This document shows, piece by piece, positions 1-35,544 of a DNA stretch of 35,544 bases. The notes beneath the pieces are model-generated. The model was not told the origin of the DNA and searched no databases. It was given only the letters and a program-made list of their open reading frames with translations. Origin of the DNA: Candidatus Pacearchaeota archaeon (GTDB lineage: Archaea > Nanobdellota > Nanobdellia > Pacearchaeales > GW2011-AR1); the NCBI GenBank assembly GCA_016784085.1, contig JADHVH010000001.1, forward strand, positions 1 through 35,544, in the 5' to 3' direction. Positions within the stretch are counted from its first letter, which is position 1, and each line of letters begins with the position of its first letter. The translations under genes and the position numbers were made by a program.

Positions 1-21
1 ATAAAAAAGAAATCTAATTTT

Positions 22-471
22 TTGAAAGCAATTTCTAGTTGGATAATTCTCTCTATAATTGTTATTGCTGTTAGTGCCTATTTTGTTTTTGATTCTGCCT
101 GGATTGGACCTGCATTTTTAGGTTTAGGTATAATTAGTTTAATCTTTCTTGGATTTTTTAAAATTCCTCTTAAATCTGTTTATCCAGATATGATTTTTGG
201 AGCAATTGATAATGGAATTTTAATTTTTGCAGCAGTTCTTGGAGGAGCCTATGCTGGAATCGCAGGAGCTATTGTTGGTGGAGCTGCAGGAAATACTATT
301 ACTGATGGACTTGGAGGGTTATTTGAAGGTTATGTTGCTCAAAATCAAAGAAAATTTGAAATTGATAATTTAAGAACTCCTTTATCAACCATGCTTGGTA
401 AAGCTTCGGGGTGTTTATTCGGAGCAGGATTTGGCTTAATTATTGTCTGGGCAATTCGATTAATATTTTAA
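22..471 (+). CDS. Gly/Ala-rich integral membrane protein, function unknown
   Basis: The ORF has several hydrophobic helices and a G/A-rich stretch (GGAYAGIAGAIVGGAAGNTITDGLGG). The annotated start is TTG, and the frame stays open back to position 1, so the gene may be 5'-truncated by the window edge. Confidence 0.45.
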   Translation: MKAISSWIILSIIVIAVSAYFVFDSAWIGPAFLGLGIISLIFLGFFKIPLKSVYPDMIFGAIDNGILIFAAVLGGAYAGIAGAIVGGAAGNTITDGLGGLFEGYVAQNQRKFEIDNLRTPLSTMLGKASGCLFGAGFGLIIVWAIRLIF

Positions 472-472
472 A

Positions 473-787
473 ATGAACTTATTTACATTTACTATAGGAG
501 TAGTTCTAGGATTAATTATATTTGAAATATTTTCAGGAGAAAAAGAAGGAAGAATTGGATTATTTATTTTATTGTTAAAAACAAAACATCACTCCTACCA
601 TTTGCATCATTGGATGATTTCTCTTATTATTTTATTACTCTTAATTATTACTAATTGGAAAAATTATTTTGTTTATGGGTTCTTAATAGGATCAATTATT
701 CAAGGTTTGAAATATCATGATTTTTATAAGATCCTTGTTAAACAAAAGAGGAAGAAAAGAGTAAAGAAAACCCTTAAAAAGTATTAA
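473..787 (+). CDS. small membrane protein with a basic C-terminal tail, function unknown
   Basis: The ATG lies 2 nt after the upstream stop. There are about three hydrophobic segments and a K/R-rich C-terminus (KQKRKKRVKKTLKKY). I recognise no family motif. Confidence 0.4.
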   Translation: MNLFTFTIGVVLGLIIFEIFSGEKEGRIGLFILLLKTKHHSYHLHHWMISLIILLLLIITNWKNYFVYGFLIGSIIQGLKYHDFYKILVKQKRKKRVKKTLKKY

Positions 788-801
788 TTCTCCTTAATTT
801 T

Positions 802-1115
802 GTAAGTTGGGTAGTTAACTTCGGAATTCGGTTCTTAAGTGAACAGAAAATGAGAAATATCATTTTCGAATTCTGCGGAAGGTCCGCCCACTATAAAATG
901 TCACTTTTCGAAAGAATTGTTGTCGTGAGGCAAGGCTCTGTTACAGAAACGCCACAGTTACTTTAGAGCTATGAAACTTTGTGTGAAGCTAAGAAAAAGT
1001 AGATTTGATGAAACGAACATCCTGACAAGTGCAAGGCTTAGAGCTGCTTAGTTAAATGTTAACACGTTCGGTTCGAATACGACGAACGACAGAAGGTGGC
1101 CTATTCCCAACTTAC
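802..1115 (+). ncRNA. rnpB: RNase P RNA (archaeal type)
   Basis: This is an ORF-free stretch of about 314 nt, visibly more G+C-rich than its flanks. Its termini form a P1-like helix (GTAAGTTGGG at 802-811 pairs with CCCAACTTAC at 1106-1115). It carries the universal CR-I/P4 5' element GCGGAAGGTCCGCCCAC (compare GGAAAGUCCGCCC) and the CR-V/P4 3' element ACAGAAGGTGGCCTATTC (compare ACAGAAnnnGGCUUA). A TATA-like TTAAAAAG sits about 28 nt upstream. Confidence 0.8.
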
Positions 1116-1792
1116 TTTTTCTTTTTAAAATTAATTTTTATAAGTTTTCTAAGTTTAGGTATAAAAAATAAAGGAATTATTATTAGTCCGGCCATGATAA
1201 TAAAAGAATAGGCCATATATTGAGGGTCATTTGAGGTGCTACTTTTGATTAACATTATAGATCCGATTGTTACAGGAATTGTGCCTATTAGTGAAGCTAA
1301 AGAATATTTCCAATAACCCATGTTTGAAATTCCCCCTAAAATACATACAAACTCAGGTGGGATTAAATAAAAAAATCTTAAGAGTATTATGTTTACAAAT
1401 GATTTTTTTTCTAAATCTAATTTTAATTTTTTTAATCTTGGTTTTTTTGAAACATAATCGTTTAGATAATCTTTTCCTAACCACCTTGCAATATAAAAAA
1501 GGATTGTAAATGAAATAATATGTCCAATAATTGAATAAATAAAAACTTCTAAAAAAGGAAAAATTGTTGCTCCAAAAAAAGTTAAAAAAGGTATTGGTAA
1601 AAAAGAAGATACAATAAAAAGAGAAATATAAATTAATAAAAAAAGTTTAGTATCTTTAAGAGGTTCTAAAAAAGCGCTAATTTCACCCCCAATTCCTAAA
1701 ATAGATTCTAAAATGGTTAAAATAATAAATAAAATAATTATTGTAATTAATATTTGAAATTTTAACTTATGTTTACTTTTTTCATCCTTCAT
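1112..1792 (-). CDS. TVP38/TMEM64 (DedA-related, VTT domain) family membrane protein
   Basis: This is a polytopic membrane protein with the VTT-domain-like signature LLRFFYLIPPEFVCILGGISNMGYWKYSLASLIGTIPVTIGS (R-x-x-P-x-x-P...G...iG.iP). Its stop overlaps the 3' end of the RNase P RNA by about 4 nt. Confidence 0.6.
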   Translation of the reverse strand: MKDEKSKHKLKFQILITIIILFIILTILESILGIGGEISAFLEPLKDTKLFLLIYISLFIVSSFLPIPFLTFFGATIFPFLEVFIYSIIGHIISFTILFYIARWLGKDYLNDYVSKKPRLKKLKLDLEKKSFVNIILLRFFYLIPPEFVCILGGISNMGYWKYSLASLIGTIPVTIGSIMLIKSSTSNDPQYMAYSFIIMAGLIIIPLFFIPKLRKLIKINFKKKK

Positions 1793-1889
1793 TAAATGAA
1801 TTACAAAATAGCATATTTAAATTATCCATAACCTTTTTTTCAACCATATTAACAACCTTTAAAAAATGGAAAACATATGTTCTTTTAAT

Positions 1890-1961
1890 GGGAATGTAGC
1901 TCAGCGGGAGAGCACATGACTGAAGCTCATGGTGTCCGGGGTTCGACTCCCCGCATTCCCA
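1890..1961 (+). tRNA. tRNA-Phe (anticodon GAA), no intron, CCA not encoded
   Basis: A hand-folded cloverleaf fits. Acceptor GGGAATG pairs with CATTCCC and is followed by discriminator A. The D arm is GCTC/GAGC. The anticodon stem is CATGA/TCATG with loop CTGAAGC, giving anticodon GAA. The T arm is CGGGG-TTCGACT-CCCCG. TTTAAAAA lies about 32 nt upstream. Confidence 0.9.
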
Positions 1962-2025
1962 CTTCTATTAATTTCAAAAACTTTTATAAAGAGAGATTAA
2001 TTAAATAAATTATTAAAGAGGAAAA

Positions 2026-2292
2026 ATGATGGATAAAAAAGAGATTGGAATTGTAAGTTATGTTCTGGGAATTGTTAGTATAGTGCTAGCATTTTTTCAA
2101 CCATTTGCAGGATTAGTTTTAGGAATAATTGGTTTGGTGCAAGGTAAGAAATTAGGAAAATCAGCTGAAAAAGCTAAAAAATTAAACACTATTGGAATTG
2201 TTATTGCAATAATTATGTTGATTGTTTCAATTGTGGTTAGTATTTATCTTGCTCAACAAGGTGCATTTGGAGTAGGGAATATACCTTTATAA
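2026..2292 (+). CDS. small two-helix membrane protein (DUF4190-like)
   Basis: Two long hydrophobic helices flank a basic loop (GKKLGKSAEKAKK). An SD-like AGAGGA lies 5 nt upstream of the ATG. Confidence 0.45.
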   Translation: MMDKKEIGIVSYVLGIVSIVLAFFQPFAGLVLGIIGLVQGKKLGKSAEKAKKLNTIGIVIAIIMLIVSIVVSIYLAQQGAFGVGNIPL

Positions 2293-2296
2293 TAAG

Positions 2297-2875
2297 ATGA
2301 CAAACAAAAAAGCAGCAATGGAAATGAGTGTAGGAACAATTGTAACTGTTGTTCTTTTAATGACTGTTTTAATTATGGGTTTAGTTATGGTTAGAAATAT
2401 TTTTAGTAGTCAAAATGAAAATATTGATGCAATGGATGATGCTGTTAAAGATCAATTAAAAGATTTATTTGCAGAAGATGATGGGAAAAAAGTTGTTACT
2501 GTTCCTTCTACAAAAAGAGTAAAAATGGATATTGGTACCTCAAATACTGGATTTGGATTTTCAATTAGAAATGTTGGAGATCCAACTAGCCAAACAATTG
2601 ATCCAGATATTTTCGATTATGAAGTTTCTATTCCAGAGGGGGATTCTATCAGTTGTGGAATTCTATCTGAAGAAGCTATGAATCTAATTACTCTTGGAAA
2701 AAATAGGTATGGAATCCCTATCCCCCCTGGTGCACTTACGGAGGATGGATTTTTTGTTAGATATAATATTCCTGAAAATTTTCCTCCCTGCCACATTAGA
2801 TATCAAATAAGTATTTGGAAAAATGGAGTGATCTATGGTATTCCTACAGATATGGATGTTTTTATTGAAGGATAA
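2297..2875 (+). CDS. class III signal peptide (type IV pilin-like) secreted protein
   Basis: The N-terminus MTNKKA|AMEMSVGTIVTVVLLMTVLIMGLVMV has a basic stretch, then G/A, then an uninterrupted hydrophobic helix. The rest of the protein is soluble and looks beta-rich. Confidence 0.5.
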   Translation: MTNKKAAMEMSVGTIVTVVLLMTVLIMGLVMVRNIFSSQNENIDAMDDAVKDQLKDLFAEDDGKKVVTVPSTKRVKMDIGTSNTGFGFSIRNVGDPTSQTIDPDIFDYEVSIPEGDSISCGILSEEAMNLITLGKNRYGIPIPPGALTEDGFFVRYNIPENFPPCHIRYQISIWKNGVIYGIPTDMDVFIEG

Positions 2876-2918
2876 TTACTTTAATTAGATTTTTAAATTA
2901 TTTATTCTTAACATATTT

Positions 2919-4286
2919 ATGCAATTAAAATTATACAATACTTTAACTAGAAAAAAAGAAGTGTTCAGGCCTATTAAAAAAGGCCATGTTGGGATGTATT
3001 CTTGCGGGCCAACTGTTTATTGGTTTCAACATATTGGAAACCTTAGAACATATATTTCAAATGATGTTTTGAAAAGAGTTCTTGAATTTAATAATTACAA
3101 AGTAAAACATATTACAAATGTTACAGACGTGGGCCATTTAACTTCTGATGCAGATACTGGAGAAGATAAAATGGAAAGAGCTGCAAAAAAAGAAAAAAAG
3201 AATGCTTCAGAAATTGCTCAATTTTATTTTCAAACATTTCTTTCTGATTTTAAAAAATTAAATTTAATTGAACCTACTATTTGGTCCTGGGCTACAAAAC
3301 ATATTCAAGAACAAATTAAACTTATTCAAGAATTAGAAAAAAAAGGATATACTTATCAAACCAAAGATGGAATATATTTTGATAGTTCTAAACTAAAAGA
3401 TTATGGTAAACTTGCTAGATTGGATTTAACAAAAATTAAAGCTGGTAAAAGAATTGATATTGGTGAGAAAAAAAATAAAACAGATTTTGCATTGTGGAAG
3501 ATCTCTGATAAATCAGGTCAACGACAACAAGAATGGAAATCTCCATGGGGAAGGGGTTTTCCGGGATGGCATTTAGAATGTTCTGCAATGGCTTCAAAAT
3601 ATCTTGGAAAACAATTTGATCTTCATACAGGGGGGCAAGAACATATTCCTATTCATCACACAAATGAAATTGCTCAAAGTGAAACAGCTTTTGGAAAAAA
3701 ACCATGGGTAAAATATTGGGTTCATTTTGGGTGGCTTTTATCTAAAGGTGAAAAAGTTTCAAAATCCAAAGGGGGGCTTTATACAATCTCTGAACTTGAA
3801 AAAAAAGGATTTAATCCTCTTGCATTTAGATATTTATGTTTAACAACCCATTATAAAAAACCATTAAATTTTTCATTAGAAAATTTAGAGAAAGCTTCTG
3901 AAGCTTATAATCGATTAAAAAATATAATTTCTAAAATAAAAAATGATAAAAAAACAAATAAAAAATATTTAAAAGAATTTCAAGAAGCTATTAATGAGGA
4001 TCTAGAAATGTCTAAAGCTCTTCAAGCACTTTGGGGTTTAATACGAAATGAAAAATCAGAGGGAAAAATTAATGCTATTAAAGAAATGGATAAGGTTCTG
4101 GGATTAGATCTACTAAAAAAAGAAAAAGTTTCTGTTCCTAAAGAAATAAAACAACTTGCAGATCAACGTGAAAAATCTAGAAAAGAAAAAAAATGGAAGG
4201 AAGCAGATGAACTTAGAGATAAAATTTATAAGCTAGGATATATTCTTGAAGATAAGAATAAAGGATTTATAATAAAAAAGAGATGA
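2919..4286 (+). CDS. cysS: cysteinyl-tRNA synthetase
   Basis: It has the class I HIGH motif region (MYSCGPTVYWFQHIGNLRTY), the CysRS zinc/Cys-binding region (GWHLECSAM), a KMSKS-type motif (KVSKSKG) and a typical length. Confidence 0.95.
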   Translation: MQLKLYNTLTRKKEVFRPIKKGHVGMYSCGPTVYWFQHIGNLRTYISNDVLKRVLEFNNYKVKHITNVTDVGHLTSDADTGEDKMERAAKKEKKNASEIAQFYFQTFLSDFKKLNLIEPTIWSWATKHIQEQIKLIQELEKKGYTYQTKDGIYFDSSKLKDYGKLARLDLTKIKAGKRIDIGEKKNKTDFALWKISDKSGQRQQEWKSPWGRGFPGWHLECSAMASKYLGKQFDLHTGGQEHIPIHHTNEIAQSETAFGKKPWVKYWVHFGWLLSKGEKVSKSKGGLYTISELEKKGFNPLAFRYLCLTTHYKKPLNFSLENLEKASEAYNRLKNIISKIKNDKKTNKKYLKEFQEAINEDLEMSKALQALWGLIRNEKSEGKINAIKEMDKVLGLDLLKKEKVSVPKEIKQLADQREKSRKEKKWKEADELRDKIYKLGYILEDKNKGFIIKKR

Positions 4287-4290
4287 TAAA

Positions 4291-5565
4291 ATGGCAAATG
4301 TAAAAGCTTACGAAGGTTTTATTGATAAAAAATACAAACCTAAAAAAACAGATGTGATTGTTCAATATAGGGTTAAACCTTCTAAAGGATATACTTTTAG
4401 ACAAGTTGCAGAAATGACTGCTGGAGAAAGTTCTGTAGGTACTTGGACAGAAGTTTCAACAATGAAGCCTAAAATTCAAAAGTTGGCTCCAAAAGTATTT
4501 TACCTTGATAAAAAAAATTATAGAATTAGAATTGCTTATCCTCTTAAACTATTTGAATTAGGAAATCTGCCTGAAATTCTTTCAAGTATTGGTGGAAATA
4601 TTTATGGAATGAAAGCTGCCAAAGAATTATTCTGGGAAGATATTAATATTCCCAAAAAAATGTTGGAAAGTTTTAAAGGGCCTAGATTTGGAATGAAAGG
4701 TTTAAGAAAATATCTTGGAGTGTGGAGTAGGCCTCTTGTGGGAACAATTGTAAAGCCAAAAGTAGGATTAAATGAACATGAACATGCAATAGTTGCTTAT
4801 GATTCTTGGTTAGGGGGATGTGATGTTGTTAAAGATGATGAAAATTTAACAAGTCAGGATTTTAACCAATTTAAAAAAAGATTTTTATTGACCATTAAAA
4901 AATGTAAAGAAGCTGAAAAAAAGACTGGTGAAAAAAAAGTATATCTTGTTAACTGTACTGCAGAAACTCAAGAAATGATTAAAAGAATTAAATTTGTTGA
5001 AGCTCATGGCGGGAACTATATTATGTTGGATATTTTAACTCTTGGTTGGGCTGCATTACAAACAGCTAGAAATATTACTAAACTTCCTATACATGCTCAT
5101 AGGGCAGGACATGCTATGTTTGATAGAGATGCTAAATTTGGTATGAGTATGGAGGTTATTGCTCAATTTTCAAGGATGATTGGTGTTGATACTTTGCATA
5201 TTGGAACAGCTTATGGAAAAATGTCTGGTGGAAAAAAAGAGGTTCTACATATTGAAAAAGAAATAGAATCTCAATATACTAAAAAAACAAAAGAATATTT
5301 ATCTCAAAAATGGTGGAAAGTAAAACCTGTTTTTGCTGTTGCTTCAGGAGGAGTATATCCTCAATTAGTTCCAAAAATAATGAAGTTCATGAAAAAAGAT
5401 GTTGTTATCCAGGCTGGAGGAGGAGTTCATGGCCATCCTCATGGAAGTGTTGCAGGTGCAAAAGCAATGCGTCAAGCTGTAGATGCTTCCTTAAAAGGAG
5501 TTTCTCTTAAGAAATATTCTAAAGACCATAAAGAATTGGCAGAAGCTTTAGAAAAATGGGGTTAA
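4291..5565 (+). CDS. rbcL: ribulose-1,5-bisphosphate carboxylase/oxygenase large subunit, form III (archaeal type)
   Basis: All the RuBisCO active-site blocks are present: GTIVKPKVGL, DVVKDDENL (carbamylated Lys plus metal ligands), IHAHRAGHAM, LHIGTAYGKMSG and IQAGGGVHGHP. At 424 aa, with no small-subunit gene adjacent, it fits form III. Confidence 0.92.
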   Translation: MANVKAYEGFIDKKYKPKKTDVIVQYRVKPSKGYTFRQVAEMTAGESSVGTWTEVSTMKPKIQKLAPKVFYLDKKNYRIRIAYPLKLFELGNLPEILSSIGGNIYGMKAAKELFWEDINIPKKMLESFKGPRFGMKGLRKYLGVWSRPLVGTIVKPKVGLNEHEHAIVAYDSWLGGCDVVKDDENLTSQDFNQFKKRFLLTIKKCKEAEKKTGEKKVYLVNCTAETQEMIKRIKFVEAHGGNYIMLDILTLGWAALQTARNITKLPIHAHRAGHAMFDRDAKFGMSMEVIAQFSRMIGVDTLHIGTAYGKMSGGKKEVLHIEKEIESQYTKKTKEYLSQKWWKVKPVFAVASGGVYPQLVPKIMKFMKKDVVIQAGGGVHGHPHGSVAGAKAMRQAVDASLKGVSLKKYSKDHKELAEALEKWG

Positions 5566-5567
5566 AA

Positions 5568-5852
5568 ATGCCTAGAAAAAAGAAAAGAACAATAACTAGA
5601 CAAATTAGCAAAACTGCATTAGAATTTGAAAAAGAATTTATGCTTTCTCTTAAAACAGCTCTTATGGCTGCATTTGGTTTTTTAGTTGCTTTAAGTTGGA
5701 GGGATGTAATTACAAGTTATTTTGAATCTCTTTCTTTCTACAGTGGCCCATGGGGAAAACTTGTTGGGGCTTTGATTGTAACCTTTTTGGCCGCAATAGT
5801 AATTTTTATCTTAACCAAGACTATAAAAAGAGATAAGAAGAAAAAGAAATAG
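5568..5852 (+). CDS. small membrane protein (two TM helices, basic termini)
   Basis: There are two hydrophobic helices (LMAAFGFLVALSW and LVGALIVTFLAAIVIFIL). The ORF track starts at 5556, overlapping rbcL; the ATG at 5568 avoids that overlap. Confidence 0.45.
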   Translation: MPRKKKRTITRQISKTALEFEKEFMLSLKTALMAAFGFLVALSWRDVITSYFESLSFYSGPWGKLVGALIVTFLAAIVIFILTKTIKRDKKKKK

Positions 5853-5853
5853 G

Positions 5854-6390
5854 ATGGAAGGGGACGAAATAAAGTTTGTTTTTAATAAATACAATAAAAA
5901 ATTTAAAGAGCTATATAAAAGAGAGAAAAGAAAGTTAAAGAAAATTTTACCTGGAACAGCTAAAACAGAACATATTGGGAGTAGTTCTGTAGATGGGCTT
6001 TCAGGGAAAGGAATTATTGATATTATTGTTTCTGTTCCAAAAAAAGAATTTGTAAAAACCAGAAAAAATCTTGAAAAAAACGGTTGGTGGTTTAGACCAA
6101 AGGCAAAACCTCAAAGAGATAGAAGGTTTTTAGAAAAAAGGTATAAATATAGAAAACTTATAAGGATTGTTCACCTACATTTAACATATCACAATAGTTT
6201 TGTTTGGAAAAGATTTATCTCCTTAAGAGATTATTTAAAAAAGAATAAAGCTGCTTGTAAAGAATATGAAAAAGTTAAAAAAAGAGCAGTCGCATATGCT
6301 AAGGGAGAAGGAAAAGATTATAGGGCATATAAAAATAAATTTATGAAAAAAATAGAAAAAGAAGCTCTAAAGGAGTTCAATAAAAAATGA
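5854..6390 (+). CDS. GrpB/UPF0157 family protein (nucleotidyltransferase-fold)
   Basis: It carries the GrpB signature HIGSSSVDGLSGKGIIDIIV (compare HIGSTSVPGL.AKPIIDI), has a typical size of about 175 aa, and ends with a downstream HLH...R pattern. Confidence 0.65.
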   Translation: MEGDEIKFVFNKYNKKFKELYKREKRKLKKILPGTAKTEHIGSSSVDGLSGKGIIDIIVSVPKKEFVKTRKNLEKNGWWFRPKAKPQRDRRFLEKRYKYRKLIRIVHLHLTYHNSFVWKRFISLRDYLKKNKAACKEYEKVKKRAVAYAKGEGKDYRAYKNKFMKKIEKEALKEFNKK

Positions 6391-7190
6391 AATATAGAAA
6401 AACTATTTTTGCTAGTGTTTATACAAAAAATAAGTCGGGGAATTTTGAATATTTAATTTTAAAGAGAAAGCTTCATTGGAAGGGATGGGAATTTCCAAAA
6501 GGGGCTATTGAAGAAGGAGAAACGTCTTTAGAAACAGTAAAAAGAGAATTATCTGAAGAAACAGGATTAAAAATTTTAAAAATAAAAAAATTTAATGTTT
6601 CTGGAAAATATGAATATCCTCTAGCATATGAAAATAAAAAAGGTTTTAGGGGCCAAACCTATGAATCCCTTTATTTGATAGAATGTAAAAAGGTCAAAGT
6701 TAAAATAGATGAAAATGAACATTCAGATTATAGGTGGGTTAGTTATGTTGAATCTAATAAAAAATTAACTTGGCCAGATCAAAAAAAATGTTTAAAGATT
6801 GTTAATGATTATTTAATAGATTTAAAAAAAATTCATGCAAGAGAATATGTTACTTCTTCTAACAATCTTGTTTTAATTGGAAGAGATAGAAAAAATAATG
6901 AAAAACTTGTAAAATATTTTATTGGAAAAAAAAATACTATTATGCATACTTCTGCTTCTGGAAGTCCTTTTTGTATTCTTACAGATCAAGGTTCAAAAAA
7001 AGATTTAAAAGAAATGGCAATAGCTTGTGCAAAATATAGCCAAGATTGGAAAAATAATAAATCAGATGTTAAAGTTCATGTTTTTACTGGAAAAGATGTT
7101 TACAAAAGAAAAAATATGCCTGATGGAACTTTTGGCTTAAACAAATTTAAAACACTTAATATTAAAAGGAAGGAAATTCTAACTTTATAA
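6387..7190 (+). CDS. Nudix hydrolase fused to a C-terminal NFACT-R (DUF814) RNA-binding domain
   Basis: The N-terminal half has a Nudix box, GAIEEGETSLETVKRELSEETGL (G-x5-E-x7-REUxEExGU). The C-terminal half matches the NFACT-R/DUF814 pattern: IGRDRKNNEKL ... HTSASGSPFCIL ... EMAIACAKYSQ ... VKVHVFTGKDVYKRKNMPDGTF. It has an ATGA overlap with the upstream gene. Confidence 0.7.
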   Translation: MKYRKTIFASVYTKNKSGNFEYLILKRKLHWKGWEFPKGAIEEGETSLETVKRELSEETGLKILKIKKFNVSGKYEYPLAYENKKGFRGQTYESLYLIECKKVKVKIDENEHSDYRWVSYVESNKKLTWPDQKKCLKIVNDYLIDLKKIHAREYVTSSNNLVLIGRDRKNNEKLVKYFIGKKNTIMHTSASGSPFCILTDQGSKKDLKEMAIACAKYSQDWKNNKSDVKVHVFTGKDVYKRKNMPDGTFGLNKFKTLNIKRKEILTL

Positions 7191-7191
7191 A

Positions 7192-7437
7192 ATGCCATTC
7201 TCAACAACAATTCAATTAGGAAAACAAGGACTTACAAACAACTTTCTAGAAACTCTTAAAACACATTTCAAAAAACACCAAAATGTTAAAATTTCTGTAT
7301 TAAAAAATGCTGGCCACACAAAAGAACAAGCAAAAGAATATTCAGAAAAAATTCTTGAGGCTTTAGGAGTTAATTATACTGCAAGAATAATTGGGTTTAC
7401 TATTTCCTTAAAAAAATGGCGAAGAGCTATGAGATAG
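7192..7437 (+). CDS. CRM/YhbY-like RNA-binding protein
   Basis: It shows the YhbY pattern IQLGKQGLTNNFLETLKTHFKKHQNVKISVL ... ARIIGFTISLKK and is about 80 aa long. Confidence 0.7.
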   Translation: MPFSTTIQLGKQGLTNNFLETLKTHFKKHQNVKISVLKNAGHTKEQAKEYSEKILEALGVNYTARIIGFTISLKKWRRAMR

Positions 7438-7474
7438 CTTTATATACTCTTTTTTACCATTAAAAATAGGTTAA

Positions 7475-7945
7475 ATGGCCTTGTGCCAATCTAATTCCGC
7501 AAGGAATGACCATAAAAAAATGAATAAAATATATGAATTAACATCTCATGAATATAATTTACAATTAGCAGAAGCTCTAAAGAAATTTCCAGAATTTGAA
7601 GTTCCTGAATGGATTCACTTTGTTAAATCTGGATCTGCAAAAGAAAGACCTATAGAAGACCCTGATTTTTGGTATAAAAGAGCTGCAAGTATTCTTAAAC
7701 AAATTCATAAAAAAAATATTGTGGGTGTTAATAGACTTAGAACAAAATATGGAAGTAAAAAAGATAGAGGAGCTGCTCCAGAAAAGTTTAGAAAGGCTGG
7801 AGGAAAAATAATTAGAACAATTTTACAGCAAACAGATGCAGCAGGATTGACAGAAATTGCTAAGGCAATAAAAGGAGTTAGACAACGAAAACCTGGAAGA
7901 CAACTTACTGAAAAAGGAAGATCATTTATGGAGAAACTAGAATAA
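7475..7945 (+). CDS. rps19e: 30S ribosomal protein eS19
   Basis: Conserved eS19 blocks are present: DFWYKRAASILKQI, GVNRLRTKYG, GGKIIRTILQQ and GRQLTEKGRSFMEKL. An alternative ATG lies at 7520 (MNKIYELT...). A TTTATATA box at 7439-7446 favours a transcript beginning near 7475. Confidence 0.9.
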   Translation: MALCQSNSARNDHKKMNKIYELTSHEYNLQLAEALKKFPEFEVPEWIHFVKSGSAKERPIEDPDFWYKRAASILKQIHKKNIVGVNRLRTKYGSKKDRGAAPEKFRKAGGKIIRTILQQTDAAGLTEIAKAIKGVRQRKPGRQLTEKGRSFMEKLE

Positions 7946-7946
7946 A

Positions 7947-8150
7947 ATGGGAATTAAAAATCAACAAAAAAAATCAAAGCTAGGTAAAAAATCACGACAA
8001 ACTAAGTGGGCTCCTGTTTGGGCTGTTCTTAAAAAATATGGTGTTGGAAAAAGAGTACATCCATCTACTATGACTAGAAATAGAAGATCTTGGAGAAGAA
8101 CTAAGTTACATATTAAACCTAGAAAACAAAAGAAATCTCATTTTGGGTAA
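7947..8150 (+). CDS. rpl39e: 50S ribosomal protein eL39
   Basis: It shows the eL39 pattern KLGKKSRQTKWAPVWAVLKK...RVHPS...RRSWRRTKLHIK, with short basic extensions at both ends. Confidence 0.85.
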   Translation: MGIKNQQKKSKLGKKSRQTKWAPVWAVLKKYGVGKRVHPSTMTRNRRSWRRTKLHIKPRKQKKSHFG

Positions 8151-8157
8151 ATAAAAA

Positions 8158-8790
8158 ATGGCTAAAAAAGAAAATACTAAACCAACTGAAAAAATTGAAA
8201 GAGAATATGTTATTCCTCTTAGAAAATATTGGAAAAGAGTTCCAAGATATAAAAGAGCAAATAGAGCTGTTAAGGGAATAAAAGAATTTTTAGCCCAACA
8301 TATGCAAATTAGAGATAGAGATCTTAATAAAATCAAAGTTGATATTTTCTTAAATGAACAAGTTTGGACAAGGGGAATTAAAAAACCACCTGTAAAAGTT
8401 AAGATTAAAGCTATTAAAGAAAATGGAATTGTAAGAGTTGAACTTTTAGATCTTCCAGATAAAATAAAATTCAAAAAGAAAAGATTTGAAAAAATTGAAG
8501 CTAGAGCTCAAGAATCTCTTGAAAAGAAAAAATCTTTTATGGAAAAAGCTAAAGAAGGAATGCAACAACCTGCAAAAACAACTTCAACAGAAGAAGCTAA
8601 ATCTAAAGAAACTGAAAAAAAGGAAGATGAAAAGGTTGAAGAAAAAAAGGAAGATGAAAAAGAAAAGAAATCTGCTGTTATAGAAGCTGGAAATAAAATG
8701 GAAAAAGTTGCAGCTAAACAGGCCAAACATCAAACTACTCCTAAAATGAAGCAACCTAAAAGGCCACAGAGAAAATCTTTAGCAAAATAA
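8158..8790 (+). CDS. rpl31e: 50S ribosomal protein eL31 with a long K/E-rich C-terminal extension
   Basis: The N-terminal ~95 aa match eL31: EREYVIPLRK...PRYKRANRAVKGIKEFLAQHM...VKVDIFLNEQVWTRGIKKPPVKVKIKA. The remaining ~115 aa are low-complexity K/E/T-rich sequence. Confidence 0.85.
   Translation: MAKKENTKPTEKIEREYVIPLRKYWKRVPRYKRANRAVKGIKEFLAQHMQIRDRDLNKIKVDIFLNEQVWTRGIKKPPVKVKIKAIKENGIVRVELLDLPDKIKFKKKRFEKIEARAQESLEKKKSFMEKAKEGMQQPAKTTSTEEAKSKETEKKEDEKVEEKKEDEKEKKSAVIEAGNKMEKVAAKQAKHQTTPKMKQPKRPQRKSLAK
8614..8660 (+). repeat. 20-nt perfect direct repeat (GAAAAAAAGGAAGATGAAAA) with a 27-nt period inside the eL31 tail
   Basis: The copies lie at 8614-8633 and 8641-8660 and encode EKKEDEKVE and EKKEDEKEK. 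Confidence 0.85.
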
Positions 8791-8796
8791 TTCTTC

Positions 8797-10044
8797 TTAA
8801 ATTAATTTTATCAATGTAAACATTGGCCATCTAAATGATTTTTTAAAAGATTTGTTAAAAGATTTTGAATCTATTTTTGTTTCTTTTTTGGAAAGATCCA
8901 AAGCATATTTTTTATTAATTTTTCCCCATGCTTGAGCCATTTCTTTTTTGTTTTTTGGGCCTTTCACTTCTTTTTTGTGATCTAACCTTCTAAATAAAAG
9001 AGTATTAATTGATAACCAAAGGGCCATTACTCTAGTAGTCATATAATTTTCACTTTTTGTATTTATTACTGAGGGGATTAATAATTTTGGAAAAATAATA
9101 TCTAAATTCTCAAGGTCACTTAAAATAAAGGCCATATTCCAAGTTTCATAAAGATTTACCCATTTCTTAGAAAAGGGAATTGTTGAAGAAAAATTGTTTT
9201 TATTTTTTAAGGAATTATAAAAATTTCCACTCATTTTTTCTGGAAAAATATTTCCTTTCTTGAATATTTGTTTACGAGTATTTTTTTTAAGTTCTTCTGT
9301 AAGTGCATGAGCACACATAGCATTATTTTCAAATCCTTTCTTATATTCAGTTATTCCAGCCTCATAAATATTAAGACGTAATCCTTTAAAATCAGATTTT
9401 CCACTTTTTTTAAGAGAATCTAAAACAATTCTGTATTCAGGATAATTAAGTTTCTTATTTTTATATAAACTTTTTATAAACTTTTTATTTAGTTTCTTTT
9501 TATCTTGTTCCCTTTTAAATCTAAAAAAAGTTACTGCTGGATCAAGAGATACTACTTTTGTTGCTAAAAAAATACTTCCTGTTGCACACCAAACTTTCCA
9601 AAAAGTATTAATTAAACTAGAGGTAATCACACCATATTCTTTTCTCTTATTTAAAAGATAATTTTGTATTTCTATAAAGAATGCGTTATTGTTGGCCATG
9701 GCAGCTGTTAATGCTTCAAAAACAAAAGTTACATGGATTGCTTTTTCAATATGTTTAGATTTTGAAAACCAATTTTTTCCTAATGCTTCTTCAATAAATT
9801 CTAATACAGCAGGATGTTTAGTAATAATTCCATGTTTAATATTCAAAAACATTTGTTTCAGGGGTTGAGGATGATTGCTAATTTTATCTAAAAATAATTT
9901 AAGAGGTTTATATTCAGTTCTAAAAGTATCAAGTTTCATTTCTCTGAGAACAGCCCTGATTTCCTTAGGATCTGTTTTCATATTTAGACTTATTCCTAAT
10001 GCCTTCATTGCTTTATCTACAATAATAGACTTTTGATTAGCCAT
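8797..10044 (-). CDS. hypothetical Lys-rich, predicted alpha-helical protein (415 aa), no recognisable family
   Basis: This is a long uninterrupted ORF in an AT-rich genome. It is co-directional with the methyltransferase gene and lies 53 nt downstream of it. I recognised no signal peptide and no catalytic motifs. Confidence 0.6.
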   Translation of the reverse strand: MANQKSIIVDKAMKALGISLNMKTDPKEIRAVLREMKLDTFRTEYKPLKLFLDKISNHPQPLKQMFLNIKHGIITKHPAVLEFIEEALGKNWFSKSKHIEKAIHVTFVFEALTAAMANNNAFFIEIQNYLLNKRKEYGVITSSLINTFWKVWCATGSIFLATKVVSLDPAVTFFRFKREQDKKKLNKKFIKSLYKNKKLNYPEYRIVLDSLKKSGKSDFKGLRLNIYEAGITEYKKGFENNAMCAHALTEELKKNTRKQIFKKGNIFPEKMSGNFYNSLKNKNNFSSTIPFSKKWVNLYETWNMAFILSDLENLDIIFPKLLIPSVINTKSENYMTTRVMALWLSINTLLFRRLDHKKEVKGPKNKKEMAQAWGKINKKYALDLSKKETKIDSKSFNKSFKKSFRWPMFTLIKLI

Positions 10045-10097
10045 ATGTTTAAAATAAAAATAAATATTTATTAATCTTTTGTACTATATTGAAATAA

Positions 10098-10940
10098 TTA
10101 TTTTTTAGTTGCAGTTAAAATTATTGAAGAAGGCTGTTCATTTATATAAGGATAATATTCATTTATTCTCATATCACAAAATGGAAGAAGGTTTTTCTTT
10201 TTTGCCCCATTAATTATTTTTTCTGTGGGCTTTAATGATCTTAAGGAGTCTATAGAAAATTTATCTTCAATTACTCTAACATAGTCAGATAAATTTCTAT
10301 GAAAAACAGGTACATAAAAAGAACCTGTTTTTTCTACAATTGGGTATTCTGCCCTATATTCCCATTGGTCTTTTTTAGGATCTTCTGAATAAACTATATT
10401 TTTTAAAGATCCCCTCTTTCTGAGTGTTTCTTCAAATTGGGGATTTACAAATATTGAAACAAGTTTTCCTCCAGATTTTAATAGTGAACCAATATTTCCA
10501 ACAAATTTTTCTATGTCTGGAACTTCTTGGAATGCAAAAGAAGAATGAACTAAATTGCCTCTTCCAACATAATTAGGATTGTAAATCATACTTTCAATTT
10601 TTTCAAAGACGGGGCGAATCTTTAATTTTCCAAAAACAAAAGAAAGGGGCATGTTCTTTCCTACTTTTTCTAAGAGTTCCTTTTGATTATCTTGGGCATA
10701 AATTGTTCCTTGATAATCTAATTTCTTTAAGCTTTCTCTAAGAAAAAAAGTTTCTTCTCCTTCTCCACATCCAATATCAAAATAAGTTCCCCTCTTAGGT
10801 ATATTAAGATTTTTTAATTCTTCTTTTAAGTTTGGGTGCACAAGGAGGTTTCTATAATTAAGATCTTGATCCCTATTGATCCAACTATTTCTTGCATTTG
10901 CCCAAGTTTGATCGATCCATCCATTTAATGTTTTTGTCAT
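10098..10940 (-). CDS. class I SAM-dependent methyltransferase, substrate unknown
   Basis: It has Rossmann motif I YFDIGCGEGEETFFL, an acidic motif II (IYAQDNQ) and the post-motif LKSGGKLVSIF. There is no (D/N/S)PP(Y/F) DNA-methyltransferase motif. Confidence 0.75.
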   Translation of the reverse strand: MTKTLNGWIDQTWANARNSWINRDQDLNYRNLLVHPNLKEELKNLNIPKRGTYFDIGCGEGEETFFLRESLKKLDYQGTIYAQDNQKELLEKVGKNMPLSFVFGKLKIRPVFEKIESMIYNPNYVGRGNLVHSSFAFQEVPDIEKFVGNIGSLLKSGGKLVSIFVNPQFEETLRKRGSLKNIVYSEDPKKDQWEYRAEYPIVEKTGSFYVPVFHRNLSDYVRVIEDKFSIDSLRSLKPTEKIINGAKKKNLLPFCDMRINEYYPYINEQPSSIILTATKK

Positions 10941-11005
10941 ATAAAAACCGGGATTTTTCTATTGATAAAGATCCTTTCCCCCGTACGGGGAGTAGAATAA
11001 TAAAG

Positions 11006-11013
11006 TTTATAAT
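11006..11013 (+). promoter_or_regulatory. TATA box (TTTATAAT) 29 nt upstream of the trmB-like ATG
   Basis: This is an archaeal TATA consensus-like octamer. The same 29-nt spacing to the ATG recurs at three other operon heads, consistent with leaderless transcripts. Confidence 0.55.
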
Positions 11014-11034
11014 CTAAAATTAATTAATTAAAGT

Positions 11035-11778
11035 ATGTATGAAAAAGAATTTGAAGAATTTGGATTAACAAAGGGAGAATCTAAAGTGTACCTCTCTTTA
11101 CTTAAAATAGGAGAATCTACAGTAGGCCCAATAGTAAAAAATTCTAAGGTTGCTTATTCTCATATCTATGAGATTTTGGAAAGGCTTATTCAAAAAGGGC
11201 TAGTATCTTATATTTTAAAAGAAAAGACAAAATACTTCCAAGCTGTCAATCCATCTTTATTAAAAGAGTATTTTAAGAAAAAGAAAAATGAAATTGATAG
11301 ACAAGAAACAAAATTTGAAAAAATCCTTCCCAATCTTTTAAAACTAAATCAAACAAAAAAAGAATCTTCTGCAGAAATATTTGTTGGAGAAAAAGGTCTA
11401 TTAACAGCATATAATGAATTGATTAAAGGTTATGGCAAAACAGATATTTTGAGATATTGGTATTCCCATGATGAAGAAACTTATGCTAAACTAAATAACT
11501 TTTACCATAAATTGTTTCCTAAGTTAAAGGGTAAAATTAGAATGGAAGGGATTGCCAATCAGGAAGTTAGAAAGAAAATCATCAAAGAAAAACTTCCTAG
11601 TTTTGTTAAAGCTAAATTTGTTGATTTTCCCATCCCTTCAAATATAGATGTTTTTAAAAATAAAATTTTAATAACAATCTGGAAAGATGTTCCTACTGCC
11701 TTCTTAATAACTTCTAAAGAAGCTGCAAAAGGCTTTATAAGTTATTTTGATGATACTTGGAGGGGGGCTAAAAAATGA
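11035..11778 (+). CDS. TrmB-family transcriptional regulator
   Basis: The N-terminal winged HTH is typical of TrmB (FGLTKGESKVYLSLLKIGESTVGPIVKNSKVAYSHIYEILERLIQKGLVSYI), followed by a C-terminal effector-like domain. Confidence 0.8.
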   Translation: MYEKEFEEFGLTKGESKVYLSLLKIGESTVGPIVKNSKVAYSHIYEILERLIQKGLVSYILKEKTKYFQAVNPSLLKEYFKKKKNEIDRQETKFEKILPNLLKLNQTKKESSAEIFVGEKGLLTAYNELIKGYGKTDILRYWYSHDEETYAKLNNFYHKLFPKLKGKIRMEGIANQEVRKKIIKEKLPSFVKAKFVDFPIPSNIDVFKNKILITIWKDVPTAFLITSKEAAKGFISYFDDTWRGAKK

Positions 11779-12479
11779 TAAATCAAATTAAAAAAGATAT
11801 TCAGAAAATAGCTAATCCTGAAAAGGCCAAAATATATCAAAGATTTTTTAAAACAGGAAAAGGCCAATATGGAGAAGGAGATGTTTTTCTTGGGTTAACT
11901 GTTCCACAGCAAAGATCTATTGCAAAAAATTACTTGGGAATTGGCTTGCCAAAAATACAACAACTTTTGAAATCTAAAATTCATGAGCATAGATTAGTCG
12001 CATTAATTATTCTTGTTGAAAAATATAAAAAAGCAGGGGATGAAGAAAAAGGGAATATCTTCAATCTTTATTTAAAAAATACTAAATTTATCAATAATTG
12101 GGATCTTATTGATTTAACAGCTCCAAATATAGTGGGTGAATTTTTATTAGATAAAAAAAGGATTATACTTTATAACCTTGCAGAGTCAAAAAGTCTGTGG
12201 GAAAAGAGAATTTCTGTTTTAGCTACTTTTACTTTTATTAGAAATAATGAATTTAAAGATTGTTTAAGAATTTGCGAAATATTGTTAAAAGATGATCATG
12301 ATCTAATTCATAAGGCCTGTGGATGGATGCTTAGAGAAATTGGAAAAAGAGATTTAGCTGTTGAAGAAAAATTTCTAAAGAAACATTATAAGAACATGCC
12401 AAGAACAATGTTAAGATATGCTATTGAAAGATTTGAAGAAAATAAAAGGCAAAAATATTTGAAAGGAAAAATAAAATGA
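11775..12479 (+). CDS. DNA alkylation repair protein (AlkD-like HEAT-repeat family)
   Basis: It has the DNA_alkylation family N-terminal pattern (ANPEKAKIYQRFFKTGKGQYGEGDVFLGLTVPQQRSIAK) and later WDLIDL...ACGWMLREIG. It has an ATGA overlap with the trmB-like gene. Confidence 0.7.
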   Translation: MINQIKKDIQKIANPEKAKIYQRFFKTGKGQYGEGDVFLGLTVPQQRSIAKNYLGIGLPKIQQLLKSKIHEHRLVALIILVEKYKKAGDEEKGNIFNLYLKNTKFINNWDLIDLTAPNIVGEFLLDKKRIILYNLAESKSLWEKRISVLATFTFIRNNEFKDCLRICEILLKDDHDLIHKACGWMLREIGKRDLAVEEKFLKKHYKNMPRTMLRYAIERFEENKRQKYLKGKIK

Positions 12480-13306
12480 ATAAAAAATTAAAAGATCTAC
12501 TTGAATTTGGGATAATTAATATAGATAAATCTTCTGGACCTACTAGTTTTAATGTTTCTGATTTTGTAAGAAAAAAACTTGGCCTTAGAAAAACATCTCA
12601 TTTTGGTACACTTGATCCTAAAGTTACAGGGGTTCTTCCTATTGCTCTTAATCGTGCTTGTAAACTTACAGGTTATTTTATGGGCCATGATAAAACATAT
12701 ATTGGGATAATGAGAATTCATGAGGAAAAAAATATGGAAGAAATTCAAAAAATAATTGATAAAAAATTTATGGGAAAAATTCAACAATTACCTCCTGTAA
12801 AATCCCGAGTTAAAAGAGCTATTCGTGAAAGAGAAGTTATGAAATTTCAACTATTAGAACAAGATGAAAAAAATATTGTCTTTGAGGCAAAAGTCCAAGC
12901 AGGAACTTATATTAGAAAATTGATTTCTGATTTAGGAGAAGACATTGGTGGCGCACATATGCTTGAACTTAGAAGGACTCAGGCTGGAATTTTTGAAGAA
13001 AAAAAATCAGTAACATTATATGAATTTGAAGAAGCTTTGAAAGATGAAAAAAAACTTGAAAAAATAATTACTCCAGGAGAGATAATTAAAACAGTTTATC
13101 CAGTAGTTGAAATAAATAAAGATAATTTAATTCAGATCTTTACAGGAAAGCCCATCCATAGAGATAACTTAATTAACAAAGAAACCTTCAAAAAAGGAGA
13201 AACAGTTTGTATTTTTCATAAAAAACAATTTATTGGAATGTATGAAGTAATAAATTCCAGTGAAATATTTGCAAAATCTAAATTTGTTATGCAACCCATC
13301 AAATGA
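12476..13306 (+). CDS. cbf5: tRNA/rRNA pseudouridine synthase Cbf5 (TruB family with PUA domain)
   Basis: It has the TruB catalytic block GIINIDKSSGPTSFNV...KTSHFGTLDPKVTGVLPIAL (catalytic Asp), GTYIRKL, and a C-terminal PUA-like segment. It is compact at 276 aa. Confidence 0.9.
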   Translation: MNKKLKDLLEFGIINIDKSSGPTSFNVSDFVRKKLGLRKTSHFGTLDPKVTGVLPIALNRACKLTGYFMGHDKTYIGIMRIHEEKNMEEIQKIIDKKFMGKIQQLPPVKSRVKRAIREREVMKFQLLEQDEKNIVFEAKVQAGTYIRKLISDLGEDIGGAHMLELRRTQAGIFEEKKSVTLYEFEEALKDEKKLEKIITPGEIIKTVYPVVEINKDNLIQIFTGKPIHRDNLINKETFKKGETVCIFHKKQFIGMYEVINSSEIFAKSKFVMQPIK

Positions 13307-13920
13307 GACATTTTATTTATTTTTCAGGCCAAGCAAGAACATCTGGGAACTTTGATGTAAAAAACCTTATGAAAGCTGGAAGAATGGATATTGCAATTCA
13401 TAGTTTTATTAATGCTCTTTTTTTCTCACATGGAGTTAGAGAAGATGTCAAATTTCATTTTGTTTTCTATGGCGCTCCTGATCCCCCAAAACATATAGAA
13501 ATTCAAGTCAATAAAGAAGAAGGTCTTCCAGAACCTGAAAAAGGTGTTCAAAGAATAGATATTAGTAAAAAAGATGTAGGTTCTTTATTAAAAAAAATTT
13601 TATACAAATATAAAAAAGGAGAAAAAAATGAAGTTTTCCAAGGATGTTTTATTGAAAAAAGGAGTTTTTTGAAAGTTATTGAAGATCTTATGAATGAAGG
13701 AAAATCTATTTTTATTTTAGATAAAAAAGGAGAAGATATTAGAAAAGCAAAAATCCCTAAAGATTCTGTTTTTATTTTTGGAGATCAAGAAGGTTTACCT
13801 AGAAAAGAATTTAAGAGATTAAAAAAAATGGTTAATTCTGTTTCCATTGGCCCAAAAATGTATTTTGCTAGCCAAACAATTACAATTGTTAATAATGAAT
13901 TAGACAAAAGAGGGCTGTAG
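13303..13920 (+). CDS. trmY: tRNA (pseudouridine54-N1)-methyltransferase TrmY (SPOUT, DUF358)
   Basis: It is collinear with remembered Mj1640-type TrmY: GRMDIAIHSFINALFFSHGVREDVKFHFVFYGAPDPP ... VFIFGDQEGLP ... SIGPKMYFASQTITIVNNELDK. It has an ATGA overlap with cbf5. Confidence 0.85.
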   Translation: MRHFIYFSGQARTSGNFDVKNLMKAGRMDIAIHSFINALFFSHGVREDVKFHFVFYGAPDPPKHIEIQVNKEEGLPEPEKGVQRIDISKKDVGSLLKKILYKYKKGEKNEVFQGCFIEKRSFLKVIEDLMNEGKSIFILDKKGEDIRKAKIPKDSVFIFGDQEGLPRKEFKRLKKMVNSVSIGPKMYFASQTITIVNNELDKRGL

Positions 13921-14161
13921 GGAAGGCTTATCTTTTATTTCTAAACCGCATACAACCCCCTAAGATCTATTTTAGAAACAAATAGAGAGTGTTGAGAGCA
14001 TAAATCCCTTTTTGGAGTAAAGGGATCTGAGAGGTTGAAAAATGAAATGAAGTTTATTTTCAAGTACTATAAGATAGATTTTGCTTTATAAAACGATTAT
14101 GAAAAATTCATCTAGACTCTAGTTCCATAATCTTTTTAAACGAAAAATAGGTTGTTTTTTT

Positions 14162-14911
14162 ATGAGATTTGTATTTACTCCTGATTGGTTTTTAGGAAAA
14201 GATGTTTTAATTGATGTTTTTAGTTTTCTTACCCTAATGATATTTTTCATTCTAGCATTTAAATATTCTAAAATTAGTAATAATCGAAATTTGCTATATC
14301 TTGGTTCTGGATTTGGATTAATTGGTTTAGCACAATTATCCTCTATTCTCACTAAAATGGTTCTTTATTTTGATTTTGGACCTAGCCAACAAATAGGTAG
14401 GGCGCTGGTTTCAACATATCATGTTATGAGTTCTGTAGATATTTTTTATTTACTTGGATTTTTCTTTTTTAAATTTTTAATGCTTTCAGGATTTTATATT
14501 ATTTATAGGCTTCCAAGAAAAAATAAATCTTTTTGGGATATTGTAGTGGGAATTTATTTTTTAATAATTTCAATATCAATAGTTAAAGAAATGTATTACT
14601 TATTTTATCTAACTGCATTAATTTTAATGACTTTAATTGTAATAAAATATATTAAAATATATAGGAAAAATAATTCAAAAAATACTCTTATTTTGATTAC
14701 TTCTTTTGTAATTTTAGCATTTAGTCAATTGATTTTCTTATTATCTCCTCTTGAAACATTTTTTGTTTTAGCAGAAATCTTTGAACTTATTAGTTATGCT
14801 ATATTACTTGGCCTTGGAATTACACTTTTAAAACATGGAAACAAAAAGAAGTCGAATGGACATTATATCAGACATCCTGTCCATGATACAAAAAAAAGGC
14901 GGAAAAATTAA
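14162..14911 (+). CDS. polytopic membrane protein (about 7 TM helices), function unknown
   Basis: Hydrophobic helices run throughout, with a basic C-terminal tail. TTTTTAAA lies 29 nt upstream of the ATG. Confidence 0.55.
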
Positions 14912-15107
14912 GCCAACTCATTTAATGTATAAAGCTAATCTTTCCCACACTCAAATGAAGATCTACCTAGAAAATCTAATAAAAAATAAATTAATTGAAA
15001 AAGTTAAAGAAGGTAAATCTAATATGATTGTTATTACAGATAAGGGAATTGATTTTTCCATAAAATATATTCAAATGAAGGAATTTGAAAACACCTTTGG
15101 ATTATAA
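14835..15107 (+). CDS. small winged-helix DNA-binding protein (HTH_45-like)
   Basis: It shows the pattern [52 protein letters not shown]...VITDKGIDF. It overlaps the upstream membrane gene by 77 nt; internal ATGs at 14856 and 14883 would shorten the overlap. Confidence 0.6.
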
Positions 15108-15144
15108 GATAAAAATTAATAAAGGCTTACTATTTACTACTCTT

Positions 15145-15420
15145 ATGAAAAAATCAGTAAGACTCTATATTCTTGGCACGGTTCAAGGAGTTTTCTTTAG
15201 AATGTTTATTAAAGAAAATGCAGAAAAATATAATGTTAAAGGATTTACCCGAAATTTGGAAAATGGAAAAATTGAAGTTTTTTTAGAGGGTGATACTAAT
15301 GATGTTAACAAAATGATTGACCTTTGCAAAAAAGGACCAAAACATTCTCAAATAAAAAATGTGGAAATGAAATCAGAACCTTTTCAAAATTTCAAAACCT
15401 TTAAAATTCTACATATATAA
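15145..15420 (+). CDS. acyP: acylphosphatase
   Basis: It has the signature YILGTVQGVFFRMFIKENAEKYNVKGFTRNLENGKIEVFLEG...KGP. I started it at the internal ATG at 15145 (91 aa, family-typical) rather than the track start at 15085. Confidence 0.85.
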   Translation: MKKSVRLYILGTVQGVFFRMFIKENAEKYNVKGFTRNLENGKIEVFLEGDTNDVNKMIDLCKKGPKHSQIKNVEMKSEPFQNFKTFKILHI

Positions 15421-15428
15421 TTCTTAAA

Positions 15429-15827
15429 ATGATTTATACAAATTCTGATGGAGGGGCAAGAGGTAATCCTGGCCCAGGAGCAATAGGAGTAATAGTTAGA
15501 GATGAGGGGAAAATTTTAACAAAATATAGTTCAAGGATTGGAGACAATGTTACTAATAATGTTGCTGAATATGAAGCTCTAATAAAAGCCTTGGAACTTG
15601 CAGCACAACATACAGAAGAACTAACTTGTTTTTTAGATTCTCAATTAATAGTTAAACAACTTATGGGAGAATATGGTGTTAAAACACCTCACATTATGGA
15701 ATTATTTTTAAGAGTCCAAAAACTACAGGAAAAATATAAAAAAATTACATATGTTCATGTTAGTAGATGGGATAAGTTTCAACAAATAGCAGATCAACTT
15801 CTGAACGAAGAGCTAGATAATAAATAA
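15429..15827 (+). CDS. rnhA: ribonuclease HI (archaeal type 1 RNase H)
   Basis: It has DGGARGNPGPGAIGVIV, NNVAEYEALIKALELA and DSQLIVKQ. The DEDD catalytic residues are present. Confidence 0.85.
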   Translation: MIYTNSDGGARGNPGPGAIGVIVRDEGKILTKYSSRIGDNVTNNVAEYEALIKALELAAQHTEELTCFLDSQLIVKQLMGEYGVKTPHIMELFLRVQKLQEKYKKITYVHVSRWDKFQQIADQLLNEELDNK

Positions 15828-15857
15828 AGTTATAAATAACTAATTCTTAGAAAAAAT

Positions 15858-17327
15858 ATGGGGAGAGAAAATCAAATAATTGGTGAGAGATTAAAAAAAT
15901 TAAAAGAGCTGGAAAAATTAGGTATTGACCCTTATCCTGCTGAATTTGAAAAAAAAGATACCATCCAAAAATGTTTGGGATTAAAATTAAATTCTAAAGT
16001 TAAAACAGCTGGAAGAGTGATGATTAAAAGAGGTATTGGTAAAATAATTTTTAGCGAACTATTAGATGGTACTGGAAAAATTCAAATTGTCCTTCAAGAT
16101 AAAGAAACTCCAAAAAAAGCTGTTGATTTTTTTAAAAAATATGTTGATGCTGGAGATTTTGTAGGTGTTGAAGGAAAAATTATAAAAACAAAAACAGGAC
16201 AACTTTCTATTTTAGCTAATAAAATATTTTTATTAACAAAATCTATTTTACCTTTGCCCAATAAATGGCAGGGACTTAAAGATGAAGAAGAAAAACTAAG
16301 AAAAAGATATTTAGATATTCTTATGAGTCCTGAAATAAGAGAATTATTTTTGAAAAAAGAAAAGTTTTGGAAAACTATGAGGGATTTTCTAAATAAAAAA
16401 GGATTTACAGAAGTTGAGACCCCTATTTTAGAAAATTCTGCAGGTGGAGCTTCTGCAACTCCATTTAAAACACATCATCATGCTTTAGACATAGATGTTT
16501 TTCTAAGAATTTCAATGGGAGAGTTATGGCAGAAAAAATTAATGGTTGCAGGATATGAAAAAACATTTGAAATAGGAAGACAGTTCAGAAACGAAGGAAT
16601 GGATATGGAACATCTTCAGGATTATACTCAAATGGAATTTTATTGGGCCTATGCTAATTATAAAATGGGAATGGAATTGACTGAAAAAATGTACAAAGAA
16701 GTTACTAAGGCTGTTTTAGGAAAACTCACATTTGAAACAAGGGGCTATAAAGTTGATCTAGGAAAAAAATGGCAAATTTATGATTATGAAAAAACAATTA
16801 AAAAATATACAGGAGTAGATATTTACAATGTTGATAAAAATAAAATTAAAACAGAATTAGATAAATTAAAGGTAGAATATAATCCTACTGGAGATAAGTG
16901 GAGACTTGTTGATGCTCTTTGGAAATATTGTAGAAAAAAATTATCTGGCCCAGGATTTTTAGTTGGGCAACCAGTAGAAGTTTCACCTCTTGCAAAAAGA
17001 GATGTTAAAAACCCTAAAAAAGTTCAACAATTCCAAATTATTATTGCTGGAAGTGAAATGGGAAATGGTTATTCTGAATTAAACGATCCTCTTGATCAGG
17101 AAAAAAGATTTGAAGAACAGGCTAAATTGAAAAAAGCAGGAGATGAAGAAGCCCAGGATCATGATGAAGAATTTGTAGAAGCTTTGAAATATGGAATGCC
17201 TCCCACCTGTGGATTTGGTTTAAGTGAAAGATTTTTTTCATATTTAGTTGATAGGCCTGCAAGAGAATGTCAAATATTTCCTTTAATGAAACCTTTTGAA
17301 GAAAAGATCAATAAGAAGAAAAAATAA
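15858..17327 (+). CDS. lysS: lysyl-tRNA synthetase, class II
   Basis: It has an N-terminal OB anticodon-binding domain, class II motif 2 (FEIGRQFRNEGMD) and motif 3 (GFGLSERFFSYL), with LysRS-II-like collinearity. Confidence 0.93.
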   Translation: MGRENQIIGERLKKLKELEKLGIDPYPAEFEKKDTIQKCLGLKLNSKVKTAGRVMIKRGIGKIIFSELLDGTGKIQIVLQDKETPKKAVDFFKKYVDAGDFVGVEGKIIKTKTGQLSILANKIFLLTKSILPLPNKWQGLKDEEEKLRKRYLDILMSPEIRELFLKKEKFWKTMRDFLNKKGFTEVETPILENSAGGASATPFKTHHHALDIDVFLRISMGELWQKKLMVAGYEKTFEIGRQFRNEGMDMEHLQDYTQMEFYWAYANYKMGMELTEKMYKEVTKAVLGKLTFETRGYKVDLGKKWQIYDYEKTIKKYTGVDIYNVDKNKIKTELDKLKVEYNPTGDKWRLVDALWKYCRKKLSGPGFLVGQPVEVSPLAKRDVKNPKKVQQFQIIIAGSEMGNGYSELNDPLDQEKRFEEQAKLKKAGDEEAQDHDEEFVEALKYGMPPTCGFGLSERFFSYLVDRPARECQIFPLMKPFEEKINKKKK

Positions 17328-17328
17328 A

Positions 17329-17514
17329 ATGGCTTTAATTGTAAAATCTAATATTAAAAAAACTGTAAAAGAACTTGATAAAGAGGATTCTGTTTCTAGT
17401 GTTGCTGAAGAAGTTGGCCTTACTCTAGAAAGAAAAGTTGAAGAAATTTTAAAAAATGCCATTAATAGGGCAAAAGCAAATGGCAGAAGAACTATTCAAG
17501 CAAGGGATTTGTGA
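17329..17514 (+). CDS. DUF1931-like histone-fold-related small protein
   Basis: Its 61 aa read MALIVKSNIKKTV...VSSVAEEVGLTLERKVEEILKNAINRAKANGRRTIQARDL, which matches the remembered DUF1931 pattern (...AIERAKANGRKTV.ARDL). I used the ATG at 17329, just after the lysS stop, rather than 17296. Confidence 0.5.
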   Translation: MALIVKSNIKKTVKELDKEDSVSSVAEEVGLTLERKVEEILKNAINRAKANGRRTIQARDL

Positions 17515-17960
17515 TTATGCCTGAAAAAGAAAAAATTAGTAAAAGTAAACAAGGTAAAAAAAATCGTGCTGCAGGAGCTAGGTTTGAACTTAAAGTTAGA
17601 ACCCAATTGGAATCAGAAGGCTGGATAATTGATAAATGGGGGAATAATGTTGATTTTGAAGAACCAGAAGGAAAACTTGTAAAAGCTAAAAGAAAATATA
17701 ATCCTTTTATGAAAATTATAGCTATTGGAACTGGTTTTCCTGATTTTATTTGTTTTAAATTAAAAGATAAACAAAATTATGACGTGATTGGTGTTGAAGT
17801 TAAATCAAATGGTTATTTAGATAAAACAGAACGGGCAAAAGCAAAATTTTATTTAAAAAATAAAATATTTTCAAAATTTTTAATTGCAAAATCTAAAAAA
17901 GAGGGAAGAAGGATTCTTGTGGAATATGTTGATTTTAAAGACAAGTATAATAAAACTTAA
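17511..17960 (+). CDS. PD-(D/E)xK nuclease, Holliday junction resolvase Hjc-like
   Basis: The catalytic layout is AGARFELKV (E) ... GFPDFICF (D) ... IGVEVKS (ExK), as in Hjc, with an insertion between E and D. The start is a GTG overlapping the upstream stop; an alternative ATG lies at 17517. Confidence 0.5.
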   Translation: MIMPEKEKISKSKQGKKNRAAGARFELKVRTQLESEGWIIDKWGNNVDFEEPEGKLVKAKRKYNPFMKIIAIGTGFPDFICFKLKDKQNYDVIGVEVKSNGYLDKTERAKAKFYLKNKIFSKFLIAKSKKEGRRILVEYVDFKDKYNKT

Positions 17961-17984
17961 ATTATGTTTTTCCCTTAATAATTA

Positions 17985-18512
17985 ATGAGTAAGTTAATAT
18001 TGGTTTTTCTAGTAATTTTACTATTGCCAATAATATCTTCTTGTGAAGAAGGCCAAATTAATCTAAATACAGCTTCTTTAGAAGAACTTGATTTATTATA
18101 TGGAATTGGGCCTTCAAAAGCTCAATCAATTATTGATAACAGGCCATTTACCTCACTAGCTGATCTAATTAATGTTAATGGAATTGGGCAAATTACTTTA
18201 AATAGAATTCTCGAACAAGGATTAATATGCTTTGATTCTGAAGAGGAAAATAATGATCCTTCTTCTGAAGAAAATCTTGACTCTCCTAGAACTTATTTTG
18301 TTTCAAATATTAGTAATTATTCAGAATTAGAATTTCTTCCAATAATTGGAAAAGTAATAGAACTAAATTCAAAAGATATAAATATGGCGGAAAATAATAA
18401 AGAATTAGAAAAAAGTGATTATGCATTATATGGATTTTTTATTTTCTGTATATTCTTAATTATTTTATTTAAAATAAAAAATACTTCAAATAAAAATGAG
18501 TTTCATGGATAA
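17985..18512 (+). CDS. ComEA-like secreted helix-hairpin-helix DNA-binding protein, membrane-tethered
   Basis: The signal peptide ends in a lipobox-like IISSC. A tandem HhH module follows (INLNTASLEELDLLYGIGPSKAQSIIDNRPFTSLADLINVNGIGQITLNRI), identical in pattern to the ComEA C-terminal domain. An acidic linker and a C-terminal TM helix (YALYGFFIFCIFLIILF) complete it. Confidence 0.7.
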   Translation: MSKLILVFLVILLLPIISSCEEGQINLNTASLEELDLLYGIGPSKAQSIIDNRPFTSLADLINVNGIGQITLNRILEQGLICFDSEEENNDPSSEENLDSPRTYFVSNISNYSELEFLPIIGKVIELNSKDINMAENNKELEKSDYALYGFFIFCIFLIILFKIKNTSNKNEFHG

Positions 18513-18987
18513 TGTTAAAAAAAGGATAAGGGCAACGTTTATTTTAGAGATAATTGGAGCTCCAGCAGAACATTTAGTAAAAACTCTTGAAAATATAATC
18601 GGACAAATTAAAAAAGAAAAAGGAATTAAGCTTATTTCTAGCAAAATTAATGAACCTAAAGTTTTGGAACAAAGGAAAGATTTTTTTGCAACCTTTGCAG
18701 AAGTAGAAATAGAAGCAGACGAAGCTATGCAAATATCCTTATTGATGTTTAAATATATGCCAGCCCATGTAGAGATTATTTCCCCTGAAAATCTAAGCCT
18801 TACAAACCATGATTTGGGAGAAATTCTAAGTGAACTTGCAAGAAGACTTCATAGTTATGATGAAATGGCAAGGGTCCTTCAAATTCAAAAAGAAAATCTT
18901 GAAAAAACAGTTAAAGAATTAACTGAAAAATCTGAAGAAAAAGTTGCTGTAAAAAAGAAATCTAAAACACCTATAAAAAAGAAGTAA
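18496..18987 (+). CDS. hypothetical cytoplasmic protein with a C-terminal coiled coil
   Basis: The ORF overlaps the comEA-like 3' end by 17 nt. It has no TM helix or signal peptide. The N-terminal part looks alpha/beta, the C-terminus (QIQKENLEKTVKELTEKSEEK) looks like a coiled coil, and I recognise no family. Confidence 0.45.
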   Translation: MSFMDNVKKRIRATFILEIIGAPAEHLVKTLENIIGQIKKEKGIKLISSKINEPKVLEQRKDFFATFAEVEIEADEAMQISLLMFKYMPAHVEIISPENLSLTNHDLGEILSELARRLHSYDEMARVLQIQKENLEKTVKELTEKSEEKVAVKKKSKTPIKKK

Positions 18988-18991
18988 AATA

Positions 18992-18999
18992 TTTATATA
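18992..18999 (+). promoter_or_regulatory. TATA box (TTTATATA) 29 nt upstream of the ATG at 19021
   Basis: It is consensus-like and has the same spacing as the boxes at 11006, 28091 and 33558. Confidence 0.55.
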
Positions 19000-19020
19000 T
19001 AGTATTTTGTTAATTTCTTT

Positions 19021-19734
19021 ATGAATAAAAAAGGTCAAATTACTATTTTTGTTGTTGTTGCAATTATTTTAATTGCTGTTATATCCCTATTTTATCTTTT
19101 TAAAGATAATTTAAGATCTAGCGGATCTGGAGAATATGATTACATTTATTCTTTTGTTGAAGAATGTATAAAAGATGTTGGGAAATCTGCAACATATTAT
19201 GTTTCAGAAAGAGGGGGCTATTTTATTCCTTCTGAATTATCTGCAGAAGAAATTCCCTACTATTACTATTCAGGGCAAAGTTATTTGCCTTCAAAAGAAC
19301 AAATTGAGGATGAAATTTCAAAATATGTAAATGAAATGTTATTTTTCTGCACTCAAAATTTTGTTGACTTTAGTGAAATTAATATCTCTCAAGGAAAAAT
19401 AAATTCTAAAACACATGTTCATGAAGAGGAAATTATTTTTGAGGTAGAATATCCAATTACTATTCAAAAAGGAGAAAATACTGTAATTATAAAGGATTTT
19501 GAAAATATTCCTATATTTATGAAACTAGGATCAATTTATGACTTATCTTCAGAAATAATTGAACAACAAAAAGGGAATAATGAAACTTGTTTAACCTGCC
19601 CTCTTAATTTTGCAATTGAACATGATCTTTATGTAGATATTTCCTTATATAACAATGATACAATATTATATCTTATTGAAGATCAAGATTATTCCCCCTC
19701 TCTTAAATTTAAATTTTTAAATAAATATAATTAA
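19021..19734 (+). CDS. class III signal peptide (type IV pilin-like) protein, paralog of the 28120 ORF
   Basis: The N-terminus is MNKKG|QITIFVVVAIILIAVISLFYLF. It is collinear with the 28120 product in the N-terminal helix, the ...GG[YS][FY] block, the IE.EI..[YS]V block and the C-terminal Y.[LE]....YS....F[KQ]F. Confidence 0.6.
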   Translation: MNKKGQITIFVVVAIILIAVISLFYLFKDNLRSSGSGEYDYIYSFVEECIKDVGKSATYYVSERGGYFIPSELSAEEIPYYYYSGQSYLPSKEQIEDEISKYVNEMLFFCTQNFVDFSEINISQGKINSKTHVHEEEIIFEVEYPITIQKGENTVIIKDFENIPIFMKLGSIYDLSSEIIEQQKGNNETCLTCPLNFAIEHDLYVDISLYNNDTILYLIEDQDYSPSLKFKFLNKYN

Positions 19735-19735
19735 A

Positions 19736-22108
19736 ATGAATAAAATAATTGCAATCCTTTTTGTTAGTATTTTTCTTTTTAGCTTTGTAGGGGCAGAAAA
19801 TATTGCTACAATAGATTTTCAAGGACTTGAATTTGTAGATTCAGATTTAATGCAAGAATTTCAAGAAGAAATTTGTGGAGAAGAATCTCTTAATCAAGAT
19901 TCTTGCCCTTTAGAAAATTCTTATGGAAAAATTGACAAAATCATTTCTCAAGAAAATTTGCTTTTAATTCAAAATATAAATCCTGAAGCAGCAAAGGCAA
20001 TAGAATTGAATAATCAAATTCAAGAATATGTCTCACAAGGAACACAAATTTTTGGAACCTTGGAAATAGATGAAATAGGGATTATTAGAAAAGGTATGTT
20101 TAAAGAGGGTTTTAAAACATTTGAAATTGGAAATTTTCTTAATCCTAAACTAAAACCAGAGTATGTTCAAATGAAAGGACAAGTTGAATTTATTTTTGCA
20201 TTTGCTCAAGAAGATTGGGCTCCTCTTGGAAAAGCAGAGATAATTCTTAATAAAGAAGGGGATTTTCTTGAAGCTATTAATTCTAATCCTTGCGCAGAAA
20301 TAAATTCTGAAGAAGATTGTGTCCCTGAAAAAACTATTTTTAATAACCTCCAATTTAACTTTGAGGGAGAGCCTATTGCAAATAGATTTGAATTAAATGA
20401 AAATGGTGAAATAACTTTTGCTAAATTTTATGTTAATGAAAATGGGGGAGAATATCTTATAGGAAATCAAATAATATATGCACCTTCTTCATCTTCTATT
20501 AAATATGAGAGGGGTTTGAATTCTATTTCAATTTTCATGGGTGTTAGCTCCAAACTAGATAATTTTCAAAAAAAAATTAATGATTCTCTAGGAGGAGCAG
20601 AAATTACTATTAAGGGGTCTGAACTTGAACTTCCCACTGGAGAAATATTGGAAGGAGAACTTTCTTATAAAGATAATAATTTTTTTATAAAATCTGGAAC
20701 TAAAAGATCTCTTTTAATTGATGGAATTAAATTTAAAAGTCCTGAAAAAGAAGATTTAACTGTATTTTTTGAAGGGGAACCTTCTGAGGATTTTCCTAAA
20801 AGTTATATTGCGTTTGATTCTAGGAAAGACCTTATTGTTTTAGATTCTAAAAAAGAGGTTATTTCAAATGTAGATCTTTATTATAGCCACTATAATTCTG
20901 AAAACTTAAGGATTAAAGAACTTCAAAATGCTAAAATAATTTTAGATACTAGGTCTTCTGAAAATTTAATACCTGAATTAAAAATAACTGAAAAAAAAGA
21001 CTCTAATTATGATCTTTTAATTGGAGAAATTGAAATTTACAATGAAAATGGAGAAATAAAAACAAAAATTAGAGATAATCTTAGAATTCCAAAATCTAGT
21101 ATAAGAGTGGCAATTGAAATAGATGATCAAGAAGGGAATAGCCTTCTTGGAACAGAAAGGTCTCCTCAAAAAATAATCACAAATGATTTTAATCAATTTT
21201 TATTTGTGCCTAAAGAAATTTCTGAAAAAGACATGATTGGTCCTGATTTTAGTGAAAGATTAAATTTTGATTATTCTGGAATTGAAAATGTTAAAAAAAA
21301 TATAGAAAAAGATTTTGGAATTGAAATTACTGGGGATGGGTCCCTTTATGATCTTAAAAGAATAAGAGATCTTCTTAATGCAGCTACTCCTGAAATGATT
21401 GGAGGTGTGAATAAAATTGAGCTTCTTAACGATGATGAAGATCTGAATGGTTTTGGGGGCGTTGCAAATCCTTATGGGAGAAAAATAAAGATACTAAATT
21501 CTGAATTAGACGGGGCTACCCTTATACATGAACTAGCACATACACGTACTTTTGAATTATTTCAAGAACCTAAAAGAATTTATGAAGAAGAATTTCAAGA
21601 TCTTAGATCAGACTATTTAAACAACCAAATAAGTGAAGAAGAATTTAGAATTTCAAGAGATAAATTAAAAAAGAAACATTCTTCCACTGGGAAAAGATTT
21701 AATTATTATCTTTTTCCAGAAGTTCAATTTATAAAAGAATGGGGAAATATTGCTGGAGATAATTATGGAAAAAATCTTGGTAAAAAGAGTTCTCTAAATC
21801 CAATATTTAAATTATTTAACATTGGGGTATCTAATGAATGGGCTGTAGATGAACTTAACAGTCCACTTTTAGGAGGAGACGGTAATTTCTTTGGTCCAAA
21901 AAATGGATTTATAAGACCTTATGGGGCAAATAATATTTTTGAAGATATTTCTACTTTTGTAGAAGAAACATATAAAAATCCAGCATTTTTTACAGATTTT
22001 TTAGATGTTAATTCAAAAGATTATGACCCCAGATATCTTGAAAAATTAAAATTATTAAAAAAATATGATTTTATAAGTGAAGAGGCTTATAACAATATTA
22101 TTAATTAA
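19736..22108 (+). CDS. large secreted protein (790 aa) with a HExxH zincin-like motif
   Basis: It has a Sec-type signal peptide (MNKIIAILFVSIFLFSFVGAEN). HELAH is encoded at 21526-21540 (GATLIHELAHTRTFELFQ), with acidic residues (EEEF) about 20 aa downstream that could serve as a third ligand. Otherwise I recognise no family. Confidence 0.55.
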   Translation: MNKIIAILFVSIFLFSFVGAENIATIDFQGLEFVDSDLMQEFQEEICGEESLNQDSCPLENSYGKIDKIISQENLLLIQNINPEAAKAIELNNQIQEYVSQGTQIFGTLEIDEIGIIRKGMFKEGFKTFEIGNFLNPKLKPEYVQMKGQVEFIFAFAQEDWAPLGKAEIILNKEGDFLEAINSNPCAEINSEEDCVPEKTIFNNLQFNFEGEPIANRFELNENGEITFAKFYVNENGGEYLIGNQIIYAPSSSSIKYERGLNSISIFMGVSSKLDNFQKKINDSLGGAEITIKGSELELPTGEILEGELSYKDNNFFIKSGTKRSLLIDGIKFKSPEKEDLTVFFEGEPSEDFPKSYIAFDSRKDLIVLDSKKEVISNVDLYYSHYNSENLRIKELQNAKIILDTRSSENLIPELKITEKKDSNYDLLIGEIEIYNENGEIKTKIRDNLRIPKSSIRVAIEIDDQEGNSLLGTERSPQKIITNDFNQFLFVPKEISEKDMIGPDFSERLNFDYSGIENVKKNIEKDFGIEITGDGSLYDLKRIRDLLNAATPEMIGGVNKIELLNDDEDLNGFGGVANPYGRKIKILNSELDGATLIHELAHTRTFELFQEPKRIYEEEFQDLRSDYLNNQISEEEFRISRDKLKKKHSSTGKRFNYYLFPEVQFIKEWGNIAGDNYGKNLGKKSSLNPIFKLFNIGVSNEWAVDELNSPLLGGDGNFFGPKNGFIRPYGANNIFEDISTFVEETYKNPAFFTDFLDVNSKDYDPRYLEKLKLLKKYDFISEEAYNNIIN

Positions 22109-22110
22109 AA

Positions 22111-22674
22111 ATGAAAAAAATATTAATTTTTATGCTTACTATTTTTCTATTAACAAGTGCTAGTGCAAGCATGCCTAAAATTTATGAAATAAGCCTTCAT
22201 TATTCAGATGGAGATTTTTCTCTTAATAATATTAGTGTTAAACTAGATGAAAATTCCTTAGAAAACATTCCTGGAGATTATACTGGAGAAATTATTTCTA
22301 GAGAAGGAAGTTTACTAGATATGTTTATTTTTGATATCCCTTCTTTTATCATTGCTGAAGATTTTGAAGGAGGAGGAAATATTATTTTTTACAATGAATC
22401 TGATTTTACAATTTATGCCCCCTATTATGAAAATGCTAAAGAAATTATTCTTTATTACAGTGAATATGAGGAAATTCTAAAAATAGTAGTAAATCAATTT
22501 TCATCATCTCTAGACAATCAAATTAATCTCCCTGAAGAAAACAATAGTCAGAATATTTCTTCAAATTATGAGAGTCAAACTCAAGAAAATACTAAAAAAT
22601 CTATCGAAGATTATTGGTGGGTTCTTTTAATTATTTTAATTATTTTAGTTGCGGTTTTAATAAAAAAGAAATAA
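22111..22674 (+). CDS. signal-peptide protein with a C-terminal TM anchor (187 aa)
   Basis: The N-terminal signal peptide is MKKILIFMLTIFLLTSASAS and the C-terminal anchor is YWWVLLIILIILVAVLIKKK. The ectodomain is acidic and Tyr-rich. Confidence 0.5.
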   Translation: MKKILIFMLTIFLLTSASASMPKIYEISLHYSDGDFSLNNISVKLDENSLENIPGDYTGEIISREGSLLDMFIFDIPSFIIAEDFEGGGNIIFYNESDFTIYAPYYENAKEIILYYSEYEEILKIVVNQFSSSLDNQINLPEENNSQNISSNYESQTQENTKKSIEDYWWVLLIILIILVAVLIKKK

Positions 22675-24024
22675 TTATTTTTTACCTTTTGCAATTCTGG
22701 CAAAATTTATTTTCTTTTTTTCTACACCTAAATATTTTTGTTTAAAGAACCAAAATAAGGCTAGAATTACTAAAAATACTAATAACCATCCAATTGTTTT
22801 GCCTAGATCTCCCCTATCTATTTTTTGCTCACATTCTGCTAAACAACAAAGACCATCTCTTGCAGGTTCTGTTTCTCCATTACAAATAAAATTTTCTTCA
22901 CAAATTACTCCTTGAATTTCTTCACAACTTTGTACAATAGCAGGATCATTTATTGTTTGGTTATTTTCTGGAAGAGGGATAAATTCTGGAAAAAATACTA
23001 AATCTATGGAGATAGAATCATTTAAAGTAAAACCATTTAATTTTGCCAAAATAAATCCTTCTAAAGACTTATTTTCTGAATCAGAAGTAAAATTAAGGGA
23101 TAACTTAAGGCTTTTATTTGCTTTTAATTCATCCACTGTATATTCAGATAATTCTAAATAAGGTTCTAAAGATTCTGAAATACTTAAAGAAATATTTTCT
23201 AAATCAGCTTCACCATCATTAAATAAATAAACTATTCTATTGGAGAGGTCATCAATATACATTGAAACAGAAATTTCTTGAGGTTCAAATTTAAAGCTTT
23301 TTTCTTTTAGTTCTTCAGGAATATTTGTAATAGTTACTTCAATAGGAATTTCATATTCTAGATTATTTGTACTTAATCTTACAAATTCAATTGTATTGTT
23401 AGTATTATTGGTGATATTCTCTAGATTAAAATAAATTTTTTTAGTTTCTCCCGGAATAAGGGTTATTGCATTATCTGAAATTTCATCTTCATTTGCAAAA
23501 AGGAAATCAAAAAAACCTATTGGCTCTTCTTCAGTTTCATTAAAATTAATATCAATTGTTATTTCTTGGTCTTGGAGATTTAAAGCCTCAATATAGAAAT
23601 TATTTTCTGCAACCACAAATCCAGGATTAATTGAAAAATCTGCTATTGATTCTAAAATTGTGAAATTTTTTTGGATTTCTTCTTCATTTGTTTGTCCTGC
23701 ACTAATATATCTTATATTTTTTAAAACAATAGAATAGTTTCCTGCTGTTTTACCAATTAATGAGGAATAAAGATAATATTCATTTCTTATTTTTGTTAAT
23801 TCAAATTCAAGAGGCACACTAGTATGTTGGTTTCTATAAAAAAAGATATTTTCTTCTTGTAAATTATCTACAAATGTTCCAGAAAATTTTATCATCATTG
23901 TTTCTCCTGTATTAAAATTATCTTTCATCTCTAAACTAATTGCAGAAACAAAAGATGGAAGTGTTATTAATAGAAATAAAGACAACACTAAAATTTTATT
24001 TATTTTAAATAAATCTATTTTCAT
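22675..24024 (-). CDS. surface protein: signal peptide, beta-sandwich-like repeats, one Cys-rich 'CC' module, C-terminal TM anchor
   Basis: It has a signal peptide (LFLLITLPSFVSA) and many N-x-S/T sequons. CARDB-like strings occur (VYLFNDGEADLENISLSI). The membrane-proximal module is CEEIQGVICEENFICNG...GLCCLAEC, followed by the TM helix IGWLLVFLVILALFWFF. Confidence 0.55.
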   Translation of the reverse strand: MKIDLFKINKILVLSLFLLITLPSFVSAISLEMKDNFNTGETMMIKFSGTFVDNLQEENIFFYRNQHTSVPLEFELTKIRNEYYLYSSLIGKTAGNYSIVLKNIRYISAGQTNEEEIQKNFTILESIADFSINPGFVVAENNFYIEALNLQDQEITIDINFNETEEEPIGFFDFLFANEDEISDNAITLIPGETKKIYFNLENITNNTNNTIEFVRLSTNNLEYEIPIEVTITNIPEELKEKSFKFEPQEISVSMYIDDLSNRIVYLFNDGEADLENISLSISESLEPYLELSEYTVDELKANKSLKLSLNFTSDSENKSLEGFILAKLNGFTLNDSISIDLVFFPEFIPLPENNQTINDPAIVQSCEEIQGVICEENFICNGETEPARDGLCCLAECEQKIDRGDLGKTIGWLLVFLVILALFWFFKQKYLGVEKKKINFARIAKGKK

Positions 24025-24071
24025 AAAAATGTTAAAGAAATGAGCTTAATAAAGTTTATTTTTCTAGAAAA

Positions 24072-25922
24072 CTATTTTCCCATCTCTCTTAATTTTCCAA
24101 GAACATCATCTAATTCACCTTTTCCCCTTTTTGCAGAAGAAGGAATTTGTCTTGGAGGCATTGGCCTTCTAGGTAATGGACCTCTTAATTGATGAACCAT
24201 TCTTGGAGGTCCTCTTCTAGGCCCATTAGGGCCTGTGGAATCCTTTTTTCCACTTTTCATTCTGAACATGAGTTCTCTTAACTTATCTTTGTAAATAATT
24301 CCAAGAACAATTAGAATTATTAATATTATTAAAATCCAAACCCAAATATTTGTTCCTTTTGGATCTGAAATTTCTTGACAACATACTTGGCTTGAAGAAC
24401 AACTATAATATGCTGTTTCCTCTTCGCCTGTTTCACAACTATATCTACAAACTCCAGAATTACTTGATTCACAAGTATTAGCACCAGTATTTTCTCCGTT
24501 ATCATCATCTATGTCTTCACAAGAACCCCAAACACAGCAAACTTCTCCAGAATATAGTAAATCATTTGCAGTAGCATCTTCAACTCCGTTTACACATCTT
24601 TGATTTGAATCACAAATTTCACCTTGTTTTTCTGAACAAGATTCAGAAAGCCCAACTTCACAACAAAAATATCCTGCTCCAGAACAAGTATATGAATCAA
24701 TAATTCTGCCCCCCCCATTCCAACAGGATTCCCGACCTTCACAAGAATATCCTGCAGTTTCACAAGTAGAAACAGGTTCTGGATCTACACTTCCTGTTGT
24801 TGCTCTTGGCCAAACAGAATAAAGTAAAAATGCATTTGATTTAATGTTTTTATTATCCCAACAACCGTCTTCATCTTGAACACCTTCTTCTAGAAGCCAA
24901 TTAATAGTATTTTGTTTTTCAACAATATCATCATATCTAAAAGGATATAATGCTAAGGCAGTATCATAGAATTTATTATTTGTAGAAATTTCCTGCCAAT
25001 ATTTATTGAAAATTTGTTTATTTAATAAGGAATATTGATATTCATTATTTTGAGTAATAAAATAAAGAAATGCTTCTGGTAAAAATCTATCATTTGTTTC
25101 ATCTTCAGCCATCACGATCAAATAAGGCATATATGAGGAAATATCTTCTCCAATAGATTCTAATGCTAATACAGACCACAGACTAGCTTCATAATTACAA
25201 ACACCAGATACTTCAAAACAATCTGAGTTTACAGATTCAATTGTTTTTCCATCTGCAGAAGCACCATTTGCTCCACTTAAAACATGAAGTGTTCCTGCTG
25301 AATCTCCACTATTTTTAAATATTAATGAACTTGTAAAATCCTGATCACATGAAATTTCAAAATCAGAACCATAGCAATTAGAATCTATATCTAACCAATA
25401 TCCTCCCTGAGATACTCTTAAACAATTATTTGTTTGCAAATTTCCGATTGTTTTATCTTCATTAAAATCAACATTGGTTGTTACAGGGTTTGAATTAATT
25501 TCATAAATTATTGAACATGTTGAAGCATCTGCAGTATCTATTTGTAAAAGCCATTCCATATTTGTAGGTGCTCCTTTTTGAGTAATTAACCAGTTTTTTG
25601 AGTCTTCAACACTTACACTTTTTTCATTTAAAGCCCACATAGCCATAGCAGTATTTTGCACATTACATCCTGAATTTGAAAAACATCCTGAATTTGCTTT
25701 TTCATCTAAAAGTTCTAATTTACATTTTCCTGTAGCTAAGAAAGAAAATACTTTTTCCTGCATTGAAAGGTCTTGACATCCTTTTTCAATAATTTCGCTA
25801 TTTAAACACGTGTAAGCATTATCTATTTGGGTAGAATTAAATTCAACTGAAGAAATAAAAGAGAGATTTGTTAGTAGGAATAAACAAACAAACAATATTG
25901 TAAATAGCCACTTCTTTTTCAT
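24072..25922 (-). CDS. surface protein: signal peptide, possible alpha/alpha-toroid ectodomain, three Cys-rich 'CC' modules, TM anchor, Pro/Arg-rich cytoplasmic tail
   Basis: It has a signal peptide (LFTILFVCLFLLTNLSFISS). QW-like strings (QDEDGCWDN, ASLWSVLALESIG) hint at a prenyltransferase/terpene-cyclase-like toroid, which is tentative. Three modules end in FCCEVG, VCCVWGSC and VCCQE. The TM helix is IWVWILIILIILIVLGIIY and the tail reads GPNGPRRGPPRMVHQLRGPLPRRPMPPRQIP. Confidence 0.55.
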   Translation of the reverse strand: MKKKWLFTILFVCLFLLTNLSFISSVEFNSTQIDNAYTCLNSEIIEKGCQDLSMQEKVFSFLATGKCKLELLDEKANSGCFSNSGCNVQNTAMAMWALNEKSVSVEDSKNWLITQKGAPTNMEWLLQIDTADASTCSIIYEINSNPVTTNVDFNEDKTIGNLQTNNCLRVSQGGYWLDIDSNCYGSDFEISCDQDFTSSLIFKNSGDSAGTLHVLSGANGASADGKTIESVNSDCFEVSGVCNYEASLWSVLALESIGEDISSYMPYLIVMAEDETNDRFLPEAFLYFITQNNEYQYSLLNKQIFNKYWQEISTNNKFYDTALALYPFRYDDIVEKQNTINWLLEEGVQDEDGCWDNKNIKSNAFLLYSVWPRATTGSVDPEPVSTCETAGYSCEGRESCWNGGGRIIDSYTCSGAGYFCCEVGLSESCSEKQGEICDSNQRCVNGVEDATANDLLYSGEVCCVWGSCEDIDDDNGENTGANTCESSNSGVCRYSCETGEEETAYYSCSSSQVCCQEISDPKGTNIWVWILIILIILIVLGIIYKDKLRELMFRMKSGKKDSTGPNGPRRGPPRMVHQLRGPLPRRPMPPRQIPSSAKRGKGELDDVLGKLREMGK

Positions 25923-25927
25923 ATGGT

Positions 25928-27277
25928 CTACAATGATTTCTTCTTTTTAAAATTATCTCTCTTATTTGTCTTTGGTTTAGATTTTTGTTTTGTTTTTTTC
26001 TTTGACTTTTCTAATTTATTTTGTTGCAATGTTTTTTTCACAGTATAGTTCACAGGATTTTTATATCTTAATTCTTCTTCAGTTGGAATAACTCCAATTC
26101 CCTTATAATGGTCTTTTAAAAAATTTGGAGGAGGAACAACTTTATTTCTATAATTCCAAATTAATTGAGATTGAATATATCCTTTCTTTAAAGGAATTTC
26201 ATTTTTTTCATTCCATTGGTAAATCCTTTTTTCAAGTTCTGCTCTTTCCATTCCTACTGATCTAAATAAACCTAATAAAATAAACAATGCTCTTTTTCTT
26301 CCGTCTCCTACTCCCTTTAATATTTTTTGAATAGAAGGAGAAAAGTTTTTTTCAGATAAATTCTCTAGTTTGATAACTTTATATTCAAAATTAGCATTTT
26401 CTTTTTGTTCTTCACTATTATTTTGTTTATACCAATCTAGTGCCTGCATAAGAAGTTCTTTTGCTTCTCCTTCTTTACAATCAGGTATAAATTTTTTTAT
26501 TTTTACCTTCATAGGATCTGCATGATTAAGATCAAAGTTCTCAAGTTCTTCAGGTGTTAAAACAATACTTGCCAAAGCTGTTTTTTCATGAAGAGAATAT
26601 GGCATTCTAAACAGATGTCTTGGAGAAACTAAAATTAAATCAGGAATAACCTGTGTTGAAGCTTTAAAATCACGAACATATTTACTAGGTTTTGTTAATG
26701 AGGAGATTTGTTCTACTAACTTTTTTTCAGTAGTGTGCATAATATATTGGAGCATTATTCTTGGCCACTCTGGAAACATATCTGCAGTTCTTACTCCATT
26801 AATATCTTTAGGAAAAGCTTTCCAAGGTATTATTAAATGAAAACCTTTTGATCCTGAAAATTTAATTCCCACATTATTAAATCCATGAAATTTTAACATT
26901 TCAATTATTATTTTTGCTAAAACTTTACTATAATCAATATACTTACTATCAATATCTAGGATAAGATCCCATCCTTTCCTTAATTCGTTTAATTGCTTTT
27001 TAGTTAATCCTGTAGATATTTTTAAAGGATCTTCCCAAATTTCTTCAGAACAATGGAAAGAAGTTGCTCCTTTTTTTACTAATTCAAAAATATCTCCCTT
27101 ATATTGAAATGAATCTGGTCTTTTACCAAAATGTTCCATCATAAAGCTTGGAGCTATTTCTCGATCTTCTGAAAAATCAAAAAGAGCTTGTTGAACTTCT
27201 GGTTTAGAATAATATAATTGAAGTATTTTTTTAATTCTTTTTTCCTTTAAACTAGAGTTTTCAGGCTTATTTTCCAT
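25928..27277 (-). CDS. priS: archaeo-eukaryotic DNA primase (PriS catalytic core with a C-terminal helical extension)
   Basis: AEP catalytic motifs are present: DLILDIDS (DxD), FSGSKGFHLIIPW (SGxGxH) and FRMPYSLHEKT. The C-terminal ~150 aa carry FSPSIQKILKGVGDGRKRALFILLGLF, reminiscent of the PriL-CTD 'FPPC...' block. A K-rich tail follows. The whole protein has only two Cys. Confidence 0.85.
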   Translation of the reverse strand: MENKPENSSLKEKRIKKILQLYYSKPEVQQALFDFSEDREIAPSFMMEHFGKRPDSFQYKGDIFELVKKGATSFHCSEEIWEDPLKISTGLTKKQLNELRKGWDLILDIDSKYIDYSKVLAKIIIEMLKFHGFNNVGIKFSGSKGFHLIIPWKAFPKDINGVRTADMFPEWPRIMLQYIMHTTEKKLVEQISSLTKPSKYVRDFKASTQVIPDLILVSPRHLFRMPYSLHEKTALASIVLTPEELENFDLNHADPMKVKIKKFIPDCKEGEAKELLMQALDWYKQNNSEEQKENANFEYKVIKLENLSEKNFSPSIQKILKGVGDGRKRALFILLGLFRSVGMERAELEKRIYQWNEKNEIPLKKGYIQSQLIWNYRNKVVPPPNFLKDHYKGIGVIPTEEELRYKNPVNYTVKKTLQQNKLEKSKKKTKQKSKPKTNKRDNFKKKKSL

Positions 27278-27363
27278 GCAAAATTAAATCTCTAACAATA
27301 TATATAAATTACCTTATACTTAATAATAACAATACTTAAAAGTAAAACTTGTCTGATACAAAG

Positions 27364-28089
27364 ATGCTCGTAAAACTAGATCACCCTGCAATATTAACAA
27401 AAGCTGTAGAAATTATTTCAGAGTTAGTTACAGAAGTTAGAATAAAAATAAGTGAAACTGGTTTAGGTATAACTGCAATGGATCCTGCTAATGTTGCAAT
27501 GATTGGATTTAAAATACCTAGAACTGCTTTTTCAGCTTTTGAAACAGGTGAAGAAGTGCTTGGAATTAATTTAGATAATTTAAAAAGAATATTAAAAAGA
27601 TGTGGAACAAATAGTTCACTAATATTTGAAAAAAAAGATAATTTATTGGAAATTCAAATTGAAGATAGAATTAAAAGAATTTTTACATTGAATTTAATTG
27701 AAATTGATTCTGAAGATAAGGAAATTCCTAATTTAGAATATAGTTCTAAAGTTGAAATAGCTTCTGTAGATTTAATTGCAGCTGTAGAAGATTGTGCAAT
27801 TGTTGCAGATGCTTGTAAATTTGAAATTAAAGATAATAAATTTATTATTCAGGCTAAAGGATTGAATTCTACTCTTTCTGAATTTTCAAGTGATGAGGCT
27901 ACCATTGAAGCTGAAAATTGTAAATCAAAATATAGTCTAGAATATTTACAAAAATTTGTAAAAGGTTCAAAACTTTCTGAAAAAACTCTTTTAAAATTTG
28001 CAGAAGACCATCCATTAAGAATTGATATTCAAACAGCACAAATTGGATTAAGTTTTATTCTTGCTCCAAGAGTAGAAACTGAAGATTAA
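27364..28089 (+). CDS. pcn: DNA polymerase sliding clamp PCNA
   Basis: It has the typical PCNA N-terminus (LVKLDHPAILTKAVEIISELVTEVRIKISETGLGITAMDPANVAM), a length of about 241 aa, and a C-terminal LSFILAPRVE. The ORF track starts at a TTG at 27349; the first ATG is at 27364. Confidence 0.9.
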   Translation: MLVKLDHPAILTKAVEIISELVTEVRIKISETGLGITAMDPANVAMIGFKIPRTAFSAFETGEEVLGINLDNLKRILKRCGTNSSLIFEKKDNLLEIQIEDRIKRIFTLNLIEIDSEDKEIPNLEYSSKVEIASVDLIAAVEDCAIVADACKFEIKDNKFIIQAKGLNSTLSEFSSDEATIEAENCKSKYSLEYLQKFVKGSKLSEKTLLKFAEDHPLRIDIQTAQIGLSFILAPRVETED

Positions 28090-28090
28090 T

Positions 28091-28098
28091 TTTATAAA
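28091..28098 (+). promoter_or_regulatory. TATA box (TTTATAAA) 29 nt upstream of the ATG at 28120
   Basis: It is consensus-like, is followed by TTTTCT as at 33558, and has the same 29-nt spacing as the other operon heads. Confidence 0.55.
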
Positions 28099-28119
28099 CT
28101 AAGTTTTCTTAAAGAAAGC

Positions 28120-28890
28120 ATGGGTGATACTTTAAACAAAAGAGGTCAAGTTACAATTTTTATTGTAGTTGCTATTGTTATTATTGCTATTGCTGCATTA
28201 CTATATCTTTTTTCTCCAAGTGTAAAATCTATTATTAGTCCTGATACTCAAAATCCTGAAGAATTTATTAGAGAATATCTTCAAGAAGAAATTGAAATGA
28301 ATATTCAAACTATTGCTATGCAGGGTGGAAGTTATGACTTAGAAAATATAGGTACTGCTAACTATGGAGAATATGAAGTTTCTTATTTATGTTATACTGA
28401 AGATCCTGCTCCTCTAAAATGTAGTTTATCTACTGCAGGAAATACTTTAATTCCATATATTGAAAGAGAAATAAAAAATTCTGTTGAACCTCTTGTAGAT
28501 AGTTCTTTTGATGCTCTTAAAAAAAGTTATGAAGAAGAAGGATATTCTGTAGATATAAAACCAGGAGACATTGAGGTAATTATAGTAGATAAACAAATAA
28601 AAATTAATATGGATTATAAGGTTCGTTTAGAAAAAGAAAATATAGATGAATATGAACAATTTAATATACTTGTAAATACTAATCTTTTTCAACTACTAAT
28701 CATTGCTACAAATATATTGCAATATGAAGCTAGTGTAGGTGTTGCAGATCCAAACAGATATTTAAACTCTGAAGGTCCAAAAGGATTTATCTGGCAAAAA
28801 GAACTATTAGCAGATGGAACAAAAATTTATGAACTTGAAAATATTTATAGTGAAGATAAATTTCAATTTGCAGTTAAGGGGGGATTATGA
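28120..28890 (+). CDS. class III signal peptide (type IV pilin-like) protein, paralog of the 19021 ORF
   Basis: The N-terminus is MGDTLNKRG|QVTIFIVVAIVIIAIAALLYLF. It is collinear with the 19021 product. Confidence 0.6.
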   Translation: MGDTLNKRGQVTIFIVVAIVIIAIAALLYLFSPSVKSIISPDTQNPEEFIREYLQEEIEMNIQTIAMQGGSYDLENIGTANYGEYEVSYLCYTEDPAPLKCSLSTAGNTLIPYIEREIKNSVEPLVDSSFDALKKSYEEEGYSVDIKPGDIEVIIVDKQIKINMDYKVRLEKENIDEYEQFNILVNTNLFQLLIIATNILQYEASVGVADPNRYLNSEGPKGFIWQKELLADGTKIYELENIYSEDKFQFAVKGGL

Positions 28891-30599
28891 AAAATAAAAC
28901 AATATTAAGTCTATTATTAATGATTTTTGTAGTTGTAGTTTCAATTAATTTAGTGAGTGCTGTTTGCTGTGAAAAAACAATTGAGGGGAATTCTTGTGTT
29001 TCTGTACCTCCTGAAAATTCAGATGCTTGTGTAAAACCACCTTATAAATCAGATGATGCTTTTTGTGAAGAAACTTCATATTGTTCTACAGGGACTTGTG
29101 TAAATACTAGACAGGGAACTTGTACTGTGAGTCCTTCTACAACTTGTGATCCTCTTTTAGGGGGGCTTTGGGTTGATGATTCTCCAGAAGATGTTCCTCA
29201 ATGCCAAGTAGGGTGTTGCATTATTGGTGAAGAAGCTAACTTTATTACAGAAACTTCTTGCATCTATAAAGTTTCTATAATTGAAGAGGAAACAGAATAT
29301 GAGTTTTTAAAAAATGTCCAAGACGGGGGAATGTGTGCTTCTTTAGCAAATCCTAGAGAAATGGGTGCTTGCGTAGATTCTGATAGTTCTGGAGGGAGAG
29401 ATTGCACTCATGAAACAAGAGAAAATTGTCAAAATAGCGGGCTAGATTTTTATGAAGGCTTTTTATGTTCTGCTCCTGAATTAAATACAAAATGTGGCCC
29501 TTCAGATACTACTTCTTGTATGGAAGGAGAAGAAGAAGTTTATTTTAGAGATACTTGTGGAAATTATGCAAATGTTTATGATGTTACTAAAATAGATGAT
29601 ACTTTAGGATATTGGACAGAAATGATAAGTACAGCAAATAGTTGTTTTACAGATATTGGTGATGAAAATAGTGTTTCTTCTTGTGGCAATTGTGTTTTTA
29701 GATTAGGAAGTACTTGTGGTAAATATCGTCCTGGAGAAGATGTGGCTCCAGACGAAGGGAACTATGTTTGCAGAGATTTAAGTTGTGAGTATGATAATGA
29801 TGGAGATGGTATAAAAGAATCATATGAACACGAAGAAAGATGGTGTGCAGATGCAGGATGGATAGATGGGACTCCTGGTAAAGAGGAAATTGTTTTAACT
29901 TGCTATAATGGTCAAATTACTAAGGAAAGATGTTCTTCATACAGAAAACAAGTTTGTTTCGAAACAGTATATGCTGAAGAAGAAATAGATGATAATTATA
30001 CTATTAAAGAAGAGGATTTTACTCAGGCTGCATGTGTTGTTAATAGTTATCCTGCATGTTATGGGTTCCAAACTAAATCAGATTGCGAAGATCAGGAATT
30101 AGTAGATTGTCAATGGCTTTTAGCAAATAAAGATACCAATTTATATGATAGTCTTTGGGAAAGCACAGAACTAGGTATTCCAGAAAATATGAAAAATAGT
30201 GAAAAAGGTTTTTGTCTTCCAGCATATGCTCCTGGGATAAAATTCTGGGAAGAAGAGGCTGCTTCAAGTTGTAATAGTTTTATACCTTCAGAATATGTTT
30301 GCGGAGTAGAATATGAAAAAGGTTTAATTGAAGTAGGAAAATATGGTGATTGGGATCTTGTAGAAGATGAGGTCACTTGTTTTAAAGAAACAACTTCTAA
30401 GGCAGATGATTTGCCTAAAACTAAATTAGACTCTACTTGGCAAACTCAAATGAAAAATGTTTGTTTAGCAACTTCTGATTGTGGTGTAAAAACAAATTAT
30501 TTAGGAGTAAATGGATATTATTCTTGGAAAGACTTGTTTGTAGGAGATTATATTGAAGATAGTTTAAGTAATTATAATAGCTATGGAGGAGGAAAATGA
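28887..30599 (+). CDS. secreted, extremely Cys-rich acidic protein (570 aa)
   Basis: It has a signal peptide (LSLLLMIFVVVVSINLVSA). My hand count gives about 41 Cys, spread along the whole mature chain and including CC pairs (AVCCEK, VGCCIIG). There is no TM anchor. It has an ATGA overlap with the upstream gene and a G-rich SD-like AGGGGGG. Confidence 0.6.
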   Translation: MKNKTILSLLLMIFVVVVSINLVSAVCCEKTIEGNSCVSVPPENSDACVKPPYKSDDAFCEETSYCSTGTCVNTRQGTCTVSPSTTCDPLLGGLWVDDSPEDVPQCQVGCCIIGEEANFITETSCIYKVSIIEEETEYEFLKNVQDGGMCASLANPREMGACVDSDSSGGRDCTHETRENCQNSGLDFYEGFLCSAPELNTKCGPSDTTSCMEGEEEVYFRDTCGNYANVYDVTKIDDTLGYWTEMISTANSCFTDIGDENSVSSCGNCVFRLGSTCGKYRPGEDVAPDEGNYVCRDLSCEYDNDGDGIKESYEHEERWCADAGWIDGTPGKEEIVLTCYNGQITKERCSSYRKQVCFETVYAEEEIDDNYTIKEEDFTQAACVVNSYPACYGFQTKSDCEDQELVDCQWLLANKDTNLYDSLWESTELGIPENMKNSEKGFCLPAYAPGIKFWEEEAASSCNSFIPSEYVCGVEYEKGLIEVGKYGDWDLVEDEVTCFKETTSKADDLPKTKLDSTWQTQMKNVCLATSDCGVKTNYLGVNGYYSWKDLFVGDYIEDSLSNYNSYGGGK

Positions 30600-33556
30600 T
30601 TTTAAAAAATAAAAAATCAGCAATATTTAATATTATTAGTTTGATTATTAGTGTTTTTGCCTTTTCTTTTATTCTCGGAGGAGGAGTTGGTTTTGTAAGT
30701 GCAGAAGAACCTATTGTTGCTCTTTGTGATGGGGAATCTATGGGGCTTTTATCTTCTACTCTTTTTAATTGTGATCCTAATTGGCAATCAACTGTAGAGG
30801 ATCTTTTTGAAACAACACCTGCAATTCCAGGTTCAGAAACTACCTGTGAAACAATTTATCAATCTTTCATAGAAATCTTTCCAGAATATGAACCAGATAC
30901 CTTAAATGCTCCAGATAATGTGGCTACAAATTGTTTAAATACTGGGGGAGGAAGTTTTTATTTGGAAGTTGCAGATAATTCTGCTTTAAATGCTTGGAAT
31001 GCTTATTTTGCAGATCATCAAGATGAAATTGTTTATCCTACACCTGCAAGTAATAATTGTGATAATCTTTGGAATAATTTTATTAATGCTAATCCTGAAT
31101 GTGTATATGATCCTCTTGCAAATCCTGAAGAGGAAGAGGAAACTCCAGAAGTTCAAAACTGGAGAACACAAGTTTGTGCAGAAGAAGATTCAAGAACATA
31201 TCTTTTTGAAAAGCCAGAAACAAGAGAAGGTCAAGATCGTCAAGGTAATTATGTTATTTATTACTGGGATCGTCTTGTAAATGCTCATGTGGGTTCAGAT
31301 AATCCAGCTATGCCTTGTGAAAAAACATTTGAATTTTTAGATGATAACTGGGAAATTTTAAGCACTGCCAACATAGATCTCGAACTATGTACTATTAATG
31401 ATATATATTGTACTGGAGAGGGATCTATTGATTTAGGAGATTGTATTGTGTGTAGTGATGACGGTGAAGAAAAAGATAATGCTCTAGATGGGCAAAATCA
31501 AGATAATTCTGGATCTGAAGGTGGAGAAGAGGAAGAGGGTGGTTTTATGACTTGGATAAACACTGCTCTTGGAGGAATTGGTTTATTTAATTCAGGGGTA
31601 GGGGATGTAGAGAAAGCTGGAAAAAGCGTGAAAACAGTTAAAAGTTGGTTTGCTGGAGGAGGAACTGCTTCTGGAAAAGCTGCCGAGTCTAAAGTACTTA
31701 ATTTTATATTTAAAACTAAATCTGCAGGATCTGGTCCTTGGCATGGTGCCGCAAGATTTACAGTTCATGTAGGTGTTGCAGTTGTTATTGGCTATACTGT
31801 TACAGCAATATTAAAACAATTTCCAGGAATAGACCCTAGGAATGCAGAAGCAGCAGGATGGGCAGCAGGAATAGGATATTTGAGTGCTCAAACCTTGGCA
31901 GCAGCACTTCCAGGACTTGCAGGAGCAGGACCAGTGGCATTAGTTGCAGTAGGGATATCTGCAGTTATTTATGCTTTCTTACATAAAGACTATGATACAA
32001 ATCTTGTTTCTTTTTCTTGTAATGCTTGGCAACCTCCTTCTGGAGGAGAATATTGTGAAGAATGTAATGATTTTGGAATTTTAGGATGTACAGAATATCA
32101 ATGTAAAAGTTTGGGAAGATCTTGCGTATTAATAAATGAGGGTAACCCCCAATATCAATCTTGTGAGTGGAATAATTCAGATGATATAATCCCCCCTACA
32201 ATTCAAGCTTGGGAAGAAATATTAGATGAGGATTATGAATATCAGGAACTAGGTGCAGAATATCCTGGAGAAAAAGGAGTTAAACTTGTTTACAAACATT
32301 CAGATGATGGTTGTTCTCCAGCTTTCCACCAATTAGAAATAGGTCTTAAGTTAAATAAATTTGGAAGATGTAAAATGGATCCTGTTAGAGAACAAGTTTA
32401 TGAGGATTTGAGATTTGGATTTGGAGGAGGAGCAGTTGACAAATATAATCATTCACAAGTATTTACTTTCCCTGGAACTGCTAATTTAGTTCAAAATGGA
32501 TATCCTGTTTATAATGATGGAGATTATGGGTTTTATGTGAGATGTGAAAGTACAAATGGATATACTTCTGGAACCTTTGTCTTTGATTTTTGTATTGAAA
32601 AAGGTGAGGATCGATCTGCTCCAAGAATTTTTGGATCAAGTCCTGCTAAGGGATCATATATACCATTTAATACTAGTGAAATAGAAGTTGAATTATATTT
32701 AGACGAACCTTCTCAATGTAAATGGGATTGGTCTGAAAAACCCTATAATGAAATGGCTAATGAAATTCCTTTATCTTCATGTGCGAATATTAATGAATCT
32801 GAAATAAATCTTCAAAAAACAACATATCCTTGTGCAACTACCTTAACAGGGATCCAAGATAATGTTGAAAATAATTTTTACTTTAAATGTATGGACCAAC
32901 CTGAATTAATAGGTAATGAAAATAAAAGAAATGTGATGGGGGTAGATTATTTTTATGTTTTAGATCTTCAGGGAACAATGCCATTAGCATTAACAACTGT
33001 AGGGCCTCAAGATAAAACAATTACTGCTTCAAATTCCCCTGTAAAAGTAGAACTAACTGCAACTACAGAACAAGGTGCAGAAAATGGAAAAGCTTATTGT
33101 CAATATAGCCCTACTGGAGCCTGGAATGATTACACTTATTTTGATAATAGTGCATCTCAAACACATTCTACAGATGTACGGTTAACAGCAGGAAATTATA
33201 ACTACTATATCCAATGTCAAGATGCAGGAGGAAACTTTGATACAAAAACTATTAACTTTACAGTGGATGTTGATGAATCTTATTCTATAATTACTAGAGC
33301 ATATAAAGATAATAATTATCTAAAGATTATTACCAACGAAGAAGCTGAATGTAGATTTAGTACAGATCCTCGTCCTGAATCAGCATGTACTTATAGCTTT
33401 GATGATGGGACTTTGATGAATAATATTGGTAAGACTCAGCATTTTACTGCATGGGATTCTGATAAGAATTTCTATATAAAATGTAAAGATTCATATGGTA
33501 ACCTCCCTGATTATGATCAGTGTAGTGTAGTCATAAGGCCCTTTGATCTTGCATAA
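30596..33556 (+). CDS. giant membrane protein (986 aa): N-terminal Cys-containing ectodomain, central Gly/Ala-rich 4-TM block, C-terminal ectodomain with three repeated Cys-framed modules
   Basis: It has a signal/anchor (IFNIISLIISVFAFSFILGGGVGFVSA). The TM block is encoded at about 31520-32000 (FTVHVGVAVVIGYTVTAIL, AAGWAAGIGYLSAQTLAAAL, GPVALVAVGISAVIYAFL). Three C-terminal modules end in FYFKCMD, YYIQCQDAGGN and FYIKCKDSYGN. It has an ATGA overlap with the upstream gene and a GGAGGAGG SD. Confidence 0.6.
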   Translation: MILKNKKSAIFNIISLIISVFAFSFILGGGVGFVSAEEPIVALCDGESMGLLSSTLFNCDPNWQSTVEDLFETTPAIPGSETTCETIYQSFIEIFPEYEPDTLNAPDNVATNCLNTGGGSFYLEVADNSALNAWNAYFADHQDEIVYPTPASNNCDNLWNNFINANPECVYDPLANPEEEEETPEVQNWRTQVCAEEDSRTYLFEKPETREGQDRQGNYVIYYWDRLVNAHVGSDNPAMPCEKTFEFLDDNWEILSTANIDLELCTINDIYCTGEGSIDLGDCIVCSDDGEEKDNALDGQNQDNSGSEGGEEEEGGFMTWINTALGGIGLFNSGVGDVEKAGKSVKTVKSWFAGGGTASGKAAESKVLNFIFKTKSAGSGPWHGAARFTVHVGVAVVIGYTVTAILKQFPGIDPRNAEAAGWAAGIGYLSAQTLAAALPGLAGAGPVALVAVGISAVIYAFLHKDYDTNLVSFSCNAWQPPSGGEYCEECNDFGILGCTEYQCKSLGRSCVLINEGNPQYQSCEWNNSDDIIPPTIQAWEEILDEDYEYQELGAEYPGEKGVKLVYKHSDDGCSPAFHQLEIGLKLNKFGRCKMDPVREQVYEDLRFGFGGGAVDKYNHSQVFTFPGTANLVQNGYPVYNDGDYGFYVRCESTNGYTSGTFVFDFCIEKGEDRSAPRIFGSSPAKGSYIPFNTSEIEVELYLDEPSQCKWDWSEKPYNEMANEIPLSSCANINESEINLQKTTYPCATTLTGIQDNVENNFYFKCMDQPELIGNENKRNVMGVDYFYVLDLQGTMPLALTTVGPQDKTITASNSPVKVELTATTEQGAENGKAYCQYSPTGAWNDYTYFDNSASQTHSTDVRLTAGNYNYYIQCQDAGGNFDTKTINFTVDVDESYSIITRAYKDNNYLKIITNEEAECRFSTDPRPESACTYSFDDGTLMNNIGKTQHFTAWDSDKNFYIKCKDSYGNLPDYDQCSVVIRPFDLA

Positions 33557-33557
33557 A

Positions 33558-33565
33558 TTTATAAG
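33558..33565 (+). promoter_or_regulatory. TATA box (TTTATAAG) 29 nt upstream of the ATG at 33587
   Basis: It is consensus-like, is followed by TTTTCT, and has the same spacing as the boxes at 11006, 18992 and 28091. Confidence 0.55.
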
Positions 33566-33586
33566 TTTAATTTTCTATTTCTCCTT

Positions 33587-34084
33587 ATGAAAAAGAGAGG
33601 TCAGATGAAAATATCATTTGGAATGATTTTTTCAATTATTTTAATTATTATTTTTCTAAGTTTTTCTTTTGCAGCTATTAAAAAATTTGTAAGTATAAGT
33701 AATTCTGCGAAGTTAGCTCAATTTAAAGATGATTTTCAAGAAGATATGGATCGTCTTTGGAGAGGTTCTAGAGGAAATCAAAGTTTAGAATATAATATTC
33801 CTTCAAAAATAACTCATGTTTGTTTTGCAGATTATACTAAAGGCCCGGGAGGCGACGGAGAATTATATTATGATGAAATGGAACGTTATTTTTTCGAATA
33901 TGAAAATATGTTTATATTTCCACCAGAATCTGCAGAAGGTTTAGAAGCTACAACAATAAATCATTTGAATCTAGACGAGACAACTAGAATTACAAATCCT
34001 CTTTGTATTGAAAATAAAAAAGGAACTATTACCCTTAAAATTACTAAAGATTATGGTGAAAGTTTAGTCACAATATCTAGATAA
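33587..34084 (+). CDS. class III signal peptide (type IV pilin-like) protein, 165 aa
   Basis: The N-terminus is MKKRG|QMKISFGMIFSIILIIIFLSFSFAAI, followed by a small soluble domain. Confidence 0.6.
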   Translation: MKKRGQMKISFGMIFSIILIIIFLSFSFAAIKKFVSISNSAKLAQFKDDFQEDMDRLWRGSRGNQSLEYNIPSKITHVCFADYTKGPGGDGELYYDEMERYFFEYENMFIFPPESAEGLEATTINHLNLDETTRITNPLCIENKKGTITLKITKDYGESLVTISR

Positions 34085-34085
34085 A

Positions 34086-35021
34086 ATGCAAAAAAAAGCA
34101 TATTTACAAATGTCCTTTGCCTGGCTCTTTGCAATTATTATTGGAGCTTTTATTTTATTTGCAACAATTTATGCTGTGAATAGGGTTTCAGATACTGGCC
34201 AACAAGTTCAAACAACTGTAACCTCAAAAGAAATTCAAACATTATTAAATCCACTTGAAACAGGATTTGAATCAAGTGCAAGTTCTTCAATCTCTACTTC
34301 TGCAGAAACAAGAATTTACAATGATTGTTTAGAACCTAGTTCAGGAGATATTTTTGGTAGTCAGGAAATTCGAATTGCTCAAAAAAGTATGGATAAATGG
34401 TCAGCTCCTAGTATGGAAAATACTTTTTCAAATAAATATCTTTTTTCAGATAATATTGTTCAGAGTAAAACATTTTATTTATTTTCAAAACCTTTAGAAT
34501 TTCCATTTAAAGTTAGTGACTTGATTTATATAACTCCTTCAACAGAAAAATATTGCTTTGTAGGGAATGTTCCAGAAGAAATAGGGGAAGAGATAACTGA
34601 ATTACAACAACCTAATTTAATCTTGGAAAACTGCACTGAAAATAATATTAAAGTATGTTTTTCAGAAGGTGAGAATTGTAATATTGAAGTGAATTATATA
34701 CATAAAAAAGTGGAGAAAGGTGAAGACACCCTTTATTTTAACACAGATTCTTTAATGTATGCAGCTATTTTCTCTGAAAAAGATATTTATGAATGTCAAT
34801 TAGAAAGATTAATGTCTAGAATAGATAGTCTTGCTAAATTATATAAGGACAAAGAAGGAATGATTTCTTCAACAGGGTGTTTTAGAGAAGTGAGTCCAGA
34901 TCTAACAACTTTAGAAGGAAAGATTCAAACTTATTCTGATTCTAGAAATATTAATTCTTTTAATCTTATAATTGAAAATCTTGAGAGAAGTAATAGGGGG
35001 GCGACTTGTAGACTATGGTAA
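34086..35021 (+). CDS. class III signal peptide (type IV pilin-like) protein, 311 aa
   Basis: The N-terminus is MQKKA|YLQMSFAWLFAIIIGAFILFATIYAV (Ala at -1). The start lies 1 nt after the upstream stop. Confidence 0.55.
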   Translation: MQKKAYLQMSFAWLFAIIIGAFILFATIYAVNRVSDTGQQVQTTVTSKEIQTLLNPLETGFESSASSSISTSAETRIYNDCLEPSSGDIFGSQEIRIAQKSMDKWSAPSMENTFSNKYLFSDNIVQSKTFYLFSKPLEFPFKVSDLIYITPSTEKYCFVGNVPEEIGEEITELQQPNLILENCTENNIKVCFSEGENCNIEVNYIHKKVEKGEDTLYFNTDSLMYAAIFSEKDIYECQLERLMSRIDSLAKLYKDKEGMISSTGCFREVSPDLTTLEGKIQTYSDSRNINSFNLIIENLERSNRGATCRLW

Positions 35022-35539
35022 ACAAGAAAGGACAAATGAAAATACAGCAAATGGCCTTTATGTTAATGGCCTTGATGTTATTTTTTGGATTAGTTAGTGT
35101 CTTTATAATTTCATTTCAAATTGCTAATTTAAAGGGTTCTGCAGCTCAATTAGAAGAAAAAGAGGCCCTATTACTAGTCTCTAAGCTAGCTAATTCTCCT
35201 GAATTTTCTTGTGGAAACTCTTTTGATAAACCAAGAGCTGCATGTGTTGATTTAGATAAGGTTATGGCTTTAAAAAATAAAATAGGGAATTATGAGGATT
35301 TTTGGGGAATTTCAGGTATTGAAATAAGAAGGGTGTTTCCAGAATTAAATTCTGAAGTTGAATGTACTAGGGATGATTACACAGATTGGGAGGCCTGTAA
35401 TTTAATAACTTTATTTTCTTCAGAAGAAGGTACTGCTGTTGAGAATTTTGTTGCTTTATGTAGAAAAGATGGTTCAAATAGCCCTAGTTATAATAAATGT
35501 GAAATAGGTAAATTAATAGTTGTTTATGATACACAATGA
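35015..35539 (+). CDS. class III signal peptide (type IV pilin-like) protein, 174 aa
   Basis: The N-terminus is MVNKKG|QMKIQQMAFMLMALMLFFGLVSVFII. It overlaps the upstream gene by 7 nt. A further ORF (ATGAGAAAA, MRK...) starts at 35536 with an ATGA overlap and runs off the window. Confidence 0.6.
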   Translation: MVNKKGQMKIQQMAFMLMALMLFFGLVSVFIISFQIANLKGSAAQLEEKEALLLVSKLANSPEFSCGNSFDKPRAACVDLDKVMALKNKIGNYEDFWGISGIEIRRVFPELNSEVECTRDDYTDWEACNLITLFSSEEGTAVENFVALCRKDGSNSPSYNKCEIGKLIVVYDTQ

Positions 35540-35544
35540 GAAAA

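What the first reader, a model, noticed from the sequence alone, without database searches (positions are those of the whole stretch)
17985..19734. A ComEA-like extracellular DNA-binding protein lies immediately upstream of the pilin-like operons, giving competence-machine logic in an archaeon
Seen directly: the 175-aa ORF has a signal peptide ending in a lipobox-like IISSC. A tandem helix-hairpin-helix module follows (INLNTASLEELDLLYGIGPSKAQSIIDNRPFTSLADLINVNGIGQITLNRI), then an acidic linker and a C-terminal TM helix. Established knowledge: this HhH module is the dsDNA-binding domain of bacterial ComEA, which works with type IV (pseudo)pili to pull DNA across the envelope. Inference: pairing with the adjacent pilin-like genes suggests DNA or nucleic-acid capture. 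That would fit an organism that also carries a form III RuBisCO, which belongs to a nucleotide-salvage pathway. No ComEC-like channel is visible in this window.
Basis: partly seen in the sequence, partly recalled or inferred. Interest (0 to 1): 0.65.

Follow-up and report, generated by a model that had tools for sequence, protein, structure and literature searches.

The report
Archaeal surface protein with ComEA-type head
A small DPANN-type archaeon encodes a membrane-anchored surface protein whose outer tip is the same DNA-binding module that bacteria use (ComEA) to catch DNA, but its position beside pilin-like genes is a quirk of this lineage, so a pilus-based DNA-uptake machine is not supported.

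Summary
The 175-aa ORF (17985-18512, +) is real. It has a signal peptide, one ComEA-type tandem helix-hairpin-helix (HhH) head (Pfam HHH_3, E 2.9e-14; 44-46% identical to solved ComEA DNA-binding domains), an acidic disordered stalk, one C-terminal TM helix and a basic tail.

Two details of the observation fail:
- The "lipobox" is not conserved. The family shows a signal-peptidase-I site one residue before an invariant cysteine, which always co-occurs with a second invariant cysteine after the head.
- The gene is not immediately upstream of a pilin-like gene. A 163-aa MJ0538-family gene (18496-18987) overlaps its end.

The 17985-18512/MJ0538 pair is the conserved unit: 43 of 44 loci chosen only for MJ0538 carry the same anchor gene just upstream. 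The pilin-like cassette (19021-22674) was found in only two relatives, L001 and L099, and L099 has swapped the HhH head for another domain. No ComEC homologue lies near any of 115 archaeal loci.

The anchor defines a DPANN family of 633 clusters with interchangeable heads: HhH about 72%, lamin-tail domain, an unassigned domain, and one fibronectin-type-III-like head.

Best reading: a surface dsDNA receptor of unknown downstream fate. The pilus link is unsupported, and DNA binding itself is untested.

The parts
17985..18512 (+). Gene for a 175-aa type I membrane protein with a ComEA-type head (stop codon included)
   Evidence: ORF list. Pfam HHH_3 E 2.9e-14. About 24 full-length homologues of 170-200 aa.
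17985..18038 (+). Signal peptide, aa 1-18 (MSKLILVFLVILLLPIIS). Predicted signal-peptidase-I cleavage one residue before Cys20.
   Evidence: The family pattern is [IVL]-x-[ASG] | x-C, with a variable residue before the Cys. AlphaFold2 predicts a helix at residues 2-17. No dedicated signal-peptide predictor was available.
18042..18230 (+). Tandem helix-hairpin-helix head, aa 20-82, bracketed by invariant Cys20 and Cys82. It contains the GIGPSKA and GIGQ hairpins.
   Evidence: pLDDT 84-91. Foldseek: 8DSS ComEA rmsd 1.2 A at 44% identity, and 2DUY with target-normalised TM-score 0.81 at 46% identity. In 68 non-redundant heads: C20 68/68, C82 68/68, G42 67/68, R53 68/68, K/R at position 45 in 53/68.
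18231..18344 (+). Acidic, disordered stalk, aa 83-120
   Evidence: pLDDT below 50 for residues 86-125. The whole linker has 16 D/E and 5 K/R. Its length and sequence vary across the family.
18345..18416 (+). Conserved juxtamembrane motif, aa 121-144. The family consensus is I-x-L-N-x-K-x-I-K-x-E-x-N ... K-x-x-Y-A-x-Y-G, whose final Y-A-x-Y-G (aa 146-150) lies in the next part.
   Evidence: Alignments A2 and A4. The same motif is present behind non-HhH heads.
18417..18479 (+). C-terminal transmembrane helix, aa 145-165
   Evidence: Mean Kyte-Doolittle hydropathy 2.38 over 19 residues. AlphaFold2 predicts a helix at residues 143-170.
18480..18509 (+). Short basic cytoplasmic tail ending in KNEF(HG). 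Its AAT GAG codons contain the ATG of the next gene.
   Evidence: The tail has 2-6 K/R in all homologues, consistent with the positive-inside rule. KNEF is conserved even where the two genes do not overlap.
18496..18987 (+). Overlapping downstream gene: a 163-aa cytoplasmic MJ0538-family protein (PF27325). It is the conserved partner of the anchor gene.
   Evidence: Precomputed Pfam assignment. Overlap is 17 nt here and most often 14 nt elsewhere. 43 of 44 MJ0538-selected loci have an anchor gene just upstream. AlphaFold2 gives a beta-alpha-beta-beta-alpha-beta core plus a long helix, pLDDT 78.
18992..18999 (+). TATA-like box TTTATATA, 22 nt before the ATG of the pilin-like gene at 19021. It is the likely boundary of the two-gene unit.
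   Evidence: Sequence. Three of the 9 window matches lie 22-29 nt upstream of start codons. The total count is no higher than chance, so this is suggestive only.

Best explanation
ORF 17985-18512 encodes a type I membrane protein of a low-GC DPANN archaeon (Woesearchaeota/Pacearchaeota type).

A Sec signal peptide is removed by signal peptidase I, not by the lipoprotein pathway. The mature protein then displays a single ComEA-type (HhH)2 domain, bracketed by two invariant cysteines that may form a stabilising disulfide. The domain sits at the end of an acidic, disordered stalk of about 60 residues. A conserved juxtamembrane segment, one TM helix and a short basic cytoplasmic tail (KNEF) hold it in the membrane.

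The head most likely binds double-stranded DNA without sequence preference through its two GIG hairpins and Lys45/Arg53. This would tether extracellular DNA at the cell surface. What happens to the DNA afterwards is not known; degradation for nucleotides, import or adhesion are all open.

The protein is the commonest form of a DPANN-specific family. In that family the anchor is constant and the head is exchanged: HhH, lamin-tail domain, an unassigned beta-rich domain, or a fibronectin-type-III-like (FN3-like) domain. The gene always lies immediately upstream of, and usually overlaps, an MJ0538-family cytoplasmic protein gene. It is not an operon partner of the pilin-like genes.

Shown here: domain identity, topology features, residue conservation, the conserved gene pair, head swapping, and lack of conserved pilin or ComEC linkage. 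Inferred: DNA binding, the disulfide, surface display and biological role.
For: Domain identity:
- HHH_3 at E 2.9e-14.
- PDB sequence hits to ComEA proteins.
- Foldseek top hits are ComEA 8DSS and 2DUY at rmsd 1.0-1.2 A and 44-46% identity. The next hits, PsbU, are at only about 20% identity.
- Gly42, Lys45 and Arg53 have the same spacing as V. cholerae ComEA G60, K63 and R71. [quoted passage not shown] In 68 non-redundant heads they are conserved in 67, 53 (K or R) and 68.
- The GIGP[SA]KA motif matches the Gram-positive ComEA pattern.

Topology:
- Signal peptide, C-terminal TM helix and basic tail.
- An invariant Cys pair, present in only 3 of 102 bacterial HhH domains.

Family and context:
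- Anchor profile: 633 clusters at E <= 1e-3 and 304 at <= 1e-10, with the anchor always C-terminal.
- Heads among the top 150: 93 HhH, 20 unassigned domain, 15 LTD, 1 FN3-like.
- LTD was verified by Pfam at 55.4 and 46.9 bits against a gathering score of 34.3.
- LTD also occurs in extracellular DNA nucleases (ExeM, Hvo_1477; PMC6085458, PMC5118699).
- Conserved pair with MJ0538.
- NCBI and JGI already name homologues 'ComEA family DNA-binding protein' and 'competence ComEA-like helix-hairpin-helix protein'.
Against: - No binding assay exists.
- The head is acidic: net charge -5 here, family mean -5.2, against 0 for 2DUY and -3 for 8DSS over the aligned segments. The stalk adds further negative charge, which should disfavour DNA binding at low ionic strength.
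- 15 of 68 heads lack K/R at the key lysine position.
- Scores are below NCBI's curated cutoffs for ComEA models: TIGR01259 50.5 against 152.35, and TIGR00426 44.9 against 53.1.
- The same anchor carries Ig-like and FN3-like heads, which look like adhesin modules, and close relatives have swapped out the HhH head.
- HhH domains of this class can be non-DNA-binding (PsbU) or can bind fibronectin (ComE1, PMC2601033).
- Whether the genome has any DNA import channel is unknown.
Confidence: 0.55

Rival explanations
1. First reader's model. The ComEA-like protein works with the neighbouring type-IV-pilin-like proteins as a competence-type machine. A pilus brings DNA to the surface, the HhH receptor holds it, and the DNA is imported to feed nucleotide salvage through form III RuBisCO, or for transformation.
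For: - Class-III-signal genes are in the window at 19021, 28120, 33587 and 35015.
- A pilin-like cluster stays 6-9 kb downstream in at least 10 relatives.
- Type-IV-like pili are essential for natural transformation in Methanococcus maripaludis, and the archaeal DNA receptor and channel are unknown (PMC10133366).
- Type III RuBisCO is confirmed.
- Surveys of ultra-small prokaryotes report competence genes and pilins together (PMC9938205).
Against: - The adjacent cassette 19021-22674 is present only in the window, L001 and L099. It is absent next to the gene in 30 other genome loci.
- L099 keeps the cassette but has a non-HhH head. L097 has neither. The two features therefore assort independently.
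- An overlapping MJ0538 gene and a separate TATA-like box lie between them.
- The window has no pilus ATPase, platform protein or prepilin peptidase.
- No ComEC was found in 4,324 ORFs of 115 archaeal loci, whereas 9 of the bacterial loci have ComEC beside comEA.
- The distant pilin cluster sits in a block of conserved housekeeping synteny, separated from the gene by primase and PCNA.
Confidence: 0.15
2. Variable-head adhesin. The family is a surface attachment protein of an episymbiotic archaeon whose heads are swapped under diversifying selection. The HhH head binds a host-surface or matrix ligand, possibly but not necessarily extracellular DNA in biofilms, and has no role in import.
For: - At least four head types sit on one anchor, three of them beta-sandwich or adhesin-like.
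- A head was replaced in place between near-identical signal peptide and stalk in a genus-level relative.
- The head is acidic.
- ComE1 of Pasteurellaceae binds fibronectin through the same HhH motifs (PMC2601033).
- The neighbouring genes s449 and s616 are also surface proteins.
Against: - HhH is the head in about 72% of clusters, and the ComEA DNA-contact residues are retained.
- 44-46% identity to proven DNA-binding domains.
- The alternative LTD head is itself typical of extracellular nucleases.
- The constant cytoplasmic tail and the obligate MJ0538 partner are not needed for a simple adhesin.
Confidence: 0.2
3. Lipoprotein version of the first reader's anatomy. Cys20 is lipid-modified, so the protein is anchored at both ends.
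For: The window sequence I-S-S-C fits a loose lipobox, and Cys20 is invariant.
Against: - The residue before the Cys is D, N, Q, T, L, V or I in about half of the homologues.
- The conserved small residue is one position further upstream, which fits a signal-peptidase-I site.
- Cys20 always co-occurs with Cys82.
- A C-terminal TM anchor already exists.
Confidence: 0.03

Closest known systems
Bacterial ComEA (B. subtilis and G. stearothermophilus ComEA, PDB 8DSS/8DFK; V. cholerae ComEA; Thermus ComEA-related protein, PDB 2DUY)
   Same: - Extracytoplasmic tandem HhH (HHH_3) domain.
- 44-46% identity and rmsd 1.0-1.2 A to the solved domains.
- GIGP[SA]KA hairpin; equivalents of G60, K63 and R71 are conserved.
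- Short form without the 4-residue insert, as in 2DUY.
   Different: - The orientation is inverted. The head is N-terminal, directly after the signal peptide, and the anchor is a C-terminal TM helix.
- There is no SLBB/oligomerisation domain (PF10531 is present in the bacterial hits P0026-P0043 but not in the archaeal proteins).
- An invariant Cys pair flanks the head.
- The domain is more acidic.
- Scores are below the TIGR01259 and TIGR00426 cutoffs.
- No ComEC neighbour.
- The host is an archaeon.
Pasteurellaceae ComE1 (PM1665)
   Same: It has a ComEA-type HhH pair exposed outside the cytoplasm. It shows that this module can act as an adhesin as well as a DNA binder (PMC2601033).
   Different: It is a bacterial periplasmic or surface protein with a different architecture. 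Fibronectin is not a relevant ligand for an environmental archaeon.
PsbU, the extrinsic photosystem II subunit
   Same: It has an extracytoplasmic HhH fold, detected weakly by Pfam (E 0.002) and by Foldseek.
   Different: It is only about 20% identical, does not bind DNA, and is part of a photosystem. It serves as a reminder that the fold alone does not prove DNA binding.
MMJJ_13020, the single-TM OB-fold protein required for natural transformation in Methanococcus maripaludis
   Same: It is an archaeal membrane-anchored protein with an extracellular nucleic-acid-binding fold, and a candidate DNA receptor where ComEC is absent (PMC10133366).
   Different: It has an OB fold, not HhH. It is paired with a TctA-like transporter gene, whereas the protein here is paired with a small cytoplasmic MJ0538-family protein. 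No homology is implied.
Lamin-tail-domain extracellular DNA enzymes (Shewanella ExeM, Haloferax Hvo_1477)
   Same: Sibling members of the anchor family carry an LTD head in place of HhH. LTD accompanies extracellular nucleases.
   Different: The anchor proteins have no nuclease domain. The biochemical role of LTD is itself unsettled.

Membership tests
ComEA family (DNA receptor of natural transformation) | Tandem helix-hairpin-helix DNA-binding domain (Pfam HHH_3) | tested here: met
   HHH_3 at 53.4 bits against a gathering score of 27. Foldseek matches 8DSS and 2DUY at rmsd 1.0-1.2 A.
ComEA family (DNA receptor of natural transformation) | Curated whole-protein or domain model scores (NCBIfam TIGR01259 comEA, TIGR00426 ComEA HhH repeat region) | tested here: not met
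   TIGR01259 scores 50.5 bits against a cutoff of 152.35. TIGR00426 scores 44.9 against 53.1.
ComEA family (DNA receptor of natural transformation) | DNA-contact residues (V. cholerae G60, K62/K63, R71) | tested here: met
   G42, K45 and R53 have identical spacing, and position 44 is S (K62 is not conserved, as in Gram-positive ComEA). Family conservation is 67/68, 53/68 and 68/68.
ComEA family (DNA receptor of natural transformation) | HhH domain located outside the cytoplasmic membrane | tested here: met
   Signal peptide, C-terminal TM helix and basic tail, judged by sequence rules and AlphaFold2 helices. No SignalP or TMHMM-type tool was available.
ComEA family (DNA receptor of natural transformation) | N-terminal membrane anchor plus SLBB/oligomerisation domain (Gram-positive type), or a soluble periplasmic protein (Gram-negative type) | tested here: not met
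   No PF10531 in the archaeal proteins. The anchor is C-terminal.
ComEA family (DNA receptor of natural transformation) | Genomic or functional association with ComEC/Rec2 | tested here: not met
   A ComEC profile found nothing in 4,324 ORFs of 115 archaeal loci. Nine bacterial loci had ComEC next to comEA. Only the flanks were tested, not whole genomes.
ComEA family (DNA receptor of natural transformation) | Binds dsDNA and is required for DNA uptake | not testable with these tools
   Needs EMSA or anisotropy measurements and genetics.
Prokaryotic lipoprotein (lipobox) | Conserved [LVI][ASTVI][GAS]-C at the end of the signal peptide | tested here: not met
   The residue before the Cys is D, N, Q, T, L, V or I in about half of the homologues. 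The pattern is [IVL]-x-[ASG]|x-C.
Type IV pilus / competence pilus locus | Prepilin-type (class III) signal on the neighbouring gene product | tested here: met
   ORF 19021-19734 starts MNKKGQ|ITIFVVVAIILIAV. This is a motif only, with no Pfam or NCBIfam hit.
Type IV pilus / competence pilus locus | Assembly ATPase, platform protein and prepilin peptidase in the locus | tested here: not met
   No such family was found among the window ORFs scanned.
Type IV pilus / competence pilus locus | Conserved linkage of the receptor gene with pilin genes in relatives | tested here: not met
   The cassette is next to the gene only in the window, L001 and L099, and L099 lacks the HhH head.
DPANN 'KNEF-anchor' surface protein family (defined here) | C-terminal module: juxtamembrane I-x-L-N..K-x-I-K-x-E-x-N..Y-A-x-Y-G, then a TM helix, then a basic tail ending in KNEF | tested here: met
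   The window protein scores 81.7 bits (E 2.7e-18) against anchor profile A4. The window's own C-terminal sequence is row 1 of A4, so this score is partly self-matching. Independent support is that 304 other clusters reach E <= 1e-10.
DPANN 'KNEF-anchor' surface protein family (defined here) | Gene immediately upstream of, and usually overlapping, an MJ0538-family gene | tested here: met
   17-nt overlap in the window. 43 of 44 MJ0538-selected loci show the same arrangement.

The most novel reading that the evidence does not exclude
The conserved two-gene unit may be a previously undescribed DPANN envelope system for capturing extracellular polymers, mainly DNA. It consists of a swappable-head surface receptor with a constant juxtamembrane/TM/KNEF tail, plus an MJ0538-family cytoplasmic protein. 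The constant tail would couple ligand capture outside to the MJ0538 protein inside, for import, processing or signalling, independently of ComEC and of pili. If so, it would be the first candidate DNA receptor system specific to archaea of this radiation.
Probability: 0.15. Interest if true: 0.75.

Novelty: new variant of a known kind. Interest (0 to 1): 0.5.

Why it matters
In archaea that take up DNA, the surface receptor and the membrane channel are unknown, and ComEC is absent (PMC10133366, PMC6299819). DPANN archaea cannot make their own nucleotides and are thought to scavenge them.

A widespread, abundant and easily expressed ComEA-type ectodomain (633 clusters at 50% identity carry its anchor) gives a concrete, testable candidate for how these cells hold extracellular DNA.

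The head-swapping on a constant anchor, and the obligate pairing with an uncharacterised conserved archaeal protein (MJ0538 family), are new observations as far as I could find. They could guide work on DPANN surface biology.

The work also shows that gene adjacency in a single compact genome is a poor guide. The pilin neighbourhood that motivated the finding is a lineage-specific accident.

Tried and rejected
- Lipoprotein anchoring was rejected from family alignments.
- Operon with pilin genes was rejected from synteny in 31 genome loci and 10 metagenome loci.
- ComEC near the gene was not found. The ComEC query was validated as TIGR00361.
- A word-indexed search with the anchor alignment A2 returned only four fragments and wasted the last search of that kind.
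- PDB sequence searches for the MJ0538-family protein and for the upstream 149-aa protein gave nothing significant.
- Foldseek of the MJ0538 model gave only generic ferredoxin-like matches to ribosomal protein S6 (query-normalised TM-score 0.35-0.39), so no function could be assigned.
- The upstream 149-aa protein is not detectably related to the canonical Hjc that occupies the same slot in L089.
- The sigma-70 promoter and terminator scan is irrelevant for an archaeon and showed nothing above chance.
- Literature searches for 'ComEA' by word start were polluted by the author name Comeau. Whole-word searches found ComEA discussed only for CPR bacteria, not for DPANN.
- 'MJ0538' appears in no held paper.
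- The Cys20-Cys82 distance could not be measured because model coordinates are not exposed.
Full report
**What is at the coordinates**

The window is low-GC (about 28%). It carries archaeal informational genes: a histone, PCNA, the primase small subunit, ribosomal proteins S19e and L31e, and a type III RuBisCO. Related contigs are labelled Candidatus Woesearchaeota, Pacearchaeota or Nanoarchaeota archaeon. The organism is therefore a DPANN-type archaeon.

- Pfam HHH_3 matches residues 23-75 at E 2.9e-14, 53.4 bits, against a gathering score of 27.
- The best solved relatives by sequence are the Thermus ComEA-related protein 2DUY (E 7e-10) and Geobacillus and Bacillus ComEA.
- An AlphaFold2 model built on 20 homologues gives pLDDT 84-91 for residues 21-80. 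It predicts a disordered segment at 86-139 and a helix at 143-170.
- Foldseek places ComEA 8DSS (rmsd 1.2 A, 44% identity) and 2DUY (rmsd 1.0 A, target-normalised TM-score 0.81, 46% identity) first. PsbU follows at about 20% identity.

So the ComEA-type head is real and far beyond chance.

**Topology and the 'lipobox'**

Nineteen database homologues and about 30 genome loci share one architecture:
- a basic n-region and a hydrophobic core;
- the pattern [IVL]-x-[ASG], one variable residue, then an invariant Cys;
- the HhH pair and a second invariant Cys in the motif QGLAC;
- an acidic linker of 59-87 residues;
- a conserved juxtamembrane motif and a hydrophobic helix;
- a tail with 2-6 Lys/Arg, usually ending in KNEF.

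The residue directly before the first Cys is S, T, A, D, N, Q, L, V or I. That is incompatible with a lipobox and fits cleavage by signal peptidase I one residue before the Cys. The basic tail after the C-terminal helix places the tail inside the cell and the head outside.

Both cysteines are present in 68 of 68 non-redundant archaeal heads. Only 3 of 102 bacterial HhH domains have both. I infer a disulfide or some other extracytoplasmic role, but I could not measure the distance in the model.

**DNA-contact residues**

In V. cholerae ComEA, G60, K63 (with K62) and R71 are needed for DNA binding and uptake (PMC3879209). With identical spacing, the window protein has G42, K45 and R53. Position 44 is Ser, as in the Gram-positive pattern GIGP[SA]KA. 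Across 68 heads, G42 is kept in 67, R53 in 68, and K or R at position 45 in 53.

Against this, the head is acidic. Its net charge is -5 and the family mean is -5.2, compared with 0 and -3 for the aligned parts of 2DUY and 8DSS. The stalk is acidic as well. Scores also stay below NCBI's curated ComEA cutoffs.

**Surroundings**

The gene is not directly followed by a pilin-like gene. A 163-aa ORF (18496-18987) starts 17 nt before the stop codon of 17985-18512. It belongs to Pfam MJ0538 (PF27325) by the precomputed annotation.

Only then, after a 33-nt spacer containing TTTATATA 22 nt before the ATG, comes ORF 19021-19734. Its N-terminus MNKKGQ|ITIFVVVAIILIAV looks like a class III (prepilin) signal. 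The two genes after it, of 790 and 187 aa, have ordinary signal peptides.

No pilus ATPase, platform protein, prepilin peptidase or ComEC family was detected among the window ORFs scanned.

**Test of the pilin linkage**

I compared the window with 32 genome-derived loci from relatives sharing 35-89% identity in this protein. The conserved order is:
- the 149-aa PD-(D/E)xK-like gene;
- the ComEA-like gene;
- MJ0538, usually overlapping by 14 or 17 nt;
- two opposite-strand surface-protein genes;
- primase, then PCNA;
- a pilin-like cluster homologous to 28120-33556.

Homologues of the adjacent cassette 19021-22674 appear only in L001, whose housekeeping proteins are 91-98% identical to the window's. 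Elsewhere MJ0538 is followed directly by the opposite-strand genes. There the nearest prepilin-like ORF is typically the PCNA-proximal one, 6-7.4 kb away.

Among metagenome loci there are two informative relatives.
- L099 comes from a 511-kb contig with housekeeping proteins about 80% identical to the window's. It has the cassette, but its anchor protein carries a different head.
- L097 has that different head and no cassette.

**ComEC**

A ComEC profile was built from nine bacterial loci in which ComEC sits beside comEA. The seed ORF was validated as TIGR00361 at 407.6 bits. The profile found nothing among 4,324 ORFs of 115 archaeal loci. Whole genomes could not be searched.

**What the gene really belongs to**

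A scan of metagenome contigs with the MJ0538 alignment gave 80 loci chosen without regard to the upstream gene. Of 44 loci with distinct MJ0538 proteins and at least 800 nt of upstream sequence, 43 have immediately upstream a gene whose product ends in the same juxtamembrane/TM/KNEF module. The most common overlap is 14 nt.

The head varies:
- mostly HhH;
- a lamin-tail domain (Pfam LTD at 55.4 and 46.9 bits against a gathering score of 34.3; three more below threshold);
- an unassigned beta-rich domain of about 105 residues;
- HhH plus that domain, or LTD plus that domain.

In L099 the signal peptide (MGKLILAFLMLLLLPILSS) and the stalk and anchor are nearly the window's own. The head has been replaced between them.

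An anchor-only profile was searched against 1.84 billion representatives. It finds 633 clusters at E <= 1e-3 and 304 at <= 1e-10, with the anchor always at the C-terminus. Among full-length members of the top 150, 93 carry HhH, 20 the unassigned domain, 15 LTD and one an FN3-like segment.

The AAT-GAR codons of the KNEF tail contain the ATG of MJ0538. NEF is nevertheless also kept where the genes do not overlap, so the conservation is at least partly at the protein level.

The MJ0538-family protein is 50-66% identical among more than 300 homologues. Its model has a beta-alpha-beta-beta-alpha-beta core, a long C-terminal helix and a lysine-rich tail. Only generic ferredoxin-like fold matches were found, so its function remains unknown.

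**Interpretation**

The best-supported reading is a surface-displayed, ComEA-type dsDNA-binding head on a flexible acidic stalk, which would make the protein a DNA receptor at the cell surface.

Its sibling head, LTD, is also typical of extracellular DNA enzymes such as ExeM and Hvo_1477. That fits an extracellular-DNA theme, although the role of LTD is itself unsettled.

The Ig-like and FN3-like heads, the acidic charge, the in-place head swapping and the ComE1 precedent (the same HhH motifs bind fibronectin; PMC2601033) keep an adhesin reading alive.

The competence-machine reading is not excluded in principle. Archaeal transformation needs type-IV-like pili, and its receptor is unknown (PMC10133366). 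But it now has no positional support.

**Known or new**

Public pipelines already call homologues 'ComEA family DNA-binding protein [Nanoarchaeota archaeon]' and 'competence ComEA-like helix-hairpin-helix protein', so the domain assignment is not new. In the held literature ComEA is discussed for CPR bacteria, never for DPANN. 'MJ0538' occurs in no paper.

As far as I can tell the following are undescribed: the inverted architecture, the invariant cysteine pair, the constant anchor with exchangeable heads, and the obligate pairing with MJ0538. I rate the finding a new variant of a known kind, with moderate interest.

Noticed in passing
window 18496-18987 (+); loci L001-L032 and L088-L170: An MJ0538-family (PF27325) cytoplasmic protein gene overlaps the end of the anchor gene in almost every relative, most often by 14 nt. 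The protein is 50-66% identical across more than 300 homologues. Its model is a ferredoxin-like core plus a long helix and a Lys-rich tail. Its function is unknown.
   Followed up: yes
L088 2800-4020; L110 1973-2740; L122 4229-4975; L136 4289-4996; L155 840-1700; L099 4333-5013; L121 4286-4996; L141 4238-4975; L158 3965-5005: Same genomic slot and same C-terminal anchor, but the head is a lamin-tail domain, an unassigned beta-rich domain of about 105 aa, or a combination with HhH. L099 has the window's signal peptide and stalk with a replaced head.
   Followed up: yes
window 19021-22674 (+): A three-gene cassette: a 237-aa class-III-signal protein, a 790-aa secreted protein with an HExxH motif (HELAH, aa 598-602, nt 21527-21541), and a 187-aa type I membrane protein. 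It is present only in the window, L001 and L099, so it is an insertion or deletion relative to other relatives. No family hits.
   Followed up: partly
window 28120-35539 (+): A second cluster with class-III-signal ORFs (28120, 33587, 35015, perhaps 34086) and Cys-rich proteins of 570 and 986 aa. Homologues of its first three genes (28120-33556) follow PCNA in many relatives, and 33587-35021 matched in only one locus. No Pfam or NCBIfam hits and no recognisable pilus assembly genes.
   Followed up: partly
window 22675-25922 (-): Two conserved opposite-strand genes (449 and 616 aa) encode proteins with a signal peptide, a Cys-rich stalk and a C-terminal TM anchor. They are constant neighbours of the gene pair in relatives. 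Their function is unknown.
   Followed up: partly
window 17511-17960 (+); L089 3062-3463: The upstream 149-aa protein has a PD-(D/E)xK-like motif (GFPDF...GVEVK) and a weak VRR_NUC hit (E 0.036). In a Pacearchaeota relative the gene just upstream of the HhH gene is a canonical Hjc resolvase (95.5 bits), which is not detectably similar to it.
   Followed up: partly
window 15858-17327 (+) versus L089 1-1406: The lysyl-tRNA synthetase here is class II (PF00152). The gene at the corresponding position of a syntenic Pacearchaeota locus matches the class I type (PF01921). This may be a replacement in place by a non-orthologous enzyme.
   Followed up: no
window 7439-7446 (+), 18992-18999 (+), 27301-27308 (-): TTTATATA lies 22-29 nt upstream of the start codons of the S19e gene, the pilin-like gene and the primase gene. 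This is consistent with archaeal TATA boxes driving leaderless transcripts. The total count in the window is not above chance.
   Followed up: partly
window 4291-5565 (+): The RuBisCO large subunit meets the NCBIfam equivalog for type III (TIGR03326, 533.5 bits against 497.45). No AMP phosphorylase or ribose-1,5-bisphosphate isomerase was noticed in the window.
   Followed up: partly
loci L033-L087: The closest bacterial HhH domains to the archaeal heads include several CPR/Patescibacteria (Saccharibacteria, Staskawiczbacteria, Dojkabacteria, Kuenenbacteria) at 44-60% identity. This hints at exchange between co-occurring ultra-small organisms. No phylogeny was attempted on such a short domain.
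   Followed up: no

What the first reader, a model, noticed from the sequence alone, without database searches (positions are those of the whole stretch)
19021..33556. Two paralogous cassettes: a pilin-like head gene followed by giant secreted proteins
The operon heads at 19021 (237 aa) and 28120 (256 aa) are clear paralogs. Their N-terminal helices are near-identical (KKGQITIFVVVAIILIAVISLFYLF versus KRGQVTIFIVVAIVIIAIAALLYLF). They share collinear blocks: F[VI].E..[IL] ... GG[YS][FY], then IE.EI..[YS]V, then a C-terminal Y.[LE]....YS....F[KQ]F. Each has a TTTATA box exactly 29 nt upstream. Each is followed, with 1-nt spacing or an ATGA overlap, by a large signal-peptide protein (790 aa versus 570 aa) and then a membrane-anchored protein (187 aa versus 986 aa). 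The downstream partners do not look alike by eye. This suggests a duplicated scaffold gene paired with diversified cargo or adhesin genes.
Basis: seen in the sequence. Interest (0 to 1): 0.65.

Follow-up and report, generated by a model that had tools for sequence, protein, structure and literature searches.

The report
Pilin-like head genes paired with large surface proteins
A tiny symbiotic-type (DPANN) archaeon carries two copies of an uncharacterised pilin-like membrane protein, each made together with a different large secreted protein. This "head plus partner" module is widespread and duplicated in related archaea, and probably builds their cell surface or host-attachment equipment.

Summary
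Genes 19021-19734 and 28120-28890 are true but remote paralogs. Pairwise comparison sees only the N-terminal helix: BLASTP E=0.012, and soluble domains z=-0.27. Family profiles align over the full length (hhalign E=2e-29). With the helix removed they still align (E=3.6e-15, 195 columns).

Both carry an EppA-type class III (prepilin-like) signal, K[KR]GQ[IV]T-I-F plus a hydrophobic helix. Two disulfide pairs covary perfectly.

The soluble domain gave a confident AlphaFold model (pLDDT 88.5). It has no significant Foldseek match and no Pfam, NCBIfam or PHROG hit. The family has at least 6000 cluster representatives.

All 80 genome loci retrieved carry DPANN-type synteny (Pacearchaeota/Woesearchaeota/Nanoarchaeota). 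In these loci 98 of 106 heads are followed directly by a large secreted protein. Head clade tracks partner type, and up to three modules occur in tandem.

Cassette 2 belongs to a conserved cluster: PCNA, head, Cys-rich 570 aa, membrane 986 aa, then four more pilin-like genes, a regulator and an S-layer-like gene. Cassette 1 is a lineage-specific extra module whose 790-aa partner has an invariant HExxH.

The likeliest role is a pilin-like adaptor that tethers or presents its partner. That function is inferred, not shown.

The parts
18992..18997 (+). TTTATA box 29 nt upstream of head 1 (promoter of cassette 1, leaderless transcript)
   Evidence: The same spacing occurs at 7 of 41 ORFs in the window, so this is generic promoter geometry.
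19021..19734 (+). Head 1 (H1, 237 aa). It has a class III-type signal MNKKG|QITIF, a hydrophobic helix and an extracytoplasmic alpha/beta domain. Its Cys49-Cys110 pair is shared with the H2 family. It also has a family-specific CxxC at 190-193.
19736..22108 (+). Partner of head 1 (790 aa). Secreted: signal peptide, no anchor. It has an invariant HELAH at 598-602. Only 3 homologues were found (54-68% identity).
   Evidence: No Pfam or PDB hit. The AF2 model is poor.
22111..22674 (+). Third gene of cassette 1 (187 aa): signal peptide plus a C-terminal TM anchor ending in KKK.
   Evidence: Present in the two closest relatives and absent from the 80 loci.
28091..28096 (+). TTTATA box 29 nt upstream of head 2
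28120..28890 (+). Head 2 (H2, 256 aa). It has a class III-type signal ...NKRG|QVTIF, a helix and an alpha/beta domain. The AF2 model has pLDDT 88.5.
28887..30599 (+). Partner of head 2 (C570). Secreted protein with 41 Cys, about 30 of them invariant among orthologues. Present in 77 of 80 loci.
30596..33556 (+). M986. Signal peptide, hypervariable N-terminal ectodomain, acidic linker, at least 2 internal TM segments, then a conserved Cys-rich C-terminal ectodomain with a weak Ig-like hit. It is fused to a C570-like part in the ~1200-1380-aa partners of extra heads.
33558..33563 (+). TTTATA box 29 nt upstream of the next unit
33587..34084 (+). Pilin-like protein p165 (KKRG|QMKISF plus helix), conserved right after M986
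34086..35021 (+). Pilin-like protein p311 (KKA/G..LQ.SF plus helix)
35015..35539 (+). Pilin-like protein p174 (KKG|QMKIQQ plus helix). A fourth pilin-like gene (~160 aa), an HTH regulator and an S-layer-like gene follow beyond the window.
22675..25922 (-). Two divergently oriented surface proteins conserved in the same neighbourhood: 449 aa and Cys-rich 616 aa. Each has a signal peptide and a C-terminal TM.
   Evidence: Found in 37 and 49 of 80 loci.

Best explanation
The two heads belong to one large, uncharacterised family of DPANN-archaeal class III signal peptide (type IV pilin-like) proteins.

Proposed mechanism:
- Each head is translated from the first cistron of a leaderless operon.
- It inserts N-in/C-out.
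- A prepilin peptidase probably cuts it after K-[KR]-G, leaving Gln+1 as in EppA substrates.
- Its hydrophobic helix keeps it in the membrane or in a short type-IV-filament-like stub.
- Its disulfide-bonded alpha/beta ectodomain binds the large secreted protein made from the next, translationally coupled cistron.
- The head thereby tethers or presents that partner at the cell surface. This is how minor pilins present a non-pilin tip adhesin.

Duplication of the head-plus-partner module, followed by partner replacement or fusion, diversifies the surface repertoire.
- Cassette 2 (head, C570, M986) is the universal core, together with four further pilin-like genes.
- Cassette 1 (head, 790-aa HExxH protein, 187-aa anchor) is a lineage-specific extra module.

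Shown: homology, signal motif, disulfide covariation, operon linkage, tandem modules, and head/partner co-diversification.

Inferred: cleavage, physical head-partner binding, filament incorporation, and a role in adhesion or host contact.
For: Homology across the whole length, including the soluble domain, with negative controls.

Signal motif:
- [KR][GSA]Q[VITLM][TS]xF is present in 98 of 110 heads and in 101 of 140 distant representatives. Leaders are mostly 4-14 residues.
- It equals the KGQV/KGQI/KGQL processing sites of the M. maripaludis Epd pilins cleaved by EppA, which requires Gln+1 (PMC4371748 Table 1 and text, read).
- Q+1, T+3 and F+5 are invariant inside an otherwise generic helix. 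That argues for recognition by machinery rather than a plain anchor.
- Four more genes of the same cluster carry the same kind of signal.
- A relative, L084, has Peptidase_A24 and four small pilin-like genes about 2.4 kb from a head-1 family gene.

Extracytoplasmic domain: Cys53/129 and Cys91/101 are present or absent strictly as pairs, with no singletons in 110 heads. This indicates an extracytoplasmic, disulfide-bonded domain.

Linkage to partners:
- 98 of 106 heads are followed directly by a large signal-peptide protein with +1/-4/0 nt spacing.
- The head-1 clade is monophyletic (15 of 15). Heads that precede C570 form one clade (72 of 74). Heads that precede the fusion proteins fall outside it.
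- C570 and M986 occur fused in the partner of 21 extra heads, which is Rosetta-stone evidence that they act together.

Precedent: other archaeal T4P loci combine five or more minor pilins with large adhesin-like and Cys-rich proteins and S-layer-like genes. The same paper could not identify cognate pilins in nanoarchaeal genomes (PMC4858521).
Against: - No TFF ATPase, platform protein or prepilin peptidase lies within about 10 kb in the 80 loci or around the window.
- Nothing matches the curated pilin or class III signal models at E<=0.1.
- In the AF2 model the N-terminal helix is separated from the globular part by a low-confidence linker at residues 35-42. The ectodomain is three helix-plus-sheet units. 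Foldseek found no pilin or any other significant match.
- There is no Glu at +5.
- No direct evidence exists for head-partner contact.
- The partners carry no recognisable adhesin domain.
Confidence: 0.5

Rival explanations
1. The heads are ordinary bitopic (signal-anchor, uncleaved) membrane proteins. They act as dedicated membrane-tethered chaperones, assembly factors or anchors for the large secreted partner. No type IV filament machinery or prepilin peptidase is involved.
For: - No TFF genes lie in the neighbourhood.
- The globular fold is not pilin-like, and a flexible linker follows the helix.
- The 790- and 570-aa partners lack an anchor of their own, so a tether would make sense.
- Gene spacing suggests tight translational coupling.
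Against: - The K-G-Q-x-T-x-F motif at the start of the helix is near-invariant. It is identical to EppA-type cleavage sites.
- Four other proteins of the cluster share the same signal type.
- Peptidase_A24 lies next to a family member in L084.
Confidence: 0.3
2. The whole conserved cluster encodes a fixed cell-envelope complex. The cluster comprises the head, C570, M986, four pilin-like proteins and the adjacent S-layer-like gene. The complex would be an S-layer-associated pore or a cell-cell bridge apparatus. The heads would be stoichiometric structural subunits, not adaptors for exchangeable partners.
For: - Synteny is near-universal across the 80 loci and lies next to an S-layer-like gene.
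- M986 has internal TM segments flanked by two ectodomains.
- C570 and M986 occur as fusions.
- Many Cys are invariant.
Against: - Heads also pair with unrelated, fast-evolving partners: the 790-aa family and the 597-832-aa proteins.
- Module number varies from 1 to 3 per locus.
- The head-1 module sits at two different positions.
- These features fit exchangeable modules better than a fixed complex.
Confidence: 0.15
3. The resemblance is only the shared hydrophobic or class III N-terminus, and the soluble parts are unrelated. On this reading the genes are not real paralogs.
For: Pairwise BLASTP covers only residues 1-68 (E=0.012). Smith-Waterman on the soluble domains gives z=-0.27.
Against: - Helix-trimmed profile comparison gives E=3.6e-15 over 195 columns.
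- Controls against other pilin-like families give probability below 8%.
- The Cys53/Cys129 pair is shared.
- A joint profile recovers both families.
Confidence: 0.02

Closest known systems
EppA-processed Epd minor and major pilins of Methanococcus maripaludis (archaeal TFF 'system 1')
   Same: Both have a short basic leader, a K-G-Q-[VIL] processing site with Gln+1, and a roughly 20-residue hydrophobic helix. Both systems have several such genes per genome, not all next to the assembly genes (PMC4371748; bioRxiv 10.64898/2026.04.22.720090, places system 1 partly in DPANN).
   Different: The heads have Phe rather than Glu at +5. They carry a much larger (about 220 aa) alpha/beta ectodomain with no detectable similarity to known pilins. 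They do not match PF04021, PF07790 or the TIGR models. No ATPase or platform gene is nearby.
Minor-pilin plus PilY1-type tip-adhesin modules. Examples are bacterial fimU-pilVWXY1E and archaeal T4P loci with five or more minor pilins and large DUF2341/PilY-like proteins (Makarova et al. 2016, PMC4858521).
   Same: Several pilin-like genes are co-transcribed with large non-pilin secreted proteins. Cys-rich components and S-layer-like genes lie in the locus. The proposed logic is that pilin-like subunits present a big partner.
   Different: The partners here have no PilY1 propeller, vWA or DUF2341 domain, and no known domain at all. The head-partner unit is itself duplicated in tandem with different partners. 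That pattern is not described in the two archaeal T4P/TFF surveys I read.
Archaeal bindosome-type class III signal peptide proteins, i.e. sugar-binding proteins with pilin-like N-termini
   Same: In both, a class III signal is attached to a large, non-pilin functional ectodomain, and the genes lie away from TFF machinery.
   Different: The heads have no substrate-binding-protein fold and no ABC-transporter neighbours. They are instead coupled to large secreted proteins.

Membership tests
Archaeal class III signal peptide / type IV pilin-like proteins (EppA-type) | Short positively charged leader ending in [KR]-[GA], Gln at +1, then a ~20-residue hydrophobic helix | tested here: met
   H1 is MNKKG|QITIFVVVAIILIAV and H2 is ..NKRG|QVTIFIVVAIVIIAI. 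The motif occurs in 98 of 110 heads and 101 of 140 representatives, with leaders mostly 4-14 aa. The Epd pilin sites KGQV/KGQI come from PMC4371748.
Archaeal class III signal peptide / type IV pilin-like proteins (EppA-type) | Match to curated models (Pfam Class_IIIsignal PF04021, Pilin_N PF07790; NCBIfam arch_flag_Nterm) | tested here: not met
   No Pfam hit at E<=0.1 and no NCBIfam hit at E<=1 to these models, for the heads or for p165/p311/p174. These models are short and insensitive.
Archaeal class III signal peptide / type IV pilin-like proteins (EppA-type) | Cleavage by an A24 prepilin peptidase encoded in the same genome | tested here: inconclusive
   Peptidase_A24 lies about 2.4 kb from a head-1 family gene in L084. 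None was seen in the 46.7 kb of the window's own contig that could be read. Cleavage itself cannot be tested with these tools.
Archaeal class III signal peptide / type IV pilin-like proteins (EppA-type) | Pilin architecture: a continuous N-terminal alpha-1 helix packed on a beta-sheet or Ig-like globular domain | tested here: not met
   The AF2 model (pLDDT 88.5) has helix 8-31, a low-confidence linker at 35-42, then three helix-plus-sheet units. Foldseek found no hit at E<=0.001 and no pilin among the 50 best PDB matches listed.
Type IV filament (TFF) locus | Secretion ATPase plus TadC/FlaJ platform gene in the locus | tested here: not met
   The ORF maps of 80 loci (+/-10 kb) and unknown-ORF clustering show no recurrent family that looks like an ATPase or platform. 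These unknown ORFs were not scanned against Pfam. Pfam hits on the genes called 10 kb either side of the window show no ATPase or platform family.
PilY1 / DUF2341-type pilus tip adhesins (for the partner proteins) | PilY1 C-terminal beta-propeller, vWA or DUF2341 domain | tested here: not met
   No Pfam hit for the 790-, 570- or 986-aa proteins even at E<=10 on sub-regions. Profile searches of the PDB were empty.
Zincin metallopeptidases (for the 790-aa partner) | HExxH zinc-binding motif in a helix | tested here: met
   HELAH at 598-602 is invariant in all 4 family members. It uses 2 of only 4 His in the protein, against a chance expectation of 0.002. The head-1 partner in L057 has HEYEH.
Zincin metallopeptidases (for the 790-aa partner) | Sequence or structure match to a peptidase family | tested here: not met
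   No Pfam or PDB match. The AF2 model is too poor to search (pLDDT 51).
Phage or mobile-element proteins | Match to PHROG families | tested here: not met
   No PHROG hit for heads or partners at E<=0.01.

The most novel reading that the evidence does not exclude
The head family, C570, M986 and the four downstream pilin-like proteins would together form a previously unrecognised, DPANN-specific surface organelle. It could be an attachment or cell-cell bridging device next to the S-layer gene. Its pilin-like subunits would have a new fold and be assembled away from any canonical TFF locus. Extra head-plus-partner modules, such as the HExxH protein here, would be exchangeable effector or adhesin arms that set host specificity.
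Probability: 0.25. Interest if true: 0.78.

Novelty: new variant of a known kind. Interest (0 to 1): 0.55.

Why it matters
How Pacearchaeota- and Woesearchaeota-type DPANN archaea contact other cells or surfaces is unknown. The 2016 census of archaeal type IV pili (PMC4858521, read) could not identify cognate pilins in nanoarchaeal genomes.

This finding defines several things:
- a large family (about 6000 cluster representatives at E<=1e-10, and no Pfam or NCBIfam match for the window members or their 60 homologues) of EppA-type pilin-like proteins with a fold not found in the PDB;
- the invariable genetic coupling of this family to big secreted proteins;
- a conserved 7- to 10-gene surface cluster.

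It gives concrete candidates for proteomics, cryo-ET labelling and complex prediction. It also gives a modular "head plus partner" rule that could be used to mine unknown surface effectors in DPANN metagenomes.

Tried and rejected
- **Pairwise comparison of the two heads.** BLASTP and Smith-Waterman with shuffles were not significant outside the N-terminus. Only profiles work.
- **Family libraries.** Pfam, NCBIfam and PHROGs returned nothing for any cassette protein or for partners in other loci.
- **PDB sequence and profile searches.** Searches with the 790- and 986-aa proteins and with profiles of the head, 790-aa, C570 and M986 families returned nothing.
- **Foldseek with the head-2 model.** No hit at E<=0.001 against the PDB or BFVD. 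The best hits (TFIIA, RnlA, VirB8-like) have TM-scores of 0.1-0.2 and I reject them.
- **AF2 model of the 790-aa partner.** With only 4 sequences the model reached pLDDT 51 and was not used.
- **Homology between the partners of the two cassettes.** Rejected.
- **A common N-terminal module among head-1 partners.** Only borderline support: hhalign probability 59%, E=9.5e-5 (BLAST).
- **TATA box at -29 as a cassette-specific signal.** Rejected, because it is generic in this window.
- **Phage or defence-island origin.** No support was found from PHROGs. PADLOC was not run. The cluster is syntenic with PCNA and primase in most loci.
- **Polymorphic toxin/immunity reading.** Considered and set aside. 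The core module is conserved in position in all relatives, and the head precedes its partner.


Full report
**Context**

The window has about 28% G+C. It encodes archaeal markers: ribosomal proteins S19e and L31e, PCNA, the primase small subunit, form III RuBisCO and a TrmB regulator. It is part of a 90,107-bp metagenomic contig, ERZ24794666 NODE_816. The 80 best genome loci retrieved with the head-2 profile nearly all come from MAGs labelled Pacearchaeota, Woesearchaeota or Nanoarchaeota. Three are labelled otherwise. The organism is therefore a DPANN archaeon of that group.

**Checking the observation**

The TATA spacing is not special to the cassettes. TTTAWA lies 25-31 nt upstream of 12 of the 41 ORFs and exactly 29 nt upstream of 7, including the next unit at 33587. 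It marks three leaderless transcription units: 19021-22674, 28120-33556, and 33587 onward.

**Are the heads paralogs?**

The two sequences alone do not prove it.
- BLASTP aligns only residues 1-68 (E=0.012).
- A Smith-Waterman comparison of the soluble parts is no better than shuffled sequence (z=-0.27).

Each head does have its own family in public data: 12 and 48 cluster representatives respectively, none with a Pfam domain.

Profile-profile comparison settles the question.
- Full length: probability 99.8%, E=2.1e-29 over 231 columns.
- After removing the N-terminal helix from both alignments: 98.5%, E=3.6e-15 over 195 columns.
- The same helix-trimmed test against the four other pilin-like families of the cluster gives probabilities below 8%. 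The signal is therefore specific.

Both families share a near-invariant Cys pair, Cys53/Cys129 in head-2 numbering. The two Cys pairs of the superfamily are always present or absent together. There are 0 singletons among 110 heads, and the window's head 2 has lost one pair entirely. This indicates disulfides and therefore an extracytoplasmic domain.

**What the heads are**

The N-terminus is a textbook archaeal class III (prepilin-like) signal of the EppA type.
- It has a 4-14-residue basic leader, K-[KR]-G, then Q-[VI]-T-I-F and a hydrophobic helix.
- Q+1, T+3 and F+5 are invariant.
- The experimentally studied Epd pilins of Methanococcus maripaludis have the sites KGQV, KGQI and KGQL. Their peptidase EppA requires Gln+1 (PMC4371748).

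The ectodomain is another matter.
- AlphaFold gives a confident model (pLDDT 88.5, pTM 0.78).
- The model has a helix at 8-31, a flexible linker, then three helix-plus-antiparallel-sheet units.
- Foldseek finds nothing at E<=0.001 in the PDB or BFVD.
- No Pfam, NCBIfam or PHROG family matches.

A joint profile of both families finds 8723 cluster representatives at E<=0.001 among 1.84 billion representatives. Of these, 6041 score at E<=1e-10 and 1171 at E<=1e-30. The best 150 have a median length of about 259 aa. This is a large family with no match in the curated libraries I searched.

**Genomic linkage**

I mapped window proteins onto ORFs of the 80 loci with phmmer. This shows a strongly conserved cluster, in this order:
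- histone, u149, a ComEA-like protein and an MJ0538-family protein;
- on the opposite strand, a 449-aa surface protein, a Cys-rich 616-aa surface protein and primase;
- PCNA, then head, then C570, then M986, then p165, p311 and p174;
- a fourth pilin-like protein of about 160 aa, a reverse-strand HVO_A0114-type regulator, and a 750-900-aa S-layer-like protein.

p165, p311, p174 and the ~160-aa protein all carry K-[GA]-Q-type class III signals.

Of 106 heads with a downstream ORF, 98 are followed at once by a large protein:
- 73 by C570-type proteins;
- 21 by proteins of about 1000-1380 aa;
- 4 by other large proteins.

Spacing is mostly +1, -4 or 0 nt. The ~1000-1380-aa partners are fusions of a C570-like N-terminal part with the TM and C-terminal part of M986. 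This implies that C570 and M986 work together.

Among 41 loci that span PCNA to p165/p311, 27 have one head and 14 have two. L070 has three.

In a neighbour-joining tree the heads sort by partner type.
- The head-1 family is monophyletic (15 of 15).
- 72 of 74 C570-preceding heads form one clade.
- The fusion-preceding heads fall outside that clade.

**Cassette 1**

Head 1, the 790-aa protein and the 187-aa anchor occur in the same place in the two closest relatives. That place is between the MJ0538-family gene and the 449-aa gene.

In four other loci, a head-1-type gene followed by a 597-832-aa secreted protein sits between PCNA and the core head. The module has therefore moved within the cluster.

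The 790-aa protein has only three homologues among 5.8 billion proteins. It is unrelated to C570 and M986 at profile level. It has no known domain.

Two of its four His residues form an invariant HELAH motif, against a chance expectation of 0.002. The L057 partner has HEYEH. A zincin-like metallopeptidase site is therefore a reasonable lead, no more. The AF2 model was too poor to use (pLDDT 51). Head-1 partners may share an N-terminal module, but the evidence is borderline.

**Mechanism**

The best-supported reading (confidence about 0.5) treats the heads as pilin-like adaptors.
- They are class III signal proteins, probably processed at G|Q.
- They stay in the membrane or in a short filament through their helix.
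- Their disulfide-bonded ectodomain holds the co-translated large secreted partner.
- Whole head-plus-partner modules are duplicated and re-equipped.

This works like minor pilins presenting PilY1-type proteins. It also resembles the archaeal T4P loci described by Makarova et al. (PMC4858521). Those loci have five or more minor pilins, large adhesin-like proteins, Cys-rich components and S-layer-like genes. That paper could not identify cognate pilins in nanoarchaeal genomes.

Evidence against strict membership in a type IV filament system:
- No ATPase, platform or peptidase gene lies within about 10 kb.
- The ectodomain does not have a pilin fold.
- The partners have no PilY1, DUF2341 or vWA domain.

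One relative does have Peptidase_A24 and four small pilin-like genes about 2.4 kb from a family member.

The main rival (about 0.3) is an uncleaved bitopic anchor or chaperone for the partner. A fixed envelope complex is less likely (about 0.15), given the exchangeable partners. The "helix-only similarity" reading is refuted.

**Verdict**

What is there is a new, large family of EppA-type pilin-like proteins with an unmatched fold. The family is obligatorily coupled to large secreted proteins and embedded in a conserved DPANN surface-protein cluster. I rate it a new variant of a known kind, namely class III signal proteins with non-pilin partners. The function is still inferred, and interest is moderate.

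Noticed in passing
window 17985-18512 (+): A ComEA-like secreted DNA-binding protein. It has HHH_3 and HHH Pfam hits, an N-terminal signal and a C-terminal TM. It is conserved two genes upstream of the cluster in 20 of 80 loci. This is a possible link between this surface cluster and DNA uptake.
   Followed up: partly
window 2297-2875 (+): A further 192-aa protein with a class III-like N-terminus (MTNKKA|AMEMSVGTIVTVVLL). It lies far from the cluster and has no family hit.
   Followed up: no
window 25928-28089: Replication genes sit in the middle of the surface-protein cluster: primase small subunit on the minus strand and PCNA on the plus strand. This odd synteny is conserved in 57-65 of 80 loci.
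   Followed up: partly
window, 12 ORF starts (e.g. 1792-, 11035, 15429, 24072-25922-, 33587): TTTAWA lies 25-31 nt before the start codon, and exactly 29 nt before it at 7 genes. Transcripts in this genome appear to be mostly leaderless with a fixed TATA-to-ATG distance.
   Followed up: yes
window 19021-19734, residues 190-193: The head-1 family has an invariant CxxC (CLTC/CLSC) that the head-2 family lacks. It could be a redox-active or metal-binding site, or just a local disulfide.
   Followed up: no
window 30596-33556: The N-terminal ~470 residues of M986 are hypervariable among orthologues. This stretch holds the ectodomain, an acidic Gly/Glu linker and a Gly/Ala-rich TM region. The C-terminal ~500 residues are conserved, with many invariant Cys. 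This is the pattern expected if the N-terminal domain faces a changing target.
   Followed up: partly
L088 17410-17937 (about 6.5 kb beyond the window end, same contig): A small Exosortase_EpsH (archaeosortase-like) gene lies near the S-layer-like gene. Several cluster proteins end in a TM helix plus a basic tail, e.g. the 187-aa protein (...LIILVAVLIKKK). They could be sorting substrates.
   Followed up: no
window 24072-25922 (-): A 616-aa surface protein with 31 Cys. After its TM helix it has a Pro/Arg-rich cytoplasmic tail (GPNGPRRGPPRMVHQLRGPLPRRPMPPRQIP). It is conserved in 49 of 80 loci and has no family hit.
   Followed up: no
L004, L030, L035: These contigs carry the same archaeal PCNA-head-C570 synteny. 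Their MAGs are labelled Omnitrophota bacterium, 'bacterium' and Methanosarcinales, so they are probably mis-binned DPANN contigs.
   Followed up: no
window 4291-5565 (+): A form III-type RuBisCO large subunit lies directly after cysteinyl-tRNA synthetase. To my knowledge this is typical of DPANN nucleotide-salvage metabolism.
   Followed up: no
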